Shown: positions 1-64,000 of the stretch, piece after piece
Layout of the letters: each line of letters opens with the position of its first letter
How positions within the stretch are numbered: position 1 is the stretch's first letter
From: Escherichia phage AV123
Length of the DNA stretch: 64,000 bases
Sequence record: OR352953.1
Reading direction: 5' to 3' (one strand)
Notes under the pieces: generated by a model
The model's database searches: none
Told to the model about the DNA's origin: nothing
The model's input: the letters and a program-made list of their open reading frames with translations, nothing else
Program-made: the position numbers and the translations under genes

Positions 1-64
1 CAAGGTGCAATATAAACTGTCAAAAGATTATGATTTTACTTTGACATTTATTTCATAAAACCGC

Positions 65-125
65 TTGCAATACTGCAAAAATAAAGTAAACTGTATTCAT
101 CAAGGCGGTGGAATAGCCCACCGCC
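65..125 (+). promoter_or_regulatory. putative early promoter followed by 5' GC hairpin (ggcggtgg-aatagc-ccaccgcc, ~104-125)
   Basis: TTGCAA/TAAACT-like hexamers; perfect 8-bp stem hairpin ~23 nt upstream of ATG 149; same architecture as downstream cassettes. Confidence 0.35.
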
Positions 126-148
126 TAACAAAGAGAAGAGGAAACATC

Positions 149-319
149 ATGATCACTTTCGCTACCCGTGAAGCCGCTCGCAACGTTGCACGTAAAGTTA
201 ACGCCGCCAACCTGGGCGCTACGCTTAAAGCCCCGGTAAAAGATGAATCAGGTAAATGGATCTTCCCTGGTCTGCGTCACGCTGATAAGCTGGGAACGTT
301 AACGCTAAAAAATAAATAA
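149..319 (+). CDS. hypothetical small early protein (56 aa)
   Basis: in-frame internal start of track ORF 65..319; AAGAG-type RBS after hairpin. Confidence 0.5.
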   Translation: MITFATREAARNVARKVNAANLGATLKAPVKDESGKWIFPGLRHADKLGTLTLKNK

Positions 320-326
320 AATCCGC

Positions 327-385
327 TTGACAGTAGCATCATTTATAAGTAAAGTAACAACAACGGCGGGAAATGGTTTCCCGCC
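327..385 (+). promoter_or_regulatory. early promoter-hairpin cassette (-35 TTGACA 327-332, -10 TAAAGT, hairpin GGCGGGAAA-TGG-TTTCCCGCC 365-385)
   Basis: sigma70-like hexamers with 17-nt spacer; 9-bp perfect stem starting ~10 nt after -10; followed by AAAGAG RBS and ATG 406. Confidence 0.55.
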
Positions 386-405
386 ATCAATAAAGAGATA
401 AGATC

Positions 406-765
406 ATGAAATCAGTAAAAGCAATTAAAACTTACATTGTGTCGGCTATTTCTTTTGATGGTACTACAACCGAAAAAGAAAAGATCACCGAACTGATGCG
501 CCGTTTTAACTCTGAATACTGGTATCCCGATAATCAAAAACGTTACAATTATAACGTGATCAAGGCGATAGCCTCATGGTTACAAGGTTTACCGTCAGAC
601 ATTAACATCGCCTTTGATTATAACGAGATTGATCATTTATTAATTGAATGGAAGTACATAAAAGAAACAAGCAAAGAAACAACCGTTACCCGTGAGCGGG
701 AAAATTATTGGTTATATATTGCAAGCATGATCGTAATCCTGGCAAAACAGCATAACGTGGCGTAA
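406..765 (+). CDS. hypothetical protein (119 aa)
   Basis: track ORF; preceded by promoter-hairpin-RBS cassette. Confidence 0.6.
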   Translation: MKSVKAIKTYIVSAISFDGTTTEKEKITELMRRFNSEYWYPDNQKRYNYNVIKAIASWLQGLPSDINIAFDYNEIDHLLIEWKYIKETSKETTVTRERENYWLYIASMIVILAKQHNVA

Positions 766-780
766 TTAAGAGGAAGAAAC

Positions 781-918
781 ATGAACGCATCACAGCAGAT
801 CGAAAAATTCAACCGCAGCAAGGCGCGTAAAGATTGGAACGAAGAGATCACCAAAAAAGGCGACAAGCGGAACAAAACAAAGAGAGATCGCAGCACAAAA
901 AGATACTGGAACGAATAA
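781..918 (+). CDS. hypothetical small basic protein (45 aa)
   Basis: ATG 781 with AAGAGGAAG RBS; K/R-rich; immediately followed by terminator. Confidence 0.4.
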   Translation: MNASQQIEKFNRSKARKDWNEEITKKGDKRNKTKRDRSTKRYWNE

Positions 919-923
919 CAAAA

Positions 924-947
924 AAGGGCGCAATAAGCGCCCTTTTA
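924..947 (+). terminator. rho-independent terminator (GGGCGC-AATAA-GCGCCC + TTTT)
   Basis: GC stem and T-tract directly after stop at 918. Confidence 0.6.
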
Positions 948-1037
948 GCTTATATAGAGGCTTGTTACCCATAGGCAATGGTAACGCCAGGATAAGCCTA
1001 TAAATCAACGTTAGACGGCTTTACAGGAGCTTTAAAA

Positions 1038-1220
1038 ATGAAATTAGACGAAATAAGCAAGGCACTAGCCCAGGGGCAAAGGTTATGCGCCCGATATCGT
1101 GATCAATATGGCTTCATAACTAGCGGCGTGATCCTGGGGATTGAAGGCAATAAGATTTTTATTGACACGTTGAAAAACGTTGTATATAGTGACAATATAA
1201 TCTCAATAAAACATATATGA
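1038..1220 (+). CDS. hypothetical protein (60 aa)
   Basis: track ORF; CAGGAG RBS upstream. Confidence 0.5.
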   Translation: MKLDEISKALAQGQRLCARYRDQYGFITSGVILGIEGNKIFIDTLKNVVYSDNIISIKHI

Positions 1221-1228
1221 GGCAAGAA

Positions 1229-1630
1229 ATGAAAAAATTATTGATCGCTGGTTTAATCTCTTTTGGCATGGTTGGAACATCTAGCGCGGCGATATCCTCC
1301 ACAGTAGCAGAATTAAGCGCCGTTGATGCAATGGAAAACGTCATGCTTATTAATAATGCGATCCCCGATGAAATCATGGAGGATTCACACATGATCGCTT
1401 ATGGTGCTGTTACACAACTAACGGCAAAAATAGATAAATCTATTGTTAACGGCTTAAATGAAGATGTGCCATGTGAAATTATTACCAGTGTGCTGACTAC
1501 TCAAAATTTTACGCCGTGGTTAAAAAGTATTCAAAAAGTACACAGTACAGCCGCAGATCGTAGCAATGAAAAACTAGTGTCAGCACTTGCAACGTATACC
1601 CTAGCAAAATGCACCGAGATAAAAGATTGA
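1229..1630 (+). CDS. hypothetical secreted/periplasmic protein with N-terminal signal peptide (133 aa)
   Basis: MKKLLIAGLISFGMVGTSSAA signal-like N-terminus; in-frame start inside track ORF 1217..1630. Confidence 0.55.
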   Translation: MKKLLIAGLISFGMVGTSSAAISSTVAELSAVDAMENVMLINNAIPDEIMEDSHMIAYGAVTQLTAKIDKSIVNGLNEDVPCEIITSVLTTQNFTPWLKSIQKVHSTAADRSNEKLVSALATYTLAKCTEIKD

Positions 1631-1677
1631 CAACATAGAAAGCACGTTATAAGATACACACAACAAAGGAGAACTAC

Positions 1678-1980
1678 ATGAACGGCATAGCTAAAACGTT
1701 TTTTCTTTTTTCTGGTGTAAATGATCCATCAATAAAAGTCGATAGTGTAAAAGAAAACAATACTATCACCGCTAAATTGTTTCAAGATGAAACAAATAAC
1801 GTGCTAATCATTAATCTTAAAGAAATAACGAAAGGTTATTATACTATTGCTTACCATGCAATCTATCGTGCTGGTACTAGTGAGGAAGTGCAAACAAGCA
1901 ACAACGAAAGCGCGGCACTACCTGGTGATCTGGTGCTGGGCGTTATCAGTTTAATTGTCAATGATTTTTTTAAGGAGTAA
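1678..1980 (+). CDS. hypothetical protein (100 aa)
   Basis: track ORF; AAGGAG RBS. Confidence 0.55.
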   Translation: MNGIAKTFFLFSGVNDPSIKVDSVKENNTITAKLFQDETNNVLIINLKEITKGYYTIAYHAIYRAGTSEEVQTSNNESAALPGDLVLGVISLIVNDFFKE

Positions 1981-1984
1981 AACC

Positions 1985-2080
1985 ATGCCCTATTTACATT
2001 TATTTTTCGGTATCTTATTGACAGGATCTTTTTTCTTCTGTATGCTTGTTTCTATTGTAAACCACGTTTTAAGACATTAA
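1985..2080 (+). CDS. small hydrophobic membrane peptide (31 aa)
   Basis: ATG 1985 with AAGGAG 8 nt upstream; MPYLHLFFGILLTGSFFFCMLVSIV is a single TM-like segment. Confidence 0.35.
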   Translation: MPYLHLFFGILLTGSFFFCMLVSIVNHVLRH

Positions 2081-2089
2081 GGAAACAGC

Positions 2090-2209
2090 ATGAAAATTAT
2101 TCCCGTACAATATAGCGTAATAAATCCAGCATACGAGGAAGGAAGGAAAACAAGCATGGCTTTATGTTGTATTGCTACTATAGCCATGTTGTTATACATT
2201 GTGTTTTAA
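2090..2209 (+). CDS. small membrane peptide (39 aa)
   Basis: ATG 2090 with AAGGAAACAG RBS-like; hydrophobic C-terminus. Confidence 0.35.
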   Translation: MKIIPVQYSVINPAYEEGRKTSMALCCIATIAMLLYIVF

Positions 2210-2309
2210 TAGGTTTTATAGTTGTACGCTTTAAAGGCTTGACAATTTTTTGTTATGCTTTAAACTATATCTTGAAAACGGCAAAGGCCGCAAACAAAAG
2301 GGTAAAATT

Positions 2310-2633
2310 ATGAAATCTGTGATCGGTGTTTATTTGGATAACTCTGATTTTTTCTATCATCGCGCGCGTTTACTTGATGCTATTGAAATGATAGAATCAG
2401 GCTTTAAAGAGTATCGCCTTGCACATGATGACCTGGAAGCATTACAGGGCAATAGTGTTTTTACATTGCAAGCGAAAGCACTATGCAAAAGCCGGATCGA
2501 GATTGCAAGTAAAAAGATACAACGCGGCATGTCCTGGTTGCGCACCGCAGAAATCAACATGGGGCAATGGTACGGCGAAAACTTAGAAAATAAACGCACT
2601 TTTGTAAATGTAGAAAATCTTAAAGATTATTGA
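2310..2633 (+). CDS. hypothetical protein (107 aa)
   Basis: in-frame internal ATG of track ORF 2250..2633; TTGACA promoter-like hexamer upstream. Confidence 0.5.
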   Translation: MKSVIGVYLDNSDFFYHRARLLDAIEMIESGFKEYRLAHDDLEALQGNSVFTLQAKALCKSRIEIASKKIQRGMSWLRTAEINMGQWYGENLENKRTFVNVENLKDY

Positions 2634-2695
2634 TTGACAGCACACCTAACAGATAGTATATTGTATCTCATAGAGCGGGGAAATGGTTTCCCCGC
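2634..2695 (+). promoter_or_regulatory. early promoter-hairpin cassette (-35 TTGACA 2634-2639, -10 TATATT, hairpin GCGGGGAAA-TGG-TTTCCCCGC 2675-2695)
   Basis: 17-nt spacer; hairpin nearly identical to 365-385. Confidence 0.55.
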
Positions 2696-2715
2696 CTTAA
2701 CAGAAGAGATAAGCT

Positions 2716-3000
2716 ATGAAGATCACAAAAGCACTTTCCAACTATGCAGCACGTCGCGGATTATGTTTAACCGTTGAAAATTTAGGGAAAGAAGATTTTT
2801 TGTGCTTTTGGGAGCTTGAGAATGATAATGAGTGGATCTTCTCTTATTCTATCTGCGAAGATCAAAACGGTTGTTTATTAACCTGGCGCGGTAATATCTA
2901 TCTACCGGAAGAAATCAAAGAAGAATTACCAGGCACGATCATGACTGAGAAACAGCTTAAGGAAGTGATCAATTTTGTAGGGCAAAACATTAAAAAATAA
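2716..3000 (+). CDS. hypothetical protein (94 aa)
   Basis: track ORF; cassette upstream. Confidence 0.6.
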   Translation: MKITKALSNYAARRGLCLTVENLGKEDFLCFWELENDNEWIFSYSICEDQNGCLLTWRGNIYLPEEIKEELPGTIMTEKQLKEVINFVGQNIKK

Positions 3001-3001
3001 T

Positions 3002-3061
3002 TTGACACTAGGCAAACAACGTAGTAAAGTTTATCACATAGGGCGGGAAATGGTTTCCCGC
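3002..3061 (+). promoter_or_regulatory. early promoter-hairpin cassette (-35 TTGACA 3002-3007, -10 TAAAGT, hairpin GGCGGGAAA-TGG-TTTCCCGC 3042-3061)
   Basis: same hexamers, spacing and hairpin as other cassettes. Confidence 0.55.
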
Positions 3062-3084
3062 TCACAACAGAAGAGAAACAAATC

Positions 3085-3255
3085 ATGATCCCAACTATGT
3101 TTTATGTATCGCGCAAAGGTCACAATATTTTTTGGTCTGAAGATTTAAATGAAGCCATGACGTTTGCCCGTGATCGTGTTGCTATCGGTGGCGTTAACAT
3201 TACTGTAACCGATGAAAACGGCATTGAATACTATAACGGCGACGATGAAGAGTAA
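3085..3255 (+). CDS. hypothetical protein (56 aa)
   Basis: ATG 3085 after cassette and AGAAGAG RBS-like; below the 60-aa cut-off of the ORF track. Confidence 0.5.
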   Translation: MIPTMFYVSRKGHNIFWSEDLNEAMTFARDRVAIGGVNITVTDENGIEYYNGDDEE

Positions 3256-3262
3256 TTAATAA

Positions 3263-3283
3263 GGCGGGGGAGTATTCCCCGCC
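3263..3283 (+). promoter_or_regulatory. intercistronic GC hairpin (GGCGGGGGA-GTA-TTCCCCGCC) without recognisable promoter
   Basis: perfect inverted repeat between stop 3255 and ATG 3303. Confidence 0.45.
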
Positions 3284-3302
3284 GTCAATAAAGAGGTAAA
3301 TC

Positions 3303-3572
3303 ATGAAAATATCTTTGGACGTTGCAATCAAGGCCATTGAATCCGGTTACACCCTGGTAAAAGATGATAAGGCTAAAACCGTGCACCACGTTAACAAGGA
3401 AACAGGCGAAAGCATGATCACATATAAAACCGCCTATTTTCTCCAATCAGTAGCAGATCCGCGCGTACAACGCCAGGTTACGGCGGCTATTGCTAAAAAA
3501 TTATGTGCTTTACAGGGTACAAGTTTTAACGAGATCGCCCCGTGTTTTGACTGGTCGAGCTTGAAAAAATAG
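3303..3572 (+). CDS. hypothetical protein (89 aa)
   Basis: track ORF; AAAGAGG RBS. Confidence 0.6.
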   Translation: MKISLDVAIKAIESGYTLVKDDKAKTVHHVNKETGESMITYKTAYFLQSVADPRVQRQVTAAIAKKLCALQGTSFNEIAPCFDWSSLKK

Positions 3573-3573
3573 T

Positions 3574-3629
3574 TTGACAACAATTATAAATCGGGTAGAA
3601 TGTATTTCGTAGGGCGGCAATAGTGCCGC
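3574..3629 (+). promoter_or_regulatory. early promoter-hairpin cassette (-35 TTGACA 3574-3579, -10 TAGAAT, hairpin GCGGCA-ATAG-TGCCGC 3614-3629)
   Basis: sigma70-like hexamers; hairpin variant. Confidence 0.5.
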
Positions 3630-3652
3630 TCACAACTAAAAGAGAAATCAGC

Positions 3653-3847
3653 ATGGCGCTTAAAAAACTAACAAGCAATACTCGTTGGGATGAAATCGAC
3701 GGAGAAGTTTACATTTTCGCCCGTAAACCAGGTGATCAAAAATGGTCTAAGGCTTTTACTTGCCACCCTGCAACAATAGACCTGATAAAAAGGGAAGGTT
3801 TACGTGAAGCGGTAGCAAGAAGTTTACTGATCCCTTATAAAAAATAG
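3653..3847 (+). CDS. hypothetical protein (64 aa)
   Basis: in-frame ATG inside track ORF 3623..3847, placed after the hairpin and AAAAGAG RBS. Confidence 0.55.
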   Translation: MALKKLTSNTRWDEIDGEVYIFARKPGDQKWSKAFTCHPATIDLIKREGLREAVARSLLIPYKK

Positions 3848-3910
3848 TTTGACAATACGCGGTTATCTGGTAAAGTGTACGACATAGGGCGGGGCAATAA
3901 GGCAACGCCC
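3848..3910 (+). promoter_or_regulatory. early promoter-hairpin cassette (-35 TTGACA 3848-3853, -10 TAAAGT, imperfect GC hairpin 3887-3910)
   Basis: hexamers with 17-nt spacer; GGGCG...CGCCC stem. Confidence 0.45.
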
Positions 3911-3928
3911 ATTAATGAGGGTAGAATC

Positions 3929-4033
3929 ATGTTAGAGAAAATTTTCACGGTTGTAATAGTTGGCCTGGCGTTATCGGTTGGATTGGTTGCAACTATGGCT
4001 AACATGATCCTATCTTCCCACGGTATTGGATAA
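3929..4033 (+). CDS. small membrane peptide (34 aa)
   Basis: ATG 3929 after GAGGG RBS-like; MLEKIFTVVIVGLALSVGLVATMANMIL is hydrophobic. Confidence 0.4.
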   Translation: MLEKIFTVVIVGLALSVGLVATMANMILSSHGIG

Positions 4034-4043
4034 GGTGAATCAA

Positions 4044-4259
4044 ATGATCACGAATAAGACAGGTAAAACAGAATTTTTACGCGGCTTGCAAATAGGTAAA
4101 CCTGAGATCTGGCATTGCACTAAATCCGCGCATAATGAAATGAAAGATTTTACCGCTACTTTACAACGTGTTAAAATATCTATCACGCAGAAAAAAGCCT
4201 TGTTAGTAGTAGAAAACGAGATACCGCAAACCATTATTATTGTCGAGCGTACAGCATGA
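4044..4259 (+). CDS. hypothetical protein (71 aa)
   Basis: in-frame ATG of track ORF 4026..4259 with AAGGTGA RBS. Confidence 0.5.
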   Translation: MITNKTGKTEFLRGLQIGKPEIWHCTKSAHNEMKDFTATLQRVKISITQKKALLVVENEIPQTIIIVERTA

Positions 4260-4642
4260 AAACTGAAATCATTATTGAAATCATCAACGGTTATAAAGAA
4301 GCCTTTATTTTTGCTGAATCAGCCAGGGATCATGAAGGCTATTTTATTGATAACTTAGACGATTATGATTTTTCAGATCAAGCCCATCAGCGGATCATTC
4401 ATGACGTAGCGGCTTATTGTGATGCCAATGATGCTGCTATCTCTGAGGCAATGAGCGACGGCGCTACAGCAAACCAGATCGGGAATGATTTACATTTTAC
4501 CCGTAACGGTCACGGCGTAGGCTTTTGGGATCGCCCTGAAATATACACTACTAACACCGCCAACCGCCTAACAAATGCAGCTAAATTAATGCCATCGGTG
4601 CATGCTTACATTGGTGAAGATAATTTGATTTATATTGAATAA
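4256..4642 (+). CDS. hypothetical acidic protein (128 aa)
   Basis: track ORF; ATGA start/stop overlap with upstream gene. Confidence 0.55.
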   Translation: MKTEIIIEIINGYKEAFIFAESARDHEGYFIDNLDDYDFSDQAHQRIIHDVAAYCDANDAAISEAMSDGATANQIGNDLHFTRNGHGVGFWDRPEIYTTNTANRLTNAAKLMPSVHAYIGEDNLIYIE

Positions 4643-4648
4643 AAAGTA

Positions 4649-4707
4649 TTGACACCGATCCCCAATATGTTATTATTTACCACGTAGGCGGGAAATGGTT
4701 TCCCGCC
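4649..4707 (+). promoter_or_regulatory. early promoter-hairpin cassette (-35 TTGACA 4649-4654, -10 TATTAT, hairpin GGCGGGAAA-TGG-TTTCCCGCC 4687-4707)
   Basis: hairpin identical to 365-385. Confidence 0.55.
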
Positions 4708-4730
4708 AGGTAATCAAAAAGGTAAATACT

Positions 4731-5120
4731 ATGCGCAACCTGGTTTCTGTTTCTAACGTTGAAAAATTCCAATCTTTACAGGGTATCGTTAACAACGTAG
4801 CGCCTTTTTTAGTCAATGGCTTGATTGCAAAGATGAAAAATAAACATCATGCGGCATGGTCTGCTTACTGCTTTGATAATGATGAAAAAGCGGCTGAAAT
4901 GATGTTAAATATGCTGTTAGACAGTGTAGAATCATCTTTACCGGAAAACATCGCAGAAGAGATCACCTATCGTTATAATATGGCGATCACTTACCAGGAG
5001 GTTGCGCAATTTAATATGATGGATGATGACGAACAACAGGATCAGGAAATGTTCTGGGAGTATGCAGATCGTCAATCGGCTTTTGATGAAAAGTTAGCGA
5101 TGTATTATAACGAATATTAA
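4731..5120 (+). CDS. hypothetical protein (129 aa)
   Basis: in-frame ATG of track ORF 4695..5120 located after the hairpin. Confidence 0.55.
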   Translation: MRNLVSVSNVEKFQSLQGIVNNVAPFLVNGLIAKMKNKHHAAWSAYCFDNDEKAAEMMLNMLLDSVESSLPENIAEEITYRYNMAITYQEVAQFNMMDDDEQQDQEMFWEYADRQSAFDEKLAMYYNEY

Positions 5121-5133
5121 TACACGGTAAAAG

Positions 5134-5162
5134 AAAGGGGCGCACTAAGCGCCCTTTTTTGT
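5134..5162 (+). terminator. rho-independent terminator (GGGCGC-ACTAA-GCGCCC + TTTTTT)
   Basis: GC stem plus T-run after stop 5120; same family as 924-947. Confidence 0.65.
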
Positions 5163-5504
5163 ATTCTTTTTCACAATGGAAGCGACACGTAAAGAATAGG
5201 CGTAAAGGTGGCGTAAAACCATCTAAAACCGACTGTAACCGCTTAAACAAGGTAGGAATGATTAATCACCTTACCAGGATGAAAAAGCTGTTATAAAGCT
5301 ATCTAGAGCGTTTAAAGCACATAGGAAATAATTTGCTTTTTATCTTGCCTTTTATCCTGCTTTTGATTATTATTATGGAACGGGCGGCACCTGGGGACAG
5401 GGGAAGATAATCACCGGAAGATCCCGCTATATATTAATAGCTAATACCTATCAAACAACAAAACATCAAAGGAATAAACTATCAAATCTTTACAATCCTA
5501 CCTA

Positions 5505-5564
5505 TTGACACCGGATCGCCCTTATACTAAGATGTATCACGTAAGGCGGGAAGTGGTTTCCCGC
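5505..5564 (+). promoter_or_regulatory. early promoter-hairpin cassette (-35 TTGACA 5505-5510, -10 TAAGAT, hairpin GGCGGGAAG-TGG-TTTCCCGC 5545-5564)
   Basis: same architecture as other cassettes. Confidence 0.55.
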
Positions 5565-5583
5565 TCAATATAGGAATCATATC

Positions 5584-5814
5584 ATGATCGAACAAATTAA
5601 ACGCGCTGAAGCTATTAACGGCAATGTGATCTATTCTGTCAGCAATAACGAAAAAGGCGTACCCTATGCAGCGGTGATAGTACAGCCTGACGGTGATTAT
5701 TGGTTTACTGTATACGGATCTTATTCTTTTGGGCGTCCAGTACATGATAAAATTTTGAAAGTAGCTAATCCCACTGGGAAGAATATCACAGTAGAAAAAT
5801 TTTTTGAAAAATAA
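5584..5814 (+). CDS. hypothetical protein (76 aa)
   Basis: track ORF after cassette. Confidence 0.6.
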   Translation: MIEQIKRAEAINGNVIYSVSNNEKGVPYAAVIVQPDGDYWFTVYGSYSFGRPVHDKILKVANPTGKNITVEKFFEK

Positions 5815-5889
5815 CTTGCTTTATAGCCTCTGTTAACTTATAGTTATCGTGTAGGGCAAACAATTTTAAACGGTAAACGAGGAATCACC

Positions 5890-6273
5890 ATGAGCAATAT
5901 CATCAACCTGGCGGCTACTGTAAACGGTAAAGACTTTAACGGCGCTGTAGACCGTGATCCTATGTGGTGCTTGTCAGTGTTTAAAGGTGACTTGGTTGAA
6001 GTTAGAACAACCGAAGGGTATAGCGATGATTATAAATGCGAGATCCATTTACACAACTGGTACACGGGTAAAACTTATGCACTGAATCATGCGTTTATCG
6101 GCAAGGTTGAATATAGAGAAATGATCGACGAAGAAACGGGGCAAGATTTTAGCGAGCATGTTTATATTCGTTCAGAAACATTAGCCGAACGTTTGATCGA
6201 GAAAATGAAAGCAAAAAATAAAATTAATTTATCTCATTGGATTGATATAACAAACGATCCAGCTTATCAGTAA
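5890..6273 (+). CDS. hypothetical protein (127 aa)
   Basis: track ORF; GAGGAA RBS. Confidence 0.6.
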   Translation: MSNIINLAATVNGKDFNGAVDRDPMWCLSVFKGDLVEVRTTEGYSDDYKCEIHLHNWYTGKTYALNHAFIGKVEYREMIDEETGQDFSEHVYIRSETLAERLIEKMKAKNKINLSHWIDITNDPAYQ

Positions 6274-6287
6274 ATAACATTTCAAAC

Positions 6288-6316
6288 AAGGGCGCTTATT
6301 GCGCCCTTTCTTTTTA
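6288..6316 (+). terminator. rho-independent terminator (AGGGCGC-TTATT-GCGCCCT + TTTCTTTTT)
   Basis: GC stem plus T-run; third member of the GGGCGC terminator family. Confidence 0.65.
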
Positions 6317-6520
6317 CCTAAATAAAGATGATAGCTTTTACCTATCAAAAACGTTCACCGAAAAAAGTGAATAGATCGCGGTATCGAGCTAATCAAGGAG
6401 CAGATGAACAACCATACCATGAAGATCATAAGGCGCTTACAACGTGTTTTAGACCGCTTATTTTTAATTTCTTCATGTAATTACCTGGCAAAAACAGCCT
6501 TTTTCTTGTCTTTCCTCTTA

Positions 6521-6600
6521 AATGATAATCATTCTTATTTATAGCTGATTATTTATGCAATAAATTGCATAATGCAATAATGAGAATCATTCTTAACTTA
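6521..6600. repeat. direct repeats AATGA(T/G)AATCATTCTTA (x2, ~57 bp apart) flanking palindrome ATGCAAT-AA-ATTGCAT
   Basis: seen directly in sequence; motif resembles Fur-box hexamer arrays. Confidence 0.5.
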
Positions 6601-6974
6601 AGACCATCTAACCTATAAAATAATAAGTTATCTAACTAAATTAAAACTAATTATCTCACCTTTATTTATAACTTACTGTTACTATCTCATTGATAACATT
6701 GTATTAAACAATAATAACTAATATAAATCATTACTAAGCTAAATATAATCTATCTAACCCTTAAAACTACAATTATAATCTATCGAATTGTTGCACAAAG
6801 TAACTATTAAATTGTTAGTAACATTACTAAATAATTCACATCCTATCTATTTATGATCTAATCTTTACCTTCCTATCTATTACTTAGATAATCATTTCAT
6901 ACAGTAACCATTTCATGTAGTAATCATTCCATACAATAACTATAACAAGAAATATAATTCGCAAGCGTATCATT

Positions 6975-7147
6975 AGCAGCCTATGCCGGACACATAGGCG
7001 GCTAATAATAACGCAACTACACACCCCACATAATAACCATCACCGATAGTTATTATTTGTGCTTATGTAGCTTGCAACAATTGCAAGCGCAACAATATAC
7101 TAGGGTATATTGTATCCCTTACATTGTTGCGGTGCGTTATTATTAGC
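6975..7147. other. nested multi-hairpin element (candidate structured ncRNA or replication/packaging element)
   Basis: outer 12-bp pairing TAATAATAACGC (7003-7014) with GCGTTATTATTA (7134-7145) enclosing perfect hairpins ATAATAAC/GTTATTAT, GCTTGCAA/TTGCAAGC and ACAATATAC/GTATATTGT; GCCTATG/CATAGGC hairpin just upstream (6979-6999). Confidence 0.4.
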
Positions 7148-7436
7148 TAATGTTTAGAACATTGGCTATAATATAAGCTATCCAATAATAAACATGGTGA
7201 ATAATGACACTGATGATCATAATGCGCCACCCTCCAGGGGGCGCTATGTGAACACAAAGAAATCTTTCTTGTCAAGAAAAATATCACCATTATTGCGCAA
7301 AATTATTTATATCTGAATAGATGATTTTTCATACTATTGCCCCCTTGATTATTACCATTTGTTGAGCCTACTTTCTTAAAAGCGCAATAAAATAGAATTA
7401 TATTGATTTTTAGTCGGTTTTATAGTACAGAAAGTA

Positions 7437-7458
7437 TGCAAATGATAATCATTATCAG
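7437..7458. promoter_or_regulatory. Fur-box-like operator (AATGATAATCATTATC)
   Basis: 16 contiguous nt identical to the 3' part of the enterobacterial Fur consensus GATAATGATAATCATTATC; related copies at 6521, 6578 and 7624-7654. Confidence 0.3.
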
Positions 7459-7773
7459 CTATCTTCCACGGGTGGCACTATTTCACACCAGATCATTTCA
7501 TTTGGCAAGGTGTATATAGATGTTTAGACTTGCCAAGCCATTGATTTCCTTAGAATTTATCTGTTTTGTTGTGAGTAGTACCTTTCTTGCTTAGAAAATA
7601 ATCAAAAGTCTTATAAGTCATTGAATGATAATACAAATGATAATTATTCTCATTGATATTTGAGGGGGACGGTCGGCAGAAATCGGGGGGTGCTGAAAAT
7701 CGCGTTAAGCACCTCTCGCAAGCGAGCAGTATTTTGCGGCAAGTTATTGATATTATTGACTTTACGCTTATGA

Positions 7774-7881
7774 AAAGGGGGTGTGTCGAAATAAATCGGG
7801 TATACCGGAAAATTTTTGTGGCATAGATATTTATTTGTCTATATTATGTACAAAGGGGTGTGTTAAAAATAATAGGTATAT
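7774..7881. repeat. two ~30-bp direct repeats AAGGGG(G)TGTGT-N-AAATAA-N-GGTATA
   Basis: copies at ~7774-7804 and ~7852-7881 upstream of first gene of next block. Confidence 0.45.
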
Positions 7882-8013
7882 ATAGAATAATTGATAGGGA
7901 ATATCTATACTAATTCCTCCATTAATGATATTCCTATGCTACTGCTCTTGTAATAGATGAAAAGACGCTGTATGATGTGTGGCATGAAACGTAAACTTAT
8001 AAAGGAGTCTGAT

Positions 8014-8379
8014 ATGTGTGTTCCTCTTAGCAGTCCACTGCTGTTAGAATTTTACAAAGCATGGATGCAAGATCATTCCTCAATGCATCGTGAGAATGTT
8101 GGTTTGTGTATTTGCCTTATGGATTATCTGGCAACCACTATGTCAAAGAAAAAACCTACGCGAGAAGATATAGAACATTTCAAAATGGTTCGCAGTAAAA
8201 CGCTGGAAGAGATGAAATTGCAATTCACGTGTGCTGGGCTATCCTCCTTCCTGCCCTTTAATGATGATCTTCTGTGTTATGAAGATGAAGGTAAGAAACA
8301 TTCTTGCCATACTAACCCAGGGAGATTGCAGTGGGTGAAAGACAGACTCGAAGATGCAAATAATGCTTGCATTGAATAG
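8014..8379 (+). CDS. hypothetical protein, paralogue family A (LLxFY ... GLCxCLxDxL ... HPFN ... RxQWVxDR)
   Basis: in-frame ATG of track ORF 7957..8379 with AAGGAG RBS; shares motifs with 10160..10528 and 11152..11736. Confidence 0.55.
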   Translation: MCVPLSSPLLLEFYKAWMQDHSSMHRENVGLCICLMDYLATTMSKKKPTREDIEHFKMVRSKTLEEMKLQFTCAGLSSFLPFNDDLLCYEDEGKKHSCHTNPGRLQWVKDRLEDANNACIE

Positions 8380-8449
8380 AAATGCCTGTACACTGTGTTC
8401 CATAAGATATGCAATATCGCGCATAACAAACTACTAATGAGAGGTGTAA

Positions 8450-8767
8450 ATGAGAACCTTAGCTTTGTATATTGATCCTCACTCCATTCGAGAAATGCGA
8501 GATGTACAACAGGATTATGAATTCTACCCAGAAATTTGTGAACGCTATGAAACTATTCTTAGTTCTGTAGAAGATCCAGATACTAGTGAAACAGGTGTTT
8601 CCCACTTACTGTGGATGTTGAATGAAATTCAGGATGGGTGTAATGATATGTCTGAAACCAAACGCCATCGTTGGCTAGGCTATATTCAGGGTGTTATGGT
8701 TATGAAAAACCTTATTACAGTGAATGATGAACGTAATGCTACACGCCCCGTCTTTAATGGAGCATAA
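8450..8767 (+). CDS. hypothetical protein (105 aa)
   Basis: track ORF; GAGAGG RBS. Confidence 0.55.
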   Translation: MRTLALYIDPHSIREMRDVQQDYEFYPEICERYETILSSVEDPDTSETGVSHLLWMLNEIQDGCNDMSETKRHRWLGYIQGVMVMKNLITVNDERNATRPVFNGA

Positions 8768-8768
8768 C

Positions 8769-8984
8769 ATGAAAAGCATTCAGGTGTGTATTGAAAATAA
8801 TTGTGGTTATCTGGGATTGACACATGTTGCTTTCCCTCTTATGTTAGATGCCGATATCGCTTACAGCGGAGTTGCTTATGTGTCATTCAAGACAATGAGC
8901 CAAGTACCTGGCTGGAAGTGGGAAGTAGTTGATGTTGTTGAAGGAGAAGACTATGTTTTCCTTCCACACGAATATACTGTTTAA
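8769..8984 (+). CDS. hypothetical protein (71 aa)
   Basis: in-frame ATG of track ORF 8724..8984 directly after upstream stop. Confidence 0.5.
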   Translation: MKSIQVCIENNCGYLGLTHVAFPLMLDADIAYSGVAYVSFKTMSQVPGWKWEVVDVVEGEDYVFLPHEYTV

Positions 8985-8998
8985 AAGAGGAAAAGAAG

Positions 8999-9175
8999 AT
9001 GGATAAAGAGACTACTGTGTACTTAGTAACAAAGAATACCCCAGGCTGGAGCCAATGCAGCACTGTACCTTACAAAATCTGTGCAACACTAGAACTAGCA
9101 CAACGTGCAGAAGCAGAAGTGAATGCCATGCAATACAGCTATGGTGAAATCATTCCTTTTACTCTTGAACAATAA
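8999..9175 (+). CDS. hypothetical protein (58 aa)
   Basis: ATG 8999 with AAGAGGAAAAG RBS; not in track (<60 aa). Confidence 0.45.
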   Translation: MDKETTVYLVTKNTPGWSQCSTVPYKICATLELAQRAEAEVNAMQYSYGEIIPFTLEQ

Positions 9176-9186
9176 GGAGTTGTGTA

Positions 9187-9639
9187 ATGTTTGAAATTGG
9201 TAAAGTGTATCGTTTTAAAAACCCATCTTATATCCGTAAGTTTGCTAACGTGTCTGAGTGCAATAGCAGGATTGCTTCTTTTTTAGGTGATTCCTATTTT
9301 CGTGTATTAGATGTGGATGATTGGTATGGTGTCACTGCTTTGCAATCCTTAGCAGGAGAACAAGAAATTATCGCTCAAAATGAAGGAGACTTTCTTCAGT
9401 GTTACACGTTGCTTGCAAAAAGTGAGTTTGAGTATTTTGTAGAAGTTTTAGAGGAAGCACCAAAAAGTAAACACGAAGAGAAATACCTGCTTGTAGTGGA
9501 TGGAGTTCCGATCATGGAAACCATCTCCCGTGAGGAAGTTGAAAAAGAGGCGAAACGTTACAAGCTGAATCGTACACAGAGTGTAGTTGAAGTCTATTCT
9601 CTTGTTGGTGTTGCAGATATTAGTGTGAACATTGTATAA
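9187..9639 (+). CDS. hypothetical protein (150 aa)
   Basis: track ORF; AAGGAG RBS. Confidence 0.6.
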   Translation: MFEIGKVYRFKNPSYIRKFANVSECNSRIASFLGDSYFRVLDVDDWYGVTALQSLAGEQEIIAQNEGDFLQCYTLLAKSEFEYFVEVLEEAPKSKHEEKYLLVVDGVPIMETISREEVEKEAKRYKLNRTQSVVEVYSLVGVADISVNIV

Positions 9640-9850
9640 TATATGTGTAATGACAGATACATTCTTCGTGTATCTGATAAGTCCCCTATGTTTGACTGGC
9701 GGGCTGGTGGCTACTAGCTCCGATGCAAGGTCTGACAGACGTGGAAAAGGAGGCTTATGTGTATACAAAAGAAGAGATAGAAAGTAGCCTTTATTTGACA
9801 GATAACATTAAGAATGGTATCTTTGAGTGTAAATTGAAAGGAGAGGAAGA

Positions 9851-10150
9851 ATGACTATTACAGAAAAACTGCGCTGTATTGCAAAGCAAAGTGGAGAAGG
9901 CTTATGGTTTCCTATTGAGGAAATTATTCAGGACTGTTATGATCAGGCTAAGACTGGCAAATACTCCAAAGCATTTAAACCATCTGTTTTCGGTTTGGAT
10001 GATTATCCAAAAAATGAACAAGCAAAGAAACGACAAGTTGATTTGATTGATCTGGCTATGGAAGCACTACGAGAGCATGGACTTAGTAAGGTGTATGCTT
10101 TAAACACCAAAGAGGGCTTTGTAGATTCAGTGATCGTAGACTGGTATTAA
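9851..10150 (+). CDS. hypothetical protein (99 aa)
   Basis: track ORF; AGGAGAGG RBS; TTGACA promoter-like hexamer at ~9797. Confidence 0.6.
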
Positions 10151-10159
10151 GGAGAAGTC

Positions 10160-10528
10160 ATGCAAGAGAATAGTAAAGTGTGTAGCATGAAAAGCAGCCC
10201 CTATTTGCTACAATTTTATGAGTGGTGGTTAGAACAAGAAGATACAAACTTTAGCAAAAAGCATTATGGTCTTTGCACGTGTCTTGTAGACTTCTTATAC
10301 AATATTGCTTGGATAAAAGATGTTGAGAATGTAGCAAACCTCCAGTCCTCTGTACGAGAGGAAATGAAGGAACAGTTTAAGAAAGCGGGTTTGAACCATT
10401 TACACCCATTTAATACAGATTTCTCACATTACTTTACGGAAACAGAGTTAGGCATTGCACACCTTAACAAAGAACGTGTACAATGGGTGATTGATCGTAT
10501 TCGTGATATGGAGGAATACAATGGTTAA
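10160..10528 (+). CDS. hypothetical protein, paralogue family A
   Basis: track ORF; AAGGAG RBS; motifs LLQFY, GLCTCLVDFL, HPFN, RVQWVIDR shared with 8014 and 11152 genes. Confidence 0.6.
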   Translation: MQENSKVCSMKSSPYLLQFYEWWLEQEDTNFSKKHYGLCTCLVDFLYNIAWIKDVENVANLQSSVREEMKEQFKKAGLNHLHPFNTDFSHYFTETELGIAHLNKERVQWVIDRIRDMEEYNG

Positions 10529-10739
10529 GTTTAAAACTTTCTGTGCGATTACTGTTTGCCTTATTCTTGCATACGTGTTATTCTCTGGTATCGTTCGTTT
10601 AGGCGAGTATATGGCAAGAGAAGCTCGTGAAAGTGCAGCTAAAAAAGAACAGTGTATTGTGTTCAAGCATCAAAGAGATGCTGAAAAGTTTCTCGCACTT
10701 GATTGTAATCGCTATGTATCTTATCAAATGTATGAGTAA
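10521..10739 (+). CDS. small single-pass membrane protein, paralogue family B
   Basis: in-frame ATG with GGAGGA RBS; TM segment then EQCIVFKHQRDAEKFL, similar to 15233..15457. Confidence 0.55.
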   Translation: MVKFKTFCAITVCLILAYVLFSGIVRLGEYMAREARESAAKKEQCIVFKHQRDAEKFLALDCNRYVSYQMYE

Positions 10740-10748
10740 GGAGGATTT

Positions 10749-10973
10749 ATGGTAAAACGTCTGGAATGGGATGCGTGTACTGCTCACGCTTGTCACTGTG
10801 ATATTGTTGAAGACCCTAATGGAGAAATGGTGTATTATGAGGATTACGAAGCATTGCATAATGCTGTGATCGCTTTACTGGATGATATTAGCTCACGCTA
10901 TCCAGGACAACAGTTTACGTGTCCACATATCCAACTGTTAGCCAAACTTACGGAGTATCCAAGTGTTCCATAG
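10749..10973 (+). CDS. hypothetical protein, paralogue family C (CDIV-DP-G ... DY)
   Basis: track ORF; AAGGAGG RBS; N-terminal region similar to 16109..16381. Confidence 0.55.
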   Translation: MVKRLEWDACTAHACHCDIVEDPNGEMVYYEDYEALHNAVIALLDDISSRYPGQQFTCPHIQLLAKLTEYPSVP

Positions 10974-11151
10974 TATGGGTATCCCTGAACAACTGCTATT
11001 TATTGTAGGATTAGTAGGTTTATTGGCGGCTGGCGCTAAAGCCGCTTCTCACACGCATCACATAATGTTAAGATTTCTATTCCTACTCCCTTCTATCCTT
11101 GTATTATTAGTCATACTGATTGATAACATTTTTCACAATTAAGGAGAGGCT

Positions 11152-11736
11152 ATGAGTAAAGTTATACCAAGCAGTTATGAATTATTACAGTTTTATGTGT
11201 ATTATATAGACTGGGTTAGTAGATCGAATGTTAAAGACAATGCGATGTTTAGTAAAAACATCTGTTTAACAGAAAGTATCTTCCGTTACTGGCACACAGG
11301 TAGAAAGTGTACACACAGTGAAGCTATGCGCATTGTAGGAGAATATCTGGAGCAATTGCAAAAAGCAGAGCTACCTGTCCTTCACCCATTCAATGAATCT
11401 AAAGAAGAATTAGAACAAGAATGTAGGGAAGGTAAGTGCCATTTGAATGAAAAACGTATCGAATGGGTGAGGCAACGTTTAGCCGATGCAGGGAATCCTC
11501 CTAGTGACTCTGACTATACGTGGTATGATGTAGAGGGTTTAGTTCAAGGTTTTGAGGCTTGTGCTATAGGTAATACCAACTTTGCCAAAGTTTTATGCGA
11601 GGTTTATGATCTGGCAGATAAAATCCGAAATCACGGATGGAAACAAGAGCATAAAGAATCATATGAACGCCTTGACAAGATTTTCAAACAGATCTATTCT
11701 AACCACAAAGAGATGTTCCAAATGGAGGATGTGTAA
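11152..11736 (+). CDS. hypothetical protein, paralogue family A (longer, 194 aa)
   Basis: track ORF; AAGGAGAGG RBS; LLQFY, HPFN, RIEWVRQR motifs. Confidence 0.6.
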   Translation: MSKVIPSSYELLQFYVYYIDWVSRSNVKDNAMFSKNICLTESIFRYWHTGRKCTHSEAMRIVGEYLEQLQKAELPVLHPFNESKEELEQECREGKCHLNEKRIEWVRQRLADAGNPPSDSDYTWYDVEGLVQGFEACAIGNTNFAKVLCEVYDLADKIRNHGWKQEHKESYERLDKIFKQIYSNHKEMFQMEDV

Positions 11737-12422
11737 TGAAAGAGATTATGTTTGAAGGGCATCGTTACGAAGTTCCAGACAATGCAAATTTCATGGCTCG
11801 TGATATCACTGGAGATGTGTTCTGGTTTGAAGATGAACCTGTGTTTTCTTCGAACAAACACTGGTTTTCACAACAATCTTCTTCGGAAAATATGACTTTT
11901 GGCTACGTAGAGCCTAAAGTGCGCTGCAAAGCAGCTTCTTCTTTGGTAAAAATTTCCCAAGATGATCAAGAAAATACTCCAGATGTTGTTAGTGCACTAC
12001 TGAAATACATTGCAGAACTTGAGAATAAAATTAAAGAAGCAGAAACTAAGGTGAAAGCACGATCAGCCATCATTGAAGCTATGTCTGAACGTATCTTAGA
12101 GCTAGAAGATTTGTGTGGAGAGGCTTATCAAGTGGTCGGTGCACTGGCTTATGAAGCACAAATGTTTGAAACTTCAGAACAAGTTTCACATATGTTAGAT
12201 AATTTAAGTGAATGTAAAATGATTCATGATGATGTATTGCCATTTTGTTGCAATGTTAACAAAACAGAGCAAACAGAAGATTCAGAAACAGTTTATGTTC
12301 CGCTGATGTGTGTTCCAGATCATTTAAAAGGTGTATTCTCTTGTAAATGGTCACTGTTGAGCGTTACTAATTGTGGTGAAAACTATTCTGCCAACATTGA
12401 ATTGCTAAAACACGTTAAATAA
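11736..12422 (+). CDS. hypothetical protein (228 aa) with central coiled-coil-like segment
   Basis: track ORF; ATGA overlap with upstream gene. Confidence 0.6.
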   Translation: MKEIMFEGHRYEVPDNANFMARDITGDVFWFEDEPVFSSNKHWFSQQSSSENMTFGYVEPKVRCKAASSLVKISQDDQENTPDVVSALLKYIAELENKIKEAETKVKARSAIIEAMSERILELEDLCGEAYQVVGALAYEAQMFETSEQVSHMLDNLSECKMIHDDVLPFCCNVNKTEQTEDSETVYVPLMCVPDHLKGVFSCKWSLLSVTNCGENYSANIELLKHVK

Positions 12423-12432
12423 GGAGAGTAAT

Positions 12433-12837
12433 ATGTGGTCTGTTAAAATCAAATATAATGCGCAGTATTATGGTGGAAAGCCTTACGAAGTTGTTATTTG
12501 TGACTGTATCTCTAAAGAAGTTGCACAGCTTTGTGGCACTGGTGTTAGTGAAGCTATGAACAAAATGCATAACTCGACTGTGCGTTACCTGGATCAAGAT
12601 ATTCCAGAAGATGTAAATGACTATGCTTACGAAGTTATTTACAGTGAAGGTAAGAAGCTCTCTATTGAAGATGCACTTAAAGCACTACCTGCTATGTGCA
12701 GCCCAACACCAGAAGCAGTTAAAGAGATTTTACCAGAATCCAACCCCGATGAATATGCCTCTATGGTTGCTTCAGACATGTGGAATCTCTGTCGAGAAAC
12801 TATGATTAAAAATCTTGTGGAAATGGCGCATGAGTAA
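12433..12837 (+). CDS. hypothetical protein (134 aa)
   Basis: track ORF; AAGGAGAG RBS. Confidence 0.6.
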   Translation: MWSVKIKYNAQYYGGKPYEVVICDCISKEVAQLCGTGVSEAMNKMHNSTVRYLDQDIPEDVNDYAYEVIYSEGKKLSIEDALKALPAMCSPTPEAVKEILPESNPDEYASMVASDMWNLCRETMIKNLVEMAHE

Positions 12838-13048
12838 AACACACTTTATACATCCGTTTGATCCAAAGAACAAGGCGGTTATACACCGCCGTTGGACTGA
12901 AACGCGCATTACAAAATGTCCTGTGCCAGCAGCACAGGAATATAACAAAACATATAAAGCAGAATTTGTGGAGTACACCTTTGTAAATAACAAAGGGAAG
13001 GAGGTTTATGTTCCAGAATACTGCCTTTGGATAAAATGGGAGGAATAA
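12830..13048 (+). CDS. hypothetical protein (72 aa)
   Basis: in-frame ATG of track ORF 12815..13048. Confidence 0.45.
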   Translation: MSKTHFIHPFDPKNKAVIHRRWTETRITKCPVPAAQEYNKTYKAEFVEYTFVNNKGKEVYVPEYCLWIKWEE

Positions 13049-13215
13049 TGCAAACATTTTTTATCGACAAGTTCAATAAAAGTATGAATACGTGGATGGC
13101 AACATTCACTATGCAATTTGCGTCATTTAAAGAAGCTCAAGAATGGTGCGATCAACACAAGGATTTTGATTTTTACTATCAAGTTAATGCAAACCTTTCT
13201 CCAGAGGAGAAATAA
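13048..13215 (+). CDS. hypothetical protein (55 aa)
   Basis: in-frame ATG of track ORF 13027..13215 with GGGAGG RBS. Confidence 0.45.
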   Translation: MQTFFIDKFNKSMNTWMATFTMQFASFKEAQEWCDQHKDFDFYYQVNANLSPEEK

Positions 13216-13216
13216 T

Positions 13217-13561
13217 ATGTTGGCTGATATTGAAATCCTTATGTACCGACAAGGTATGATCAAAATGTGGCTAGATTCTTTTAGCAACATATACTGCACA
13301 GTACGATCAGCAGACGAGCGTAAAACGCTTATTTTATCTGCTATTGTTGACAAACAACGTTTCTTCAAAGAAGTTTTGCAAACAGGCTTCTCCGATGCAG
13401 GAGTAGAGATTGCAACGCTTAGTCTTGGAGTGCTGTCTTACTTGGAATCCGTTGTTTTATATGTCTTCTCTTTAGAAGAACACTTGCAATTCAAAGCATT
13501 AAAACTTATCTTAGATGCTGCAATTGACATAGAACAAAATCGAATTGATTCTTTTGAATAA
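13217..13561 (+). CDS. hypothetical protein (114 aa)
   Basis: in-frame ATG of track ORF 13118..13561 with GAGGAG RBS. Confidence 0.5.
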   Translation: MLADIEILMYRQGMIKMWLDSFSNIYCTVRSADERKTLILSAIVDKQRFFKEVLQTGFSDAGVEIATLSLGVLSYLESVVLYVFSLEEHLQFKALKLILDAAIDIEQNRIDSFE

Positions 13562-13577
13562 AAATAAGGAGGAAACT

Positions 13578-14036
13578 ATGCAAGAGGTTAAACATTATCC
13601 ACATGGTCGTAGTTTTGTAGCTGTATGGCATGTTCCTGCTCGTAATGAACTATTTTGTGCATCTTTTCATTACAAAGATGGACAATATTTCACCTATGAC
13701 GAAACGATGGATGATTTTATCCCAGAGTGCGATCATGGGTATACACCAATGTTCTTTAAACGTATGAAAGCTCGTTTCTTCGTTACAGATGTTGATGGTG
13801 AACCTACTTGGCACATCGAAGAAGATTGGCAAGATTCTGTAGATATTAAAGAAGCCCCAGAATGGGCTACATTACTGGTACACGTCAAAACCCCTACTCT
13901 TGACGTTATGGCGTGGGTTAATCATGATGATACCCATTACCAATACATAAATGGTAGCACAGAGATTTCTGGTGAGATTATTGGTCGTTGGAAGCCTACG
14001 AATCAGGTTGCTATTGTCGGGTATAAGACAGTATAA
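13578..14036 (+). CDS. hypothetical protein (152 aa)
   Basis: in-frame ATG of track ORF 13545..14036 with AAGGAGG RBS. Confidence 0.6.
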   Translation: MQEVKHYPHGRSFVAVWHVPARNELFCASFHYKDGQYFTYDETMDDFIPECDHGYTPMFFKRMKARFFVTDVDGEPTWHIEEDWQDSVDIKEAPEWATLLVHVKTPTLDVMAWVNHDDTHYQYINGSTEISGEIIGRWKPTNQVAIVGYKTV

Positions 14037-14037
14037 T

Positions 14038-14232
14038 ATGAAAAATAGTGTAGATTGGGATGATTTATCCGATTTTGAAAAATGGTTCTTAGGTAGTGGT
14101 TGTTATGCAGATGGGGATCTCGAAAGAGATCCTTCTGGAAATTACATTATGCCATTAACCCAAGGTTTTTATGAGTGCTGGTGCGCAGCACAAAACAACG
14201 TACTGAATAAGGAGACAACACAATGCAATTAA
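14038..14232 (+). CDS. hypothetical protein (64 aa)
   Basis: in-frame ATG of track ORF 13951..14232 immediately after upstream stop. Confidence 0.45.
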   Translation: MKNSVDWDDLSDFEKWFLGSGCYADGDLERDPSGNYIMPLTQGFYECWCAAQNNVLNKETTQCN

Positions 14233-14462
14233 ACATCGGACAACCAATTTTTGATGCAGATACTGGTCAATATGCAGTGATTGTTGCTCGTATGAGCGGT
14301 GATGACCTTATTGTTTCAGAACTACTCGGATCAGATCCGCAACTGCGCGTAGTATGTGATCTATATCTTCGAGACGAAAGTGATCGCATTGCACTGAAAG
14401 AAGATGGTATGCTCTACTATACCTGGACTAGAGATCCTGGGGTAACGGAGGTAGAGGTATAA
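14223..14462 (+). CDS. hypothetical protein (79 aa)
   Basis: track ORF; AAGGAG RBS. Confidence 0.55.
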   Translation: MQLNIGQPIFDADTGQYAVIVARMSGDDLIVSELLGSDPQLRVVCDLYLRDESDRIALKEDGMLYYTWTRDPGVTEVEV

Positions 14463-14761
14463 TGGTAAGGAATAGGGGTTTACATAAAAGAAGACACCTT
14501 ACTTACTGGCATCGTAAAGTACATGAACCTGTATCAAAGAAAGAATGGCAATATCTGCCTTATGGGAAGGAGCGAAGAAAGTATCTGTTAGCTCACTTAA
14601 GGGTACATGGTTCTCTTCCTGTTAACAGTAAGTGGCAATTGCAAACAGCTTATGACGAAGATATGAAATATCTGTTAAAGAGAGGCATTATTTGCCTTGT
14701 TAAGATCGGACGATGGAAATCTCGTCAATCTTATATCGTACTTAAACAGGAGAAACGATGA
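14462..14761 (+). CDS. hypothetical highly basic protein (99 aa), possible nucleic-acid binding
   Basis: track ORF; K/R/H-rich composition. Confidence 0.5.
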   Translation: MVRNRGLHKRRHLTYWHRKVHEPVSKKEWQYLPYGKERRKYLLAHLRVHGSLPVNSKWQLQTAYDEDMKYLLKRGIICLVKIGRWKSRQSYIVLKQEKR

Positions 14762-15009
14762 ATATCAAAGATGTTGTAGCATACGTAGAAGATGAAGTTA
14801 AAAACCATACAAGTTTACTGAAAGTAATGGTTGTGGTTAAAGATGGTATTGGACAAGTAAACGTACAACATGTCTTATCTGACACTGTATACAATGTGTT
14901 TGAATGTAAAGAAACACCTCATGGAGTACGTGTGGTTTATATTGATAACAATTTCAAAGAATGTGTGAGACATACCTTAGAAAATGAACTAAGGATCACA
15001 ATCTTATGA
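14758..15009 (+). CDS. hypothetical protein (83 aa)
   Basis: track ORF; ATGA overlap. Confidence 0.5.
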   Translation: MNIKDVVAYVEDEVKNHTSLLKVMVVVKDGIGQVNVQHVLSDTVYNVFECKETPHGVRVVYIDNNFKECVRHTLENELRITIL

Positions 15010-15179
15010 GTTATTATGTTGTACCTTATGCCAATAAGTGGAGAGTAAGAGAAACTTGTTTTCTATTCTCCTGGTGGGCTACGTTCGGAGATGGTTGTGG
15101 AAATGATACAGGAAAGCCTGTAGAGTACGACACAAAAGAAGAATGTGAACAATGGATAAAATTAACACAAAGATGTTGA
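15006..15179 (+). CDS. hypothetical protein (57 aa)
   Basis: ATG 15006 overlapping upstream stop (ATGA); not in track (<60 aa). Confidence 0.4.
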   Translation: MSYYVVPYANKWRVRETCFLFSWWATFGDGCGNDTGKPVEYDTKEECEQWIKLTQRC

Positions 15180-15232
15180 CACGATCTTAACTTCTTGTTA
15201 GTATCAATGTGTACTAACGATAAGGAGGGTTT

Positions 15233-15457
15233 ATGAAGTCTGTAAACAAGTTGCAACAATTTTTGTTATCAACAGCAATCTTTTTGCTTTTGTTAATTGG
15301 TATTCTGTATGGTGCATCTAACTTATACAATCTACATAGTGATGTAGAACAGAATAAAGAGAAGTGCATCATTCTAAAACACAAGAAACAAGCAGAAGAT
15401 TTCTTAAAGAATAAGTGTTACAACTACATTGATTATGAGGAGACAAACAATGATTAA
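15233..15457 (+). CDS. small single-pass membrane protein, paralogue family B
   Basis: track ORF; AAGGAGGG RBS; TTGACA promoter ~15176; EKCIILKHKKQAEDFL motif shared with 10521 gene. Confidence 0.6.
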   Translation: MKSVNKLQQFLLSTAIFLLLLIGILYGASNLYNLHSDVEQNKEKCIILKHKKQAEDFLKNKCYNYIDYEETNND

Positions 15458-15692
15458 AGAATTAGGTATGCGAGTATACAGTGAGTGGACTCCAAGCAAT
15501 GGCCCAGGAGTTGTTGCAGCTAAATGTATCAATGGTCGTATTGAGTACCTGGAAGGGTATGAAGATAATGAAGAGTTAGTAGATTATGCTAAATCTTTTA
15601 TTGAAGATGATACAGACTTTATTGTATTATATGATACAGGAGAGTTAGAGTATGGATATGATGGAGATGGGGATATCTTTGAACTTCAATAA
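15450..15692 (+). CDS. hypothetical acidic protein (80 aa)
   Basis: in-frame ATG of track ORF 15429..15692 with GAGGAG RBS. Confidence 0.5.
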   Translation: MIKELGMRVYSEWTPSNGPGVVAAKCINGRIEYLEGYEDNEELVDYAKSFIEDDTDFIVLYDTGELEYGYDGDGDIFELQ

Positions 15693-15899
15693 GAGTAGTA
15701 AGTAAGGTATAAAGAGTATATAGTTAGTTATAGAGTTAGTAACATTACATATACTCTTTCCATGTATAACATGGAATATTCTCTACCTCGCTATCGCTCG
15801 GTATATAAGATTAGGGTAGCATGTTTTTTACGAAAAGTAAAACTGTTTATACCGATTGATAGCAGGTTTTTAATAGATTCTATCTATGAGGAGTAGAAA

Positions 15900-16118
15900 G
15901 TGTACAAATTATATAAAGGAAAAGATAAGTTTACGGGTAATACATCTGGTTTCTATGTAACACCACGTGGCGTTGCCGTATTTGATTGGATTCCTGGTAC
16001 TCCAGATCGTGAAATGATCTCTCTTGTAAAACTGTCGGAACAAGAGTACACTTACGGTGACATTACAACATTCTATTCTCGTGCAGAAAATCCAAAACTG
16101 ATTGCGGAGTGGGAATAA
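15900..16118 (+). CDS. hypothetical protein (72 aa), GTG start
   Basis: track ORF; GAGGAG RBS; long inverted repeat AAAGAGTATAT/ATATACTCTTT in upstream spacer. Confidence 0.5.
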   Translation: MYKLYKGKDKFTGNTSGFYVTPRGVAVFDWIPGTPDREMISLVKLSEQEYTYGDITTFYSRAENPKLIAEWE

Positions 16119-16381
16119 TGGTTACACGATATGATTTAGAGGTGTACAGCCAAGGTGCTGCTGGTCAATGTGATATTGTACCAGATCCAGAAGGAGACTA
16201 TGTTCTTCTTGCTGATTACAACAAGCTAGAAGAAAGACTTCTGGCTGTGTATGCTAAAGAGAACAAAACAATCTGTCCTTATTGCAATGGAATGGGTTGG
16301 GTTGTTGCAGATGTTGGACAAATGTATGAATGTGTGCCTTGTAAAACCACAGGATTTATTGAAAAGGATACTGACAAATGA
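16109..16381 (+). CDS. hypothetical protein, paralogue family C, C-terminal CxxC...CxxC zinc-ribbon
   Basis: track ORF; CDIVPDPEGDY motif shared with 10749 gene; CPYC and CVPC pairs. Confidence 0.55.
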   Translation: MGIMVTRYDLEVYSQGAAGQCDIVPDPEGDYVLLADYNKLEERLLAVYAKENKTICPYCNGMGWVVADVGQMYECVPCKTTGFIEKDTDK

Positions 16382-16626
16382 CTGTAGCAGATAAAATGAG
16401 AGAACTGGCAGAAAACGCAGAACTTAACAAAGCAAAGGAGAGTTTACAAAATATCTACGCGTATATTGAGAGAGCAGCTAAAGATGGAGACAGAGAAGTT
16501 GCTATATACACGCTTTATCCAACTTTCGCAAAAGTTAGCTTGGATGCTGAAGGTTTTTCAACTTTTATTGATACAGAAACATCTCATTACGATGAAAACT
16601 TTACTCGAATAGTTATTCGATGGTAA
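16378..16626 (+). CDS. hypothetical protein (82 aa)
   Basis: track ORF; ATGA overlap. Confidence 0.5.
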   Translation: MTVADKMRELAENAELNKAKESLQNIYAYIERAAKDGDREVAIYTLYPTFAKVSLDAEGFSTFIDTETSHYDENFTRIVIRW

Positions 16627-16731
16627 ATTTCTGATATTTATGCGCCCTGGCTACCTGGGCGTAATAAATTCAGCTTATATTTGATCCGCGCCTTCGGCGC
16701 TTAGGCAAAGCCACGCCACACAGGAGAGTTT

Positions 16732-17142
16732 ATGTTCAAATGGTTAAAAGAGTTTCTAACATCTTTGGCAGAACCTAAGCAAGATGTTATTAAAAGCTCT
16801 ATCACAGGAAAACCGCTTGTTATAGTTACAGGCGGTTTTGGTCATGGGTTTTCTCTTAAACAAACAGATATAGGTTTACAGGGATCTTTGATTAGTTTTA
16901 GAATCACCCAACTAGGAGATAATAGACAAACAATCTTAGACCTTTTCAATGGGGAATTTGATGACTATTTATCCAAGAGTGGTAAAGAACGTCTGATCGA
17001 GCATATAAAACACCGCTATGAGCATGGTGGTTACTACTTAGATACAAAACGTAATGCACAAGGTGATCTTGACATAGTTCGTATAGCGTGGGATAATGAA
17101 TTTAAAACTAAACTTGGTAAACTTCTGGAGGAGTTATGGTAA
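16732..17142 (+). CDS. hypothetical protein (136 aa)
   Basis: track ORF; CAGGAG RBS; GC hairpins in upstream spacer. Confidence 0.6.
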   Translation: MFKWLKEFLTSLAEPKQDVIKSSITGKPLVIVTGGFGHGFSLKQTDIGLQGSLISFRITQLGDNRQTILDLFNGEFDDYLSKSGKERLIEHIKHRYEHGGYYLDTKRNAQGDLDIVRIAWDNEFKTKLGKLLEELW

Positions 17143-17318
17143 ATATTAAAACAGGTGATATTGTACGTCTTGCCAGTGAAGAAATGTTAATGACTGTAAT
17201 GGTATCTACCTATGATACTTGCGAAGTGGTATGGTTTGATGTTAATGAACAACTACAGAAAGCTACATTTGATAAACGTATGCTTCGTAAAGTTGAAGAA
17301 GTGAAGGAGGAAGAATAA
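17136..17318 (+). CDS. hypothetical protein (60 aa)
   Basis: track ORF. Confidence 0.45.
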   Translation: MVNIKTGDIVRLASEEMLMTVMVSTYDTCEVVWFDVNEQLQKATFDKRMLRKVEEVKEEE

Positions 17319-17319
17319 T

Positions 17320-17532
17320 ATGACAATGTTGCTTCGTATGTTTGTGTTTCTTATGTTCTGGATTATCGTTGGTAACGGTATTGTGTTTTTGATTTTTCCT
17401 GAAGTAATGACAGGTAATGAAAATAAGGCAGTGCCTTACATTATGCTTATCGGTTACGGTATTGGTACACTTGGATTACTGTTTGCTGACTGGTTAGTCA
17501 ATACTTTGTTCTCTAAGTACAGGAACAACTAA
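17320..17532 (+). CDS. small membrane protein with two TM-like segments (70 aa)
   Basis: track ORF; AAGGAGG RBS; hydrophobic. Confidence 0.55.
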   Translation: MTMLLRMFVFLMFWIIVGNGIVFLIFPEVMTGNENKAVPYIMLIGYGIGTLGLLFADWLVNTLFSKYRNN

Positions 17533-17533
17533 T

Positions 17534-17806
17534 ATGTCGGAAAAATTACCTAATGTTTTCTTTTGTTTTGTAGATTGTGTTACACAAGAAATTATAGTTG
17601 ACGAAGAAGGTATGTTTACTTATTTTGCATCTGAAGAAGAGGCAAAACTATCAGCTATGAAATGTATAAGCCAATTGTCAGTACCTGCTGTCAACAGGTT
17701 CGGTATTGCACAGGTGTATAAAACAGTAACAGAGTTTACACCAGATCGAAAACTAACTTTTCTTAACGTTCACTTTGTTTGTAAGTTTAGTGAACTACGA
17801 CATTAA
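17534..17806 (+). CDS. hypothetical protein (90 aa)
   Basis: track ORF. Confidence 0.5.
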   Translation: MSEKLPNVFFCFVDCVTQEIIVDEEGMFTYFASEEEAKLSAMKCISQLSVPAVNRFGIAQVYKTVTEFTPDRKLTFLNVHFVCKFSELRH

Positions 17807-17819
17807 ATCAGGAGTAAAA

Positions 17820-18419
17820 ATGAAAGAATATTGGAGTGGTGAGAAGGGCTTACTAAAGCCAGGAATGCTTTTGCGAGTGAAGAACATGTTGATCACACAA
17901 GATTACATAATGCCTAATCCTGGAGCATTAGTAGAATTCCTTACTGCGCGAGATCAACCTGGGGTTGGTGAAATGTGGATAGTAACGTGGATATCTCTCG
18001 ATGGTAAATTGCGCGTTGCTCCTATTGACCCAAAACACCTAGAATCTCCTTACGCCAGTATTGATCCTCGGATCATAGATTTGGCTAGAGTTTATAAAGC
18101 TCGTACTGGTGTAGAATTAAATGTGGAAATTTTAAATCAATGTATTGACTTCTTACCGGAAAAAGTGCATAATGCACAACAAGAAGGTAACGGTTTAGAA
18201 GTTGTTCTTCTTAATGATGGGATGTTCTCTGGTTTGGCATCCGTAGATTTTCCAATAACATTAAGATTGTTACCTGGAGAATATGTACTGGATGAAGATA
18301 CTATTGCTATATCCTCTAAAATTTTAGAACTCATTCCAGGTGCAAGGTGTGTTGGTGATACATCTTCCTTGCTGTTTACTCTGAATGAAGAAGCCATTAT
18401 AGTTAAAAAGGAGAAGTAA
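17820..18419 (+). CDS. hypothetical protein (199 aa)
   Basis: in-frame ATG of track ORF 17775..18419 with AGGAG RBS. Confidence 0.6.
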   Translation: MKEYWSGEKGLLKPGMLLRVKNMLITQDYIMPNPGALVEFLTARDQPGVGEMWIVTWISLDGKLRVAPIDPKHLESPYASIDPRIIDLARVYKARTGVELNVEILNQCIDFLPEKVHNAQQEGNGLEVVLLNDGMFSGLASVDFPITLRLLPGEYVLDEDTIAISSKILELIPGARCVGDTSSLLFTLNEEAIIVKKEK

Positions 18420-18524
18420 ATGATGACGTTTATTGTTGGTGTTGTTGTTGGTTATTTTGGTCACAAGTACCAGGATGTTATCATCGCTAAAGTTGACGAA
18501 GTAATCGAAAAATTTAAACACTAA
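18420..18524 (+). CDS. small membrane peptide (34 aa)
   Basis: ATG 18420 with AAGGAGAAG RBS; hydrophobic N-terminus. Confidence 0.4.
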   Translation: MMTFIVGVVVGYFGHKYQDVIIAKVDEVIEKFKH

Positions 18525-18575
18525 TTTTTTAAAAGGCTGTACTGCTGTGCAGCCTATCTTTCAAAGGAGAGTAAA

Positions 18576-18749
18576 ATGTTCAAAGATACCAATTATAAAT
18601 GTGTACATTGTGGTAAATCTTTTGGTGATCACAAAGCTAAAACATTCAATTGTCCACGAAAAGGGCGGGGTAGCTTTAAAGGTTTTAATCCATCCCACGT
18701 TTATTCTCCCAACTACGAGAAACCAGAAGAAGAAAAATTTGTAATCTGA
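18576..18749 (+). CDS. small zinc-finger-like protein (57 aa)
   Basis: ATG 18576 with AAAGGAGAG RBS; CVHCGK...CPRK motif; preferred over overlapping track ORF 18547..18744. Confidence 0.5.
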   Translation: MFKDTNYKCVHCGKSFGDHKAKTFNCPRKGRGSFKGFNPSHVYSPNYEKPEEEKFVI

Positions 18750-18758
18750 GGAGGCAAT

Positions 18759-19046
18759 ATGGAACTAGTGCAAGAAGTTTATGAAAAACTGAAAGAAGAG
18801 AATCTTGATTGGCCTGAACATGCTCTTATTGTCGTCAAAGATACTAATGGTGAAATAAAATTCTCAAGTGTAAGTGAAGATGATGTTGTTTTAAGTCCTA
18901 CAGGATATTATATGAGAGGTGTTACGTGTCTATTCAACACCAAAGTGTATCCTGAAATTAAACTTAGTTACGGTGAACCTGATCATCCAGAAATCGTTAC
19001 ACGTAATGAATATGAAAATTATTATTTTGCTCGTGAAAGCAAATAA
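18759..19046 (+). CDS. hypothetical protein (95 aa)
   Basis: track ORF; GAGGAGG RBS. Confidence 0.6.
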   Translation: MELVQEVYEKLKEENLDWPEHALIVVKDTNGEIKFSSVSEDDVVLSPTGYYMRGVTCLFNTKVYPEIKLSYGEPDHPEIVTRNEYENYYFARESK

Positions 19047-19054
19047 GGAAAACT

Positions 19055-19378
19055 ATGCAAAAAATAAACACTGGTTCTCGTCATAAACAGAAGCAAACAA
19101 AAGCAAGGGTATCTTATGTTGACAACTCTTGTTATAATTTCAAAAATGTTAAAGAAGTTATCATTGATGAAAAAGAAGGTTTGATTCACATTTCATCTGA
19201 ACGTTTGAAAGGTAGTGTTACTCTTCGTGAGAATGTATCTATACCTATGAAAGTTGTGGCTACACTCTGTGTTGATAAACCAGATGTTGTTAACTACTAT
19301 GTGTTCCGTGATAGTTGTATTTCATTACATAATAAGATTTTTAAATCTTCGCACGTTAAAACAAAACACATTGTATAA
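19055..19378 (+). CDS. hypothetical protein (107 aa)
   Basis: track ORF. Confidence 0.55.
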   Translation: MQKINTGSRHKQKQTKARVSYVDNSCYNFKNVKEVIIDEKEGLIHISSERLKGSVTLRENVSIPMKVVATLCVDKPDVVNYYVFRDSCISLHNKIFKSSHVKTKHIV

Positions 19379-19384
19379 CACATA

Positions 19385-19408
19385 AACCCGCTTCGGCGGG
19401 TTTTCTTG
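19385..19408 (+). terminator. rho-independent terminator (CCCGC-TTCG-GCGGG + TTTT)
   Basis: tetraloop hairpin and T-tract after stop 19378. Confidence 0.65.
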
Positions 19409-19452
19409 TATGTGTGTTTTTATTTGTCTTAGCATAAACAATAGGAGGTATT

Positions 19453-19674
19453 ATGTCTGTAGTTGTAGAAGGTAGTATTGGTTTCTTAGTAGATAACCCT
19501 CACCCTTTCGTGGTTAAGGTTCATATTCAAGAAAAGGTAAGCAACAATACGTGGTTGTGCTTGTTAGATAGTAAGATACACTCTTATACAGAGGTTTATC
19601 TTCATACTTGGCAAATTGGTACGATAACAGCAGAGGATGAATTGATAATTGAATTATATGAACGAGATCTATAG
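19453..19674 (+). CDS. hypothetical protein (73 aa)
   Basis: track ORF; TAGGAGG RBS. Confidence 0.55.
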   Translation: MSVVVEGSIGFLVDNPHPFVVKVHIQEKVSNNTWLCLLDSKIHSYTEVYLHTWQIGTITAEDELIIELYERDL

Positions 19675-19754
19675 ATGACTTTACTAGAGAGTATCGTAGT
19701 GTTAATCATCTTTATCATTGTTGTCATAGGATATTTTACAGAGGACTAAAATAA

Positions 19755-19788
19755 AGCCCCTAGAATCACTTCTAGGGGCTTTTGTTTG
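19755..19788. terminator. bidirectional terminator hairpin (AGCCCCTAGAA-TCAC-TTCTAGGGGCT + TTTGTTTG) at convergence of + and - gene blocks
   Basis: 11-bp perfect stem with T-run; lies between last + gene and first - gene. Confidence 0.6.
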
Positions 19789-19849
19789 CATTAGATAGGG
19801 AAACGTATTACTAAAATAAAAAGTGCGTTAGAATGCGTTACAGGAGGTT

Positions 19850-20107
19850 TTAGGAATGCATAAAATCTTCTTCAGGGCAGGTTGAGAGATAAGAGATGCA
19901 CGTTGGGACAACAACAACATTATCTTTAAGGTTTGCAACCAAGCCTTTTGTAATTCCAGCCACTGCTCCGTTAATATCTGCTTGACGGATACCAAAACCT
20001 TGTTGTGCGGATAGATAACAAAATCCCTCACCTTTCTGTTGATTATTATTGAAGTAATAAACGTAGTGCATCATAAAATGGTCTTTAACGATTTGTTCTG
20101 TGGTCAT
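19850..20107 (-). CDS. hypothetical protein (85 aa)
   Basis: track ORF; AGGAG RBS on minus strand. Confidence 0.55.
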   Translation of the reverse strand: MTTEQIVKDHFMMHYVYYFNNNQQKGEGFCYLSAQQGFGIRQADINGAVAGITKGLVANLKDNVVVVPTCISYLSTCPEEDFMHS

Positions 20108-20125
20108 AATATTCTCCTATAAGAA

Positions 20126-20143
20126 AAGGGGCTTTCGCCCCTT
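20126..20143 (-). terminator. intergenic GC hairpin AAGGGGCTTTCGCCCCTT (terminator-like, TTCG tetraloop)
   Basis: same 18-mer recurs at 31411 and 44498. Confidence 0.5.
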
Positions 20144-20150
20144 GGTCAAG

Positions 20151-20963
20151 TTACTTAGTCAAATGATCTTCTATCATTTTTATGAAAGCAGGATTGCTAA
20201 AAGCATCTGCTGCCTTTTCTCTATAAACAAAGACTCCTCTATCTTCGTAAAGAAGAGTTTCTTCGTAATTAATTCCTGGGTTAACAACAATCATTTTTGT
20301 ACCCATAGTAAGTGCAGGGAATAATTCCCAATTAAAATTGATAACTTGGTTTGAACATCCTACTACAACAACCAAATCTTGCATGGTCAAAGTATCAAAC
20401 AAGTGAGCCATATCTGCATACAAAGGTGCAGCCTCACCAAAAAATACAACATTAGGCTTCACCCAGTTATAATCATCTATGTTTATACTATTGTAACCAA
20501 TGTCTACCAGTGTTTTGTAATCTCCAGGATGCATACGGTAAACTACTTCAGGGAGATACCCGTGCACGTGAATAACAGAATCCCTGTCCACACCTGCTCG
20601 CTCTAGTAGATCATCGACGTTTGTTGTCAAGTTTACTACTTGGTTAGGATATTCCTTAAACCACTTTGCTATTTGAATATGTGCAGCATTAGGTTGTACA
20701 TCTTTAAGCTCAACACGTCTTTTGTTATAAAATTCGTGTGTTTTGGCATATAAGTCCATACCGTTCTCGTCTACACCACCGACCACTGGAAGATCTGGAG
20801 ATGTTCTCACACGATAACCTGCTTGGAAAGCTCCAATATCGCAGACCTCTTCTAAGTCATATTCTTCCCATAAGGCACGACCACTATCTGTGTCTGTTCG
20901 GAACGTTCGAATCCCACTGTCTGCACTTAAACCTGCGCCACTAACAAAAATTACTCTTCGCAT
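20151..20963 (-). CDS. Sir2-family (sirtuin-like) NAD+-dependent protein (270 aa)
   Basis: GAGLSADSGIRTFR (cf. sirtuin GAGIS..SGIPDFR), TTNVDDL (cf. TQNIDGL), HVHG catalytic His, VVFFGE, VVVGCS; no CxxC zinc module seen. Confidence 0.7.
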   Translation of the reverse strand: MRRVIFVSGAGLSADSGIRTFRTDTDSGRALWEEYDLEEVCDIGAFQAGYRVRTSPDLPVVGGVDENGMDLYAKTHEFYNKRRVELKDVQPNAAHIQIAKWFKEYPNQVVNLTTNVDDLLERAGVDRDSVIHVHGYLPEVVYRMHPGDYKTLVDIGYNSINIDDYNWVKPNVVFFGEAAPLYADMAHLFDTLTMQDLVVVVGCSNQVINFNWELFPALTMGTKMIVVNPGINYEETLLYEDRGVFVYREKAADAFSNPAFIKMIEDHLTK

Positions 20964-20974
20964 TCAATATCCTC

Positions 20975-21520
20975 TTAGTAATCATCATCCCAAGAAGATG
21001 CGTCGTAACGCTCTTCCTCTTCGAAATCCCAATTAATTTCTACTCCAAAATCTAAAAACAATTTAACAATGTTTTCTGTAGAGTAGTATTTATCATAAGC
21101 ATTAGCTAGTTCCCAATACTTGTCACTCAATTTTTTATATTTAGGATCATTATAGTCATAATCTACTTTATAACCATAATCATACATCTCTTGTTCAGCT
21201 TTAAGCATAGCTTCTGGTGTAAGAAGATTAGGGAACGGACGATTTCTTTCTTTTAACTTAGAAGCAATCCAGTTTGCAACATTCGCCACTTCACCATCTC
21301 GATTATCACCTAAACAACTTGCATAATCTCCATCTTCGTAAGTGCCTAAATCCCCACTAACTTCATGTACAATAGACGAATACGATCCACACGTTTCACA
21401 ATCTGAAAAAGTGTCTACTGTTGTAATATCAATAGATAAAACTGGTAAAGCCATAGCTTCTTTCACACAAGCCTCCTCATATAATAACATGTCATCAAAA
21501 CCCATATATCCTCCAGACAA
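20975..21520 (-). CDS. hypothetical acidic protein (181 aa)
   Basis: track ORF; D/E/Y-rich. Confidence 0.5.
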   Translation of the reverse strand: MSGGYMGFDDMLLYEEACVKEAMALPVLSIDITTVDTFSDCETCGSYSSIVHEVSGDLGTYEDGDYASCLGDNRDGEVANVANWIASKLKERNRPFPNLLTPEAMLKAEQEMYDYGYKVDYDYNDPKYKKLSDKYWELANAYDKYYSTENIVKLFLDFGVEINWDFEEEERYDASSWDDDY

Positions 21521-21559
21521 ATAAAGCCCCTGCTTGGGGCTTTGGTTAAGTTTTACGGA

Positions 21560-22171
21560 TTATACCAGACTTTTAAGGTACTTGTCAAGGGCTTCTTGAT
21601 CACCTTGACAAACATAGCAACGGAAGTCTTGAGCAGAAGGTTCTTTGTCCTCGTCCCAATCCCAATAGACAGTACCTTTATAGCGTGAGCCTGGGAACTC
21701 GAAGTATGCCACATGAGTAATATGGTGTGGGCCACCCCAAAATTCTGTAAAAGTAAATTGAGGATACGCTGCTTTAACTGTATTCTCAAACCAAGTTTTA
21801 CGATCTAATGCTTCGTTTATAAAATAAGCATGGCGTTCCATTTCATCCCAATCTTTCCAAACGCATTTTTCATCCAGAGAAAAAACAAAATCTTCACTGT
21901 TAAAATCGTCTGTATCTGATTCCAAAATATCATAATCATGTGCACTAGGTATCCACCATCCAGCTTCTAATAGTGCTTTTGCAGGTACAAAACCTTTTTC
22001 AGCATATTGATCAAATTCTTTTACTCTACGTACAGTGCAGTATTCATCTTCACCACCAATGTCCAGTAGACAAGCACCTTTGCGTCTTGCTGCAAGACCA
22101 TGTGTATCAAAAACTACAACACTACCTTCACCGTCTTCACGATCTACTTGATATGCAACTTTTTGAGTCAT
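21560..22171 (-). CDS. hypothetical protein (203 aa)
   Basis: track ORF. Confidence 0.55.
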   Translation of the reverse strand: MTQKVAYQVDREDGEGSVVVFDTHGLAARRKGACLLDIGGEDEYCTVRRVKEFDQYAEKGFVPAKALLEAGWWIPSAHDYDILESDTDDFNSEDFVFSLDEKCVWKDWDEMERHAYFINEALDRKTWFENTVKAAYPQFTFTEFWGGPHHITHVAYFEFPGSRYKGTVYWDWDEDKEPSAQDFRCYVCQGDQEALDKYLKSLV

Positions 22172-22294
22172 ATTACCCCCAATGTATATGGGAAATTAAC
22201 CAAAAGATAAATTCCCAAAAACACCAACCAAGAAAAGTTAATGGAATTATAAAGGCTATCAGAGCAGTCTTCCAGCCTTTCCACAATGTTTCCA

Positions 22295-23284
22295 CTATTC
22301 CTCCATACATTTAAGAATATGTGCAATGACAGGTATAGTCCAACCGTTACCTAACATCTTATATGCTTGTGTGTTACTACTCACTTTAAAGTAGTCATCT
22401 GGCACACCTTGCAAACGGCAACACTCTTTAACGGTTAACTTTCTATAATGTACGCCTTCACTCAATTTTTCAAAAGCATCTAAATATCTTCCAGGTGGAA
22501 TGTAAGCTAATAGTACGTCTTTCGGCACAGTCGTGAGGCAACGAGTTTTTTCACTGTCCTGAACTTCCAAACAATGTACCAAACGATCAGTTTTAGATGT
22601 ACTACGTTTGCCATTTTCATTAATTCTACGCCCATATATTGCTGCTGGATAAAAAACCAGTTGTCTGCGACTCTTTTCAAAATACTGTTCTATATTGCCA
22701 CCTTTGGCATAATTTGCATCTATGCAATAAGCCTTATCTCTGTCTACAATACTATCATCTTCAATGATATCTTGCAATACTTCATTGGTAATCTCCCAGG
22801 GTTTTATTTCCCAGTTGCACCAGTATAAACGTTGTCTATTCTGTGCCGTGAAATCTGCGGAGTTAATGAATACGGGATCAACACCTAAGTAACTTGTGAT
22901 CACGTTTTCCCACTCCACTTTCATCTTAACGTTTTCAAGCATGAACTTAACATTAGGGTTAAACTTTTTAATATGTTCAAGAATTTCAACATATTCGAAG
23001 AATAGCTTAGATCGCGGATCTTGAAAGTTCAAACCCTTACCAGAAGAAGAGAAGCCTTGACACGGACTACCACCTAACAAAAGATCAATTTCTCCCCACG
23101 GGATATCCCATTCTCTCCATTTTGTAACATCACCTAACTGAATAATATCTGGAAAATTTGCTTGGCTTTCAGCTATGGCAAATTTGTCTAATTCTGAAGC
23201 ATAATATGTATCTACTTCAATACCTGCACTTTTTAGCGCAAGCATTCCTCCTGACATACCATCAAAAAGACTTAAAACTTTCAT
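22295..23284 (-). CDS. DNA (cytosine-5)-methyltransferase (329 aa)
   Basis: FDGMSGG (AdoMet motif I), GGSPCQGFS (PCQ catalytic motif IV), ENV motif. Confidence 0.8.
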   Translation of the reverse strand: MKVLSLFDGMSGGMLALKSAGIEVDTYYASELDKFAIAESQANFPDIIQLGDVTKWREWDIPWGEIDLLLGGSPCQGFSSSGKGLNFQDPRSKLFFEYVEILEHIKKFNPNVKFMLENVKMKVEWENVITSYLGVDPVFINSADFTAQNRQRLYWCNWEIKPWEITNEVLQDIIEDDSIVDRDKAYCIDANYAKGGNIEQYFEKSRRQLVFYPAAIYGRRINENGKRSTSKTDRLVHCLEVQDSEKTRCLTTVPKDVLLAYIPPGRYLDAFEKLSEGVHYRKLTVKECCRLQGVPDDYFKVSSNTQAYKMLGNGWTIPVIAHILKCMEE

Positions 23285-23286
23285 TA

Positions 23287-23697
23287 TTACTTCTTCTCCT
23301 TAACACTAGCTGGTAATTCTGCCTTGAGGCAGAAGTTTAAACGGTAAGCCTCATTCTCATTTAAAAGTACAGATTCACACGATAACCAGAACAAGAGATC
23401 CTCAATACTAGGACTGTTAAGCCAACAGTGCAGAAGAGAATGTTGTTCTATATCAATGTAATTTAGTAACAAGGCTTGTAAGGCGTAACTAGTTCCTGTC
23501 GTTTTTGCTTTTTCAAGGATGATATTGTGTTTATTAACAACTTTCTTCCTAAGACCAAACCATTTATTAACAACAACAGTCTCTTCTTGTAGTTGTTTTC
23601 TTATTTTCTCACATTCTTTAACTACAATCTGCATCTTATCCACTGCTGATTGAAGTTGTTCTTTTGTTGGGTTTACAAAATAATCACTATAATACAT
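23287..23697 (-). CDS. hypothetical protein (136 aa)
   Basis: track ORF. Confidence 0.5.
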   Translation of the reverse strand: MYYSDYFVNPTKEQLQSAVDKMQIVVKECEKIRKQLQEETVVVNKWFGLRKKVVNKHNIILEKAKTTGTSYALQALLLNYIDIEQHSLLHCWLNSPSIEDLLFWLSCESVLLNENEAYRLNFCLKAELPASVKEKK

Positions 23698-23745
23698 GCT
23701 AATCTCCTCTTCTGTTTTTCTGTAGTTTATTCGAAAAAACTGGTG

Positions 23746-23768
23746 TTGTCAACAAAAAACCCGCCGAA
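23746..23768 (-). terminator. terminator hairpin (AACCCGC-TTCG-GCGGGTT + T-run on minus strand)
   Basis: GC tetraloop hairpin between 23780 gene and 23697 gene. Confidence 0.55.
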
Positions 23769-23779
23769 GCGGGTTTATA

Positions 23780-24037
23780 TTATTCTACAGGAACTTCTTC
23801 ACCAAAAGAAACTTCTAAACGGAATGCTTTACTTTCAATACACTCACTACCTTTTAGAAAATCAAATTGCACTATAGACTGACTTAATAGGATAGATAGA
23901 ATCACATCGCAATCTTCACTAGGAGCTAGATGTTTGTATTCTTCCTTCAAGGTAACATCATAAAAACATAAATCCCCTACTCCTAGTTCATCCCATCCTT
24001 CCCACGCATCTACAAAGTTAAACTCTAAACCTTTCAT
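23780..24037 (-). CDS. hypothetical protein (85 aa)
   Basis: track ORF. Confidence 0.5.
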   Translation of the reverse strand: MKGLEFNFVDAWEGWDELGVGDLCFYDVTLKEEYKHLAPSEDCDVILSILLSQSIVQFDFLKGSECIESKAFRLEVSFGEEVPVE

Positions 24038-24558
24038 ACAACCTCCTCGTAGTTGTTATTGTGTTTTACTGTCTCAACATACAATAAAGATTCCATCTGT
24101 AATACATTACCAGAAATAATAAACCCATAAGCCATTTCAGATGTGTCTATATCATATGCCCCGTCTTCCGGTTTAGCAAAGTGTAAAACTATTTCATCCG
24201 GGTTTTCTTCATCCCATAGTTTAGAAATTTTCCGAACCAGAATGTTAGCTAAAATAGTTGACATTCGGGATAAAGCTGTATCCTCATATCTTTTAAAACC
24301 TAGCCAATAGAGGTTAAGAATTTCTACTTCTTCTTGTGTTAAGTTTTTGTCTAAAGTAATCAGATCTGTAGAGCACGGCGTTTTTGTTGAACCTACTGTT
24401 ACAAAACCTGGAGTGTTATGAAAAACAATCTTAACTTTATCACGTATAAAGTTTAAACCTTGTGCCTCAACTATATATTGTATTGTAGGTACAATATCGT
24501 TTGTTACATCAATAAAACTATCTTTAATGACGCTTATATTATTTCTGGACAAGACCAT
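24034..24558 (-). CDS. hypothetical protein (174 aa)
   Basis: track ORF. Confidence 0.55.
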   Translation of the reverse strand: MVLSRNNISVIKDSFIDVTNDIVPTIQYIVEAQGLNFIRDKVKIVFHNTPGFVTVGSTKTPCSTDLITLDKNLTQEEVEILNLYWLGFKRYEDTALSRMSTILANILVRKISKLWDEENPDEIVLHFAKPEDGAYDIDTSEMAYGFIISGNVLQMESLLYVETVKHNNNYEEVV

Positions 24559-25117
24559 TCTCCTCTAAAATAGGCTTAATAAACTCGAAAATTTGTTTTT
24601 TACTTTTACCTCTAATATTAAAACAAGGAACATTAAACTTTTTAGCCAACATCCAAGCTGTTCTTGTACCACCTAAAGGATCTCCATTTTTATCTGTATT
24701 TGCACAAGCTAAAAGAAAACAAGATGGTTTTGGATTCTCAAGATCTCTGCCAAGAACTTGGTGGATATTCCTTTGATGTAATTTTTTAGCACCTTGAGAT
24801 AATCTGTCCCAAGCCGGATGCAATTCTTTTGCATATTGTAAGGTTAAAGCATAGTTTACACTATCTGGTCTGTCAAGAACAATAACCTCTCCCTCTATTT
24901 CATTACCTTTAAACGAGAGCCAAGGGATGTATATTTCTTTCTTTGTATTGTTCCCACTATCATATACCCCGCATTCAAATGCGGAATCTGCACCTTCTGC
25001 TTTACCAGATCGCAAAATGAACCATGTAGATAACCATTTTGCAACAGATACCATAGTATCCCATTCTTCGTCTGTAATATCTCTGCTACCAACACCTGTG
25101 TAGAATAAATCGCTCAT
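24539..25117 (-). CDS. SLOG-superfamily (DprA/LOG-like) Rossmann-fold protein, tentative (192 aa)
   Basis: internal ATG with AAGGAG RBS; YTGVGSR ... SGKAEGADSAFE ... GDPLGGTRTAWM resemble DprA/LOG glycine-rich motifs; assignment by eye only. Confidence 0.35.
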   Translation of the reverse strand: MSDLFYTGVGSRDITDEEWDTMVSVAKWLSTWFILRSGKAEGADSAFECGVYDSGNNTKKEIYIPWLSFKGNEIEGEVIVLDRPDSVNYALTLQYAKELHPAWDRLSQGAKKLHQRNIHQVLGRDLENPKPSCFLLACANTDKNGDPLGGTRTAWMLAKKFNVPCFNIRGKSKKQIFEFIKPILEENGLVQK

Positions 25118-25127
25118 GGTTTTCTCC

Positions 25128-25448
25128 TTAACAAGTAATATTGGGAGTAACAATTGGATTAACAATTGGAGTAATAGGGTACGTAAACCAAGGGCTTCCA
25201 ATTTCCCAAGGATTATAAGGTCTACGAGGATCAAATGGGGGAGTTACTTCAGGCTTTTTCCAAATCTCCGCTAGTTGTTTCTTCCATTTATCCCTTGCTG
25301 TCTCATTATCTTCATCCAACTGTTCATCATTATCTTTTATTTCTGGTTTTGGAAATAAAAGCTCTTTGACTAACTCAACATCTTCCGTCTCAATAGTAGT
25401 TTCTTTCGTAAGTTCTCCTACTGTTTCTTTAATTGTGATTTTATACAT
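25128..25448 (-). CDS. hypothetical protein (106 aa)
   Basis: track ORF. Confidence 0.5.
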   Translation of the reverse strand: MYKITIKETVGELTKETTIETEDVELVKELLFPKPEIKDNDEQLDEDNETARDKWKKQLAEIWKKPEVTPPFDPRRPYNPWEIGSPWFTYPITPIVNPIVTPNITC

Positions 25449-26194
25449 TAGTCCTCCTCTAAAGTAGAATAAAATTGTAACGTATTTGAATCATCAAAAT
25501 ATGCAAAGGTTAAATTACCATTGAAGCAAGATCCTGTGTCCATATATACCCTATTACTGCTAATCACAGGTTTAGGAACATAAGAATGCCCGTGAAATAC
25601 ATAATCTACTCCTGAAACCCTAGGAAGAAGAATTCCTTCAAGTGCGCAATCTATCATATCACGATCCCACATTAAAGATTCTGTGAATCGAGAAACTTGC
25701 TCTTTATTCATATTCAAACAAAATGGCAAAACTTCTGTCACTGGTAAATGTTCCAAAACTGAAGGATACCCACCGTGAATAAAGCCTAGTTTCATATTAC
25801 GATAATTGACAACAAGTACAACAGGTAAATCTTCTAGCATCAAAGCAAGAGCAGTTGCACCCTCTTCTCCACACTCGTCTAGAACTGTATGGCCTCCGTT
25901 CTGAAACCAACATTCGTAATATCGTCTATCACCTTCTAGCAACCCTTTAATCATCATATCTTCATGATTTCCACGAATACCATAACGATTTAGCTTTCTG
26001 GTGAATTCAACAACACAACGAAAATTCTGCTTGCCGCGATCTGTAAGATCTCCTAAAGATACAACAACATCTTGATCTCGGATACCTAAAGTATTAACAC
26101 CTTTCTGGTACAAATCAAAGCAACCATGTAAATCACCAATAATAAACAGGTCTTGATCATCTTTTACACTAATTTCTTGATATACTAGCATCAA
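25448..26194 (-). CDS. PPP-family Ser/Thr protein phosphatase (lambda-phosphatase-like metallophosphoesterase)
   Basis: GDLHGCFD, GDLTDRG, GNHED signature motifs. Confidence 0.75.
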   Translation of the reverse strand: MMLVYQEISVKDDQDLFIIGDLHGCFDLYQKGVNTLGIRDQDVVVSLGDLTDRGKQNFRCVVEFTRKLNRYGIRGNHEDMMIKGLLEGDRRYYECWFQNGGHTVLDECGEEGATALALMLEDLPVVLVVNYRNMKLGFIHGGYPSVLEHLPVTEVLPFCLNMNKEQVSRFTESLMWDRDMIDCALEGILLPRVSGVDYVFHGHSYVPKPVISSNRVYMDTGSCFNGNLTFAYFDDSNTLQFYSTLEED

Positions 26195-26517
26195 CTCTCC
26201 TCAAAATCCATAAGTATAAAGATATTAACTTTACCTTCTATATTATGTTCTACAACAAGATCTGCAAATTCTTTGTAGGCTTTTTCTTCTATTTGTTCAA
26301 TGTGAGACGCTACATCTTTGTATATAGCGTCACCATCTACTTTAACAAGGAGGAATAGAGATCTTACTTCAATCTCTTTATTTTTGCGGGGTAGAAAATC
26401 GACGGCTTCTTGTATACGCCAGCCGAGATACCCTGGAGTCCTTTGAATATCCTCCAAATGACTTTCTAAGATTTCCCTTCCTTTGTCTATTAAAGCCTGT
26501 TCTGTCGTTATTTTCAT
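26191..26517 (-). CDS. hypothetical protein (108 aa)
   Basis: track ORF. Confidence 0.5.
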   Translation of the reverse strand: MKITTEQALIDKGREILESHLEDIQRTPGYLGWRIQEAVDFLPRKNKEIEVRSLFLLVKVDGDAIYKDVASHIEQIEEKAYKEFADLVVEHNIEGKVNIFILMDFEES

Positions 26518-26527
26518 CCCCTTCTCC

Positions 26528-27100
26528 TTAATGTGTTAATGAAACTGCGTAGCTAAACACAGGTTCAGATATTACATCGGCTACAGTAATAAAAACGTCT
26601 TCGTCTTGAGTTGTTTCTACACGACATACAGTTACACCATTCACCACAAATTCAACGCAATGTGGAATATCTTCACAAACGAAGGTAGTGTAAGTAACAC
26701 CCAAAGCATCATACAAAGATTTAACAGTGTTTGCAAGTGCCGCAGTTTCTTCTTTTTCTGAGACAATGAATGCTGTAACAATAAGATTGTTTGCATAGTT
26801 TAAACTGTCCTCTATAGCCAATGATTTACAAGGTAGTAATGCAAAATATTTACCTGGTTTAATCAGACCTGCTTCCCATTGATTCAAAATTGCCTGGGAT
26901 GGTTTAGTAATATAAAACAGATTTTCACTTGGGTTATCAATATTACTTCTGGCGATACAACGTGAAGGATTATTAATATCAAATACATGATCAAAATCTA
27001 CACAAACAGGTAAACTGAAAGGTGTGAATTTTTTACCTAATAATCCTATGGCTGATAATATGTTTGCTGTGCTTATCTTCCCGTTAAAAGCTAAACGCAT
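26528..27100 (-). CDS. hypothetical protein (190 aa)
   Basis: track ORF. Confidence 0.55.
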   Translation of the reverse strand: MRLAFNGKISTANILSAIGLLGKKFTPFSLPVCVDFDHVFDINNPSRCIARSNIDNPSENLFYITKPSQAILNQWEAGLIKPGKYFALLPCKSLAIEDSLNYANNLIVTAFIVSEKEETAALANTVKSLYDALGVTYTTFVCEDIPHCVEFVVNGVTVCRVETTQDEDVFITVADVISEPVFSYAVSLTH

Positions 27101-27111
27101 ACTTAACTCCT

Positions 27112-27315
27112 TTAACTAGCAACCGTAACTTCCGAACTTTCTTCTTTCGTACTGTCTACGATATGCCTGGTGGCAATATACGAGACTTGCCAGTTACCAT
27201 CTGGTGTAGTCTCAATAAGTACCCTATCTACTTCGAGAAAATGCAAAAATTCAACCATCGCTCGCTTCGATAGGAATTGTTTTTTAACAGTCTCCTCAAA
27301 AGATTGAACTGCCAT
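27112..27315 (-). CDS. hypothetical protein (67 aa)
   Basis: track ORF. Confidence 0.45.
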   Translation of the reverse strand: MAVQSFEETVKKQFLSKRAMVEFLHFLEVDRVLIETTPDGNWQVSYIATRHIVDSTKEESSEVTVAS

Positions 27316-27324
27316 GTTTCCTCC

Positions 27325-27987
27325 TTATTTAATATTCAATTTTGCACAAAGACGTTGTACCGCTTTGGCATCGAACAAACTCCCACGAATAGTTCTCTTT
27401 CCTGATTCATTCAGATGCTTTGCAATCGTCATATATGGCGTTTTACAAGCTCTGTATGCAACTAAAGAATCTTTTAAAGAAAGCGCAAACTCTCTTGAGC
27501 GTTTTGCTTCTTCCGTTTTCGTATAATCTGTTCTTTTGTATTTAGGGTTTGCTGCACCAAGAAGCGTTCCCTTCGCTTTTGCTACCTTAAGGCTCTTCTT
27601 AACACGATCAGATATTGCACGAGCCTCTTCTTCTGCCAGAACTGCTAAAATATTTATTATCATATTTTCAGCGGAGGGCATAGTTGCTATTCGTACATTA
27701 ATCATCTCTAATAAGGTTGCAACAGAGGCTGTGTTACGTCCAAGACGGTCAACCTTAGCAACAACAAGTGTAGCACCTGTTTCTTTGCAAAGATTAACAG
27801 CTTTTACAAGCTCTCTACGTTGCTTCCAATCGCCTTTACCCGAATAAAACTCTGCAAAGCTACCTACAATAGTATAATTTTCTTGTGAATCCAGGAAGCG
27901 TTGAATATCTGCTTCCTGTGATTCTATACCATACTGGTTGCCTTGTTGTTTCTTCTTAGAAAGTCGATGATATAGTACAAACTTCAT
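27325..27987 (-). CDS. small serine recombinase (resolvase/invertase family, 220 aa)
   Basis: N-terminal YHRLSK with catalytic Ser, VAKVDRLGRN motif, C-terminal HTH-like segment. Confidence 0.75.
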   Translation of the reverse strand: MKFVLYHRLSKKKQQGNQYGIESQEADIQRFLDSQENYTIVGSFAEFYSGKGDWKQRRELVKAVNLCKETGATLVVAKVDRLGRNTASVATLLEMINVRIATMPSAENMIINILAVLAEEEARAISDRVKKSLKVAKAKGTLLGAANPKYKRTDYTKTEEAKRSREFALSLKDSLVAYRACKTPYMTIAKHLNESGKRTIRGSLFDAKAVQRLCAKLNIK

Positions 27988-28044
27988 AATACCCTCCTGT
28001 TCTGTTACAGGAAGTATGCACTACCTTAATGTTAAAGTCAACAG

Positions 28045-28248
28045 TTAAGTAGTGGTAATATCATCCTCTTGAATACTAGGGTCAACTTCTGCAAAGATAG
28101 CCTCTACAGGAATTTCTTCACCTGCTATTCTAGAAAGAAGCACTGAACCAATAGCTTTTGCGTGTTCTTCGGATTCCGCATAAACATTAGTTCCTGTGTC
28201 TTTTTTCTTAGTTTCGTTAAAATATACCAGATAGTAATTGTATGCCAT
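28045..28248 (-). CDS. hypothetical protein (67 aa)
   Basis: track ORF. Confidence 0.45.
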   Translation of the reverse strand: MAYNYYLVYFNETKKKDTGTNVYAESEEHAKAIGSVLLSRIAGEEIPVEAIFAEVDPSIQEDDITTT

Positions 28249-28499
28249 TATTCATCCCAATCGCCGTTACGAGCACTTTCAAGAACCTTGACAACTTCTG
28301 CATACTCTACAGCTAAACCAGCACATACTTCAGCTTGTTTTGCAATTGCTTGTTTAAAGAACATAGCGATTGCAACACTCTGTGTTGTGTGAATGTTATC
28401 TGCTTTAGTTGATACATGAAGATCAAAATCTTCTTCATCAAAGGTGAGTTCCATAGTAACAATAAATTTCTCGGTCATAAAAATGCTCCTCTTAAACAA
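28248..28499 (-). CDS. hypothetical protein (83 aa)
   Basis: track ORF. Confidence 0.45.
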   Translation of the reverse strand: MFKRSIFMTEKFIVTMELTFDEEDFDLHVSTKADNIHTTQSVAIAMFFKQAIAKQAEVCAGLAVEYAEVVKVLESARNGDWDE

Positions 28500-29001
28500 A
28501 ATAGAAAGGTTGAGTTAAACCCAGCCTGTTTTTTGGGTCGTAGACGTACCAAGCATATGCTGTCTTATCAGTACCACCTGCAACAAAAGATGGTCGTTCA
28601 GAAAGAACAATTAAATTTGTTGGTGGATTCTGTTTATGGAATTCCCTTCGTTTAATAGACTCTAGGAACCCAAGACGCAACAAGTATATGCAAACGTCTG
28701 CTTCTTTTAAGCTCTTTTGCAAGAACTCAAGTGCAAGTTTGAATGGGGGATTTGTGATTATAATATCCGGCTTAGTATGCCATTCGTGGTTAAAATAATC
28801 TTTCCCTTCTTCTAACTCACAATATTCTGATCCTTCTGGAAAATGTTGATAAATTGCAGCAGCAGCGCCTTTACACGGTTCTGCAAAAATAAAACCTTCT
28901 TCTTTAAGGTTATTAAAATCTATTACACTAAATAATGCATTTATACATTTTTGTGGAGTAGGATAGTAATCAGTTGGTGGACGATCATACTTATTTGCCA
29001 C
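28492..29001 (-). CDS. phage N6-adenine (or N4-cytosine) DNA methyltransferase (169 aa)
   Basis: DYYPTP N-terminal motif and NPPF catalytic motif IV. Confidence 0.7.
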   Translation of the reverse strand: MANKYDRPPTDYYPTPQKCINALFSVIDFNNLKEEGFIFAEPCKGAAAAIYQHFPEGSEYCELEEGKDYFNHEWHTKPDIIITNPPFKLALEFLQKSLKEADVCIYLLRLGFLESIKRREFHKQNPPTNLIVLSERPSFVAGGTDKTAYAWYVYDPKNRLGLTQPFYFV

Positions 29002-29419
29002 TACTTAAAATCTCCTCTTTTGTGATTTCAGGGTCTTCTTCAAAAACCATAATATCTCTTAAGAACGTTAATTCTTCCATAGATACTGGTATTGTATCTT
29101 CTTCTGTTTTTCGTTTACATAAATCGTCAAGAAAGTTTTTAAAGTTTTCTGACAAATCGTAAAATTTTAACAGTTGATAATCACAGGAGGAGATCCTATC
29201 TAGTTCTAACATTCTTTCTAAGATATTTTCTGTGTTGCCGTACAACACACGAACTTCTCCGAAAGGGTTAACTGAATATTGTGAAGTTCTGAACCATCCC
29301 TTTTTAGATACAGTGTAACGCTGTTCTGCTAAACTTTCAATAAAATTTTTAGCTCTTTTACAGTTTTGTTCTAAAGAGTAGTAGGCTTTTTCTACAAAGG
29401 TTACAGGTACTGGTAACAT
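28991..29419 (-). CDS. hypothetical protein (142 aa)
   Basis: track ORF. Confidence 0.5.
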   Translation of the reverse strand: MLPVPVTFVEKAYYSLEQNCKRAKNFIESLAEQRYTVSKKGWFRTSQYSVNPFGEVRVLYGNTENILERMLELDRISSCDYQLLKFYDLSENFKNFLDDLCKRKTEEDTIPVSMEELTFLRDIMVFEEDPEITKEEILSSGK

Positions 29420-29459
29420 ATCTCCTCCTAATAACCCCCTTGCGGGGGTTTATACTAGA

Positions 29460-30113
29460 TTAATTATCAGAGGACACTTTATCAAGTTTTTCAGAGACTG
29501 TCAATACTTTTTCTTGTGATTCTTTCATTTCTGCTAAAATACTTTCAGCTTCATCACTATCAGGATCACCAGTCAACAGCATACTAATTAGTTGCTCCTT
29601 GCTGAAGTTCAGAATATCTTCCGCTGTTAACTCCAGTTGTTCTTCGATCTCTTCGATAAAAGTTTCACCGCCTGAAAAAGCATCTCGCAGTTTTGCAACT
29701 TCCATCGCTTCTTCTGGGGTTGCCCCAGCGTCTAAAGCTGCTAAAGCAAAATCTGCCCCACTACCAACAGCATAATAATCTTCAGTTAAAGGATATGCTC
29801 GCGTTGGATTGTTACCCTCGTGCATATAAATTTTACCGTCTGGGTGAACAACTAATGCCACAAACTCTTCATCTTCTTTATCAGGATCTGACTGGATCAC
29901 CAAACCTGGGATTGTCTCTTGTGCTGCTTGGCATTGTAAGTTTTGTTCGAACCAAGAAAAGAAAGTCAGGATAGAAGACAGACGTCCTGCACCACCAACA
30001 AGGTAATCCCCAATTTTACGCACTTTCTTGAAATTTAAAGTGTCTACACGACTACCTACTGTTACTTTACCATCAGATAGAATTTTGTTATGTGTTGCAA
30101 TAATTGTTGTCAT
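29460..30113 (-). CDS. HslV-like Ntn-hydrolase peptidase with acidic C-terminal extension (217 aa)
   Basis: MTTIIA N-terminus (Thr nucleophile after Met), NFKKVRKI, VGGAG, AVGSGADFALAA align with E. coli HslV motifs; AGGAGG RBS. Confidence 0.65.
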   Translation of the reverse strand: MTTIIATHNKILSDGKVTVGSRVDTLNFKKVRKIGDYLVGGAGRLSSILTFFSWFEQNLQCQAAQETIPGLVIQSDPDKEDEEFVALVVHPDGKIYMHEGNNPTRAYPLTEDYYAVGSGADFALAALDAGATPEEAMEVAKLRDAFSGGETFIEEIEEQLELTAEDILNFSKEQLISMLLTGDPDSDEAESILAEMKESQEKVLTVSEKLDKVSSDN

Positions 30114-30604
30114 TGTACTTCCTCCTGTAGTGTTTTAAGGACTGCTTTACCACCGCTTACATATTTACGGAGGTAATCAATAGCTCTTAGTGTTTCTTTA
30201 TCCACAAGAATTTTATTAGTTCTTGTCAATGGATGATTCAGTAAGTCACTGCAATTTCTTACTAACATAGATTTCTTGTGAAAGATACTGCTAAGAAAAA
30301 GAAGTTTAGAATCTTCTTCATCAATCAGGAGTAATTCTGAATTAGACCCAGCTACATTTATTATACACTCAAACAAGCCTTCTTGACTATCAGATAATTC
30401 CTGGTAATATTTAGTTAGCCAATCCTCTCCTTTTAACCAACTAAAAAACATCTGAACTTTTTGCAAAGTTGTCATGTTCTCTAAACGAAGAGATATTTCT
30501 TTTTCAATCTTGTCAATATAAATCTGTCTAAACTCATTCGGCTTAACTAAGCCAGCTTGATAGCATTCATCAATACCATTGCGATCAATCTCAATTAGCG
30601 TCAT
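30110..30604 (-). CDS. hypothetical protein (164 aa)
   Basis: track ORF. Confidence 0.55.
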   Translation of the reverse strand: MTLIEIDRNGIDECYQAGLVKPNEFRQIYIDKIEKEISLRLENMTTLQKVQMFFSWLKGEDWLTKYYQELSDSQEGLFECIINVAGSNSELLLIDEEDSKLLFLSSIFHKKSMLVRNCSDLLNHPLTRTNKILVDKETLRAIDYLRKYVSGGKAVLKTLQEEVQ

Positions 30605-30640
30605 TTAACCTCCATAATAGGCATCCTTGCCTTGTAATTA

Positions 30641-31393
30641 TTAATATACTTCCGTGATGAACTGAGACAAACGGGAACGTTGGTTATCAGCAGTTGTCAT
30701 TTCAACATAACCAATAAAATCTACAATAGCTTCCCTTTCTCCTTCTTCGTTAATAGGAACAACACGATCTAACAAATCACCTAACCCGTTAGCTCTTCGT
30801 TTAATTGCATATGTTTGATTAACATCGCCCATAATGACAATACGTGTATTAAGACCTGCTCGCTCAAGGAGAAGTTTTACTGTGTTTGGTGACATAAGTT
30901 GAACTTCATCAATAAGAATAATGCTGTTATCCCACGTAGCACCTAGTGCATAGTTCGGAATATTAAGTTCAATTTTGCCACTTGCAATATCGTTTTCCAA
31001 TTTATTTGCAGTCATAAACTGTTGGAAAATTCTTTTAGTTGACTCGTAGTGTGCTGCTAGTTTATCAGTCTTATCTCCAGATAAGAAACCGATTTGGTCA
31101 TCACCTACTTCTGTCGGGTTTTTAAGGAAAATCAACTTTCTGAAGTCACCAGCTTTAAGCATTTGCAATGCTTTCCATAGTGCTGTTGTCGTTTTTCCTG
31201 TTCCTGCTGGGGCATTAACAATGGTTAAATCATTCCAAACCATGCTTCTTACAATAGCTTCTTGATTCCCAACAGGGGTAAATTCATCAAGACGGTAATC
31301 ATCATTTCCTACTGCTTTAGCCGCATAACGACTGGCACGTTTGTCATCATTGGCTGTTGATTGACGACGAGCCTTTGCGGTTTTATTTCCCAT
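30641..31393 (-). CDS. phoH: PhoH-like P-loop ATPase
   Basis: APAGTGKTT Walker A and PhoH-like overall layout. Confidence 0.8.
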   Translation of the reverse strand: MGNKTAKARRQSTANDDKRASRYAAKAVGNDDYRLDEFTPVGNQEAIVRSMVWNDLTIVNAPAGTGKTTTALWKALQMLKAGDFRKLIFLKNPTEVGDDQIGFLSGDKTDKLAAHYESTKRIFQQFMTANKLENDIASGKIELNIPNYALGATWDNSIILIDEVQLMSPNTVKLLLERAGLNTRIVIMGDVNQTYAIKRRANGLGDLLDRVVPINEEGEREAIVDFIGYVEMTTADNQRSRLSQFITEVY

Positions 31394-31410
31394 GTTTGCA
31401 CTCCTTATAA

Positions 31411-31429
31411 AAGGGGCTTTCGCCCCTTT
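31411..31429 (-). terminator. intergenic GC hairpin AAGGGGCTTTCGCCCCTT (terminator-like)
   Basis: identical to hairpin at 20126 and 44498; T-runs on both sides. Confidence 0.5.
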
Positions 31430-31431
31430 GT

Positions 31432-31932
31432 TTAGTTATAAGCGTCTAATGTTCCAGTTTTAAGCACCTGAATTACACGCTCTGCGCGATTAGGCGTTTG
31501 GCGATACCATTTACTTTTACGTAAATTTATAGAGGCTTGAGTATAATATGAATTACTCACTAAAGTCAAGCTATTTTTGAAAGATTCTGCACCTTTCAAT
31601 CCCATTTGAAATACCATATTAATAATAGCCATTTTACGATTAGGACTTACTTTATCGTAAATAGGAGATAATATGGTGCTTGAATGGATTTGTTGTATCG
31701 CTTTCTTTACGTCACTCTCAAAGATTCTTCTAGCTTCCGCTTCAGTAATAACTCCATTGGTTTTTCTACCTACTAAGTTATCAAGAATGCGTATAGCTTC
31801 TGCTTTATCTTTGAGTTTTGTCAGAAGGTGTCCAATACCAACTGTCCAATACCCTTCGGTATCAGGATATACAGTTAGCTTTAGTCCTTCATCAAAACGT
31901 AACATATCAAACACATCAACTACTTTAGCCAT
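31432..31932 (-). CDS. e: T4-type lysozyme (endolysin, glycoside hydrolase family 24)
   Basis: MLRFDEGLKLTVYPDTEGYWTVGIGHLL, INMVFQMG and SKWYRQTPNRA closely match T4 lysozyme. Confidence 0.9.
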   Translation of the reverse strand: MAKVVDVFDMLRFDEGLKLTVYPDTEGYWTVGIGHLLTKLKDKAEAIRILDNLVGRKTNGVITEAEARRIFESDVKKAIQQIHSSTILSPIYDKVSPNRKMAIINMVFQMGLKGAESFKNSLTLVSNSYYTQASINLRKSKWYRQTPNRAERVIQVLKTGTLDAYN

Positions 31933-31944
31933 GTTTTCCTTATA

Positions 31945-32088
31945 TTAGTCGCCCTCCCCATGATCTAGCTCTTGAAACAGTAGGTGTTCAGGAGACATTT
32001 CACGTTTAGGCTTCGTCTTTTTAGTTTGGGACTTAAGCTCTGTTGCCAAAGCACGAGAAAAGATCTTACGTTTCTGTTTACCTTTCAT
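31945..32088 (-). CDS. hypothetical small basic protein (47 aa)
   Basis: ATG with GGAG RBS on minus strand; not in track (<60 aa). Confidence 0.4.
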   Translation of the reverse strand: MKGKQKRKIFSRALATELKSQTKKTKPKREMSPEHLLFQELDHGEGD

Positions 32089-32092
32089 ATTG

Positions 32093-32359
32093 TTACTCCG
32101 CAATCTGAGCCATGAATTCACGTAGTTCAGAAAAACCTCCTACGTGGGTTAGCTGTTCACCATCTTCCACAAAAATCTGAGGAAATGTGCGTGGTAGAAC
32201 ACCTGTTTTCTCTACAACCAGATTCTGAATCTGATCTAAAGAATAGTCTTCATCTAAGGTAAGATATTTAAAATCCTGTTCACGCTGTTCTAGTAGAATC
32301 TTAGCGTTAGTGCAGAAAGGACAATTTGGTTTACCGTAGATAATAAAATTCATTTTCAC
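32093..32359 (-). CDS. glutaredoxin-like protein (NrdC/NrdH-type redoxin)
   Basis: CPFC active-site motif near N-terminus; 88 aa; adjacent to nucleotide-metabolism genes. Confidence 0.7.
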   Translation of the reverse strand: MKMNFIIYGKPNCPFCTNAKILLEQREQDFKYLTLDEDYSLDQIQNLVVEKTGVLPRTFPQIFVEDGEQLTHVGGFSELREFMAQIAE

Positions 32360-33186
32360 TCCTTGTTTAAAAGTATAGTTAAAGTTCTTACAATACCGCT
32401 ATCAACACTTCGCGGATTTAAAGTAGGATCTGTTTTTAAATAAGATGTTGCTGGTCTGACTGCTTTGGAATTATAGGTTGAAGCAGATACAGGATTAACT
32501 GTAACAGACAAATCTACAACAAGAAATATCTTTCGTGCAAAATCATACCAAGAAATATAATCTGCACCTGCATAGTGTACAATTTTACTATTTACACCAT
32601 CTTTTACAAGTTTAAAAATTGTTTCTGCAAGATCAGGTGCATAAGTAGGACATGATAAATGATCACATACTACATTAAATTCTTTTTGACCACCGTTGTA
32701 GCGTTCCAACATAGTTTTCAAAAAGTTATGTCCAAATTCACTATAAACAGAAGCTGTTCTGATAATAAGTGCTGTAGGACAAACTGTTTGTACTAAAGTT
32801 TCACCTAATTGTTTACTGTAACCGTAGGTGTTCAAGGGGTTTGTTTTACTATCTTCTGTGCCAGCAACATGCCCATCAAAAACATAGTCTGTTGAAATAT
32901 GTACAAACTGTATCAGTAAATCATTACATGCTTTGGCAATGTTTGTTGCACCGTATGCATTAACATTTATACAGGTGTTAACATCTTCTTCAGCTTTATC
33001 TACTGCCGTGTAAGCCGCACAATTCACAACAACATCAGGCACATGCTGTACAAGACTATTCATAACATCTTTAAAGTTGGTAATGTCTACATCACTTGCT
33101 TCAATCAAAATAACATCTTCGGGCGCAACTTTTGCCAAAGACTGTCCTAATTGACCTTTTGAACCAAAGATTAAAAATTTTGTCAA
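32356..33186 (-). CDS. rmlD: dTDP-4-dehydrorhamnose reductase
   Basis: N-terminal FGSKGQLG Rossmann motif; operon context with rmlC/A/B. Confidence 0.75.
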   Translation of the reverse strand: MTKFLIFGSKGQLGQSLAKVAPEDVILIEASDVDITNFKDVMNSLVQHVPDVVVNCAAYTAVDKAEEDVNTCINVNAYGATNIAKACNDLLIQFVHISTDYVFDGHVAGTEDSKTNPLNTYGYSKQLGETLVQTVCPTALIIRTASVYSEFGHNFLKTMLERYNGGQKEFNVVCDHLSCPTYAPDLAETIFKLVKDGVNSKIVHYAGADYISWYDFARKIFLVVDLSVTVNPVSASTYNSKAVRPATSYLKTDPTLNPRSVDSGIVRTLTILLNKE

Positions 33187-33737
33187 AATATGATCTCCTT
33201 TAGTGTTTTGGCTTGCTGATCTTTTTGTGACAAGATAGGTTTAAAATTAATATCATTAAAGATTAAATCAAAACCCCAATCAATATTGATATCTGGATCA
33301 TTCCACGCAAGACTACACTCTGAAGTCGGATCGTAATACTCTGTACATTTATATTCAAAATCAGCAATGTCACTAATCACAACAAAGCCATGAGCGAAAC
33401 CAGGAGGAATCCAAAATTGTGTTTTATTCTTTTCAGATAAGAGAACACCTACCCATTCTCCAAATGTTGGACTACCAACCCTAATATCTACAGCAACATC
33501 ATAAACTTCACCACGAACACAACGTACTAACTTCCCTTGTGGGTTTTTCTTTTGAAAATGAAGCCCACGTAGAACTCCTCGAATAGAACGTGAATGGTTG
33601 TCTTGGACAAAGTTTTGTTTACCTATGTATTGATCATATAAAGCCTGATTAAAACTTTCTAAGAAAAAACCACGTTCATCTCCGTAAACGTCAGGTTGAA
33701 TGATCAACAAATCTTCGATTTTTGTTGCTTGAATCAT
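33183..33737 (-). CDS. rmlC: dTDP-4-dehydrorhamnose 3,5-epimerase
   Basis: 184-aa cupin-size protein between rmlD and rmlA; RGLHFQ-like motif. Confidence 0.7.
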   Translation of the reverse strand: MIQATKIEDLLIIQPDVYGDERGFFLESFNQALYDQYIGKQNFVQDNHSRSIRGVLRGLHFQKKNPQGKLVRCVRGEVYDVAVDIRVGSPTFGEWVGVLLSEKNKTQFWIPPGFAHGFVVISDIADFEYKCTEYYDPTSECSLAWNDPDINIDWGFDLIFNDINFKPILSQKDQQAKTLKEIIF

Positions 33738-33749
33738 TTAATTCCCCCT

Positions 33750-34619
33750 TTATTTTAATTTAAGTAAATACTTACCGTAGTCTGTTTTACTTAAAACCTC
33801 TCCAGAACTTTTTACAGAGTCTAAAGTAATCCATTCATTTTTAAAAGCAATCTCTTCCAGGCATGCAACCTTCATACCTTGTTGCTTTTCTATTGCATGA
33901 ACAAATTGAGATGCTTCCATAAGACTTTCATGTGTTCCTGTATCCAGCCAAGTGAAACCTCTTCCTAGTTTACAGACACGTAAAGCCTTTTCTTTCCAGT
34001 ACATATCATTTATATCTGTAATCTCTAACTCCCCTCTAGCAGAAGGTTTAACGCTTTTAGCTTTCTGTATAACAGAATTATCGTAAAAGTACAAGCCTGT
34101 GATTGCATAGTTGCTTTTTGGTGCTTTTGGTTTTTCTTCAATACTCACCACTGTACCTTCAGAATCAAACTCAACAACACCAAATCTTTCAGGATCATTT
34201 ACGTGATACCCAAAAATATTAGCTCCACCATTCTTCTCAATATGTTCTTTAGCAGAATCTAAAATGCTACCAAAACTCTGACCAAAGAATAAATTATCAC
34301 CTAGCACAAGTGCTACAGAATCTTCACCAATAAAGTTCTCACCAATAATAAACGCTTCTGCTAAACCTCTTGGGCTATCCTGTATTGCATACTGTAGGGA
34401 AATACCAAAAGAGGAACCATCACCTAGAAGATTTACAAAATTAATTTGATCTTCTGGTGTTGTAATTATTAGTATTTCCCTAATTCCAGAAAGCATTAGG
34501 ACAGAGAGTGGATAATAAATCATAGGCTTATCATAAATTGGTAATAGTTGTTTACTAACCCCTTTAGTAACTGGGTAAAGTCTTGTTCCACTACCACCTG
34601 CTAAGATAATACCTTTCAT
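33750..34619 (-). CDS. rmlA: glucose-1-phosphate thymidylyltransferase
   Basis: [19 protein letters not shown]-terminal signature. Confidence 0.85.
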
Positions 34620-34627
34620 ACTCCTCC

Positions 34628-35617
34628 TTAAACTTTATTTTCCCACCACTCTTTGTTATCTACATACCAATCAATGGTTGAATAAAGTTTTTCTTCAAAT
34701 GTGCCTTTAGCTTTCCACCCTAATTCCTTTTCAATCTTATAAGGATTCACTTCATATCTTAGATCATGTCCAGGTCTATCTGTAACCATCTCAATTAGGC
34801 TACAAGCATCTGTTTCAGATGGATACACCGCATCCATATAATCACAAATCATATAGATTACATCAATATTAGTTCTAGGGTTTCTGCTCCCAATATTATA
34901 TGTTTCTCCAGATTTGCCTTTAGTTACTACTAGGTGTAATGCTTCTGCGTGATCGTCAACGTATAACCAGTCTCTTACTTGAAGACCATTGCCATAAACA
35001 GGGATTGGTTTATTCATCAAGATATTTGTTATCGTTTTAGGTATTAGTTTTTCTGGATGATGATATGCTCCAAAATTATTTGAACAATTTGTTATAACTG
35101 TCGGAATACCATAAGTACGATGCCACGCTCTTACCAAATGATCGCTTGCTGCCTTAGATGCAGCATATGGACTACTTGGCTTATAAGGATTCTGTTCTGT
35201 AAACGGATAATCCCCTTCTTCCATATCACCATATACTTCATCTGTTGAAATATGATGGAACATTTTAAGATTTGATTTATCTCCCATTAAACGAACAGCT
35301 TCTAGGAGATTAAATGTCCCAACAATATTTGAATTTATAAAAACACTCGGTGATGCTATTGAATTATCTACGTGACTTTCTGCTGCAAGATGCATTATAT
35401 AATCTGGATTAACATCTGCCACAATCTTAGCAGTTAACTGCGCATTTGTCAAGTCAACACGACAAAACTTTACATTGGGTGTTTCTGATAAATTTCTAGG
35501 GTCTGAAGCGTAACCCCATTTATCTATAACGTAAATATCATTTTTAGTATTTTTAGCCAGGAAACGAACTACCGCACTTCCAATAAAGCCTAAACCACCT
35601 GTTACTAAGTATTTCAT
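34628..35617 (-). CDS. rmlB: dTDP-glucose 4,6-dehydratase
   Basis: [20 protein letters not shown]-binding motif; SDR-type layout. Confidence 0.85.
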
Positions 35618-35811
35618 TTAGTCTCCTTCCAATTATTCCCTTCAGTAAAAATAATACCTTCATAAAACAACCATCTGGAACCTTTTTCAACAGGAACAGG
35701 AAGCTCTTCTTCAGTAAAGTTATAAACCTCTCTAGCATCTTCTAAAAGTGATGCAAATGTTTTTGGACTTACTGTTACGCGAGGAGCATTGATCAGTTGA
35801 TCTAGCATCAT
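35614..35811 (-). CDS. hypothetical protein (65 aa)
   Basis: internal ATG of track ORF with AAGGAGG RBS. Confidence 0.45.
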   Translation of the reverse strand: MMLDQLINAPRVTVSPKTFASLLEDAREVYNFTEEELPVPVEKGSRWLFYEGIIFTEGNNWKETK

Positions 35812-35824
35812 TCTACTATCCTCC

Positions 35825-36151
35825 TTACCAAACGTGTTGAGAAATAATAGTTTCCGTTTCAATGTTATATTTTTCAAGAAGTTGTGCATAGGCTTCTTTT
35901 GCATTCTTATTTAGTTGCTCAAGATCTACAGCTACACTTCCTTCGCCACCTTCTAAATAAATGCCATATATGCAATAAGATTCATCAGCGTCATAGAAAG
36001 GAGAGATACGACTTAAATCAAGACCTTCTTGTAAGAACCAGTTAAAATCTCCATCAAATTCTTCTTCAATTCTAGGATCTTCTCCTACAGCCTCTTCCCA
36101 TTTATTAAAAGGCGCACCCTGTAACATACGCCATTCAATATTAGTTCCCAT
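35825..36151 (-). CDS. hypothetical protein (108 aa)
   Basis: internal ATG of track ORF 35825..36259 with GAGGAGG RBS. Confidence 0.5.
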   Translation of the reverse strand: MGTNIEWRMLQGAPFNKWEEAVGEDPRIEEEFDGDFNWFLQEGLDLSRISPFYDADESYCIYGIYLEGGEGSVAVDLEQLNKNAKEAYAQLLEKYNIETETIISQHVW

Positions 36152-36289
36152 TATCTTCCTCCTCTTCTTTTTCTTCCGTATGAACGAAACATAAACCGTT
36201 ACAATTCCAACAAGGAATAAATTGTTCCATACTAACAATAAAATTCCCAGTGCCACCACAGACAGGACAAATACTTACATCATCCATTA

Positions 36290-36496
36290 TTAAAGCTCCT
36301 CAATCTTTTCTAACATCTGTTTTAACTCGTTCTCTGTTAACAGAATTTCTGTGATACCATCATAAGTTTCTACCATCAGAGTAAAACATTTTTCCCCATC
36401 TGAACACACAAAAGCGCCACCTTCATCTTCTGTTAAGTCAGAATTAATATCTACATCAACAAAATCAATCATCTTTTTCTCCTTTGATAATTTCAA
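36290..36496 (-). CDS. hypothetical protein (68 aa)
   Basis: track ORF. Confidence 0.45.
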   Translation of the reverse strand: MKLSKEKKMIDFVDVDINSDLTEDEGGAFVCSDGEKCFTLMVETYDGITEILLTENELKQMLEKIEEL

Positions 36497-36683
36497 ACTT
36501 GGCTACACCATTAACTATGATATGACCGCAAGACATAACTCCTAGCCAATGATCACCATTCTTTTTTAAACGTTTGCCGTAAACATCACAGAAACCATTC
36601 TGTAATTCGGAAGCCTCGTAAGAGGCTCCCTTTTCGAAAACGTCTTTGAAGTCAGAAATTAATCCAACACAAAGTAGTTTCAT
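36465..36683 (-). CDS. hypothetical protein (72 aa)
   Basis: track ORF. Confidence 0.45.
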   Translation of the reverse strand: MKLLCVGLISDFKDVFEKGASYEASELQNGFCDVYGKRLKKNGDHWLGVMSCGHIIVNGVAKFEIIKGEKDD

Positions 36684-37768
36684 TAAAAGTCTAACTCCTC
36701 GTCATCACTTACATCTTTATTTGCTGAATTCAGTTTGTAAGCTGTAATTTGGATCTCCTGTGCTGCTGCTTGAATTTGATCTGGGTTTAACCAAACATCC
36801 ATCCAAGGCAGTGGACTTTTCTTCGGTGCACGGAATTTGTGTTTCATTTTCAGTCTGCGATAGATAGGTGCAGCATTGAAGTAAACCCAAAGTTTGAACA
36901 ACTCTGCGTTACCACCAACGATAACCCTTCCTTCACTAAACAGATAGTCACACCAATCTTCCTCTTGTCCAACTACCGTGTCAAGAATTTCTGTCAGAAC
37001 GTCGATATTATCTTCGTATACTTTTCTCCAAACAGGATCTTTCAGCAGTGCATCAATAATAGCATAATCCATTTTAACGTGCAATAGTTCATCCAACATA
37101 ATTTTTTGAATGAGTTTAGCTGCACCTACAAACAATTGCTGCTCTGCTAAGGCAAATGTTGCAGCAAAAGAGGAGATGAACTGAATACCTTCCAGACCGA
37201 TAAGTGCAATCATTCCTTTCAGGATCAGTAGACGAAGGTTATCATCCTTCTCAATCAGACCTAGAGCATATTTATGTCCTGCCTCTGCCAGATCACTCAT
37301 TATCTCTTCAACTATACCCATCCTCTGGAAGATTCTTTCATTCTCCATGATCTGATCGATAACTTCATTTGGATTAGGGATACACTGACGAATAATTTCA
37401 GAATATGTTAAAGCGTGTAAAACTTCCATTTCTGATTGCTTCATCATCATTGCACATGCTTCGTTGTTGCTTAAAAATGGTGCAAACAAAGTGATGATTG
37501 ATTTAGCAAGTGAATCATTTTCCCATTGGAAAGATAGGTTTTTGATCATAACATCATAGTTGCTTTTAGAACAAGCTACGAAATCTTTTCGTGTCTGATC
37601 TAAGTTTACTTCGTTTTCATCCCAATCTTGCTGTTTTTGTAGTTTGTACAGACGATGCATTTCTGGGTATGTTACGTTAATAGAATCAAAAATACCTAAC
37701 TGTTCGCCCAAAAATACAGGGTAGAAACCTTCTTTGTAAGTGTCGTTGTATAAATTAATTGCTGCCAT
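36683..37768 (-). CDS. nrdB: ribonucleotide reductase class Ia beta subunit
   Basis: 361-aa ORF immediately downstream of nrdA in the same orientation; call rests on size and gene order, no motif checked by eye; no intron interruption. Confidence 0.8.
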   Translation of the reverse strand: MAAINLYNDTYKEGFYPVFLGEQLGIFDSINVTYPEMHRLYKLQKQQDWDENEVNLDQTRKDFVACSKSNYDVMIKNLSFQWENDSLAKSIITLFAPFLSNNEACAMMMKQSEMEVLHALTYSEIIRQCIPNPNEVIDQIMENERIFQRMGIVEEIMSDLAEAGHKYALGLIEKDDNLRLLILKGMIALIGLEGIQFISSFAATFALAEQQLFVGAAKLIQKIMLDELLHVKMDYAIIDALLKDPVWRKVYEDNIDVLTEILDTVVGQEEDWCDYLFSEGRVIVGGNAELFKLWVYFNAAPIYRRLKMKHKFRAPKKSPLPWMDVWLNPDQIQAAAQEIQITAYKLNSANKDVSDDEELDF

Positions 37769-38090
37769 TTAAATCCTCCACAATATCACACATTGCTTTT
37801 ATTGTATCAATGTGTTCTCTCTCCATACCATTCTCTATGTAAGCCTTCTCTAATGCGTTCCATACACTCTTTGTGAGTAGTACAGTAACCTCTCCCTCAT
37901 ATCTTGCCCTGGTTAAAGCATACCAGGTAGCTTCGGGATCATTGGAAGCCCATATTTCAACACTGGAAAATTGAAAACCTGCAATATGATGACAACACCA
38001 ATCGAATGTAAAATCTTTACTATCTACCAGTGTATAATTGCCCCAACGCCTTTGTGGTGTTGCCCCAGGTAATACAACTAATGTAGGCAT
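37755..38090 (-). CDS. hypothetical protein between nrdA and nrdB (111 aa)
   Basis: internal ATG of track ORF with AAGGAGG RBS. Confidence 0.5.
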   Translation of the reverse strand: MPTLVVLPGATPQRRWGNYTLVDSKDFTFDWCCHHIAGFQFSSVEIWASNDPEATWYALTRARYEGEVTVLLTKSVWNALEKAYIENGMEREHIDTIKAMCDIVEDLNGSN

Positions 38091-38131
38091 ATTCCTCCTT
38101 AAGAAATGGGGGACAAAGCCCCCTAGCTTCA

Positions 38132-40393
38132 TTACATCTTACAAGCCTCACAACCGGATTCTTCATCCTCTTGAGCGAGTGAGGTTGCTGATTTTGTTCG
38201 ACTATTTAGATAGTACAAAGATTTACCACCAAGTTTTGCAAACTGAAGGATATATTGCATTTCTGATTTAATGGATAAACGACCACCTTCCATCTTAGAA
38301 TAGTCAATCCACTTGTCACATGATGCACCTTGATCTAAGAATTTAGTCAACAGTCCATATGCTTCAGCCATATCTTTATCTGGCGTATCCCAAGCCGATT
38401 GGTAAATATCTTTTAGTTTATCGTAATCTGGCACAATAAACAAGACATTACCTTTTTGGCTTTGTTTATAAACTATAGTATCACGTACAGGATACACAGA
38501 GTTAGTCGTATTACTTACAAGACTACTGGACTCATTCGGAGCAATAGCTGCTAATACACTATTTCGGATACCACCTTGTGCAATTATATCTTGTCGTAAA
38601 CCTTCCCAATCCATTTTAAGTTTAAAATTGCCAATATCGTCTACAGCTTTAGCGTAGGTATCAATAGGCAACCATCCTTCAGGCCATTTGGTTTTATGCA
38701 TCCATTCTGCATTACCTTTCTCTTTTGCCAAACGAAGAGAAGCTCTTGCTAACCAGTAATAATGTCTTTCTGCTAATTCGTGAATTAGTTTTTTGCCGTA
38801 AGGATCTGAATAAGTAACAAAATTACTTGCCAGATAATGTGCCAGGTTTGTAATACCTACACCGATAGACCTACGTGCTTTAGCAGTGATTTCGTTATGT
38901 TTAAACGGATACTGCATTGTTTCAATAACATTATCAATAGTTAGAACGGTATAATATGCAACATCTTCATATTCTTCTGGTGTAACACGACCAGCTACAA
39001 TAGAAGACAGGAAACATAATGCCAATTCTTGATCTTCTGTATTCTCACCTGTGAAAAGATCAGTCATACTGTGAAATGCTTTCGTAGGCAAGAAAATTTC
39101 TTGGCACAAGTTTGACTGATAAATAACATCCTTAAACGGAGTATGCTTATTAGCATTATCCGCAAAGAACATATAAATACGTCCTGTCTCTGCTCTTTGT
39201 GTAATAATTTCTGCCAGAAGATCTCGTGCTTTTACAAACTTCTTCTTAATTCGTTTGCGACTAACTTTTTCATATACTTCTTCAAACTCTTCCTCGCTTT
39301 TATAAAGCGCCTCATAGAGTTCTGGTGCTTCGTCATAACTAACTAGCATCCAATCTTTACCTTTTGCTGCACGGCGCAGGAAAGCATTGTTTACTACGAT
39401 AGAGTAATCAAGTTTATCTACTCGTTTTTCACTAACAGTAGTTGGGTTTTTCAAACGTACCAGATCTTCAAAATCAGGTTCTAATATTGTAAACGTTACT
39501 GTTGCACTTCCACCACGACTTGCTTGTTTTGATGCTCCAACACTTGTCTCCATCCATTTCAGATATGGTAAAAGACCACCGTGAACAATACGGTTGTTCT
39601 TAACACCTTGTCCTGTAGCACGGGTTTGGAGGTTAACACCAATACCTGCATTATTCAATGTATATTCATGAGCAAGATAGTTAGCAATTGCTAAAGATTC
39701 TGCTGTATCATCTGCTCTAAACAGACAACAAGAAGCACTACCTTTAATCTTAGTACGCAACGTTGTTAAATAAGGTGATGGTAAATTAATCTTAAGATCA
39801 CTTACGTAGGTATATAGACGTTTAATGTCTTCTACTCTGCGATCTTTTGGTTGGATTTCCATTACCTTCATTGCTACACCAATGAATAAAAATTGTGGTG
39901 ATTCAAAAACCACATCATTGATCGCATCTTTCACAAGATACTTATCAACCATCTGGCGCAGTACGGAATAACCATAAGTTAGGTTTTTATCATGATTGAT
40001 AATTTTACCAATCTCAATAATTTCTTCTTCTGTATAATTCATTTTCCCCCAATAGCCTTTACTTACAGACATATTGTAGAAATCCAGGAGGGAGGGGATA
40101 TTGTGATATCCCCCATGAGCCTGTTTATAGATCATACCAAGAAGTAACCGACCTGCCATATCACTATATGCCTGATCTTTCTTATCAATACATGCTGCTA
40201 TCATAGCTTTATGTAAATCACGAGTAGGCACACCGTCGTAACAACGTTTAACAGCTTCGAGTTCGATTTCAGACCAATTTAATTTACCAGCAGCAAACTC
40301 TGACCATTTACGAAGTTTTTCTGGATTAAATTCTTCTTTCTTGCCGTTTGTTTTTGTTACATAACGGATAGATTTGCTTAGATACTGAGTCAC
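38132..40393 (-). CDS. nrdA: ribonucleotide reductase class Ia alpha subunit (GTG start)
   Basis: 753-aa ORF upstream of nrdB, size typical of class Ia alpha subunit; call rests on size and gene order, no motif checked by eye. Confidence 0.85.
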   Translation of the reverse strand: MTQYLSKSIRYVTKTNGKKEEFNPEKLRKWSEFAAGKLNWSEIELEAVKRCYDGVPTRDLHKAMIAACIDKKDQAYSDMAGRLLLGMIYKQAHGGYHNIPSLLDFYNMSVSKGYWGKMNYTEEEIIEIGKIINHDKNLTYGYSVLRQMVDKYLVKDAINDVVFESPQFLFIGVAMKVMEIQPKDRRVEDIKRLYTYVSDLKINLPSPYLTTLRTKIKGSASCCLFRADDTAESLAIANYLAHEYTLNNAGIGVNLQTRATGQGVKNNRIVHGGLLPYLKWMETSVGASKQASRGGSATVTFTILEPDFEDLVRLKNPTTVSEKRVDKLDYSIVVNNAFLRRAAKGKDWMLVSYDEAPELYEALYKSEEEFEEVYEKVSRKRIKKKFVKARDLLAEIITQRAETGRIYMFFADNANKHTPFKDVIYQSNLCQEIFLPTKAFHSMTDLFTGENTEDQELALCFLSSIVAGRVTPEEYEDVAYYTVLTIDNVIETMQYPFKHNEITAKARRSIGVGITNLAHYLASNFVTYSDPYGKKLIHELAERHYYWLARASLRLAKEKGNAEWMHKTKWPEGWLPIDTYAKAVDDIGNFKLKMDWEGLRQDIIAQGGIRNSVLAAIAPNESSSLVSNTTNSVYPVRDTIVYKQSQKGNVLFIVPDYDKLKDIYQSAWDTPDKDMAEAYGLLTKFLDQGASCDKWIDYSKMEGGRLSIKSEMQYILQFAKLGGKSLYYLNSRTKSATSLAQEDEESGCEACKM

Positions 40394-40404
40394 TTCCTCT
40401 CCTA

Positions 40405-40653
40405 TTAATTGTGCATGTTTAGAACATCTACATCATAACCGCCACGCATCTCATTATATAAGCCATTTGCGTATAGAAAACCTTCAAAATGATCTATACC
40501 TTCAAAACCTTTTGCCTTTGCTTTGCGGTCTGCTTCTTGTCTTTTTGGGGATAATCTTTTAGATGTATCAAGGATAACTGTTACATTGCAACCTAATGTT
40601 TCATCAAAATAGACTTCAATTTCACAGCCTTCATATTTATTACTTTCTGTCAT
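40405..40653 (-). CDS. hypothetical protein (82 aa)
   Basis: ATG (MTESNKYEG) with GAGAGG RBS; track ORF begins at upstream TTG. Confidence 0.45.
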   Translation of the reverse strand: MTESNKYEGCEIEVYFDETLGCNVTVILDTSKRLSPKRQEADRKAKAKGFEGIDHFEGFLYANGLYNEMRGGYDVDVLNMHN

Positions 40654-40665
40654 TTGGCCTCTCAA

Positions 40666-41076
40666 TTAGAATTCAGAATCATCATCTCGTGATGGATCAT
40701 GTTCATTTCCGAAGTCTTCCATTTTGATATGAGAGCTACCCCAACCTGTAAAATCTTCTTCTCCAAAGTGCAAAATATCTACACCTTGATAGATTCGCTT
40801 ATATTTATAGTCTTGTCGAACTGGGAAAGTATACAATGTAGTATTTGCAAACACCACACGTCGATTGTTGTTACTACGAATATTAACACCACGTTCTACT
40901 GTATAATGTCCATCGGTAGACATACCAAGCATTACTAATGCTGCTCTCAATGTAGTGTTATGATACTCGTGAGGAATTTTTCCTCCGTGCTTTTTAGCCA
41001 TTTCTTTCCAGATCGGTGTAGCCTTAATGGTAGACATACTTACGGTCGCCCAAATGGTTGTATTAATTAGTGACAT
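40666..41076 (-). CDS. hypothetical protein (136 aa)
   Basis: track ORF. Confidence 0.5.
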   Translation of the reverse strand: MSLINTTIWATVSMSTIKATPIWKEMAKKHGGKIPHEYHNTTLRAALVMLGMSTDGHYTVERGVNIRSNNNRRVVFANTTLYTFPVRQDYKYKRIYQGVDILHFGEEDFTGWGSSHIKMEDFGNEHDPSRDDDSEF

Positions 41077-41173
41077 AAATTCTCCTTCTCTCTTTTAAGG
41101 AGAGCATAGCTCTCCTAACGTTAGCCTATACTACACGAATCTCAATTAAAAGTCAACTATAATTTTAAGTTGA

Positions 41174-42145
41174 TCACCATTTTGTATGGTTAGTCAAAAG
41201 TTGACGATGTTGAATCCAACCACAGAAGTTTCCACTCCACAAACGATGTTTACGATCCATATGTGTAATACCTTCTTCCCAAGAAGTAGGGAACGGAGGA
41301 ATATTAATACCACCTTTCTGTTGTTTTAATCCTGACAAATCCATTTCTTTCATTGGTGTTGCCTGGTGTTCAAACGGAGATGCATGTACCTTCTGTCCAG
41401 ACAGCAAACGAGAATAGATATCCAATGCTTTATCTTTAGTATCATTCAATTTACGATAACTTACCTGAGCGCAACAAGAAGCTGAGATAGCTTTTGCTTC
41501 ATCTTCTGTCAACATTTTCTCGTTGGAGAAGGTTTCACCCAAGAAATAACGGATCATACCAGTTTCTGGATCTCGATCACGATTAACGTAAGGTGTATGC
41601 CATTCCCCTGGGAAAAGAAGATATGGTTCAGAAGATTCATACAATTTTTTAATTTCTTTAGCAAGAGCCTCAATAGTAGGATCTGCATCAGCATCTACGC
41701 GCAACCACAAGAAGTTTTCTAGCTCTGTAGTGGTTACTACAGTCTTCATACGCTGGAATGGTTCTAGTAGGCGGTTTGCAACCTGTTTATGATAACCAGC
41801 AAGGGCAAACTCTTCTGCAAAACGTGCAGCACTTAGCGCAGCCAAGTCCCACCATTCTTTTGCAGTGTAACCTGCATCAATCAGGGCATCGTGATCTGTG
41901 CCTTTATCTTGCATACCTGGTTGGTTAGCACCAAAACGATAAGGACGTGCTGGAGATTGCCGTACCATTTCAATTAGAGTTTTAACAGGGATAGCTCGAC
42001 TTGATGCGGCATTACGAGAAAACAAACGATGCGTCATCAATTCAGAGTGAATGATTCGAGGATATTCAAGTTCAAAGGTAACAATATCCTTACCTTCAGA
42101 TGTTTGAGAGTGTGCAATAATTTTTGCTGAAATAGAATTTGTCAT
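41174..42145 (-). CDS. thyX: flavin-dependent thymidylate synthase
   Basis: THRLFSRNAASSRA matches ThyX RHRxxxxxxxS signature region. Confidence 0.65.
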   Translation of the reverse strand: MTNSISAKIIAHSQTSEGKDIVTFELEYPRIIHSELMTHRLFSRNAASSRAIPVKTLIEMVRQSPARPYRFGANQPGMQDKGTDHDALIDAGYTAKEWWDLAALSAARFAEEFALAGYHKQVANRLLEPFQRMKTVVTTTELENFLWLRVDADADPTIEALAKEIKKLYESSEPYLLFPGEWHTPYVNRDRDPETGMIRYFLGETFSNEKMLTEDEAKAISASCCAQVSYRKLNDTKDKALDIYSRLLSGQKVHASPFEHQATPMKEMDLSGLKQQKGGINIPPFPTSWEEGITHMDRKHRLWSGNFCGWIQHRQLLTNHTKW

Positions 42146-42154
42146 TATTTCTCC

Positions 42155-42745
42155 TTAAGGTAGTAAAATACTTTCAATTTCTTCCCACTGATTATCTAAA
42201 CCAGTGATAATTACATTAGGAAGTTTCTTTAACTCTTCCAAGTATGGATCTTCGTAAATAGTGTTGAAATATATTTTCAACGTTTCATCTGGAAATAGGA
42301 CAAGATTTTCAGCCCTATCGTCAATAGTTACGTCGCAAGGTAATAAGTATTTTTCTTTTGTTGCGAAAAAGCCATTACCAGATGTTCTACTAAAGTCCAC
42401 TTTATCTAAAGATCGTGTTACGTGTCTATATTTAGAACTAAGGTGTCCACCCTTAGTGTGGCTTGCTATAGATATATTAGCTCCATTTGCAATTATACGA
42501 TGAACAACATCTGTACTATTAGGTACTACTCCCATAGTATCATATAGATGTTGGTTATCCCAAAAAGAGTAAGGATCTACACCAAATTGCTTTTTAAAAT
42601 CAGGAAAATATTTCGTAATATCATAATGCACAGTCTTTTGTGTCTTATCAAACTTGATATTAGATCTACTTACCGCATTTAACCAACTCAACCATTCTAC
42701 ATCGGCAGGGGCTATTACTAAATCCCAATCACATACTAGACGCAT
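42155..42745 (-). CDS. HAD-superfamily 5'(3')-deoxyribonucleotidase-like protein, tentative
   Basis: internal ATG with CAGGAG RBS; N-terminal DxD (CDWDLV) and C-terminal TIDDR motifs. Confidence 0.35.
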   Translation of the reverse strand: MRLVCDWDLVIAPADVEWLSWLNAVSRSNIKFDKTQKTVHYDITKYFPDFKKQFGVDPYSFWDNQHLYDTMGVVPNSTDVVHRIIANGANISIASHTKGGHLSSKYRHVTRSLDKVDFSRTSGNGFFATKEKYLLPCDVTIDDRAENLVLFPDETLKIYFNTIYEDPYLEELKKLPNVIITGLDNQWEEIESILLP

Positions 42746-43292
42746 TATTTCTCCTGTTATAACATTTTCTACACATTGTTTCGTAAATGTCTTCTCCTCC
42801 AATAACAATCTGTTCTTTAGAGTCGATAAGTCTAGCATTGAAAATAGCTTTTCTTCCACATTTACAAATGCTTTTCAATTCTGTAATTGAATCTGCTATG
42901 GCTAATAACCGTTCAGAACCTTCAAACAATTCTGTAGCAAAATCTGTTTTAAGCCCATAACAGAATACAGGAATATCGTAATTATCTACCACATCTCCAA
43001 GAATGTCAACCATATCTTTAGTTAGGAATTGTGATTCGTCCACAAATACTGCATCTACTGGATTTTCTTTAAGTTGTGTATAAATTTCCAGCATATCTTC
43101 TTTTGTTTTAACTGGTTTTGCTTCCTCTTTAATACCTATCCTAGAAGCAATAGCACAACCAGATCTGGTATCTAAAGCTGAAGTTAAAAGAAGAACTTTC
43201 ATATTTCTTTCTTTATAGTTCCAAGCTGTTTGTAGCAGATGTGTGCTTTTACCACTGTTCATCGGACTATATCGGAAATAAAGTTTAGCCAT
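42729..43292 (-). CDS. tdk: thymidine kinase
   Basis: SPMNSGKST P-loop and C-terminal CxxC zinc motif. Confidence 0.85.
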   Translation of the reverse strand: MAKLYFRYSPMNSGKSTHLLQTAWNYKERNMKVLLLTSALDTRSGCAIASRIGIKEEAKPVKTKEDMLEIYTQLKENPVDAVFVDESQFLTKDMVDILGDVVDNYDIPVFCYGLKTDFATELFEGSERLLAIADSITELKSICKCGRKAIFNARLIDSKEQIVIGGEDIYETMCRKCYNRRNNASSM

Positions 43293-43337
43293 ATTTTCTC
43301 CTCTAACGCTCCCATTTGTGGGAGCGATAATACTTTA

Positions 43338-43913
43338 TTATTTCTCTTCGTCAAGAAGAATTTTTACTATTTGTTTTCTTCGCTTACTTACTGTACTTTC
43401 TGGTGAAATTCCGCGCTTCGTTAGCCAATTTTTATCCTTTTTAGACTGGCATAAAGCTATCGCTTCCTTCTCCGCTTTTGCTTCCCTGAATGTCATATCG
43501 TGCTTGTCAGCATAAGCCAGGATAGCGTTACACTGCTTACAAACTACACGCAGGTCGTCTTCTGTTACGTACAATAAGCGTAAAACAAAACTTGGAATAT
43601 CTTCATAACAGGTTAATGTACCTGCTGCATTAATATGGTCTACTTGAAAGTCTTTCATACCTCCTGTATGTCCACACAATTCACATTTACAATTCCAAAC
43701 CTGTTTCGGTTTGCCTGTTTTCTTATCTAAGACTATATTTCCATCTTTATCCAACCTATCCGCTTTAAATCGTACAGATTGGATCTTTTTTATCTTATTC
43801 GGGTGTCTCACCCATGCTTTCCTTAAGCAACCCCTTAAATATGTATAAAAGGCTGCTTGAGTTTTCCAAGGTGTTCCATCTCCCCAAATAACTTTAGGTT
43901 CTTTATTTTCCAA
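43338..43913 (-). CDS. HNH-family endonuclease (possible free-standing homing endonuclease)
   Basis: CELCGH ... DHI ... CKQCN spacing typical of HNH nuclease. Confidence 0.5.
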   Translation of the reverse strand: MENKEPKVIWGDGTPWKTQAAFYTYLRGCLRKAWVRHPNKIKKIQSVRFKADRLDKDGNIVLDKKTGKPKQVWNCKCELCGHTGGMKDFQVDHINAAGTLTCYEDIPSFVLRLLYVTEDDLRVVCKQCNAILAYADKHDMTFREAKAEKEAIALCQSKKDKNWLTKRGISPESTVSKRRKQIVKILLDEEK

Positions 43914-44097
43914 TAGTGCTCACCTTTTTAGCTACATAATCTCCTGGTGGAATGTTATATTTAAAGAAAAGCATACGGTCTAAACCAGCCTTACACATGT
44001 TTTCTGGGATTGTGATTGTATATAAGAGTTTATCTCCACGTTTATTGTATATTTTATATACTTCACCCTCTCCGTATTGTTTACCGTGAGAAGCCAT
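43903..44097 (-). CDS. hypothetical protein (64 aa)
   Basis: track ORF. Confidence 0.4.
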   Translation of the reverse strand: MASHGKQYGEGEVYKIYNKRGDKLLYTITIPENMCKAGLDRMLFFKYNIPPGDYVAKKVSTIGK

Positions 44098-44482
44098 CTA
44101 CGCTCTCCTTCAATGTTTCAATAGCATCTGCTGCTTCAATATACTTACCTTTGTACATTGCTTTTAAAGCCTTACGAACAAGATCATCGTCTGTGTATAA
44201 ATCAATTAGCTGATTAGCTAACTCAATTTTTACAGGATTTTTTAAGTTAGGGTAGGCTTCATACAACATATTGTAATACTTATCACTTAATTCTTTTTCA
44301 ATATGAATAACGTGAATCGCTTTGTTTAGGTTGATCACACGATCACCTTTGTTTCGACAAGCATACTTAGCTAACTTAGTGAAACAAGGAGTTGCACCAA
44401 TTAGATATGCAAGTTCCAAAGGTTGCATACGCATACGTTTGTAGTGATCACCATCAATTTGAATATCCAGTGCTGTAGTCAT
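44081..44482 (-). CDS. hypothetical protein (133 aa)
   Basis: track ORF; GGAGG RBS. Confidence 0.55.
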   Translation of the reverse strand: MTTALDIQIDGDHYKRMRMQPLELAYLIGATPCFTKLAKYACRNKGDRVINLNKAIHVIHIEKELSDKYYNMLYEAYPNLKNPVKIELANQLIDLYTDDDLVRKALKAMYKGKYIEAADAIETLKESVDGFSR

Positions 44483-44497
44483 AAATCCTCCAAAAAT

Positions 44498-44520
44498 AAA
44501 GGGGCTTTCGCCCCTTTTTT
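44498..44520 (-). terminator. intergenic GC hairpin AAAGGGGCTTTCGCCCCTTTTTT (terminator-like)
   Basis: third copy of the same hairpin; T-runs on both sides. Confidence 0.55.
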
Positions 44521-44521
44521 A

Positions 44522-45484
44522 TTAAATTCCAATAACAGTGTTTACACGCTTCTCTTTGCTACGCAAATTAACACGTCCACGAGACAGGCTATTACATGAT
44601 GTGCATCTTAGCACTTGGAATGTACTAACCGCTGTTGTGTAAACCTTACCAGGAACAACTTCAAGGTGCTCTTTACCGCAACGAGGACAACGAAGTTTTT
44701 CATCGTCATAGAATGCAGATACGTTAGGATGTTGTGGAATCCATGCACGAAGTTTGATGTAAAGATCTCTAAGAGAAACAACATCACCATCATTGTATGT
44801 TTGCATACGGAAGAAGGCATGTCTATCTCCTTCACAACATGCTTTCCACAAAGGAAAACCTTCATTGTCAAGTTTAAAGTTTTCTGTATCAAAATACAAA
44901 CACATTTCTTTAAGCGCATTAGAAGGTAGTGCAAACTGCTTCTTAGCTGCCTTGAGTGTATCAATTACAACATAATGTGATGGTGGCTCCATACCGTGAA
45001 AAGCAAAACGTTGGTTAATATAAGCCTTATCAAACTTAATACCGTTGTGCGCGATCACAATATCTGCATCGTCAAGCAAGTGCCAGAGATCTTGACATAA
45101 TTCCCAATCATCTGTATGATCTATGTCAAACAAAGGGTAATTGCTAAGGTTCTTACCTTCTACTTCCCCTGTTTCTAAATCAGCAGATGAATAGGAAAGC
45201 AAGTAACCTCGACGAATAACTTGTTCAGGTGCAATAAAGGCTTTGAAACGTGAGAAGCTATACACAATCTCCGGTGCTGTCTCTACGTCAATAATTTTAA
45301 TTACTGGCCCACCTTTATCTTGCGGAGCACCACGATGTGGTGAATTTACACGAGCTAAGTAATCATTTACTGTGCTCTTCTTAGTAGAACTTCCCAACAC
45401 CTCTTGTGCAATCTTACGCGAAGAATAACCTTGTGCTTTCATAGATACAATCAAGGCTTTCTGTTCGTCTGTTAATTTACTCAA
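44522..45484 (-). CDS. DnaQ-like (DEDD) 3'-5' exonuclease with N-terminal HTH and C-terminal zinc ribbon
   Basis: IDVETAPE (Exo I), AHNGIKFD (Exo II), CPRCG/CTSCN. Confidence 0.55.
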   Translation of the reverse strand: MSKLTDEQKALIVSMKAQGYSSRKIAQEVLGSSTKKSTVNDYLARVNSPHRGAPQDKGGPVIKIIDVETAPEIVYSFSRFKAFIAPEQVIRRGYLLSYSSADLETGEVEGKNLSNYPLFDIDHTDDWELCQDLWHLLDDADIVIAHNGIKFDKAYINQRFAFHGMEPPSHYVVIDTLKAAKKQFALPSNALKEMCLYFDTENFKLDNEGFPLWKACCEGDRHAFFRMQTYNDGDVVSLRDLYIKLRAWIPQHPNVSAFYDDEKLRCPRCGKEHLEVVPGKVYTTAVSTFQVLRCTSCNSLSRGRVNLRSKEKRVNTVIGI

Positions 45485-46515
45485 TGTTCCTCCTGCTCTG
45501 AAATATATGCTTGTAGCATACTTTCAAAAGTTGTTTCATCATTCGCCCAACGTTTCATATATACCAACTGAAAAATTGTCTCTATCCATTCATCAGTTGT
45601 CATTTCTACTTCTTCACCATCCCAAGAAGTAAATTTAACGCCATCTGGGAACCATTCATAATACTGATCTTTAACTGTCTGAAAAAGTTCAGCTTGTGTT
45701 TTACATTTGGAAATAAGATTAAAGCAAGTAATATCTCCAAACTTAACATCGAAATCTTGGTAAGGTCGAATACTATCTGTCTTATCACCCATTAGCATTT
45801 GATAAGCTAACCAGTAACTACCCCAACCCTTAACTTCTTTTTTCTTACCTTTTTCTACGATCCAGATATCACCGATAGATTCATCAATCAGAATAACACA
45901 AGGATTTTTATAAACACCATCCTCTTTATAAAAGTTAAAGAGTAAACTTGGTGTATGTAAGCTATCTTTGTCGATAGATGCTACAATATGAGAAAACTTA
46001 CCAGTTTCCTTGTAGGCTTTATACCCTGCATATCCATAGATTTCTAAAGCATCATCTGCCTCAATACCAGTAACAACGTCACCGTTATGTTTTTCAACTA
46101 GATAATCTTTAGTATCTGATAATTGGATTGGTCTTAAATCTGATCGTTCTGATTTATATTCTTTTGGCATTTTGAAAGAATGCCGGAAGGTTTTTCCTAC
46201 CCCGATGACACCGCAATACTTTTGAAGTTTTAGGTGATCCACCATCTGGGTTATTTTTGTCTTTGCAGCTTGAAACGTAAAAGAAATATTCTCTGGGACT
46301 ATTTGAACATCTTTTATTTCAAAATCTTCCTTGGAGAACAACTTCTTACCAGCAGCTTCGCGTTGCGCGTTAAGTGCTCCTAACCATCCTCCAATATTTT
46401 TTGAAGATTTACCCCAAAAATCTGTTCTTGTTTCAAACTCTTTTACATTACCGGAAGCCTTGTGTACAGCGTGGATTTTTCTTTGTTCTAAAGCTGAAGA
46501 CGCTTGGAACGCCAC
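45481..46515 (-). CDS. rnh: RNase H / FEN-family 5'-3' exonuclease
   Basis: GIEADDALE and LMGDKTDSIRP resemble T4 RNase H EADD and GDKKDN motifs. Confidence 0.55.
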   Translation of the reverse strand: MAFQASSALEQRKIHAVHKASGNVKEFETRTDFWGKSSKNIGGWLGALNAQREAAGKKLFSKEDFEIKDVQIVPENISFTFQAAKTKITQMVDHLKLQKYCGVIGVGKTFRHSFKMPKEYKSERSDLRPIQLSDTKDYLVEKHNGDVVTGIEADDALEIYGYAGYKAYKETGKFSHIVASIDKDSLHTPSLLFNFYKEDGVYKNPCVILIDESIGDIWIVEKGKKKEVKGWGSYWLAYQMLMGDKTDSIRPYQDFDVKFGDITCFNLISKCKTQAELFQTVKDQYYEWFPDGVKFTSWDGEEVEMTTDEWIETIFQLVYMKRWANDETTFESMLQAYISEQEEH

Positions 46516-46607
46516 TTGATCGTAGTCTATTGCAAGAATTGTGTTCTCGTCAACATATTTGTGCAGGTCTTCCGGTTGGATTAAAATGTAACCGCTAATA
46601 TTACCTC

Positions 46608-46820
46608 CTATTCATCATCTGAACTCTCTGTTGAGAATGTTCGTGTGTAGGGACACTGACGACTTGCAGAAACCTCTATAACCTTGTCGTACATACCGTT
46701 AGAGTAAAAACAGTATTTTGTACTTCCAGAAACTTGTTCTCCAGAATTAATTAAAGTTATTTGACCAGCATAAGAATAAGAACTTATTACTAAAAGTAAA
46801 CCGACAAGAAGTTTTTTCAT
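46608..46820 (-). CDS. small secreted protein with signal peptide (70 aa)
   Basis: MKKLLVGLLLVISSYSYA signal-like N-terminus; AAGGAG RBS. Confidence 0.55.
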   Translation of the reverse strand: MKKLLVGLLLVISSYSYAGQITLINSGEQVSGSTKYCFYSNGMYDKVIEVSASRQCPYTRTFSTESSDDE

Positions 46821-46895
46821 TGGTGTGTCTCCTTAAAAGCCCACCTAACTAAGTAGGTAGGCATATTAACACATATTAAATTAGTAAGTCAAGTA

Positions 46896-47780
46896 TTATT
46901 TTTGAATAGTTGACTTGATAAGGTCTTGCATAATACCACGGATTTCATTAAAGCACAGAAGGACAGATGCTTCAAAAGATCCTTCTTCGTCGTTAAAGTA
47001 TTTAGGGAATTTAATACCACTCAACTTAAATTCTTTATCAACAATAAAGTTAACGAAACCGTCATATTCCAGGCCAATGGCAACAACGTGCTTACCATCT
47101 TCCATAAGTTCTACTGCACGAGATTCGTAAAGGGATTCTTTACTCCATACAACCACACCTTCAGAATCTTCAAGTTTAATATAATTACCAAGGGTCAGTC
47201 GTTCAGCCTCATGTTCTTCTAAGATGGTATCGAAACCTTTAATAATGGCTTCTTCGTGTACACTAAACGGCAGAACTGGGAAAGTACCCAACACCTCACG
47301 AAGAAACACAGCAATATCTTCACTAATTTTCTTAGTACCATTAAGAACGTAGGTAATACTGTTTTCAGTGTCTACAACAACATAGTTATAGAAATCATCT
47401 GCCTCTGTTTCTGGGAGCAGAGAAAACACGATATCAGCCTCAATTGCTTTTTTACTTTCTTTGTCCAAGAAGAATTCTTTAGTAGGGTTTGCAGCAATAA
47501 ACTCTTGTTCCATCTCTTGAAGTTTTTCATTAAGAATGCGTTTAACTTTTTTCTTGTTAACTTTCTTAACAGATTGCCCTACTTTAATAACCTCTAAACC
47601 AGAGAACACTTTTACATAGGAACCATCATCTTCAAAACGAACAAGACCAATGGTATGTGCTTGTTGACCCTGTGCCACAACAAAATCCAGCGGTTTGTCT
47701 GTTACTGTGTTCAGTGCGGAAATAGACAGACCATCACCAGAAATCAGGGTTACGCAAGATTTGAAATTTTTAGCAAACAT
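46896..47780 (-). CDS. rdgC: RdgC-like recombination-associated protein
   Basis: MFAKNFK start and LREVLGTFPVLPFS align with E. coli RdgC (MLWFKNL ... LRKSLGSLPVVPLS); GAGGAG RBS. Confidence 0.55.
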   Translation of the reverse strand: MFAKNFKSCVTLISGDGLSISALNTVTDKPLDFVVAQGQQAHTIGLVRFEDDGSYVKVFSGLEVIKVGQSVKKVNKKKVKRILNEKLQEMEQEFIAANPTKEFFLDKESKKAIEADIVFSLLPETEADDFYNYVVVDTENSITYVLNGTKKISEDIAVFLREVLGTFPVLPFSVHEEAIIKGFDTILEEHEAERLTLGNYIKLEDSEGVVVWSKESLYESRAVELMEDGKHVVAIGLEYDGFVNFIVDKEFKLSGIKFPKYFNDEEGSFEASVLLCFNEIRGIMQDLIKSTIQK

Positions 47781-47790
47781 AGTTTTCTCC

Positions 47791-48069
47791 TCAAATAACA
47801 ACTACAAAATATTTTACACCATCATATTCGACAATATGATCAGGATATTTAAATCCTTTATAAGATTTACCAAACAGACTAACAGCCTCATTAGCTTTGT
47901 TTTGCGGATTACTCAGCCACTGTTCTTCTGTGTAAAACTTAAACTCTGTTCTCTTACCTTCTTTTTCTAAACCAACAATTTCCTGTGTGATATCTTCAAT
48001 ACCTGCATTCTTCAAGGATTTGATTACCTGACGCAAACCGTGTTTAAAGATATCTTCTGCTGTTAACAT
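47791..48069 (-). CDS. hypothetical protein (92 aa)
   Basis: track ORF. Confidence 0.5.
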   Translation of the reverse strand: MLTAEDIFKHGLRQVIKSLKNAGIEDITQEIVGLEKEGKRTEFKFYTEEQWLSNPQNKANEAVSLFGKSYKGFKYPDHIVEYDGVKYFVVVI

Positions 48070-48082
48070 AATACCTCCAATA

Positions 48083-48098
48083 AGCCCCCGAAGGGGCT
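48083..48098 (-). terminator. intergenic GC hairpin AGCCCC-CGAA-GGGGCT
   Basis: hairpin between two minus-strand genes. Confidence 0.4.
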
Positions 48099-48105
48099 TT
48101 ATTTC

Positions 48106-48828
48106 TTAAGCAATGATTGCTGCGATATTAGGTTTAACAAAGGTAGATGGTTTCATAATTTTACCTTTATCATCAAAGAATACGTACACCTTTTGAACTT
48201 CGTTATATACAGCATGTACCCCAGTATAAGAACCTTCTGCACGATCTTTGCTTCGCATCTCGATAGCATCGCACTCTTTTTCAAGAGCTTCAATAATATC
48301 CTTAGTTTCCCAAATAGCCAGGAGTTGCTTCTTGGTAGGATACTTGGACTCATTGCTATTCAACACTTCACGCATAACCTTCTTCTCGTTATAAACAGAA
48401 CGCACCAAAGTATCTCGTGCCATACGGGTAAGTGTAAGAGACATTAAGGCAAATTGCAAGTCATTTTCTACCATTTTATCAAATTCAATGATAACATCGT
48501 AAATGTTTTCTGCCAGAACATCCCCTGTCGGCATTTCCAGAGCTTTATCAACACCTTCTTTACCAAAGAACATAAATGCCAGGTAGGAGGCTACCACAAA
48601 AATATCTGCTGCTGCATCAAGTAATTCAACGTGATCATTTTCCTGTGCTGCTGCTTGGAACTCTTTAAGTTCTTCTCGTACAAAAGAAAGTTGAGCTTCA
48701 AACATCTCTTGAGTAAATTCTGGAGTTACTCCACCACGTGCCTTAGCATTCCAAGCAACAATTTGATCGGCAGCTTTGATAAAGAAGCTATTGTCCACTT
48801 TTACTTGTTTGAAAAAATTCTCGATCAT
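48106..48828 (-). CDS. MazG-like nucleotide pyrophosphohydrolase, tentative
   Basis: REELKEF ... DHVELLDAAADIFVV resembles the MazG acidic EExxE...D metal-binding motif. Confidence 0.35.
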   Translation of the reverse strand: MIENFFKQVKVDNSFFIKAADQIVAWNAKARGGVTPEFTQEMFEAQLSFVREELKEFQAAAQENDHVELLDAAADIFVVASYLAFMFFGKEGVDKALEMPTGDVLAENIYDVIIEFDKMVENDLQFALMSLTLTRMARDTLVRSVYNEKKVMREVLNSNESKYPTKKQLLAIWETKDIIEALEKECDAIEMRSKDRAEGSYTGVHAVYNEVQKVYVFFDDKGKIMKPSTFVKPNIAAIIA

Positions 48829-48837
48829 TGTTTCTCC

Positions 48838-49017
48838 TTATTTAAAATATTGTTCTAACAAAACACTAATGCGAACTACCGATTCGCCCATATACGCCCC
48901 AGCACAGAGGAAAACAACAAATCTACAAAAATTGCAGTACCATTTGTCCACTGGAAACGAGGCTAACATTATAATTGCAATAGCAATTAACATCATAAGA
49001 ACTGTTACTAATACCAT
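48838..49017 (-). CDS. small membrane protein (59 aa)
   Basis: internal ATG with AAGAGG RBS; hydrophobic N-terminus. Confidence 0.4.
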   Translation of the reverse strand: MVLVTVLMMLIAIAIIMLASFPVDKWYCNFCRFVVFLCAGAYMGESVVRISVLLEQYFK

Positions 49018-49025
49018 ATTACCTC

Positions 49026-50141
49026 TTACTCTGCTGGTTCCCAAGTACCTGGAATCATCTTACGTACACGTACCCCAACAGGCTTAGTAGGAATACCTTC
49101 GTCTGAAAATTCTTCGTACTCAATTTCAACAAATTGACCAATAAGTGTCAAAGCATTTTCTTCTTTACGATAGTTAATGGTTTCATCTGAATCCTTACGC
49201 ATCAGGAATTCGACTACTTTACCATTTTCCATCTCTCCTGTCAATACCCCGTCACCATTTTTATCACGCTTTGCACTTACCACTTTAACTTCAAGCGTCT
49301 GCCGTGGTTTACGTTTAATAACATCATAAGAACGTTTATCAAACTCGTAAACACCTTGTGCGTTACGATACACCACACCTTCCGCTTTCTCACGTAGAGC
49401 TTTTGCATAGAAAGCATCAAACTGCTCTTGGTTTTCAATGTACTCTGTATGTACTACACAAATGAGTTCATCTAAACCCTTATCTTCAACAACTTCTTTT
49501 AGAGCAGCCAAAACTTGAACCCTCTTCTCAAATGGTACAGATGGCACGGGAACATCATATACATAGTATTTAAGAAGCGGAGTGTTAGCATTATGCTTTT
49601 TCCACGCACTATTAATTTGTTGAAGGCTAAGGATACCCAAACCAGCAAAAACTTCACCGTCAAGAGGATGACCAACCACTTCTTTAATGAAGGTTGGAAT
49701 TTCTTCCCAGTGAGGTGGGAGTTTATATACCTCTCCAGCTTTAGATAAACATTCACCTTGCATGTTAATCATTGAACGTAGACCATTCAATTTATATTGT
49801 GCATAACCTGGGAACAAAACACGATCAGCATAATCTTTATAATCCTGACATTTCATGGGTGTAGAAGGAACATGGTTTTCAGCTTCCTCTTTTGTTTTAT
49901 AATACCCATTCTTAAGTTGCTTTGTCCATTTGGCAAGAGCTTCTATTTCAGCTTGTTCTTCTGCTGTTGTTTCATTTGAGCGACCAATATTTTTAGGTTC
50001 TGCCGTATAAGATTTGCTAGTGATCTTTCCACCTAATTGACCATGAGCAACAGTTACAACACTACCTTCGGTATAGACTGACCACTGTCTAATTTTACCT
50101 GTAGAAGTTTTACCATATAATGTAGGATTAGTTTGTTTCAT
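49026..50141 (-). CDS. ATP-dependent DNA ligase (covalent nucleotidyltransferase)
   Basis: motif I KLNGLR (KxNG variant), motif IV EGVVYR, motif V KRK; internal ATG with GGAGG RBS. Confidence 0.6.
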   Translation of the reverse strand: MKQTNPTLYGKTSTGKIRQWSVYTEGSVVTVAHGQLGGKITSKSYTAEPKNIGRSNETTAEEQAEIEALAKWTKQLKNGYYKTKEEAENHVPSTPMKCQDYKDYADRVLFPGYAQYKLNGLRSMINMQGECLSKAGEVYKLPPHWEEIPTFIKEVVGHPLDGEVFAGLGILSLQQINSAWKKHNANTPLLKYYVYDVPVPSVPFEKRVQVLAALKEVVEDKGLDELICVVHTEYIENQEQFDAFYAKALREKAEGVVYRNAQGVYEFDKRSYDVIKRKPRQTLEVKVVSAKRDKNGDGVLTGEMENGKVVEFLMRKDSDETINYRKEENALTLIGQFVEIEYEEFSDEGIPTKPVGVRVRKMIPGTWEPAE

Positions 50142-50331
50142 CTTTAACCTCCAGTTGCGAAAGAACCCATTTAGCCATTTCAATTTCACCGTGTAGTCTG
50201 CCTAGTTCATAGGCATCATCAATATTACCACCAGTGTAATCATCCACCATAAAGTAAGGATCTTCACTACTGTTAGGCGCGTTTGCAATTCTCGTTAGTT
50301 CTTCAATAAATGTCATAGTTAACCTTACCAA
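50128..50331 (-). CDS. hypothetical protein (67 aa)
   Basis: track ORF. Confidence 0.45.
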   Translation of the reverse strand: MVRLTMTFIEELTRIANAPNSSEDPYFMVDDYTGGNIDDAYELGRLHGEIEMAKWVLSQLEVKDETN

Positions 50332-50549
50332 TTATACACAAGAGTTTGAATTTCTTCCATCAAATCTTCAAGATCTGTATCAACATATTCAGAAGATGTT
50401 GCCATAAAGTATGTAATCATTGTGAACCCTTCCGAAGAAAGGGCATCAAGGATATCATTAAACATATCTTCCATTTCAGTATTCTCACCAAATGAAAATA
50501 ACATTTGTTGATCTTCGCTTACACCTTTAACATAGATAGCTGTGCTCAT
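50325..50549 (-). CDS. hypothetical acidic protein (74 aa)
   Basis: track ORF. Confidence 0.45.
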   Translation of the reverse strand: MSTAIYVKGVSEDQQMLFSFGENTEMEDMFNDILDALSSEGFTMITYFMATSSEYVDTDLEDLMEEIQTLVYNW

Positions 50550-50552
50550 ATA

Positions 50553-50852
50553 TTAATCCTTAAGACGTTCATTTAAATCTTCACATTCCAGTGTTAACTC
50601 TGAAACTTGTTCATTCAAACAAGAAACTTCTTCATTTAGATCTGAAATAATGTTTTCTAATGAATCTACTTGATCATCATATGAACGTTTTGTTTCTTCA
50701 AGGTCTTCCATAAGACTATCAATCAAATGCAGCAAAGATAAGATATAGCCGTCTCCTGTTGCGTTCCTCCACTCACTTCCGTAGCGATAAATAATAATTT
50801 CACCATCATCGACTACTGTAAAATACTTACCTTTACCAGAATAAATTTCCAT
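50553..50852 (-). CDS. hypothetical protein with coiled-coil-like C-terminus (99 aa)
   Basis: track ORF. Confidence 0.5.
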   Translation of the reverse strand: MEIYSGKGKYFTVVDDGEIIIYRYGSEWRNATGDGYILSLLHLIDSLMEDLEETKRSYDDQVDSLENIISDLNEEVSCLNEQVSELTLECEDLNERLKD

Positions 50853-50861
50853 AAACTCTCC

Positions 50862-51266
50862 TTATTGTAGCTTAAGTGAACTGCGAAGACGTTCCTCTTG
50901 CTGATCACGAATATGTTGTGGAACCTCATGAATTGAATCGTTACCGTGCCTATTCTCCACAACTAAAGAAATAACTTGATAACCAAACTCTTCAGCAAGA
51001 GTTAAATAAGGTTTAAGTTCTTTTTCTGTAGTAGAGGTATTAGAAACAATAATCTTTTCAACACCATACTGCATATATTTTTGTACTTTGACACGACACC
51101 ATTGGTGTGCTTTATGGATATTCTCTTGTTTCCACTCATACACACCATCTTCAGTGTAGTGGTATTGATCTGCCTCACAAATAGGCCAATGATTTTCAGA
51201 GATAATTTCTGCTACTGTAGATTTACCTGCACCTGAAACACCACGTAAAATGATAAGTTGTTTCAT
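50862..51266 (-). CDS. P-loop kinase, polynucleotide 5'-kinase-like
   Basis: ILRGVSGAGKST Walker A resembles the T4 Pnk kinase-domain N-terminus; adjacent to ligase and phosphoesterase. Confidence 0.5.
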   Translation of the reverse strand: MKQLIILRGVSGAGKSTVAEIISENHWPICEADQYHYTEDGVYEWKQENIHKAHQWCRVKVQKYMQYGVEKIIVSNTSTTEKELKPYLTLAEEFGYQVISLVVENRHGNDSIHEVPQHIRDQQEERLRSSLKLQ

Positions 51267-52199
51267 TTAGCCTCCAAAGAAGTTTTCTATTTCTTTACGT
51301 CGCTCTTGTGGATCGAGAGCAGCCCATTGAGCCTTCGTAAATTTATTTCGAAGCCATTCTAGCAAAGTATAATATTCTTCGTCAACAATTTGTTTAGCAT
51401 TGTTTGGGTTGTCCCAAATCATATCCCACTTCTTATTGCCACCACGCATAAGGAATTTCTTAGCAAGATAGTATGGTGACTTAATCTTTAAGAGTAAGTT
51501 AAACGGATAGTTTGTTTCACGAACAACAAAGCCTTCGTGTCTACAATGTTTAGACATTTCAACAACATCTGAAAATTTAATCATTGGATAAACTTCAGGA
51601 CGTTTAAATTTTGTAATAGATGCAATCCCATCAAGAACACCTTCAGGTAACATGAAACTTGTCCCATCAAGATTTTGAATTCTTGCTCCAATTAAGTATG
51701 CGCCTGGTTCTTCTTCGACAATATGTGGATCAGAAGGATCACAGATTTCAAAAAGGAAAGTTGCTTTTGCACTTTCTGTCCACTTAATGAAATACTCTAT
51801 GTCATCACACTCGGAAACAATACGGTTCTTGGCAATAGTTGCAAAGTCTGATTCTAGGCTTCCTGTTGTTGATACAACAAGTTTCCCTTTGTACACACCT
51901 ACAGATGCCATAAAACCGTTTACTTTACGGACAGCATCTACAAATTCATCTCCTGGAAGATCTGTACCATTCTCAAAACGATTAAAGATTTTAGTAAAAG
52001 GCCAAATAACAACATTGTCTTCTGAGTCAACAACCAACCCACGACAATCTAAAAGTCGTTTGTCAACGTTCCACAAGTTATCCCAGAATACATTGTTTTT
52101 GTATTTAAGTACAGCAAGACCAGCATACTCTCCAGATTTAACTTCTTTTTTATGCACTAAACCTTTTGCAATCAGGTCATCACAATTGAACTTAGCCAC
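51267..52199 (-). CDS. RNA ligase-like nucleotidyltransferase
   Basis: motif I KVNGF (KxNG), motif IV EGFVVR, motif V KIKS. Confidence 0.55.
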   Translation of the reverse strand: MAKFNCDDLIAKGLVHKKEVKSGEYAGLAVLKYKNNVFWDNLWNVDKRLLDCRGLVVDSEDNVVIWPFTKIFNRFENGTDLPGDEFVDAVRKVNGFMASVGVYKGKLVVSTTGSLESDFATIAKNRIVSECDDIEYFIKWTESAKATFLFEICDPSDPHIVEEEPGAYLIGARIQNLDGTSFMLPEGVLDGIASITKFKRPEVYPMIKFSDVVEMSKHCRHEGFVVRETNYPFNLLLKIKSPYYLAKKFLMRGGNKKWDMIWDNPNNAKQIVDEEYYTLLEWLRNKFTKAQWAALDPQERRKEIENFFGG

Positions 52200-52200
52200 C

Positions 52201-52752
52201 TTAATCTCCTTTGATTATCTTATGATGATCTACAACAATAATATCACGCTTACCCATAATAGAGATGATTTCGTCAAAATGCAAGATTTTCCCGTGTGCA
52301 TCCCAACCAACATCCAACATTTTCCCATACAAATGATCAGGGAATGATCCGTGAGAGTGTCCGTGTAGCATGATTGATCCATGCCCTTGTTTATTCCAGG
52401 CAGCCATAGGGTAATGACTTAAGACGAAGAACAGCTTCTGATATTTCACTTCGTCATAATACACAACTTCTCCATACTCTGCAAGCACTTTTCTGTGTTT
52501 ACTGTAATCATGGTTCCCAACACAGTAAGTAATATCCCCTTGGAGACGGGAAGCAATCTTACGGGTATCTTCTTCAGTCCCGAAACAGAAGTCCCCAAGA
52601 TGGTACATCTTTACTCCTGGTGTTGTGGCACATTTATTCCATGCTTCGATCAGTGCTTCTGTCATATGCTCCATATCTTCCCACGGGCGATATTCAGGAG
52701 CAAACTCTCGGATACGTTTGTGCATAAAATGCAAATCACTTGTAATAAACAT
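52201..52752 (-). CDS. calcineurin-like metallophosphoesterase (candidate 2',3'/3'-phosphatase)
   Basis: SDLHF, GDFCFG, GNHD motifs. Confidence 0.7.
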   Translation of the reverse strand: MFITSDLHFMHKRIREFAPEYRPWEDMEHMTEALIEAWNKCATTPGVKMYHLGDFCFGTEEDTRKIASRLQGDITYCVGNHDYSKHRKVLAEYGEVVYYDEVKYQKLFFVLSHYPMAAWNKQGHGSIMLHGHSHGSFPDHLYGKMLDVGWDAHGKILHFDEIISIMGKRDIIVVDHHKIIKGD

Positions 52753-53114
52753 TAGTATAATCCCTCGCTGAATAGTTCACTGTTGTGACCATTTCTTTCG
52801 TAGTTAATTTGTTTGGCGTTATCTGCAATGACATAAGCATCTTTGCGACTCCACCAGTTATAATACTGATCAATAAACCCTTGATTATCAGGTAAGCAAA
52901 ACAGTTTATCGATCAATCCTGCATCTTTTAAAACATTAAGTTGTGCAGATAGTACAGGATTTGCATGCCTAACACAAGGAATAATTAACTCTTCGCCATT
53001 GTTAAGAATATACTTGTTCGCAGCGCAGACTATAACACGTTGAGCATAGTGATCCTCACCAATCCAAGTAAGAGGTTGGTAACAAATATCATGTTGATTA
53101 GTAGCGCACATCAA
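52752..53114 (-). CDS. hypothetical protein (120 aa)
   Basis: track ORF. Confidence 0.5.
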   Translation of the reverse strand: MMCATNQHDICYQPLTWIGEDHYAQRVIVCAANKYILNNGEELIIPCVRHANPVLSAQLNVLKDAGLIDKLFCLPDNQGFIDQYYNWWSRKDAYVIADNAKQINYERNGHNSELFSEGLY

Positions 53115-53269
53115 TTTTCTCCATACTCTTTTAATCTATCAGCGAAAAAACTGTAATCAGGAAGTAAAAGATCATTACTCGTATCGCTACAGTTTTCTTC
53201 CTCTTTATAGATAAAATGCCCTTCATCCTCTTCTTGCTCTGACCAGACTGAGTAATGCATAATACCTAC

Positions 53270-53644
53270 TTAATAGTTAACACGTTTAATTTCAACACCA
53301 TAGGATGAAATAAAATTTTCCTTAGCTAACATATATTTACCAGCAGCAGAAGGATTTGATGTATGAACATAGATAGTTTTAAGAGCATCCCATTCACCAG
53401 CGTACAACATACATTCTACATCTAAGAACGCATGATAGCCTTCTTGATCTTCCCCAAGATCATTATCGAAGTGTATTTCTGAGATATTATTGAAATTATC
53501 TTCATCTGAAACAAAAGATGACCAATCCCCAAAAGATTTTAACCAAATGGCATCCTCATAACCATAATCTTTAGGATCTCTTAAATCGTCTAACCAAAGA
53601 ATTTTAGCCACTATCAACACCCTTCCTGTTTCTCTTCTTTCCAA
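53270..53644 (-). CDS. hypothetical protein (124 aa)
   Basis: track ORF; conserved-looking WLDDLRDP, HFDNDLG, VHTSNP segments of unknown family. Confidence 0.5.
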   Translation of the reverse strand: MERRETGRVLIVAKILWLDDLRDPKDYGYEDAIWLKSFGDWSSFVSDEDNFNNISEIHFDNDLGEDQEGYHAFLDVECMLYAGEWDALKTIYVHTSNPSAAGKYMLAKENFISSYGVEIKRVNY

Positions 53645-53805
53645 GTTTTACCTTTATCTACCAATTGCTTAGAAACAGCAAATCTTTCTCCATTGACATA
53701 AAACAGATAAAGAATAAAGGATTTTCCTATAGTTACAGTATCTACTACTTCTACACGCTTTACACCTTGCATGTATTTGGCTTTACCTGAATAAATAAGG
53801 AACAT
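53614..53805 (-). CDS. hypothetical protein (63 aa)
   Basis: track ORF. Confidence 0.4.
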   Translation of the reverse strand: MFLIYSGKAKYMQGVKRVEVVDTVTIGKSFILYLFYVNGERFAVSKQLVDKGKTWKEEKQEGC

Positions 53806-54083
53806 TATTTATTCCTTTTGTTGTTGATCACATCTAAAGCTGTGTAAGGTTTGTTTGTACCGCTGTATTCAAGAATAATTGGTGCATGTTCATAGACAAA
53901 CTCAAAAGTACCATACACAGAATCTGCAACTGAAATAAGCATTTCAGTGCCTTCATCGTTCTTAATTAATGAAAACATTGCCCCTGGTTTATTGAGCACT
54001 TCATATTTCTTACCTGCTGTCAGCAAACCTGAATACCATTCATTTTGCACAACAGACAAACACTTCAGGTAGGTTTTTCTCAT
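53805..54083 (-). CDS. hypothetical protein (92 aa)
   Basis: track ORF. Confidence 0.5.
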   Translation of the reverse strand: MRKTYLKCLSVVQNEWYSGLLTAGKKYEVLNKPGAMFSLIKNDEGTEMLISVADSVYGTFEFVYEHAPIILEYSGTNKPYTALDVINNKRNK

Positions 54084-54421
54084 TTCTTTTTGCTCCTTCT
54101 TTTAGGCTTCTCGTATAAACCTAACACAGCCGATTCTTTTGCACAAATAGGAACTGATTTCATTCCTCGTTTTTTAGCTTCTGGTAGATTCAAAACCCAC
54201 CAGCCAAACCAATACAATTCATCTTCTGTGAAAGGATCTGCCATAGGATCTGCTTCACGTTCTTCAAATTTAGCAAGAGCTTCTTCTATCTTTTCTATTG
54301 GAGTATCAAAGACAAAAGCCTCTGTGTCAAATTTTTGTTTCTTAGGAGCGGCCTTTGCCGCCCCATCTTTAGATGCGTGCTTTGTTACGGATCGCTTCTT
54401 CGGTGTTTTCGCCATCAACAA
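54080..54421 (-). CDS. hypothetical protein with lysine-rich termini (113 aa)
   Basis: track ORF; KKRS...KKQK and RRSKKK tails. Confidence 0.5.
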   Translation of the reverse strand: MLMAKTPKKRSVTKHASKDGAAKAAPKKQKFDTEAFVFDTPIEKIEEALAKFEEREADPMADPFTEDELYWFGWWVLNLPEAKKRGMKSVPICAKESAVLGLYEKPKRRSKKK

Positions 54422-54608
54422 CCTCCATACGGTGTAAGAAATCTTGCTGGAATCGCCAATACTGTTGACCAGTCCTTACATCTTCGTAGATCACAACAGG
54501 ATCAAATACTTTAGATACACCCGCTGGTTTAGGAAAGCCAACTACACGATATAAACCACCTTTGCTAATACAAGAATATGTTACATCAGTTAAAATTTCT
54601 TTTTTCAT
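54369..54608 (-). CDS. hypothetical protein (79 aa)
   Basis: track ORF. Confidence 0.45.
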   Translation of the reverse strand: MKKEILTDVTYSCISKGGLYRVVGFPKPAGVSKVFDPVVIYEDVRTGQQYWRFQQDFLHRMEVVDGENTEEAIRNKARI

Positions 54609-54802
54609 TTTTTAATAAACTCCAAAACAGGTACGTGATCAGCAGTCAAAGTTACACAATTGTAACTTACCTTTTCAACTTCAGAGAATGCTTCAACCCA
54701 AAGCAAGAAATTCTCTTTAGCTTCTTCATAATTCAATGTTGACTTAACAACATGGAACTCACCAAGAATTACTCTATAGATTGTTTGCATAGTTTGATTC
54801 AT
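54605..54802 (-). CDS. hypothetical protein (65 aa)
   Basis: track ORF. Confidence 0.45.
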   Translation of the reverse strand: MNQTMQTIYRVILGEFHVVKSTLNYEEAKENFLLWVEAFSEVEKVSYNCVTLTADHVPVLEFIKK

Positions 54803-54868
54803 TTATTTTTCCTTTGTTTAAAATGTGTTAAACAATCGCAAATGCTCGTGACGCACTTTGTGATCCCA

Positions 54869-55237
54869 CTAATTAACGTCAGCACTATGATTGTTGAGAG
54901 TATAGGATACTCCATCGCCCAAGTCAACATGAATCTCAACTCCTAACTGTCTTTCTAATGGTAAACGTTTTGAGAATTGATAATTACAAAGTTTGCAATC
55001 TAAGTCAAGCAACTCATGTTTGCTTAAACCTGGGATGATAACTTTGCTCCCCACTGTCCACTCAATACCTTCAAAGTTATCTCTTCTTTTCAAAATGTCA
55101 AGTAAGAAGATGATTTGTTGCCATTCCGTAGACAAGTCTTCTTCATAGAACGCAGAACAAAAAGTTTTATCATCGTAGAAAGCATACATTATGCCTCCAT
55201 CTACTGTTTCACTTCTAACGTAACGTGTGACCCTCAT
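54869..55237 (-). CDS. hypothetical protein (122 aa)
   Basis: track ORF; first gene of the minus-strand block. Confidence 0.55.
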   Translation of the reverse strand: MRVTRYVRSETVDGGIMYAFYDDKTFCSAFYEEDLSTEWQQIIFLLDILKRRDNFEGIEWTVGSKVIIPGLSKHELLDLDCKLCNYQFSKRLPLERQLGVEIHVDLGDGVSYTLNNHSADVN

Positions 55238-55368
55238 TATTCCCTCCTGTATAGCTCTGTAACGAGCTAATGGCCTTTAAGATATGCAATCACCTTACCT
55301 CACAGTAAAACTCGTTACAATCGTTTTTAGGAGGTTTAGGTTGTACTTAAAAATAATCTAAAAAGGTG

Positions 55369-55430
55369 TTGACAAACGCAAAAAAGTATGCTACCCTAAC
55401 CCCCGAAAAACGCCGAGCGCAGCGAGGGGG
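55369..55430 (+). promoter_or_regulatory. promoter (-35 TTGACA 55369-55374, -10 TACCCT) followed by CCCCC...GGGGG hairpin (55400-55430)
   Basis: 17-nt spacer; hairpin begins right after -10; no ORF follows for ~230 nt. Confidence 0.4.
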
Positions 55431-55560
55431 TGTTATCTAATCTTGTGATACATGATCTAACAGACAACTGAGTAGTCTACATATAGCACTATGTTATGTC
55501 TATAATACTAACATACATACTCTATACTAACAATAGATTCTTTATTAATTTTATTATTAA

Positions 55561-55584
55561 TTAAATAATAAATTAAATAATAAA
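55561..55584. repeat. perfect 12-bp tandem duplication TTAAATAATAAA x2 in AT-rich divergent intergenic region
   Basis: seen directly. Confidence 0.6.
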
Positions 55585-55590
55585 TATCTA

Positions 55591-55625
55591 TTGACTTTAG
55601 ATCTATCTGTATGTAGAGTAGAGAA
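55591..55625 (+). promoter_or_regulatory. promoter for Prs-like/NAMPT-like operon (-35 TTGACT, -10 TAGAGT)
   Basis: hexamers with 17-nt spacer ~35 nt upstream of RBS AAGGAG. Confidence 0.5.
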
Positions 55626-55658
55626 CATAAAGTCCTAACTCAACTAAGGAGATAAACA

Positions 55659-62311: not shown

Positions 62312-62581
62312 ATGTATACTTTAAAAGTAATTCGCAAGTTTCCTCAAGAAGAGGAAGTAAGAATTTATAACACCGTACCCTTCGTAGTAAATGAAGAAGA
62401 ATTCTTTTATTGCTTAGAAGATGAAGTAATTATTCAATATCATTGGGAAGGTTACGACAGACAAGATGGTGTTGTAGCTTCTGTGCTTGCTGGTGATAGA
62501 GTGTTATTCATTCACAAGACTGAATCAGCATATCTAATGAATGATAAAGGACAAACTGTTAAAGTAATTAACAGACCATAA
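62312..62581 (+). CDS. hypothetical protein (89 aa)
   Basis: in-frame ATG of track ORF 62258..62581 with CAGGAG RBS. Confidence 0.55.
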   Translation: MYTLKVIRKFPQEEEVRIYNTVPFVVNEEEFFYCLEDEVIIQYHWEGYDRQDGVVASVLAGDRVLFIHKTESAYLMNDKGQTVKVINRP

Positions 62582-62591
62582 AGAATTTTAT

Positions 62592-62620
62592 AAAAACCTC
62601 CTTTTTGGAGGTTTTTTATT
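62592..62620 (+). terminator. rho-independent terminator (AACCTCC-TTTT-GGAGGTT + TTTTTATT)
   Basis: stem-loop and T-run directly after stop 62581. Confidence 0.7.
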
Positions 62621-62687
62621 ATCTATAAAATAAAGATCTTTACAAAACGTATAAAATATGTTATCCTTAAGTAAGGAGGTGCATATT

Positions 62688-62978
62688 ATGCCTAAATTGA
62701 AAAGAGGTCGAGGTAGACCTACAGCCGAAATGCAACAGATTTATGCTATGGATGCTGCACAGGCGCAAGTAAAAGAAATTTTTGCTGGTCGTTATTTAGA
62801 TGCTATGCGTTACATTGCAGATCTTGTTGTAGATGAAAAGGCTTCTGCTAATATTAAGTTGACTGCTTCTAAGATCATCAAAGAACAAGTAGAAGAATGG
62901 CTGGAAGAACATTATGAATCTATGGAAGAAGAAGATATTCTTCCAGAAAATTCTCCCCCTCAAAAAATCGTTATCTAA
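62688..62978 (+). CDS. hypothetical protein with N-terminal KRGRGRP (AT-hook-like) motif (96 aa)
   Basis: in-frame ATG of track ORF 62658..62978 with AAGGAGG RBS. Confidence 0.55.
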   Translation: MPKLKRGRGRPTAEMQQIYAMDAAQAQVKEIFAGRYLDAMRYIADLVVDEKASANIKLTASKIIKEQVEEWLEEHYESMEEEDILPENSPPQKIVI

Positions 62979-63025
62979 TTCTCCTCTCTTGGGAACTTTG
63001 TTCCCCCTCTCCTTGTTAATTAACA

Positions 63026-63056
63026 CCCCTCTCCGAAAGGTTAGGGGGTTTTTTAT
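63026..63056 (+). terminator. rho-independent terminator (CCCCT...AGGGGG + TTTTTTATTTT)
   Basis: GC stem and long T-run after stop 62978. Confidence 0.6.
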
Positions 63057-63116
63057 TTTATACCTATTGCTTTTATATGTGTTTTTATGATATGATTAAT
63101 ACAGGAGGACTATAAA

Positions 63117-63290
63117 ATGAGAAACTATGTAGCTAAACACGATTTTAATAGGGCTTCTTATCACAGAGATAAGAAGAACAGTTATTCGCGTAAATGGGAT
63201 CTGGAGGAAGAGTTAGACTATGATTACAGAAGAACAATGGAAGGAGATTTTGGAGAATGCACAACCGATGGTAGTGAAGAAGATAGTTAA
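63117..63290 (+). CDS. hypothetical protein (57 aa)
   Basis: ATG with ACAGGAGGA RBS; not in track (<60 aa). Confidence 0.45.
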   Translation: MRNYVAKHDFNRASYHRDKKNSYSRKWDLEEELDYDYRRTMEGDFGECTTDGSEEDS

Positions 63291-63325
63291 TAATTCACCA
63301 AATCTGCCTAAAGTAAAATTTAAAG

Positions 63326-63757
63326 ATGATGATACTGACTATGTTAATAAACCTACTGAAGAATAAATGGGTTAGGTATTTTGTTCTTATTATAGCACTG
63401 TTTGGTGGTTTGTATGTTGGTTTAAACAAATTACACGATGATGTGTATGCACAAGGCTACAACGCAGGTGTTGCTAAACAAGAACAAATATTACAACAAA
63501 ACCAAATTAAAGCAAAACAGCAATTCGATATCTTACAAGCAAAAGCAGATTCAGAAAGATCTAAATTGAATGAAAAAATTCATTCATTAACGAAAGAAAG
63601 AAATGATCTTCTTACACAACTGGATAAGAAGAGCAATAACATAACACAAGAGAGAATAGATTATGCGAAAACATCTTCTGGCGCTATGTCTTGTTTTAGC
63701 CCTAATGATGACGGGTTGCGCATCATCAACAACAGCTTCCCAGCCTCTACTGATTGA
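63326..63757 (+). CDS. candidate i-spanin (Rz-like): N-terminal TM helix plus coiled-coil periplasmic domain
   Basis: track ORF; VRYFVLIIALFGGLYVGL TM segment then Q/K/E-rich heptad-like region; true start may be an internal ATG. Confidence 0.5.
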   Translation: MMILTMLINLLKNKWVRYFVLIIALFGGLYVGLNKLHDDVYAQGYNAGVAKQEQILQQNQIKAKQQFDILQAKADSERSKLNEKIHSLTKERNDLLTQLDKKSNNITQERIDYAKTSSGAMSCFSPNDDGLRIINNSFPASTD

Positions 63758-63992
63758 GCAGTGTAAAGCTGTAGCAACACAACAAATAAAAGCCCCTGAT
63801 TCTGTCAGTATGGAAAAACCCTCTACCCCTGTTTTATATACCCCTAATCAAATAAAGAAAGGAGTTACAAGATCAGAGGTAGTTGATAATCAAACTTTAA
63901 ACAACGCTTTGTGGGAAAAAGATAGGATAAAACTTATCAGTTTACAAAACTATATTAAAACATTACAAAGTGAAGGAATAATTTCTAATTAG
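63663..63992 (+). CDS. candidate o-spanin (Rz1-like lipoprotein) overlapping the i-spanin gene out of frame
   Basis: track ORF; signal plus lipobox-like LALMMTGC; starts ~95 nt before the stop of 63326..63757 in another frame. Confidence 0.5.
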   Translation: MRKHLLALCLVLALMMTGCASSTTASQPLLIEQCKAVATQQIKAPDSVSMEKPSTPVLYTPNQIKKGVTRSEVVDNQTLNNALWEKDRIKLISLQNYIKTLQSEGIISN

Positions 63993-64000
63993 GAGGAGAT

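Follow-up and report, generated by a model that had tools for sequence, protein, structure and literature searches.

A long-form proteasome/HslV-like hydrolase in a phi92-like Escherichia phage

Does a phage peptidase that resembles HslV depend on the HslU unfoldase of its host, or does it act without one? The question is raised by a gene in a 64,000-nucleotide stretch of Escherichia phage AV123 (sequence record OR352953.1), referred to here as the window. A preliminary description, made from the sequence alone, had proposed that the gene encodes an HslV-like threonine peptidase that either borrows the host HslU or forms a self-compartmentalised protease. The gene is the orthologue of Phi92_gp058 and is called gp058 below; its locus is organized as follows.

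30110-30604, minus strand: upstream open reading frame, the gp059 orthologue (164 aa); its stop codon and the gp058 start codon overlap
30120-30126, minus strand: strong ribosome-binding site AGGAGGA, 6 nt 5' of the gp058 ATG, read from the sequence
29460-30113, minus strand: coding sequence of gp058, a 217-aa proteasome/HslV-like Ntn hydrolase (Phi92_gp058 orthologue; PHROG 1040), from the list of open reading frames
29436-29448, no strand assigned: GC-rich palindromic hairpin within the 40 nt that separate gp058 from the next gene, a match to a terminator-like consensus

The start codon is ATG, and its overlap with the gp059 stop reads ATGA. Escherichia phage phi92 and other genomes of Justusliebigvirus match the window at 99% identity, and an AGGAG ribosome-binding site is annotated at the same place in the phi92 record. 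Phi92_gp058 is listed in RefSeq as 'peptidase HslV family' with the note 'putative 20S proteasome', and other records carry the labels 'putative proteasome component' or 'HslV family peptidase'. The motifs that had drawn attention to the protein are all found, namely MTTIIA (residues 1-6), NFKKVRKI (27-34), VGGAG (39-43) and AVGSGADFALAA (115-126). The observation is confirmed and the gene is genuine. It is not novel, because it is annotated in phi92 and its family has been described (Fuchs et al. 2021); gp058 is an already known object.

Several features of the flanking DNA were also recorded. GC-rich palindromic hairpins lie at 29436-29448, 30619-30632 and 31410-31429, in the gaps after the gp058, PhoH and lysozyme genes, respectively. 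All three scored as terminator-like on the plus strand (3 found against 1.6 expected); within a run of minus-strand genes they might act in processing or stability, or as bidirectional terminators. Downstream of gp058, on the minus strand, a 142-aa open reading frame with no assigned function (28991-29419; PHROG 15078) shares an 11-nt overlap with that of a 169-aa DNA methyltransferase (28492-29001; PHROG 799). A 267-aa protein of Escherichia phage VEcB (P0043) combines a PhoH Pfam match with 100% identity to 71% of gp058, and this PhoH/gp058 fusion is probably an annotation or frameshift artefact.

Profile searches and structural modelling place gp058 in the proteasome-beta/HslV superfamily, with an Ntn-hydrolase fold. 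An HMM search, the check proposed in the preliminary description, gave 25 bits with the Pfam Proteasome family PF00227, just above its gathering score of 22.4, and an E-value of 9.2e-62 with PHROG 1040 ('peptidase HslV family') over residues 1-212. HslV from T. maritima (1m4y) was matched with E-values of 9e-8 for the single sequence and 5e-12 for the family profile; 20S beta5 subunits were the second-best profile matches in the PDB, over residues 107-169 of gp058. An AlphaFold2 model of the single chain, built on 24 relatives, has a mean pLDDT of 82 and adopts the HslV/20S beta fold. In a Foldseek search of the PDB with this model, HslV chains ranked best (E about 1e-9 to 1e-10; TM 0.65-0.68, normalised by the length of the target). 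Beta subunits from archaea and eukaryotes came next, together with BPH, and the probability was 1.00 for both HslV and 20S beta chains. The Pfam score, the fold and the seven catalytic residues described below all agree with membership of the superfamily.

The similarity to HslV itself is more distant. Identity to E. coli HslV is 29% over 127 aa, and with the NCBIfam HslV equivalog models NF003964 and TIGR03692 the protein reaches 33.3 bits against a cut-off of 137 and 31.1 bits against 157.75, respectively. Because these scores fall far below the cut-offs, gp058 is a member of the superfamily and not an HslV orthologue. The 'HslV-like threonine peptidase' of the preliminary description can be retained in the sense of a superfamily Ntn Thr hydrolase, and dropped in the sense of an orthologue.

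The active site was mapped by aligning gp058 with E. coli HslV (MG1655) and the beta subunit of T. acidophilum. The canonical numbering of the latter was borne out in the alignment. The elements assigned in this way are listed below.

30108-30110, minus strand: codon 2, the predicted nucleophile Thr1 of the mature protein after removal of Met1, from conservation and alignment
30024-30026, minus strand: codon 30, equivalent of the catalytic Lys33, invariant in 32 relatives and aligned with HslV and 20S beta
29757-29765, minus strand: G-S-G motif, residues 117-119 (Ser129 of 20S beta, Ser124 of HslV), invariant in the family
29667-29687, minus strand: RDAFSGG, residues 143-149 (equivalents of Asp166, Ser169 and Gly170), from conservation and alignment

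Residues T2, D14, K30 and G43 fall on T1, E/D17, K33 and G47, and S118, D144, S147 and G148 fall on S129, D166, S169 and G170. T2 aligns with Thr1 of both reference proteins, and the RDAFSGG segment with QRDSASGG of the T. acidophilum subunit; in the same alignment the D166, S169 and G170 positions are occupied by Cys, Thr and Asn in E. coli HslV. Among 32 relatives, the most distant of which is 40% identical, K30, G43, S118, D144, G148 and G149 are invariant, and conservation reaches at least 90% for M1, T2, T3, D14, R143 and S147. The M1-T2-T3 start does not vary in one family alignment (A1), and in another (A3) its conservation is 90% or more. The residues typical of HslV, a Thr after the initiator Met together with Asp17, Lys33 and Ser124, are also present, and the protein has no propeptide. 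The alignments show that gp058 carries the full set of predicted 20S-type active-site residues. Loss of Thr1 or Lys33, which had been named as grounds for abandoning the peptidase assignment, was not seen: both are intact, as are Asp17, Gly47, Ser129, Asp166 and Ser169. Methionine aminopeptidase removes Met before Thr, and from this known specificity Met1 would be cleaved to expose Thr1.

The closest relatives of gp058 were sought in an exhaustive HMMER search with a profile of its clade against 1.84 billion cluster representatives. The search returned 8,036 matches at E ≤ 1e-3, 2,251 at E ≤ 1e-10 and 62 at E ≤ 1e-30. The 62 representatives in the innermost group are 155-350 aa in length and mostly long forms. 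The next shell is dense and consists of proteins of 137-160 aa with E-values of 1e-20 to 1e-24 and scores of 88-100 bits, whereas solved HslVs reach 37-49 bits with the closely similar A1 profile. The short relatives that were sampled begin with MTT, lack the apical helix H2, have a short connection from helix H1 to the following strand and end right after the last core strand; an RDxxSGG-like motif is usual among them. All six short relatives checked, and three longer ones, belong to PHROG 1040. One short relative is encoded on a phage-like contig of 54 kb among primase, HNH and terminase genes. Many phage proteasome-like models are also found in BFVD, including Caulobacter phage proteins of 131-146 aa with TM values of 0.81-0.87.

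These short proteins resemble the PPH group, which was described as proteins of about 140 residues without H2 in Caudovirales (Fuchs et al. 2021, PMC8665760). gp058 shares with PPH the origin from a tailed phage, the absence of a propeptide and, in the predicted model, the absence of H2; at 217 aa it exceeds the PPH length. Judged by sequence, gp058 fits a long form of the ~140-aa PPH-type proteins (PHROG 1040), and its nearest relatives fit PPH by description.

The apical region of the protein, where HslU would dock, was analyzed in the AlphaFold2 model with DSSP. One long helix, H1 (residues 45-67), is followed by a loop (68-84) and a strand (85-89).

29862-29912, minus strand: acidic loop IPGLVIQSDPDKEDEEF, residues 68-84, net charge -5, in place of H2 and the pore loop, from DSSP on the AlphaFold2 model

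No apical helix H2 was found between H1 and the strand, as judged from a single-chain model in which the pLDDT is 68 for residues 71-80. Loop residues D81 and E82 are at least 90% conserved. The pocket of HslV that receives the C-terminal tail of HslU is formed by Phe54 and Phe57 of H1, Ala79 and Lys80 of H2, and Gln114 (PMC6429459). At the H1 positions of this pocket, Phe54 is replaced by L49 and Phe57 is kept as F52 in gp058. There is no H2 in the model, and the pocket residues 79 and 80 are therefore without a counterpart. The two-apical-helix pocket of HslV is not found in the predicted model.

The C-terminal side of the protein extends well beyond the peptidase core, which ends at approximately residue 155.

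29463-29648, minus strand: acidic C-terminal extension, residues 156-217 (62 aa), net charge -12, from charge and conservation

Mean column conservation is 0.50 for residues 156-185 as compared with 0.21 for residues 186-217, and helices are predicted in the model at 164-169, 172-181 and 188-213. The core is thus followed by two short, moderately conserved helices (LTxE....SKEQL) and then by a variable distal tail. All 32 members have acidic tails, with lengths of 33 to 224 aa; the net charge of the whole gp058 protein is -23. The acidic extension had been noticed from the sequence and is real, although it measures 62 aa and not the ~40 aa given at the time. A SAP/HeH-like DNA-binding motif in the tails, suggested by eye, had no Pfam support in eight long-form relatives and was discarded; no Pfam family at all was matched by these tails. 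Four metagenomic long forms (P0061, P0063, P0069 and P0071; 274-379 aa) carry an extra C-terminal module, W..N.G..PV ... W.W ... ILKW+L, which in P0061 and P0069 is preceded by a Cys-rich, zinc-ribbon-like segment. Neither the module nor the Cys-rich segment has a match in Pfam.

The absence of an HslU gene from the window, noted in the preliminary description, was borne out by tblastn, which gave no match at E ≤ 10. The complete genome of the sibling phage PaulScherrer is about 98% identical, and the window is matched there at 93-99% across eight blocks. An HslU gene nearby in the full genome had been named as an observation that would speak against the proposal; none was found in PaulScherrer (best E 1.7). 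Among 50,697 phage records, HslU matches occur in 4 Escherichia phage records, as compared with 106 that carry the gp058 gene, and HslU-like genes do occur in some jumbo phages. An hslU gene of the kind that accompanies hslV in an operon or genome is thus missing for gp058 from the window and from the sibling genome.

Other candidate partners were considered as well. The sibling genome (MZ501100.1) encodes at 79408-80535 (L006: 29408-30535) a 375-aa AAA ATPase, bas60_0109, annotated as 'FtsH-like protease', about 7 kb beyond the window start. It scores 39 bits with PF00004, belongs to phrog_2376 ('ATPase') and is the sole unfoldase-like candidate in that genome. phrog_2376 is found in 379 phage records, many of them from phages of Gram-positive hosts without the gp058 peptidase clade, and among Vibrio records at most 6 have phrog_2376 as compared with 12 that have a peptidase of the clade. 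bas60_0109 was rejected as a dedicated partner because its family is far wider than the clade, common in large myoviruses without the peptidase and absent from at least half of the clade-bearing Vibrio phages, and because its PDB matches are weak. PhoH was rejected too. The order lysozyme-PhoH-...-peptidase is shared by phi92-like phages, FBKp34, VnaP and S4-7, and no PhoH gene was detected in the fetched flanks of the peptidase gene of Aeromonas phage TS9 or Vibrio phage 1.121.O; a shared genome backbone explains this pattern, and PhoH is itself no unfoldase. In several distant lineages (window 30641-31932; L003, L011, L012 and L008/L009) an endolysin gene, usually together with PhoH, is found close to the peptidase gene, and a CHAP/PG_binding gene stands directly upstream of a related family of ~180-aa proteins in metagenomic contigs of ~100 kb. 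This proximity to endolysin and PhoH may be backbone synteny only.

The remaining candidate is the upstream neighbour, gp059, which is translationally coupled to gp058 through the ATGA overlap. It is present in 133 records, all from phi92/phAPEC8-like phages and relatives such as FBKp34, and adjoins gp058 wherever this could be checked among them; no gp059 homologue was detected beside the Vibrio and Aeromonas relatives of the peptidase. Its model (pLDDT 93.7) is all-helical and has no informative structural neighbour. gp059 is a possible lineage-specific partner of gp058. A PADLOC search returned no defence-system match for gp057, gp058 or gp059.

The position of the gene bears on the stage of infection at which the protein is made. 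gp058 is surrounded by genes for PhoH, an endolysin, methyltransferases, a Ser/Thr phosphatase, Sir2 and nucleotide metabolism. Because it is placed among replication and nucleotide-metabolism genes, it is probably made with the early or middle genes. As a phage-encoded peptidase, gp058 might be taken for the prohead protease of head maturation. Such a role is extremely improbable, since another gene of the sibling genome, flanked by the portal and scaffold genes, is annotated as 'putative prohead protease' and gp058 lies on the opposite strand among non-structural genes, more than 100 kb from the head genes by record coordinates. The text of a 2026 paper on the phi92 virion structure does not mention gp058.

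We favour the reading that gp058 is a non-structural Ntn Thr hydrolase, probably made early or midway through infection and most likely independent of HslU, with a probability of roughly 60%. Host methionine aminopeptidase would strip Met1 to free the Thr nucleophile, and the conserved active-site residues suggest that the protein would be an active hydrolase in the infected cytoplasm. Independence of HslU is suggested by the model because H2 is replaced by a conserved acidic loop, and by the genome because the phage encodes no HslU. The acidic, length-variable C-terminal tail is a likely targeting or regulatory element. The 'self-compartmentalised protease' of the preliminary description is a possible form of such an enzyme. 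No study of the activity, processing, oligomeric state or expression of gp058 or of any PPH-type protein was found in the searchable literature. For the other orphan homologues BPH and Anbu, no physiological role or substrate is known to have been established.

The borrowing of host HslU is disfavoured by the same evidence. If gp058 docked on the host ATPase, it could form a hybrid protease with new substrates, or titrate HslU away from HslV. That the closest solved relatives are HslVs, that the MTTI... N-terminus is HslV-like and has no propeptide, that Phe57 of the H1 pocket is kept as F52 (with Leu for Phe54) and that the phage has no HslU of its own would all suit such docking, and HslU is present in every known host of the clade (Escherichia, Klebsiella, Vibrio and Aeromonas). 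The explanation is nevertheless unlikely, given that gp058 falls more than 100 bits short of the HslV equivalog models, shares only 29% of the 127 aligned residues with E. coli HslV, and lacks H2 with Ala79 and Lys80 in the model, as does its closest family, the ~140-aa phage proteins. The text of a Keio-collection screen for host genes on which the V5-like phage LL12 depends makes no mention of hslU or hslV, which is weak evidence in the same direction. A different possibility is that gp058 is active without being degradative, as a connectase-like transpeptidase or ligase, a single-site processing enzyme or a non-protein amidase. Archaeal connectase is described as a proteasome homologue acting as a monomeric protein ligase (PMC7980362), and several of the new homologues may not form rings (Fuchs et al., PMC8665760). 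Moreover, loss of H2 and extra C-terminal domains are unusual for a ring protease, and the neighbouring genes (methyltransferases, Sir2, Ser/Thr phosphatase and PhoH) act on host or phage macromolecules. We consider a non-degradative role improbable, as gp058 has no connectase-type helical insertion between S3 and S4 and retains the complete degradative 20S residue set, including RDxxSGG.

It is very unlikely that gp058 has no catalytic function and acts as a mimic, poisoning or capping HslV, HslU or a different complex of the host, with active-site residues kept for structural purposes. The seven catalytic positions and the MTT start vary little or not at all among relatives of 40% identity and above, and also in the ~140-aa relatives at ~32%; this is the pattern of an enzyme under selection for catalysis. 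What would fit a mimic is the strongly acidic character of the protein, with its net charge of -23 and acidic tail, as acidic phage proteins are often mimics or inhibitors. BPH and Anbu, which are not known to have clear peptidase activity, also count in favour of a mimic. Returning to the HslU-independent hydrolase, a more specific version of it is that gp058 and gp059 form a self-contained two-protein module without an AAA+ unfoldase, in which the tail, gp059 or both would pick one or a few proteins of the host or the phage to be cleaved or ligated while the host is taken over. This proposal is tentative and rather unlikely; if true, it would give a viral proteasome homologue an assigned function for the first time.

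Overall, the interpretation given in the preliminary description is partly supported. gp058 is no new object, and the finding makes no advance past the existing annotation; the role of a viral proteasome homologue is nonetheless a genuine question. In the searchable literature we found no paper that gives any of the phage HslV-like or PPH proteins a function, and proteasome homologues are widespread in tailed phages, as judged from the 2,251 cluster representatives at E ≤ 1e-10, some of which may be HslV-like proteins of cells. With a phi92-like phage, E. coli offers a tractable system in which an unfoldase-independent protease, an HslU hijacker and other enzymes such as a ligase could be told apart.

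A comparison with known systems shows which features of gp058 are shared and which set it apart. HslV (ClpQ), the peptidase of bacterial HslVU, forms a dodecamer of two hexameric rings that is activated by HslU and ATP. It is the best-matching solved structure and sequence family, and both proteins are compact and without a propeptide, with an N-terminal Thr after Met, Asp17, Lys33 and GSG. Unlike HslV, gp058 has no H2 and no adjacent hslU, and possesses a 20S-type RDxxSGG motif and an acidic C-terminal extension. The 20S beta subunits (Thermoplasma beta and eukaryotic beta5) have the same fold, seven active-site residues and RDxxSGG, and their C-terminal helix aligns with the post-core helix of gp058, in the MAFFT alignment only. 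By contrast, gp058 is much smaller than these subunits and has no propeptide, alpha-subunit partner or H2. BPH from Thiobacillus (PDB 5ovs/5ovt) is, like gp058, an orphan HslV-like protein, but keeps H1 as well as H2 and fits the gp058 model less closely (TM 0.43-0.55). Orphan HslV-like phage genes without HslU have already been noted, for example in the Salmonella jumbo phage pSal-SNUABM-04 (PMC7823757). Some jumbo phages of Erwinia and Salmonella encode HslU-like ATPases, whereas phi92-like phages encode none. RPC (PMC8665760) resembles gp058 in being related to PPH and in having a C-terminal extension, but was reported from Proteobacteria and not from phages. PPH proteins, like gp058, are phage-encoded, begin with MTT, lack a propeptide and H2, and keep Thr1, Asp17, Lys33 and Gly47; gp058 goes beyond this plan in its conserved two-helix segment, its variable acidic tail and the greater length of the acidic loop that follows H1.

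Follow-up and report, generated by a model that had tools for sequence, protein, structure and literature searches.

Genes for dTDP-L-rhamnose biosynthesis in a phi92-like coliphage and their possible role in donor supply for virion glycosylation

The presence of genes for dTDP-L-rhamnose biosynthesis in coliphages is already known, and they have been annotated in relatives of the phage described here since phAPEC8. The rml block of phi92, phAPEC8, and other Stephanstirmvirinae appears in GenBank annotations and in two publications (Olsen et al. 2020, PMC7552041; Maffei et al. 2021, PMC8594841), and it has been termed "peculiar" in print. We analyzed a stretch of 64,000 nucleotides (the window) from Escherichia phage AV123 (OR352953.1), a Justusliebigvirus (phi92-like) phage with ca. 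99% identity to published genomes, SD2 and ESCO8 being its closest relatives. More than 50 Justusliebigvirus records have the same rml annotation, at 97 to 99% nucleotide identity to the window, and the colinear counterpart of the window in phage alia lies at 81.8-144.6 kb. Compared with the previously described blocks, the window is materially no different and represents one further member of the group. What is new here is an rmlC/rmlD core, its fit with the genetics of the host, and a glycosyltransferase cluster located elsewhere in the genome with a matching distribution. The interest of the locus lies in the use of its own rhamnose donor by a virulent coliphage rather than in the gene block itself.

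Gene layout and identity of the enzymes

Four contiguous and tightly packed minus-strand genes extend over 32356-35617, with ORFs exactly at the coordinates given in the original prediction. The order is rmlB-rmlA-rmlC-rmlD, i.e., the block starts with rmlB (34628-35617; dTDP-glucose 4,6-dehydratase, 329 aa), followed by rmlA (33750-34619; glucose-1-phosphate thymidylyltransferase, 289 aa), rmlC (33183-33737; dTDP-4-dehydrorhamnose 3,5-epimerase, 184 aa), and rmlD (32356-33186; dTDP-4-dehydrorhamnose reductase, 276 aa), the latter with a TTG start overlapping the rmlC stop. A Shine-Dalgarno sequence precedes each of the four. There are 4-nt overlaps at rmlC/rmlD and between rmlD and the adjoining glutaredoxin gene (grx, 32093-32359), and the remaining gaps are of 8 to 12 nt. 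At the other end, the stop of a small minus-strand ORF (35614-35811, ca. 65 aa, with a GGAG ribosome-binding site) overlaps the rmlB start (ATGA). This ORF belongs to phrog_27883 (unknown function) and corresponds to alia_193 in alia; the Phapecoctavirus ESCO5 has no counterpart of it ahead of rmlB, and its membership in the rml module is uncertain.

The assignment of the products as RmlA, RmlB, RmlC, and RmlD, and with it the full pathway from glucose-1-phosphate to dTDP-L-rhamnose, was upheld by equivalog scores, matches to solved Rml structures, and motifs. The criterion for identity was the curated equivalog cut-off of NCBIfam, applied to the whole-protein score. RmlA reached 471.9 bits (TIGR01207, cut-off 360.65), RmlB 443.3 (TIGR01181, cut-off 365.1), RmlC 260.4 (TIGR01221, cut-off 155.75), and RmlD, with the narrowest margin of the four, 254.2 (TIGR01214, cut-off 224.05). 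The top matches among solved structures were 1iim for RmlA (E 1e-124), Salmonella RmlB 1g1a for RmlB (E 6e-117), 1dzr for RmlC (E 6e-64), and the Bacillus and Clostridium RmlD structures 3sc6 and 1vl0 for RmlD (E about 1e-44 to 4e-44). The possibility that these were generic SDR or nucleotidyltransferase paralogues devoid of the Rml residues did not hold, since the catalytic motifs are kept in all four. In RmlA, GGSGTRL (8-14), K23, D108, K163, and D226 are present, and the alignment with 1iim has GGSGTRL, SKQLLP, LGDN, EEKP, and WLDTGT all conserved. RmlB has the Rossmann GxxGxxG as GGLGFIGS (7-14), the triad T125-D126-E127, and Y151-x3-K155, while RmlD has GSKGQLG (8-14), STDYVF, T99, and Y121-x3-K125. 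The catalytic H60, K69, Y129, and D173 of RmlC align with H63, K73, Y133, and D170 of the Salmonella enzyme. For RmlD, the model score alone points to L-rhamnose, and not 6-deoxy-L-talose, as the product of the C4 reduction. Judged by their sequences, the four genes are a genuine and intact dTDP-L-rhamnose pathway of a phi92-like E. coli phage; no metabolite data on dTDP-L-rhamnose made during infection were found in the searchable literature.

The block had also been described as a neighbor of glutaredoxin, nrdAB, thyX, and tdk. This was correct for grx, nrdA (38132-40393; 482.6 bits versus a cut-off of 341), and tdk (42729-43292; 238.9 bits versus 195). It also stands for nrdB (36683-37768) through the annotation of its relatives, although the score of 160.9 bits is below the cut-off of 346, but the putative thyX (41174-42145) is only a divergent ThyX-like gene, with 35.8 bits versus a cut-off of 87.9. 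The block thus does adjoin genes of nucleotide metabolism, and this arrangement is maintained in different genera, the synteny grx-rmlD-rmlC-[rmlA-rmlB]-...-nrdB-nrdA being common to Justusliebigvirus, Phapecoctavirus, and a Klebsiella-infecting relative. The Phapecoctavirus orthologues of RmlC and RmlA are 62 to 72% identical to the window proteins. Compared with their counterparts in E. coli K-12, RmlA is only 64% identical (RfbA), RmlC 57%, and RmlD 34% (RfbD), and GC3 is 0.20 to 0.24 in the rml genes versus 0.25 to 0.34 in nrdA and nrdB, the two neighboring genes checked. Together, the GC3 values, the low identity to the K-12 enzymes, and the conserved synteny suggest a long residence of the block in this lineage.

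The rmlC/rmlD core and host genetics

Two of the genes, rmlC and rmlD, form a conserved core retained in every relative examined. Both are intact in ESCO37 and in the Klebsiella phage KP13-26, which are devoid of rmlA and rmlB (PMC10269720), and an IMG/VR contig (L026) has rmlA, rmlC, and rmlD with no rmlB within its 10-kb flanks. By tblastn, RmlC had matches in 105 records of Escherichia phages and 8 of Klebsiella phages, versus 87 and none for RmlA. This core fits the gene content of the hosts, where rffG-rffH is near-universal (5309 of the 5426 complete E. coli genomes, 98%) and rfbC was detectable in only 2199 of them (41%). Nearly all E. coli strains can make dTDP-4-keto-6-deoxy-D-glucose via RffH/RffG, in the enterobacterial common antigen pathway, and many lack RmlC and RmlD. 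With the intermediate provided by almost any host and the last two enzymes often missing, the phage could not do without rmlC and rmlD, whereas rmlA and rmlB would act as flux boosters that some relatives have dropped.

These natural variants bear on one of the roles suggested for the block, the draining of nucleotide pools. The pathway could be a sink or regulator of dTTP and glucose-1-phosphate, or dTDP-rhamnose a mere feedback effector, with no dedicated transferase involved, and indeed the block is found within the thymidylate/ribonucleotide-reductase module in all the genera examined. However, the step that consumes dTTP, rmlA, is precisely what ESCO37 and KP13-26 have lost while keeping rmlC and rmlD, and a dTTP sink would oppose the investment of the phage in its own thyX, tdk, and nrd genes. 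The distribution common to the block and to a transferase cluster (see below) argues for a glycosyl donor instead. A purely dTTP-draining role is therefore disfavored, and we regard any explanation of this kind as very improbable.

Glycosyltransferases and candidate acceptors

The original prediction recognized no glycosyltransferase in the window. This is right for the window itself, in which no scanned ORF of at least 100 aa matched a Pfam glycosyltransferase, but misleading for the genome. A search of the rest of the genome, through alia, SD2, and ESCO8, did find them outside the region of the window. In alia, four glycosyltransferase-like genes with matches to glycosyltransferase PHROGs (gp044-gp047, 43544-46720) adjoin the primase/helicase; two of them encode GT-B paralogues, another a GT-A bearing a DxD motif, and the remaining one a small transferase-like protein. 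Homologues of cluster genes also occur in the phages closest to the window (gp047 in SD2 and gp046 in ESCO8). AlphaFold gave confident models, with a GT4-like fold for the GT-B (pLDDT 94.6) and a GT-A fold with an invariant FDDD motif (pLDDT 89.6). The fold matches are generic (TM-scores 0.3 to 0.66, T4 beta-glucosyltransferase among them), the best one for the GT-A being A197 of the archaeal virus STIV, and neither donor nor acceptor could be assigned to the four transferases by sequence or fold. The phage records with the cluster practically coincide with those that have rmlC (among Escherichia phages, 105 for RmlC, 106 for gp044, 106 for gp046, and 105 for gp047). Within one virus subfamily, this shared distribution may alternatively reflect common descent. 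Near RmlC in IMG/VR contigs outside the subfamily, these transferase families were essentially missing, with one marginal GT-A match (L052, E 1e-5). Elsewhere, one phage contig has the same GT-A/GT-B pair 1.5 kb from a dTDP-glucose-dehydratase-like SDR, and a GT-B homologue belongs to a cassette that also encodes a GT2-family transferase, an SDR, a radical-SAM enzyme, and a DegT aminotransferase.

Our leading explanation, of middling confidence, is that the phage provides its transferases with dTDP-rhamnose independently of the host and that these most likely decorate virion proteins. Inside the infected cell, rmlB-rmlA-rmlC-rmlD would turn glucose-1-phosphate and dTTP into dTDP-L-rhamnose, so that the phage would no longer rely on the host for this donor. 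It would be consumed by the four-gene cluster next to the primase/helicase, and the acceptors would most likely be virion proteins. The particle would thereby acquire a coat of rhamnose-containing glycans, comparable to the glycosylated capsids of mycobacteriophages and to the rhamnose-decorated surfaces of giant viruses. Both the use of dTDP-rhamnose by these transferases and virion proteins as the acceptor are inferred. We favor this acceptor because distant homologues of the transferases are found within or next to head and packaging modules in small phages. One phage contig of 36 kb has the GT-A/GT-B pair directly upstream of the small terminase, portal, and capsid genes; in another contig, a transferase, an acetyltransferase, and a GT2 are just ahead of the terminase; and gp39 of Cellulophaga phage phi18:2, with a gp047-like domain, lies between portal/MuF and protease/capsid genes. 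Against a virion role, both the rml block and the cluster are located in replication and nucleotide-metabolism modules and not among structural genes, and no report of glycosylated virions in this phage group was found in the searchable literature.

A different reading has also been published. Olsen et al. 2020 (PMC7552041) proposed hypermodification of DNA, in which dTDP-rhamnose would be put on a modified base, in the style of the T4 glucosyl-hydroxymethylcytosine, for evading restriction or other DNA-targeting defenses. The block is amid nrdAB, thyX, and tdk, the cluster adjoins the primase/helicase and DNA polymerase, and the gp044 model aligns with T4 beta-glucosyltransferase (TM 0.63). 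There are also sub-threshold matches of gp046 to the Pfam TET-associated glycosyltransferase (TAGT; 24.1 bits, cut-off 27.5, only 64 residues) and to the PHROG for beta-glucosyl-HMC alpha-glucosyltransferase (E 4e-5), but both span only the N-terminal nucleotide-binding part common to all GT-A enzymes. A C5-cytosine methyltransferase (22295-23284) could in principle feed a TET-type route. Nevertheless, the search for base-modification genes that had been advised found no TET/JBP dioxygenase, ThyA-type hydroxymethylase, or other base-hydroxymethylating enzyme in the window, in the replication/early region of alia (34.6-81 kb, ORFs of at least 110 aa, minus two at 73.6-76.2 kb annotated as ATPase and endonuclease), or in the RefSeq annotation. 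The ThyX-like and tdk genes point to canonical thymidine, and four transferases suggest the assembly of an oligosaccharide and not the addition of a single sugar. In addition, Maffei et al. 2021 (PMC8594841) described an exceptional susceptibility to restriction-modification despite the putative dTDP glycosylation machinery. Since no base-hydroxymethylating enzyme was found and the reported restriction sensitivity is high, rhamnosylation of DNA, one of the roles originally put forward, seems improbable.

Remodeling of the host envelope is also unlikely. In this case, dTDP-rhamnose would alter the LPS, O-antigen, capsule, or other surface glycan, blocking superinfection or the adsorption of progeny to debris. 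GT4-like GT-B enzymes often act on lipid-linked or cell-wall glycans, PglA, TarM, and PimA are among the fold matches, and the source annotation of some metagenomic homologues is that of glycosyltransferases of cell wall biosynthesis; besides, several surface glycans are recognized by these phages (PMC8594841; BASEL completion paper). Yet no Pfam family of flippases, polymerases, Gtr-type or bactoprenol-linked transferases, or Wzx/Wzy/ABC transporters was detected in the window or the scanned alia regions, this is a virulent phage whose cycle is short, and the distant homologues are not in surface-polysaccharide loci but in the phage modules mentioned above. The acceptor could also be non-structural. 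A protein of the host or of the phage, or else a small molecule, would then be modified as a takeover or anti-defense step, for example a translation factor, an adhesin-like protein, or a defense signal. EarP, for example, modifies EF-P using dTDP-rhamnose. In Burkholderia, a full-length homologue of gp044 (35% identity) is immediately downstream of an invasin-type inverse autotransporter, suggesting protein glycosylation; the protein O-glycosyltransferases GtfC, Gtf3, and SdgB are among the fold matches, and both the rml block and the cluster are among early/middle genes. However, this is one bacterial context only, there is no obvious candidate for the target, neither EarP nor toxin glycosyltransferases showed detectable similarity, and four transferases exceed the need of a single-site modification. 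We regard this possibility as quite unlikely.

Among the roles first listed for the block, glycosylation of virion proteins is the best-supported candidate. The more specific version, that phi92- and phAPEC8-like coliphages build a rhamnose-containing glycan on their capsid or tail proteins through a self-sufficient module of three or four transferases plus rmlC/rmlD, to which rmlA/rmlB may be added, is tentative, with the balance somewhat against it. If true, virion glycosylation would extend a phenomenon of mycobacteriophages and giant viruses to phages of Gram-negative bacteria, and the tailed phages of Enterobacteria would have their first described case of a glycosylated virion, with a bearing on immunogenicity, stability, and host recognition. 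It would also be relevant for phage therapy, since a glycan shield can change antibody recognition and these coliphages are widely used therapy candidates. Modification of DNA or of the host surface would instead represent a new counter-defense or exclusion mechanism. In any case, the natural variants rmlABCD, rmlACD, and rmlCD, together with the shared distribution of the transferases, provide a ready-made genetic framework for testing.

Comparison with known systems

In its four enzyme families and in their catalytic residues, the phage block agrees with the bacterial rmlBDAC/rfbBDAC of E. coli and Salmonella. However, the order is B-A-C-D instead of B-D-A-C, the enzymes are only 34 to 64% identical to those of K-12, RmlD is closer to the Firmicutes type than to the enterobacterial enzyme, and RmlB is ca. 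30 residues shorter than that of Salmonella. The location is also different, in a nucleotide-metabolism module and not in an O-antigen cluster. Among phages, virion glycosylation was reportedly described by Freeman et al. in 2023 for the mycobacteriophages Che8, Corndog, and Myrna. As in these cassettes, several transferases are clustered in the phage group described here, as four genes in alia. Weak homologues of gp046 are present in 88 mycobacteriophage records (ca. 26% identity, E ca. 1e-7), the sampled ones being of cluster F (Cheoctovirus). The one checked, in Shauna1, is a different transferase at the position of the Che8 glycosyltransferase cassette, and gp044 and gp046 have no pairwise similarity to Che8 gp108-110, the experimentally implicated transferases (BLASTP E 0.19 or worse). 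No sugar-nucleotide pathway was seen in the 6- to 7-kb regions of the mycobacteriophage cassettes viewed, and those phages are temperate siphoviruses of Actinobacteria, unlike the phi92-like phage. As far as the articles citing this work indicate (PMC12363180, PMC11256854), mycobacteriophages use transferases of their own to glycosylate proteins of the capsid and tail tube.

With the DNA glucosylation of T-even phages, there is in common a generic GT-B fold similarity and the location of lytic coliphage transferases near replication genes. T-even phages, however, transfer glucose from host UDP-glucose onto hydroxymethylcytosine, whereas phi92-like phages would use a phage-made dTDP-6-deoxyhexose, no hydroxymethylase was found, and they are restriction sensitive (PMC8594841). 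A viral precedent for the supply of the donor is Mimivirus, in which R141 and L780 make UDP-L-rhamnose for glycosylated fibrils (PMC9614988). Mimivirus has two enzymes and UDP-sugars and the phage four bacterial-type dTDP enzymes, and glycosylation of the virion, demonstrated in the former, is only predicted in the latter. Still, homology between R141 (6vlo) and the phage RmlB is detectable (E 4e-61), and both viruses combine a 6-deoxyhexose pathway of their own with several virus-encoded transferases.

Identity and layout of the rml genes

The phage belongs to Justusliebigvirus, a genus of phi92-like myoviruses in the subfamily Stephanstirmvirinae, and the window is colinear with 81.8-144.6 kb of phage alia. 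The ORF listing placed four minus-strand genes, rmlB (34628-35617), rmlA (33750-34619), rmlC (33183-33737) and rmlD (32356-33186), exactly where the original prediction had them and with the N termini quoted in it. The tight packing claimed for them was also found, with 4-nt overlaps at rmlC/rmlD and at rmlD/grx (glutaredoxin) and gaps of 8-12 nt elsewhere, and a Shine-Dalgarno sequence precedes every rml gene. Promoter and terminator counts between 31 and 41.5 kb equalled the shuffled expectation. The block cannot be delimited as a transcription unit of its own, and “operon” here means a gene block in a long co-directional cluster.

Enzyme identity was judged by the curated NCBIfam equivalog cut-offs, and all four proteins exceeded them: RmlA (471.9 bits versus 360.65), RmlB (443.3 versus 365.1), RmlC (260.4 versus 155.75) and RmlD (254.2 versus 224.05). 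Pfam was concordant, and Rml enzymes were the top solved-structure matches of every protein (E from 1e-124 to 4e-44). Nor are they paralogues deprived of the Rml catalytic residues, since the signatures are intact in RmlA (GGSGTRL, K23, D108, K163, D226), RmlB (GxxGxxG, T125-D126-E127, Y151/K155), RmlC (H60, K69, Y129, D173) and RmlD (T99, Y121/K125). To judge from these sequence features, the block very probably makes dTDP-L-rhamnose. Residues 111-116 of RmlA read FFGQSF in place of the FYGHDL of the E. coli/Salmonella enzyme; this loop forms part of the secondary nucleotide-sugar site, which is allosteric, and its alteration might give a different feedback control.

The 4-kb rml region is 98.6-99.2% identical to that of SD2, ESCO8, arall, inny, alia and many other phages, in whose records the rml genes are annotated. 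Olsen et al. (2020) found the pathway “peculiar” and offered DNA glycosylation as a guess (PMC7552041), Maffei et al. (2021) described a “putative dTDP glycosylation machinery” in these phages, yet with exceptional restriction sensitivity (PMC8594841), and a 2023 paper noted that two of the rml genes are missing from ESCO37 (PMC10269720). Being annotated in relatives and discussed in print, the block was already known and is ordinary as annotation. No functional study of it was found in the searchable literature, a body without Freeman et al. (2023) and without the papers on the genomes of phi92 and phAPEC8. Incidentally, four records that bear the name “Campylobacter phage” and give C. jejuni as host (MG065639, MG065645, MG065656 and MG065689) match Justusliebigvirus genomes of E. 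coli at 98.9% identity in this region, and their host label looks doubtful.

Among the neighbours claimed for the block, glutaredoxin, nrdA and tdk were found beside it. The gene called nrdB is annotated as such in relatives but scores under the model cut-off, and the one called thyX (41174-42145, minus strand; annotated thymidylate synthase) is present only in divergent form, with 35.8 of the 87.9 bits that TIGR02170 requires and a Pfam Thy1 match of 33 bits spanning roughly half of the protein, its product being a putative thymidylate synthase, distantly ThyX-like. Elsewhere in the window, a ribose-phosphate diphosphokinase-like gene (55659-56552, plus strand; 118.8 bits versus 113) adjoins one for a nicotinamide/nicotinate phosphoribosyltransferase (56624-58357, plus strand; 461.8 bits versus 405), a pair that resembles the phage NAD+ reconstitution pathways countering NAD-depleting defence systems. 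A Sir2-family gene (20151-20963, minus strand; Pfam SIR2, 76 bits) lies near a C5-cytosine DNA methyltransferase gene (22295-23284, minus strand; 146 bits), with several unannotated ORFs amid and around them. ARAGORN detected a cluster of 15 tRNAs (59145-62200, plus strand) that includes two Met, two Leu and two Ser. The Pfam sweep added a T4 gp30.8-like protein (5890-6273, plus strand) and, on the minus strand, a serine resolvase/invertase (27325-27987), an HslV/proteasome-like peptidase (29460-30113) and a cREC_REC (cyclic-phosphate processing receiver) domain protein beside an RNA ligase and a phosphoesterase (53270-53644). Outside the window, alia carries a Ter-type cluster at about 49.4-58.1 kb (TerF-like vWA, TelA, TerC, a ComF-like phosphoribosyltransferase and a HAD hydrolase) and a NADAR-domain protein at 76.2-76.8 kb.

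Origin of the block and its rmlC/rmlD core

By its composition and relationships, the block is no recent capture from the host, because the GC3 of its genes (0.20-0.24) compares with 0.25-0.34 in nrdA and nrdB, the two neighbouring phage genes checked; identities to the E. coli K-12 enzymes are 64% for RmlA, 57% for RmlC and 34% for RmlD; phage RmlD is nearer to Firmicutes-type enzymes than to the enterobacterial one; and the gene order is B-A-C-D, whereas K-12 has B-D-A-C. The arrangement grx-rmlD-rmlC-[rmlA-rmlB]-small ORFs-nrdB-nrdA is kept in Justusliebigvirus, Phapecoctavirus and one Klebsiella-infecting member of the subfamily. What varies is the bracketed pair. It is cleanly absent from ESCO37 when compared with ESCO5, the Klebsiella phage KP13-26 has rmlD-rmlC only, and a 149-kb IMG/VR contig contains rmlA-rmlC-rmlD with no rmlB within the 10-kb flanks fetched. 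In the phage collection, records with RmlC number 105 for Escherichia and 8 for Klebsiella phages, and those with RmlA 87 and none, respectively. This variable content identifies rmlC/rmlD as the conserved core and rmlA/rmlB as accessory.

The host offers a rationale for this pattern. RffH and RffG, of the enterobacterial common antigen (ECA) pathway, make dTDP-4-keto-6-deoxy-D-glucose, the substrate of RmlC. Of 5426 complete E. coli genomes, 5309 have the rffG-rffH pair, and an rfbC-like gene is detectable in 2199, a lower bound owing to the sensitivity of blastn. With the former nearly universal and the latter in fewer genomes, a broad-host-range phage needing dTDP-L-rhamnose would have to bring its own RmlC and RmlD, while its RmlA and RmlB would only boost the flux. 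Draining of dTTP is disfavored as the purpose of the pathway, since the dTTP-consuming step is the one lost in relatives that keep the core. Diversion of the ECA precursor, by which dTDP-4-keto-6-deoxyglucose would be withheld to alter the receptor of the phage, has no data in its favor and was dropped because the NGR glycan, and no longer ECA, is regarded as the primary receptor of this phage group.

Viral metagenome contigs commonly encode RmlC homologues, with 382 IMG/VR stretches confirmed. Loci L037-L101 of this set are mostly cassettes of an rmlB-like gene, rmlC and a second SDR, without rmlA or a recognizable rmlD, which indicates that genes for 6-deoxyhexose tailoring are widely distributed among phages outside Stephanstirmvirinae.

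Glycosyltransferases and the acceptor of the sugar

The original prediction recognized no glycosyltransferase in the window, and this holds (Pfam, scanned ORFs of ≥100 aa), but in the rest of the genome our search recovered four, corresponding to alia gp044-gp047 (43544-46720, minus strand), directly adjoining the primase/helicase. The paralogues gp044 and gp045 (phrog_7162) belong to a GT-B, GT4-like family with a confident model (pLDDT 94.6), whose fold matches include BshA, MshA, PglA and GtfC/Gtf3 and, lower down, T4 beta-glucosyltransferase. The compact GT-A gp046 (pLDDT 89.6) has an invariant FDDD motif and, as top fold match, A197 of the archaeal virus STIV. The transferase-like gp047 (187 aa, phrog_14179) shows the strongest conservation in the cluster, its alia and KP13-26 versions being 75% identical, and a sequence search against solved structures at E up to 10 gave no match. 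Assigning donor or acceptor by structure was abandoned: the gp046 and gp044 family models are confident, but their PDB fold matches are generic GT-A/GT4-like ones, with no discrimination between acceptors. A full-length homologue of the phage GT-B (P0063), 35% identical, is found in a Burkholderia contig (L010, 3025-8440), where an invasin-type inverse autotransporter and an unknown protein of 571 aa are encoded directly upstream of it, a context that hints at adhesin glycosylation there.

It is likely that the dTDP-rhamnose serves these transferases of the phage itself. Their distribution tracks the rml core closely, with RmlC in 105 Escherichia phage records, gp044 and gp046 in 106 each and gp047 in 105, and the counts agree too in the less populous groups (Klebsiella, “Campylobacter” and named genera); shared descent within one subfamily may account for this pattern. 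Even KP13-26, the smallest variant examined, retains rmlC/rmlD, one GT-B and a gp047-like gene. Among the 80 of 382 RmlC-encoding IMG/VR stretches surveyed, mostly rmlB-rmlC-SDR cassettes of other phage types, gp044-, gp046- and gp047-type transferases were essentially lacking within 10 kb of RmlC, the one marginal GT-A match being at E 1e-5 (L052).

The roles first proposed for the sugar were partly right. DNA, as the target of base glycosylation, is disfavored: neither TET/JBP nor a ThyA-type hydroxymethylase nor any other enzyme that modifies bases was detected in the window or, outside it, in alia 34.6-81 kb (ORFs of ≥110 aa, save two at 73.6-76.2 kb annotated as ATPase and endonuclease). 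Besides, the phage has the thymidylate genes that canonical T requires, high restriction sensitivity has been published (PMC8594841), and the TAGT-like match of gp046 is sub-threshold and limited to a generic nucleotide-binding segment. Remodelling of the host envelope by the phage transferases is likewise argued against by the lack of flippase, polymerase or transporter components in the window or the scanned alia regions.

Virion proteins are a possible acceptor, put forward tentatively from the company that homologous transferases keep in head and packaging modules. In a 36-kb phage contig, a GT-A/GT-B pair heads an operon of small terminase, portal, protease and capsid; in another, a transferase homologue, an acetyltransferase and a GT2 lie just upstream of the terminase; and in Cellulophaga phage phi18:2, a gp047-like domain follows a methyltransferase, between the portal/MuF and protease/capsid genes. 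In other lineages, homologous transferases are coupled with sugar-nucleotide tailoring enzymes. As a caveat, in this phage group both the rml block and the transferase cluster sit among replication genes, not structural ones. No similarity was found between gp044/gp046 and Che8 gp108-110, mycobacteriophage transferases experimentally implicated in virion glycosylation, which makes the mycobacteriophage link weak; the matches to mycobacteriophages are weak as well, the matched gene being that of another transferase at the corresponding locus. Viral precedents for glycosylation of virion proteins are provided by Mimivirus, which makes UDP-L-rhamnose for its fibrils (PMC9614988), and by the mycobacteriophages, whose capsid and tail tube proteins are glycosylated according to work cited in PMC12363180 and PMC11256854.

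Follow-up and report, generated by a model that had tools for sequence, protein, structure and literature searches.

The window, that is, the whole stretch of 64,000 nucleotides from Escherichia phage AV123 (OR352953.1) that was analysed, is ~99% identical to phi92-like phages (Justusliebigvirus), with values of 99.3-99.6% at the nucleotide level for inny, Paula, phi92 and PaulScherrer. Positions 41174-43292 comprise exactly three tightly packed minus-strand ORFs (Table 1): tk for a thymidine kinase, a gene for an NT5C/HAD-type phosphatase, and thyX for a ThyX-like protein. Along the same strand they are followed by two small ORFs, nrdA, nrdB and, farther on, rmlBACD and grx. As all genes of the module lie on the minus strand, thyX is transcribed before nrdA, with the two small ORFs in between, and nrdAB (36683..40393) come after it; the initial annotation, which had placed thyX downstream of nrdA, is thus right in plus-strand coordinates only. 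The tk and HAD genes overlap by 17 nt, the spacer between the HAD gene and thyX measures 9 nt, and the Shine-Dalgarno sites are strong. As far as the sequence tells, the three genes are probably co-transcribed and translationally coupled. Promoter-like sites in the window were at chance level (32 versus 37.5 ± 5.7 in shuffled sequence), and no promoter or terminator signal exceeded chance, so that the transcription unit could not be delimited.

Table 1. Genes and protein features of the locus, in window coordinates and in the order of the minus strand.
Feature	Position	Strand	Evidence
HNH endonuclease gene, free-standing, directly upstream of tk	43338..43913	-	PHROG 1985, E 9e-66; HNH in annotation of relatives
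tk, TK1-type thymidine kinase, 187 aa	42729..43292	-	Pfam TK, NCBIfam NF003300, PHROG 592, motifs
NT5C/HAD-type phosphatase, candidate 5'(3')-deoxyribonucleotidase, 196 aa	42155..42745	-	HAD motifs; NT5C matches in homologues
Long-form, rearranged ThyX-family protein, putative flavin-dependent thymidylate synthase, 323 aa	41174..42145	-	Profile, fold, residues
ThyX motif region, T38-H39-R40...S48-S49-R50-A51	41993..42034	-	HMMER and hhalign alignments
Relocated module, residues 209-260 (strand, two helices, HASPFEH loop)	41366..41521	-	hhalign versus TmThyX 8-59, E 1.4e-4
Family-specific C-terminal tail, residues 261-323 (~63-65 aa)	41174..41365	-	Conservation counts
Two small conserved ORFs between thyX and nrdA, 136 aa and 86 aa	40405..41076	-	PHROGs 15711 and 15807 (unknown function)
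nrdA (class Ia ribonucleotide reductase)	38132-40393	-	TIGR02506, 482.6 bits (cut-off 341); PaulScherrer annotation
Small ORF overlapping nrdA/nrdB	37755-38132	-	
nrdB	36683-37768	-	Best match NF006576, 160.9 bits, below the 346 cut-off; PaulScherrer annotation
rmlB	34628-35617	-	Above NCBIfam equivalog cut-off
rmlA	33750-34619	-	Above NCBIfam equivalog cut-off
rmlC	33183-33737	-	Above NCBIfam equivalog cut-off
rmlD	32356-33186	-	Above NCBIfam equivalog cut-off
Glutaredoxin gene (grx)	32093-32359	-	

The two small ORFs behind thyX matched no Pfam family, and in phAPEC8 and FFH2 the same site is also occupied by two small ORFs. On the other side of the module, orf133 (44081-44482) was considered as a DUF3310/T7 gp1.7-like kinase and dismissed, as neither Pfam nor NCBIfam gave a match even at E<=10. 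The rml operon mentioned in the initial annotation is complete, lies ~6 kb farther on the same strand, and each of its four proteins exceeds the equivalog cut-off set by NCBIfam (443 versus 365, 472 versus 361, 260 versus 156 and 254 versus 224); by these family assignments rmlBACD is the dTTP-consuming dTDP-rhamnose pathway. Glycosyltransferase genes are also carried by the phage.

The thymidine kinase proposed for this locus proved to be a bona fide TK1-type enzyme by its scores above the curated cut-offs of Pfam TK (PF00265; 185 bits versus 20.6) and NF003300 (238.9 bits versus 195, full-length match). Its translation contains the P-loop SPMNSGKST (43242-43268), DESQF and the zinc-type cysteines CxC...CxxC (CKC...CRKC, within 42750-42875), and a GAGGAG Shine-Dalgarno site precedes the ATG. 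The kinase would salvage thymidine (and deoxyuridine) to the monophosphate. In phi92-like phages tk stands at the head of the module; it is missing from this position in the phAPEC8 and rV5-like relatives.

For the middle gene the start was set to the ATG at 42745 within the mechanical ORF 42155-42859, since AGGAG lies 5 nt upstream and the PaulScherrer annotation uses the same start. The protein displays all four HAD motifs: motif I (DWDLV, 42716-42730), motif II (S95, 42455-42463), motif III (K130/K132, 42350-42358) and motif IV (D142-D143, 42317-42322), with D6, D8, S95, K130, K132, D142 and D143 being invariant among 26 homologues. On Pfam NT5C (PF06941) the window protein scored 23.4 bits, just under the cut-off of 24.8 (E 6e-5), and 23 of the 26 homologues matched this family at E<=0.01 (best E 8e-13). 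A phmmer search against PDB sequences returned no match. When the family profile was compared with solved structures, the top four hits were chains of human mitochondrial 5'(3')-deoxyribonucleotidase, all of them weak (E 0.56-0.61); altogether there were nine weak matches (all E > 0.5), and those that are not deoxyribonucleotidases are unrelated chance matches. The phages phAPEC8 and rV5-like FFH2 also have the gene, again directly upstream of thyX, with 63% identity in the former and 33% (E 4e-27) in the latter. It can be assigned, on sequence grounds, to the NT5C/HAD deoxyribonucleotidase family, and its pairing with thyX is conserved in three genera. The tentative call of a HAD-type 5'(3')-deoxyribonucleotidase in the initial annotation thus holds for the family, as judged by the HAD motifs and the NT5C matches, and does not extend to the substrate.

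The protein might instead dephosphorylate something else, for instance a sugar phosphate connected with rml or glycosylation, a ribonucleotide or a 3'-phosphate end to be processed. HAD specificity is notoriously hard to infer from sequence, the window protein stays below the NT5C gathering score, solved 5'(3')-deoxyribonucleotidases are matched by the family profile at no better than E 0.56, PHROG 420, to which the gene belongs, is of unknown function, and every GenBank record examined lists the gene as hypothetical. However, the sole other HAD family matched by any homologue was HAD_2 (one homologue, E 2.6e-4), and the only HAD proteins among the weak structure matches were 5'(3')-deoxyribonucleotidases. 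In addition, the gene keeps its place directly upstream of thyX and nrdAB in the three genera, and the rV5-like and phAPEC8 phages have no annotated rml genes in the ~5 kb flanks examined. We therefore regard another substrate as unlikely and retain the NT5C-type assignment for the following discussion.

The third gene is a single ORF, in line with the uninterrupted thyX gene described at first, and its product is 100% identical to phi92 gp078. Pfam Thy1 (PF02511) matched the 323-aa protein with 37 bits (gathering score 24.8, E 3.9e-9), which, together with the predicted fold and the conserved catalytic residues described below, confirms that it belongs to the ThyX family. The match spans only aa 22-170, corresponding to profile positions 59-186 of 191, i.e. 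two-thirds of the profile. The NCBIfam thyX equivalog TIGR02170 gave 35.8 bits and thus failed its cut-off of 87.9, a phmmer search against PDB sequences yielded no match, and the family profile in its native order reached a best E of only ~1. We then used an AlphaFold monomer model built on an alignment of 118 sequences (pLDDT 95.8, pTM 0.92), an earlier model from a shallow alignment of 16 sequences (pLDDT 62.9) having been discarded. Foldseek searches of the model against PDB and BFVD returned exclusively ThyX/thymidylate synthase or PolB matches, so that the predicted fold is that of ThyX.

The signature motif, THRLFSRNAASSRA, corresponds to residues 38-51 (window 41993-42034), and T38-H39-R40...S48-S49-R50-A51 aligns to R78-H79-R80...S88-G89-R90-Y91 of Thermotoga maritima ThyX (TmThyX). 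The RHR motif and serine expected of a ThyX are therefore present except for the first Arg, which is replaced by Thr38: at this position 113 of the 118 homologues carry T and only 2 carry R. H39, S48 and R50 are invariant (118/118), and R40 is found in 95/118, with K, G or N in the remainder. The equivalents of the nucleotide-binding arginines, R125 (=R147) and R149 (=R174), are also invariant (118/118), and N144, the counterpart of TmThyX N169, is conserved among the 118 diverse homologues. Several FAD/dUMP-contacting residues are replaced throughout the clade (R78 by T38, E86 by A/S, Y91 by A51, N163 by T/S and R165 by T140), and M78, K120, H183 and R314 are invariant residues specific to it.

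The partial profile match is mirrored in the order of the segments. In the native order hhalign found two matches that are out of order, query 15-179 with TmThyX 55-204 and query 215-273 with TmThyX 16-72, and sequential structure aligners covered only ~146-160 of the ~215 target residues. Reordering the segments in silico raised the Thy1 score from 37 to 53.7 bits and the TIGR02170 score from 35.8 to 53.9 bits, a gain of ~17-18 bits each; the match now extended to profile position 13, and the TIGR02170 score was still below 87.9. The reordered family profile aligned with TmThyX 8-204 in one piece (probability 96%, E 3e-9). By these alignments residues 209-260 are equivalent to TmThyX 8-59, and would be so in space as well, and the residues that contact FAD and folate in TmThyX are retained in the relocated module: S229 (=S30) and H254 (=H53) in 118/118, S256 (=T55) in 116/118 and E259 (=E58) in 111/118 homologues.

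In the C-terminal tail that follows, R314 (41204-41206) is invariant and N306 and Q312 are nearly so. We considered if its 'GWIQHRQ' sequence might be a degenerate second RHR motif left by a duplicated copy, and rejected this as hhalign of the tail versus the N-terminus and TmThyX gave only E 0.31. Since the tail has no detectable likeness to the N-terminus or to ThyX, we speak of a relocated module and not of a strict circular permutation. With the first Arg absent, the equivalog threshold failed and the segment order rearranged, the 323-aa protein is a divergent member of the ThyX family rather than a standard ThyX.

The long form was found in 1034 phage genomes and, at E below 1e-30, in no fewer than 1495 clusters formed at 50% identity, covering phage groups as different as rV5-like, phAPEC8, ICP1, N4-like, Pakpunavirus and phiCbK-like phages. 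In many phage groups of therapeutic relevance it seems to be the prevailing type of ThyX. Some homologues carry inteins at three sites, namely in the ThyX motif, beside R149 and in the H254 loop (~residue 255), all of which are functionally critical. Homologues of ~640 aa had been candidates for tandem duplications that would explain the permutation; BLAST and Pfam revealed a single long-form ThyX plus an intein (Intein_splicing plus HNH, or LAGLIDADG). The literature searched, which included few subscription journals, contained nothing relevant on a phage ThyX of permuted or long form, and no assay of a phi92/rV5-type ThyX or of any other long-form member. With some reserve, we suggest that the long form could represent a hitherto undescribed ThyX clade of very large size, distinguished by the module behind the core, Thr in place of Arg, new invariant residues and the tail.

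A very low similarity to canonical ThyX and the loss of the first Arg of the signature could also point to a decayed or non-catalytic relic, acting for instance as a regulator that binds nucleotides, with dTMP being supplied by the ThyA that the E. coli host itself possesses. This explanation is extremely improbable in view of the number of clusters and genomes that hold the gene, the fourteen invariant columns among the 118 homologues, nine of which map to positions equivalent to the ThyX active site, the inteins that target ThyX motifs, and the confidently predicted fold. Together, these features indicate strong purifying selection on catalysis.

If it acts as a thymidylate synthase, the long-form ThyX would use FAD, NAD(P)H and methylene-tetrahydrofolate to convert dUMP to dTMP, and as this chemistry releases tetrahydrofolate no DHFR would be required. 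We searched the window and the complete PaulScherrer genome by tblastn with ThyA, DHFR (FolA), Dut and T4 Cd as queries and obtained no match at E<=0.1; likewise, ThyA, DHFR, Dut and dCMP deaminase are not annotated in either. As these searches detected neither ThyA nor DHFR, the long-form ThyX is probably the only dTMP synthase of the phage.

The failed equivalog cut-off, the clade-wide changes at R78, E86, Y91, N163 and R165 and the new invariant residues M78, K120, H183 and R314 would also be compatible with a flavin/folate-dependent C5-transferase that has another substrate or product, e.g. a PolB-like UMP methylase, a dCMP methylase or a modified-base hydroxymethylase, and the phage also has dTDP-sugar and glycosyltransferase genes. 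Yet the equivalents of Ser88 and of the uracil/phosphate-binding residues R90, R147 and R174 are invariant, and with no other thymidylate synthase or DHFR the phage would otherwise be left without a thymidylate synthase of its own. Moreover, more than 1000 phages from widely differing groups share this protein, and we know of no thymine replacement in ICP1, N4-like, Pakpunavirus or phiCbK-like phages. Finally, phi92-like phages were exceptionally restriction-sensitive in the BASEL phenotyping (PMC8594841), which argues against protective glycosylation or base modification and suggests that their DNA is unmodified. A role in DNA base modification thus ranks low owing to the restriction sensitivity and the conserved arginines of the uracil site, and we consider a C5-transferase of this kind, in any form, quite improbable as compared with a dTMP synthase.

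Taken together, it is likely that tk, the NT5C-type phosphatase and the long-form ThyX as dTMP synthase form a compact pyrimidine-deoxynucleotide module, which would head the nucleotide-metabolism block of this phi92-like myovirus. As ThyX, tk, NT5C and a complete rmlBACD are present, we can reasonably infer de novo as well as salvage routes to dTMP and an additional dTTP demand for dTDP-sugars, as the initial annotation had proposed. The phosphatase and tk could constitute a substrate cycle between dNMPs and deoxynucleosides that tunes or re-routes pyrimidine pools; more speculatively, NT5C, a host cytidine deaminase and tk could lead from dCMP to dTMP in an AT-rich phage that lacks a dCMP deaminase.

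The combination of thyX and tk is common in phages, and both "thymidylate synthase" and "thymidine kinase" are already named in GenBank records of phi92-like relatives, so that the finding as first stated is routine. What goes beyond annotation is the NT5C/HAD assignment and the rearranged, motif-altered ThyX that is rejected by standard equivalog models, which bears on the correct annotation of phage nucleotide metabolism. Research on ThyX is concerned with its use as a target for antibacterial drugs and with its unusual mechanism, in which the flavin carries the methylene group. A natural variant whose cofactor module is relocated and whose signature is altered would offer a useful contrast in studies of how the active site is put together. 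If the long form is what we suggest, its active-site assembly, its oligomeric state, its reductant or its sensitivity to inhibitors could depart from those of textbook ThyX. The overall view of how phages supply dNTPs stays as it was.

Canonical ThyX proteins such as T. maritima TM0449 (1kq4/1o26), the M. tuberculosis enzyme (2af6) and PBCV-1 A674R (2cfa/4fzb) share the core motif ...H-R-x-x-S-x-N-x-x-S-x-R with the phi92-like protein, but comprise ~220-250 aa instead of 323 aa. In these proteins the strand/two-helix/His-loop module (TmThyX 8-59) precedes the core, whereas it follows the core in the phi92-like protein, which further contains an extra insertion of ~30 aa (residues 64-95), whose GMQ loop is invariant, and a C-terminal tail that has no counterpart in canonical ThyX. 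PolB of Streptomyces cacaoi (4p5a), a UMP/dUMP C5-methylase of polyoxin biosynthesis, is 17-19% identical to the phi92-like protein; it has the canonical segment order and belongs to an antibiotic biosynthetic cluster, in contrast to the setting of phage dNTP supply (tk, nrdAB) found here.

ThyA and DHFR are usually missing from genomes that have ThyX, and the phi92-like phage conforms to this rule in that the window and the PaulScherrer genome yielded no homologue of either. The initial annotation had compared the locus with the td gene of T4; as the genome is that of a phi92-like Justusliebigvirus and not T4-like, this framing is irrelevant. The td (ThyA)/frd (DHFR)/cd module of T4 serves the same purpose, phage dTMP supply beside ribonucleotide reductase genes, but the phi92-like enzyme is of an unrelated family, its gene has no intron, and no homologue of ThyA, DHFR or dCMP deaminase is detectable. 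The phi92-like tk shows no notable difference from TK1-type kinases such as E. coli Tdk and phage T4 tk. With the human and mitochondrial enzymes cdN/mdN (NT5C/NT5M; PDB 1mh9, 4l6a) the HAD protein shares the small size of ~200 aa and the motifs DxDxV, S/T, K and DD, with IDDR as in NT5C, but its cap region (residues 12-90) is specific to its clade and the structure match is weak (E 0.56). In mammalian cells, 5'(3')-deoxyribonucleotidases and thymidine kinases together run a substrate cycle, and in the phage the HAD gene overlaps tk.

ORF calling yielded exactly three minus-strand ORFs within 41174-43292, confirming the genes of the initial annotation, which had read them from the sequence alone as a thymidine kinase (tk), a candidate HAD nucleotidase and the flavin-dependent thymidylate synthase ThyX. 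The sequence quoted there, THRLFSRNAASSRA, corresponds to residues 38-51 of the 323-aa ThyX-like protein. Since an AGGAG precedes the ATG at 42745 and the annotation of phage PaulScherrer agrees, we replaced the mechanically called GTG start of the middle (HAD) gene by this ATG; the ATGs of tk and thyX have equally strong Shine-Dalgarno sites. The HAD gene and the end of tk have 17 nt in common, 9 nt lie between the HAD stop and the thyX ATG, and the packing of the three genes is maximally tight. T4, which had served as reference, is not applicable here, as the genome is phi92-like: Escherichia phages inny, Paula, phi92, alia, VEcB and PaulScherrer (genus Justusliebigvirus, subfamily Stephanstirmvirinae) share 99.3-99.6% identity with it in this region, and phi92 gp078 matches the 323-aa protein at 100% identity. 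The records of these relatives mostly label the 323-aa gene '(putative) thymidylate synthase'; for the 187-aa gene they give 'thymidine kinase' and for the middle one 'hypothetical protein'. The gene content is already in public annotation, and that part is therefore ordinary.

Features of the thyX locus and its surroundings (window coordinates)
Feature	Position	Strand	Remarks
HNH endonuclease, free-standing	43338-43913	-	immediately upstream of tk
tk	42729-43292	-	187-aa ORF
HAD gene, mechanical ORF	42155-42859	-	GTG start; 131-nt overlap with tk ORF
HAD gene, corrected	42155-42745	-	196 aa; ATG at 42745, AGGAG five bases before
thyX-like gene	41174-42145	-	323-aa ORF
Two small ORFs	40405-41076	-	136 and 86 aa; between thyX and nrdA
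Small ORF	37755-38132	-	125 aa; bridges nrdA and nrdB
rmlBACD, complete, with glutaredoxin	32093-35617	-	NCBIfam matches for Rml proteins
Perfect 8-bp GC-rich hairpin	44498-44517		AAAGGGGC-TTTC-GCCCCTTT; T-runs flank on both strands
Short hairpin, HNH-tk intergenic	43311-43333	-	GCTCCCA-caaa-TGGGAGC; just upstream of tk ribosome-binding site
Sigma-70-like sequence	43354-43327		TTGACG-16-TATTAT; overlaps short hairpin
Intein point inside ELMTH|R, mapped on thyX	about 42002-42045		residues ~34-48
Intein point next to R149, mapped on thyX	about 41696		residue ~150
Intein point at VH|ASPFEH, mapped on thyX	about 41381		residue ~255

The assignment of tk as thymidine kinase, made from profile matches and motifs, is unambiguous: it matches Pfam TK over its full length (185 bits), exceeds the cut-off of NCBIfam NF003300 (238.9 bits vs 195) and contains the P-loop SPMNSGKST, DESQF and the cysteines CKC...CRKC. 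For the HAD protein we found 25 database homologues with 43-97% identity. In an alignment with 24 of them no variation was seen in any of the four HAD motifs (D6-x-D8-L-V, S95, K130/K132, and D142-D143 within IDDR), and 23 of 26 aligned sequences match Pfam NT5C (best E 8e-13), one matching another HAD family, HAD_2. The gene also adjoins thyX on its upstream side in phAPEC8 (63% identity) and rV5-like FFH2 (33%, E 4e-27), both of which lack tk at the corresponding position. Based on the motifs, the NT5C matches of the homologues and the conserved position we accept the predicted product as NT5C-type HAD phosphatase at the family level. The nucleotidase proposal is kept at this level; the protein of the window itself scores 23.4 bits on NT5C, slightly below the cut-off of 24.8. 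In a profile search against solved structures the sole HAD proteins among the weak matches were human mitochondrial 5'(3')-deoxyribonucleotidases (non-significant, E 0.56). Within its family the protein is probably a deoxyribonucleotidase.

The Pfam Thy1 search that had been suggested as a check for ThyX gave a match of 37 bits, which is confined to aa 22-170 and profile positions 59-186 of 191, and the NCBIfam thyX equivalog was matched at 35.8 bits, far from its cut-off of 87.9. A phmmer search of solved structures with the protein returned no match, and a 16-sequence family profile reached T. maritima ThyX (TmThyX) at E ~1 only. The 323-aa protein is a member of the ThyX family, yet far from canonical. 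Relatives of the same length (~320 aa, 'long form') number in the thousands (7474 proteins among 8000 candidates scored), with 4970 clusters at 50% identity having E<=1e-3, 1495 of them E<=1e-30. Long-form tblastn matches were found in 1034 phage genomes, including phAPEC8, rV5-like, PVP-SE1-like, N4-like and phiCbK-like phages, Vibrio ICP1, Pseudomonas Pakpunavirus/PAK_P-type, Campylobacter and Flavobacterium phages, and are usually annotated as 'thymidylate synthase' or 'FAD-dependent thymidylate synthase'. An AlphaFold2 model calculated from a 118-sequence alignment (pLDDT 95.8, pTM 0.92) retrieved exclusively ThyX or thymidylate synthase entries in Foldseek searches of the PDB and of viral models; sequential aligners reached ~146-160 residues, about half the length of the phage protein and ~70% of that of a canonical ThyX.

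The C-terminal half of the phage protein (...QVSYR...DKALDIY..LLSG.KVHASPFEH) resembles the N-terminal ...RVSFD...RHLIEYLMKHGHETPFEH of TmThyX, the sequence used being identical to PDB 1kq4. Aligning a 120-sequence family alignment to TmThyX with hhalign gave two hits in swapped order: Tm 55-204 was matched by residues 15-179 (E 1.9e-5), Tm 16-72 by residues 215-273 (E 1.3e-3); residues 181-260 by themselves matched Tm 8-59 (E 1.4e-4). In artificial constructs with residues ~205-260 put ahead of residue 20 the Pfam Thy1 score rose from 37 to 53.7 bits and that of TIGR02170 from 35.8 to 53.9 bits, the single matched stretch now starting at profile position 13 instead of 59. The reordered family profile aligned to TmThyX 8-204 in one piece (probability 96%, E 3e-9). 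These swapped-order hits, score gains and the one-piece alignment support homology with a changed segment order: canonical ThyX has a strand/two-helix/His-loop module ahead of its core, and here this module follows the core (residues 209-260), presumably occupying the equivalent position in space. As the last 65 residues have no ThyX counterpart detectable by hhalign (E 0.31), we describe the protein as having a relocated module and an added new tail, rather than as a proven case of strict circular permutation.

Using the reordered-profile alignment we mapped TmThyX residues with roles in the binding of dUMP, FAD and folate onto the phage protein and counted their conservation over 118 homologues. 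H39, S48, R50, R125, N144, R149, S229 and H254 (Tm H79, S88, R90, R147, N169, R174, S30 and H53) are present in 118/118, and S256 (T55, 116/118), E259 (E58, 111/118), N45 (N85, 115/118) and R40 (R80, 95/118) in nearly all or most. The clade has replaced R78 by T38 (113/118), Y91 by A51 (118/118), R165 by T140 (115/118), E86 by A/S, N163 by T/S and H178 by D/A, and has acquired the invariant residues M78, K120, H183, P185 and R314. Of the catalytic serine and RHR motif, the loss of which the initial annotation had named as refuting ThyX, the serine and the last two residues of RHR are therefore retained, the first Arg being replaced by T38. According to the titles of PDB entries among the structure matches, H53, S88, R90, Y91 and R174 are ThyX residues that have been mutated. 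With these invariant positions, a non-catalytic relic appears most improbable.

Homologues of 520-680 aa, considered as duplications, turned out to be long-form ThyX proteins interrupted by inteins 250-330 aa long, which carry either Intein_splicing plus HNH or LAGLIDADG domains and occupy three sites, each in a different conserved motif (metagenomic phage proteins P0133, P0139, P0140, P0142, P0162, P0204, P0208, P0228, P0232, P0235, P0247-P0249, P0257 and P0261). Inteins typically sit in catalytically essential motifs, and the insertion at VH|ASPFEH thus suggests that the relocated His-loop is functionally important. The thyX gene of the window is intein-free; in PaulScherrer the genes for DNA polymerase and UvrD helicase contain inteins. 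Inteins in mycobacteriophage ThyX have been discussed (PMC5050341).

The minus-strand order is HNH endonuclease, tk, HAD gene, thyX, two small ORFs, nrdA, small ORF, nrdB, several small ORFs, rmlB, rmlA, rmlC, rmlD and glutaredoxin, so that thyX is transcribed before nrdA and not downstream of it, as had been stated. Scores above the NCBIfam equivalog cut-offs were obtained for NrdA and each of the four Rml proteins; the best match of NrdB, NF006576, lies under its cut-off (160.9 bits). At the position of the HNH gene phAPEC8 encodes a 191-aa 'hypothetical protein', followed directly by the HAD gene. As tk does not precede the HAD gene in phAPEC8, phi92-like phages seem to have added it to the HAD-thyX-nrd block in a lineage-specific manner. 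The small ORFs between thyX, nrdA and nrdB, which have counterparts in equivalent positions in phAPEC8 and FFH2, match no Pfam family and belong to PHROGs 15711, 15807 and 17458 (function unknown class); they might encode accessory factors of the reductase or synthase. Elsewhere in the PaulScherrer genome four glycosyltransferase or 'disaccharide synthase' genes (47580-50756) adjoin the primase/helicase gene. The GC-rich hairpin, between a DnaQ-like exonuclease gene and orf133, is the sole strong terminator-like site in 11 kb scanned; promoter-like matches around the HNH-tk region are no more frequent than expected by chance. GC skew changes sign at ~20 kb and ~56 kb of the window, in agreement with the switch in coding strand from the early-gene block (+) to the replication/nucleotide-metabolism block (-); the relative's annotation places a cluster of 14 tRNA genes downstream of this region.

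The annotation of the complete PaulScherrer genome contains no other thymidylate synthase, DHFR, dCMP deaminase or dUTPase, and ThyA, FolA, Dut and T4 Cd, used as tblastn queries, had no match in that genome or the window. ThyX chemistry yields tetrahydrofolate, so the absence of DHFR fits ThyX. The BASEL phenotyping reports Vequintavirinae and phi92-like phages as 'exceptionally susceptible' to restriction-modification; their 'putative dTDP glycosylation machinery' conferred no restriction protection (PMC8594841). This argues against a DNA modification that replaces thymine or is protective in another way. That the ThyX-like protein, in which several mapped residues are replaced, has an altered substrate or product is unlikely. 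Given the restriction susceptibility and the lack of another synthase or DHFR in these searches, ordinary synthesis of dTMP from dUMP is, with good probability, the activity of the ThyX-like protein. Together, the genes have the appearance of a unit for supplying pyrimidines and dTTP, in which tk would be the salvage arm, the NT5C-like phosphatase might catalyze the reverse reaction or re-routing, and NrdAB and the dTTP-consuming RmlA pathway would belong to the same block. As the phage has ~37% G+C and no dCMP deaminase, one may speculate that the NT5C-like enzyme, host cytidine deaminase, tk and ThyX convert surplus dCMP to dTMP.

In the literature, of which our coverage was incomplete so that an earlier description is possible, we found neither a rearranged long-form ThyX nor an assay of a clade member. 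While no surprise about phage biology, a ThyX rearranged relative to the canonical enzyme could matter for enzyme evolution, for the ThyX mechanism and for correct phage annotation.

Follow-up and report, generated by a model that had tools for sequence, protein, structure and literature searches.

An exonuclease-linked HNH endonuclease of a phi92-like phage appears to be a core gene rather than a mobile element

Results

The window, by which we mean the whole 64,000-nucleotide stretch of Escherichia phage AV123 (OR352953.1) analysed here, is assigned by sequence comparison to the phi92-like myoviruses, which are coliphages of the Stephanstirmvirinae (Justusliebigvirus). Over the region 42700–45500 it shares 99.7% identity with Escherichia phages inny and ZYD, and 99.2% with phi92. 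The gene of interest encodes an HNH nuclease and has the following surroundings:

42729..43292, minus strand: thymidine kinase gene (tdk), the downstream neighbour
43308..43325, no strand: GC-rich hairpin with a 7-bp stem (GCTCCCA-TTTG-TGGGAGC), located after the HNH stop codon in the 45-nt gap that precedes the tdk ribosome-binding site
43338..43913, minus strand: HNH nuclease coding sequence, 191 aa, TTG start, orthologue of phi92 gp081 and member of PHROG 1985
43903..44097, minus strand: gp082-like open reading frame (ORF) of 64 aa, PHROG 4903, function unknown, with an 11-nt overlap with the HNH start
44081..44482, minus strand: gp083-like ORF of 133 aa, PHROG 10946, function unknown, first of the overlapping trio gp083-gp082-gp081
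44498..44517, no strand: GC hairpin resembling a terminator, with a T-run on each strand; it separates gp083 from the gene for the DnaQ-like exonuclease (consensus scan only)
44522..45484, minus strand: DnaQ-like 3'-5' exonuclease gene (RNase_H_2 fold), phi92 gp084
45481..46515, minus strand: FEN-like 5'-3' exonuclease gene, 344 aa, PHROG 107 'exonuclease', phi92 gp085

The HNH ORF is the third and last of three overlapping genes (44482 to 43338), lies 45 nt upstream of tdk and has a ribosome-binding site, GGTGAG, which we read from the sequence 5 nt before its TTG start. The initial annotation had placed it in an intergenic slot, which the overlap with the preceding ORF contradicts. Given that the members of the trio overlap and that the trio begins after a terminator-like hairpin, the HNH gene is best read as part of an operon-like unit. 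A promoter scan found 17 promoter-like sites against 16.3 in shuffled sequence, and since such sites are no commoner than in shuffled sequence there is no evidence of a private promoter for the HNH gene. The hairpin at 43308..43325 is not followed by a T-run on the coding strand, and the terminator consensus scan gave no match there. On the downstream side tdk is a variable neighbour, given that it is missing at the corresponding position in Phapecoctavirus. The gene is an ordinary one that has already been annotated: the RefSeq product for phi92 gp081 is 'HNH endonuclease', with the note 'predicted HNH endonuclease-type fold; conserved hypothetical protein'. The family to which it belongs is uncharacterised.

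Within the protein we distinguish three regions:

43770..43886, minus strand: N-terminal helical region, residues 10-48 (helices 19-35 and 38-47)
43527..43685, minus strand: Zn-stabilised HNH core, residues 77-129
43350..43442, minus strand: C-terminal helix-extended-helix, residues ~158-188 (KDKNWLTKRGISPESTVSKRRKQIVKILL)

The arrangement CxxC...DH...CxxC-N pointed out in the initial annotation is indeed present and is conserved in 36 close and 85 distant relatives. It consists of C77-x2-C80, D92-H93 (codons 43635-43640) and C125-x2-C128-N129 (43527-43541). Among the 36 close relatives C77, C80, D92, H93 and N129 are invariant. Across the 85 distant relatives C77 and H93 are invariant, C80, D92, C125 and C128 are conserved in at least 90%, and the column of N129 holds His in most members (at least 90%). 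The protein thus has the two CxxC pairs for structural zinc, the metal-ligand Asn/His on a helix, and the beta-beta-alpha fold with the general-base His ending the first strand by which the HNH superfamily is recognised, and it is a nuclease of the HNH (beta-beta-alpha-metal, zinc-stabilised) type. With the catalytic His/Asn intact, it is probably active as a nuclease.

The AlphaFold2 (AF2) model has a pLDDT of 95.2 and matches HNH nucleases. A Foldseek comparison with the PDB matched no more than the local HNH core (E 0.097). HNH enzymes that nick DNA (GVE2 HNH and Gme HNH) account for several of the better structural matches, with scores that do not tell HNH subfamilies apart. Sequence and profile searches of the PDB sequences with the protein and its family returned nothing significant. 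In Pfam, where the initial annotation had suggested looking for HNH and AP2 domains, no HNH-type model reached its gathering score (HNH 16.0 against 21.4 bits, HNH_5 15.5 against 27.5, Endonuclease_7 14.4 against 23.6), the homologues likewise reached none, and neither AP2 nor NUMOD/IENR, HTH, HNH_3 or any other Pfam DNA-binding domain was found at E<=0.1. NCBIfam had nothing above cut-off. As all these matches are sub-threshold, the family lies outside the curated models.

The match to PHROG 1985 is very strong (E=9e-66). We found 53 close homologues, and at 50% identity the PHROG 1985 family comprises 1129 cluster representatives. All of the best 150 of these 1129 are stand-alone proteins of 89-263 aa, and we detected no domain fusion among them. 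The N-terminal region carries conserved basic and aromatic family-specific residues (W10, W16, R27, G28, R31, W34, P38, K40 and R48) and presumably contacts DNA. The structural model lends weak support to a SAP/LEM-like character of the C-terminal region; a Pfam search of C-terminal fragments gave no SAP match. A short-form subgroup of the family (~125 aa) does without this region.

To count presence, phage records were searched with the HNH protein by tblastn, with the neighbouring core gene gp084 as a yardstick. The search gave 764 match places in 763 phage records, which means one copy per genome and at most one record with a second copy. All 133 of 133 Stephanstirmvirinae records contain gp081, 55 at an identity of at least 95% and 78 at 60-80%, and the counts for gp084 are the same (55 and 78). 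Hence, every Justusliebigvirus and Phapecoctavirus-type record has the HNH gene. The same holds further afield: the ICP1 homologue, gp179, is found in 82 of 82 records at an identity of at least 95% (the gp176 exonuclease also in 82), and the Barbavirus homologue in 115 of 115 (115 against 115). The presence/absence polymorphism that the initial annotation had proposed to look for in related phages is therefore not seen, and no allele without the gene was found in these 133, 82 and 115 genomes. Nor does the window contain any paralogue of the HNH gene.

Divergence follows the same pattern. Compared with Phapecoctavirus Mt1B1_P17, the HNH gene has 75% amino acid identity and a dN/dS of 0.092, inside the range of ten syntenic neighbours in the same comparison (53-88% amino acid identity, dN/dS 0.05-0.25), and its GC content is 37.5% against 37.0% for the window. 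The dN/dS value points to purifying selection on the gene.

Borders were checked in alignments of phi92 and VEcB with the 36-52 kb part of the window. A single colinear high-scoring segment pair (HSP), 38133-48854, runs unbroken across the HNH gene at 99.1% identity, local identity through the gene is 98-99.6%, and neither alignment has an insertion breakpoint or a dip in flank identity at the borders of the gene. The alignment breaks only at 37786-38132 (nrdB/nrdA) and 48855-49026 (ligase), where flank identity falls to 94% and 90%. The HNH genes of phi92/VEcB in those slots are gp074/gp069 between nrdB and nrdA, and gp086 beside the ligase gene; the window has neither. The variable HNH genes of this genus fall into different PHROGs (953, 374 and 2255), and by BLASTP with the variable HNH genes of VEcB the slot genes (PHROG 953 and 374) form their own paralogous group, unrelated to gp081. 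The nrdB/nrdA and ligase slots are thus an internal positive control for homing-endonuclease slots in this phage group: the real slots lie elsewhere and are empty in the window. Taken together, distribution, divergence and borders indicate that the HNH gene is fixed, is inherited vertically and belongs to the core genes of the phage replication/recombination module.

A recurrent neighbour of the HNH gene is the FEN-like 5'-3' exonuclease gene. The assignment of the exonuclease at 45481-46515 is in keeping with a faint 5_3_exonuc_N match given by a homologue. The exonuclease gene lies directly upstream of the HNH gene, overlapping it or 12 nt away, in Pakpunavirus PAK_P1/PaoP5, Barbavirus and Chaseviridae SA91KD, and 0.2-2.2 kb upstream in ICP1, Stephanstirmvirinae, VpV262 and three metagenomic contigs. 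In a sample from IMG/VR it was found 0-2.2 kb upstream on the same strand in 74 of 79 loci and in 15 of 17 clusters (60% identity). One exonuclease-less lineage with long flanks has, as judged by eye, the HNH gene after genes for a RecB/Cas4-like nuclease, a primase, an ATPase and an SSB-like protein. Identities between lineages are about 25-35% for the exonuclease and 26-35% for the HNH protein, a parallel divergence that fits long co-inheritance, and the synteny of the two genes is kept down to ~26% protein identity. On this evidence the HNH family appears to be evolutionarily coupled to the FEN-like 5'-3' exonuclease in most of the lineages sampled, which span several phage families and genera. 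In several lineages the HNH gene also lies among tdk, NT5C, ThyX and NrdAB genes.

A comparable module exists with endonuclease VII. The rV5-like phage S127 BCL3 shares the exonuclease (39% identity), the DnaQ-like exonuclease (40%), thyX and nrdA with the window, and has a true Endonuclease_7 between its two exonuclease genes (PF02945 at 28.8 bits, above the 23.6-bit threshold; BLASTP to T4 gp49, 8.6e-10). In the phiKMV-like phage KP34 an endonuclease VII gene closely follows the 5'-3' exonuclease gene (PMC3082699). The rV5-like phages appear to be without PHROG 1985, and the lower number of Escherichia phage records with a gp081 homologue (144) than with a gp084 homologue (217) is consistent with this. 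Conversely, no endonuclease VII homologue was found in the whole genomes of VEcB and PaoP5 or in the window, and the annotation of VEcB lists none either. In Chaseviridae, annotators already list a PHROG 1985 member as 'endonuclease VII'. Taken together, these observations suggest a recurrent module of an exonuclease plus a small endonuclease, in which PHROG 1985 would take the endonuclease slot.

Membership of the endonuclease VII family itself was considered and rejected on sequence grounds. The Endonuclease_7 score of the protein is below threshold, as given above, and an hhalign comparison of T4 gp49 with the family alignment gave a probability of 1% (E 0.05). A profile search against PDB sequences had no endonuclease VII match, and the rV5-like protein served as the Pfam positive control at its 28.8 bits. 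Strict complementarity between the two families was rejected as well: in the short-form subgroup, 5 of 22 loci also have an endonuclease VII-like gene 1-4 kb upstream. In view of these five loci, the exonuclease-HNH pair may have a role other than junction resolution, for example to cut and resect host DNA.

Discussion

The slot equivalence with endonuclease VII and the linkage to the exonuclease, taken together, make gp081 a candidate endonuclease partner of the 5'-3' exonuclease. The reading that we favour, with a probability of roughly one half, is that gp081 is a single-copy, catalytically competent HNH endonuclease that works with the exonuclease on replication/recombination intermediates; its substrate and biological role are what we infer from the comparisons above. 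In the mechanism we propose, D92, H93 and N129 would make up an active site with a single metal ion, at which DNA is nicked or cut, and the basic N-terminal helices and the SAP-like C-terminal helix-extension-helix would hold DNA without long sequence specificity. The targets would be branched, nicked or recombination-intermediate DNA, and perhaps host DNA too. Cuts by the HNH enzyme could provide ends for resection by the 5'-3' exonuclease, and the enzyme might also remove branches ahead of packaging. Such a role would parallel T4 endonuclease VII, T7 endonuclease I with gp6, and the endonuclease VII of phiKMV-like and rV5-like phages. Both T4 endonuclease VII and T7 gp3/gp6 act on branched DNA and on replication and recombination intermediates.

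The resemblance to these systems has clear bounds. T4 endonuclease VII (gp49) and the phiKMV- and rV5-like enzymes (PF02945) share with gp081 the HNH superfamily, four cysteines (zinc) and the arrangement Asp-His...Cys-x-x-Cys-Asn, and both T4-type endonuclease VII and gp081 are small, stand-alone proteins encoded in the replication module near a 5'-3' exonuclease. However, gp081 has in addition a conserved helical domain at its N-terminus, an inserted beta-hairpin and the SAP-like C-terminus, and in most PHROG 1985 members the last metal ligand is His in place of Asn. In T7, endonuclease I (gp3) and gp6 divide the work as we propose for gp081 and its exonuclease: branched DNA or host DNA falls to the endonuclease, and resection to a FEN-like exonuclease. 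In addition, gp3 and gp081 are both early/middle genes of the replication module. The folds are wholly different, given that the T7 enzyme is PD-(D/E)XK-like, and the likeness is functional only.

A broader and more tentative proposal, to which we give somewhat less than even odds, is that PHROG 1985 could be an unrecognised structure-specific (junction-resolving or debranching) HNH family with a SAP-like tail, which would replace endonuclease VII or endonuclease I in a large number of big lytic phages (phi92-like phages, Phapecoctavirus, Pakpunavirus, ICP1, Barbavirus and Chaseviridae). The FEN-like exonuclease would then be its obligate partner, and the label 'homing endonuclease' in the databases and the ICP1 literature would be a mis-annotation. 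In the literature on phi92 gp081, ICP1 gp179, the Chaseviridae endonuclease VII and the Pakpunavirus HNH protein we found no functional study of PHROG 1985.

The alternative that survives best, although we consider it rather unlikely as the main role, is breakdown of host DNA, in which the HNH enzyme nicks or cuts the chromosome, the 5'-3' exonuclease degrades it, and tdk, 5'-nucleotidase, ThyX and ribonucleotide reductase recycle the nucleotides. Such a pathway would account for the close linkage of the HNH gene to the exonuclease gene, often with translational coupling, and for its position among nucleotide-metabolism genes in several lineages, and in T7 the endonuclease gp3 and the exonuclease gp6 do exactly this. 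The separate endonuclease VII of some short-form lineages also suggests a role apart from resolution. On the other hand, the enzyme has no evident means of sparing the phage's own DNA, as neither a specificity domain nor a modification-dependent one was detected. The idea is moreover compatible with a partnership on replication/recombination intermediates, given that T7 gp3 does both.

It is less probable still that gp081 descends from a homing endonuclease which was domesticated and became fixed in these lineages, and that it nicks or cuts specific sequences for purposes such as replication initiation or genome-end formation. Domestication of HNH genes in phages has been discussed (PMC10055350), and the nicking enzymes among the better structural matches fit the idea. 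However, the protein has no recognisable sequence-specific DNA-binding module, and phages that are only very distantly related have kept both its architecture and the link to the exonuclease, which argues for an ancient dedicated function and not for a recent capture.

We see very little room for a terminase-associated packaging HNH enzyme like HK97 gp74 or PaoP5 Orf50. Packaging in Pakpunavirus PaoP5 does need an HNH nuclease (PMC13083879), but that nuclease is Orf50 (PMC12846349), a 141-aa protein of an unrelated family encoded beside the tRNAs and the terminase, and PaoP5 separately has a member of the present family, Orf115, next to its exonuclease. In VEcB the gene and that for the large terminase are ~21 kb apart, and the Orf50-like HNH protein of VEcB (gp247) has no counterpart in the window. 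In contrast to HK97 gp74, GVE2 HNH and PaoP5 Orf50, gp081 is not encoded beside a terminase, and it is unlikely to serve in packaging as HK97 gp74 does.

Least probable of all is the reading of the initial annotation, an active free-standing homing endonuclease that cuts a site in gene-less relatives and is copied in by repair: its HNH nuclease part stands on motif, fold and catalytic His/Asn, whereas the self-spread part is largely refuted by the distribution. What speaks for homing is the intact catalytic motif, the small free-standing ORF, and the location beside nucleotide-metabolism and replication genes that is common for such genes (I-HmuI-type, AP2-HNH/IPA-HNH and T4 Mob-like enzymes). 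Database annotators have also labelled some family members 'homing endonuclease', and ICP1 'gp179' is listed among HNH-3 homing endonuclease genes by Barth et al. (PMC10448857 / PMC10055350). The ICP1 protein annotated 'previously GP179', which by its numbering may not be the gp179 of Barth et al., is universal in ICP1 and had no Pfam match. Against homing stand the lack of polymorphism and paralogues, a dN/dS and a divergence like those of the neighbours, borders unlike those of the nrdB/nrdA and ligase slots, the missing AP2 and HNH_3 domains, vertical inheritance, and an exonuclease synteny conserved among very divergent proteins. Universal presence with conserved neighbours was one part of what the initial annotation had said would speak against homing, and it is what we find; the other part, loss of the catalytic His-Asn pair, is not seen.

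For the window the result is mainly a correction, in that phi92 gp081 is an ordinary annotated core gene and not a mobile element. More widely, an exonuclease-linked HNH family that is routinely labelled 'homing endonuclease' is carried by therapy-relevant and model phages (Pakpunavirus, ICP1 and phi92-like phages), and such a label can misdirect work on mobile elements and on the plasticity of phage genomes. Should the family turn out to be the resolvase or debranching enzyme that these phages have seemed to lack, a gap in their replication and packaging pathways would be closed and the junction-processing nucleases would gain a new scaffold.

Surroundings of the HNH gene

The indel at the locus of the HNH gene (the phi92 gp081 orthologue) was assigned by comparison with the Phapecoctavirus Mt1B1_P17, in which an NT5C-like gene directly follows the HNH gene and tdk is not found at the corresponding position; the indel here is therefore tdk and not the HNH gene. 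Three signals lie in or near this part of the window.

42729-43292 (-): tdk, thymidine kinase gene
43308-43325: 7-bp GC hairpin lacking a coding-strand T-run, in the gap from the HNH stop codon to the ribosome-binding site of tdk
43354->43327: promoter-like site TTGACG-16-TATTAT, directed toward tdk from within the HNH gene's 3' end
44498-44517: bidirectional terminator-like hairpin separating gp083 (a 133-aa ORF) from the gene for the DnaQ-like exonuclease
45481-46515 (-): exonuclease gp085, PHROG 107, widely conserved

No Pfam or NCBIfam match to the gp085 exonuclease is obtained at E<=0.1, and a faint match to 5_3_exonuc_N appears only in a homologue from a metagenomic contig. The gp085 exonuclease belongs to a divergent FEN-like family.

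On IMG/VR contigs, a short-form subgroup of PHROG 1985, the family of the HNH gene, encodes proteins of ~125-130 aa that end right after the HNH helix, and the gene overlaps an exonuclease gene of reduced size (224-240 aa). In five of these loci, a gene resembling endonuclease VII lies 1-4 kb upstream, and its product has an N-terminal zinc ribbon. The rV5-like phage S127 BCL3, which shares the module, has a gene pair between its two exonuclease genes.

Escherichia phage S127 BCL3 4639-5825: gene for a 209-aa protein annotated as 'RNaseH', followed by a true endonuclease VII gene

The 209-aa 'RNaseH' protein has no Pfam match, and no homologue of it or of the endonuclease VII is found in the VEcB genome, the PaoP5 genome or the window.

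Variable HNH slots

Alignment of the window to its close relatives phi92 and VEcB breaks exactly between nrdB and nrdA, with identity falling to 94% at the adjoining end of nrdA.

36683-37768: nrdB
37755-38132 (-): variable slot
38132-40393: nrdA

In the window the slot is filled by a functionally unassigned 125-aa ORF (PHROG 17458), and in phi92 and VEcB by a 218-aa HNH gene (PHROG 953) that is unrelated. It is a real variable slot, at the classic nrdA/nrdB homing-endonuclease position. VEcB also has a 209-aa HNH gene (PHROG 374) in the slot at 48855-49026 beside the DNA ligase gene, absent from both the window and phi92; in the adjoining ligase region, identity to VEcB drops to ~90%.

Two VEcB loci outside the window were also noted.

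VEcB 17814-21423 and 34063-35052: anaerobic ribonucleotide reductase pieces and a 329-aa 'endonuclease'

Annotation divides the reductase gene into several pieces, and an ORF lies among them; an intron or homing-endonuclease interruption may be the reason. The 329-aa protein combines CapR and T5orf172 domains and is a putative ICP1-type homing endonuclease.

Unexpected labels were noted among the public records MG065639, MG065645, MG065656, MG065689 and PQ110661. Four 'Campylobacter phage' records are 98.7% identical to the E. coli phage region of the window and are probably mislabelled or contaminants, and phage ZYD is filed under Vequintavirus yet is 99.7% identical to Justusliebigvirus phages.

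A further HNH difference falls in the tRNA cluster.

59145-62200 (+): cluster of 15 tRNA genes
61485-61559: tRNA-Gln
61567-61642: tRNA-Pro

VEcB carries the 119-aa HNH gene gp247, homologous to the 'packaging' HNH Orf50 of the Pakpunavirus PaoP5 (37% identity, E 3e-11), between tRNA-Gln and tRNA-Pro. Only 7 nt separate these tRNA genes in the window, and the 430-nt spacer from tRNA-Gly to tRNA-Gln is without an ORF. Because the window has no gp247-like gene between tRNA-Gln and tRNA-Pro, the comparison suggests that the gp247-type HNH is dispensable in Justusliebigvirus.
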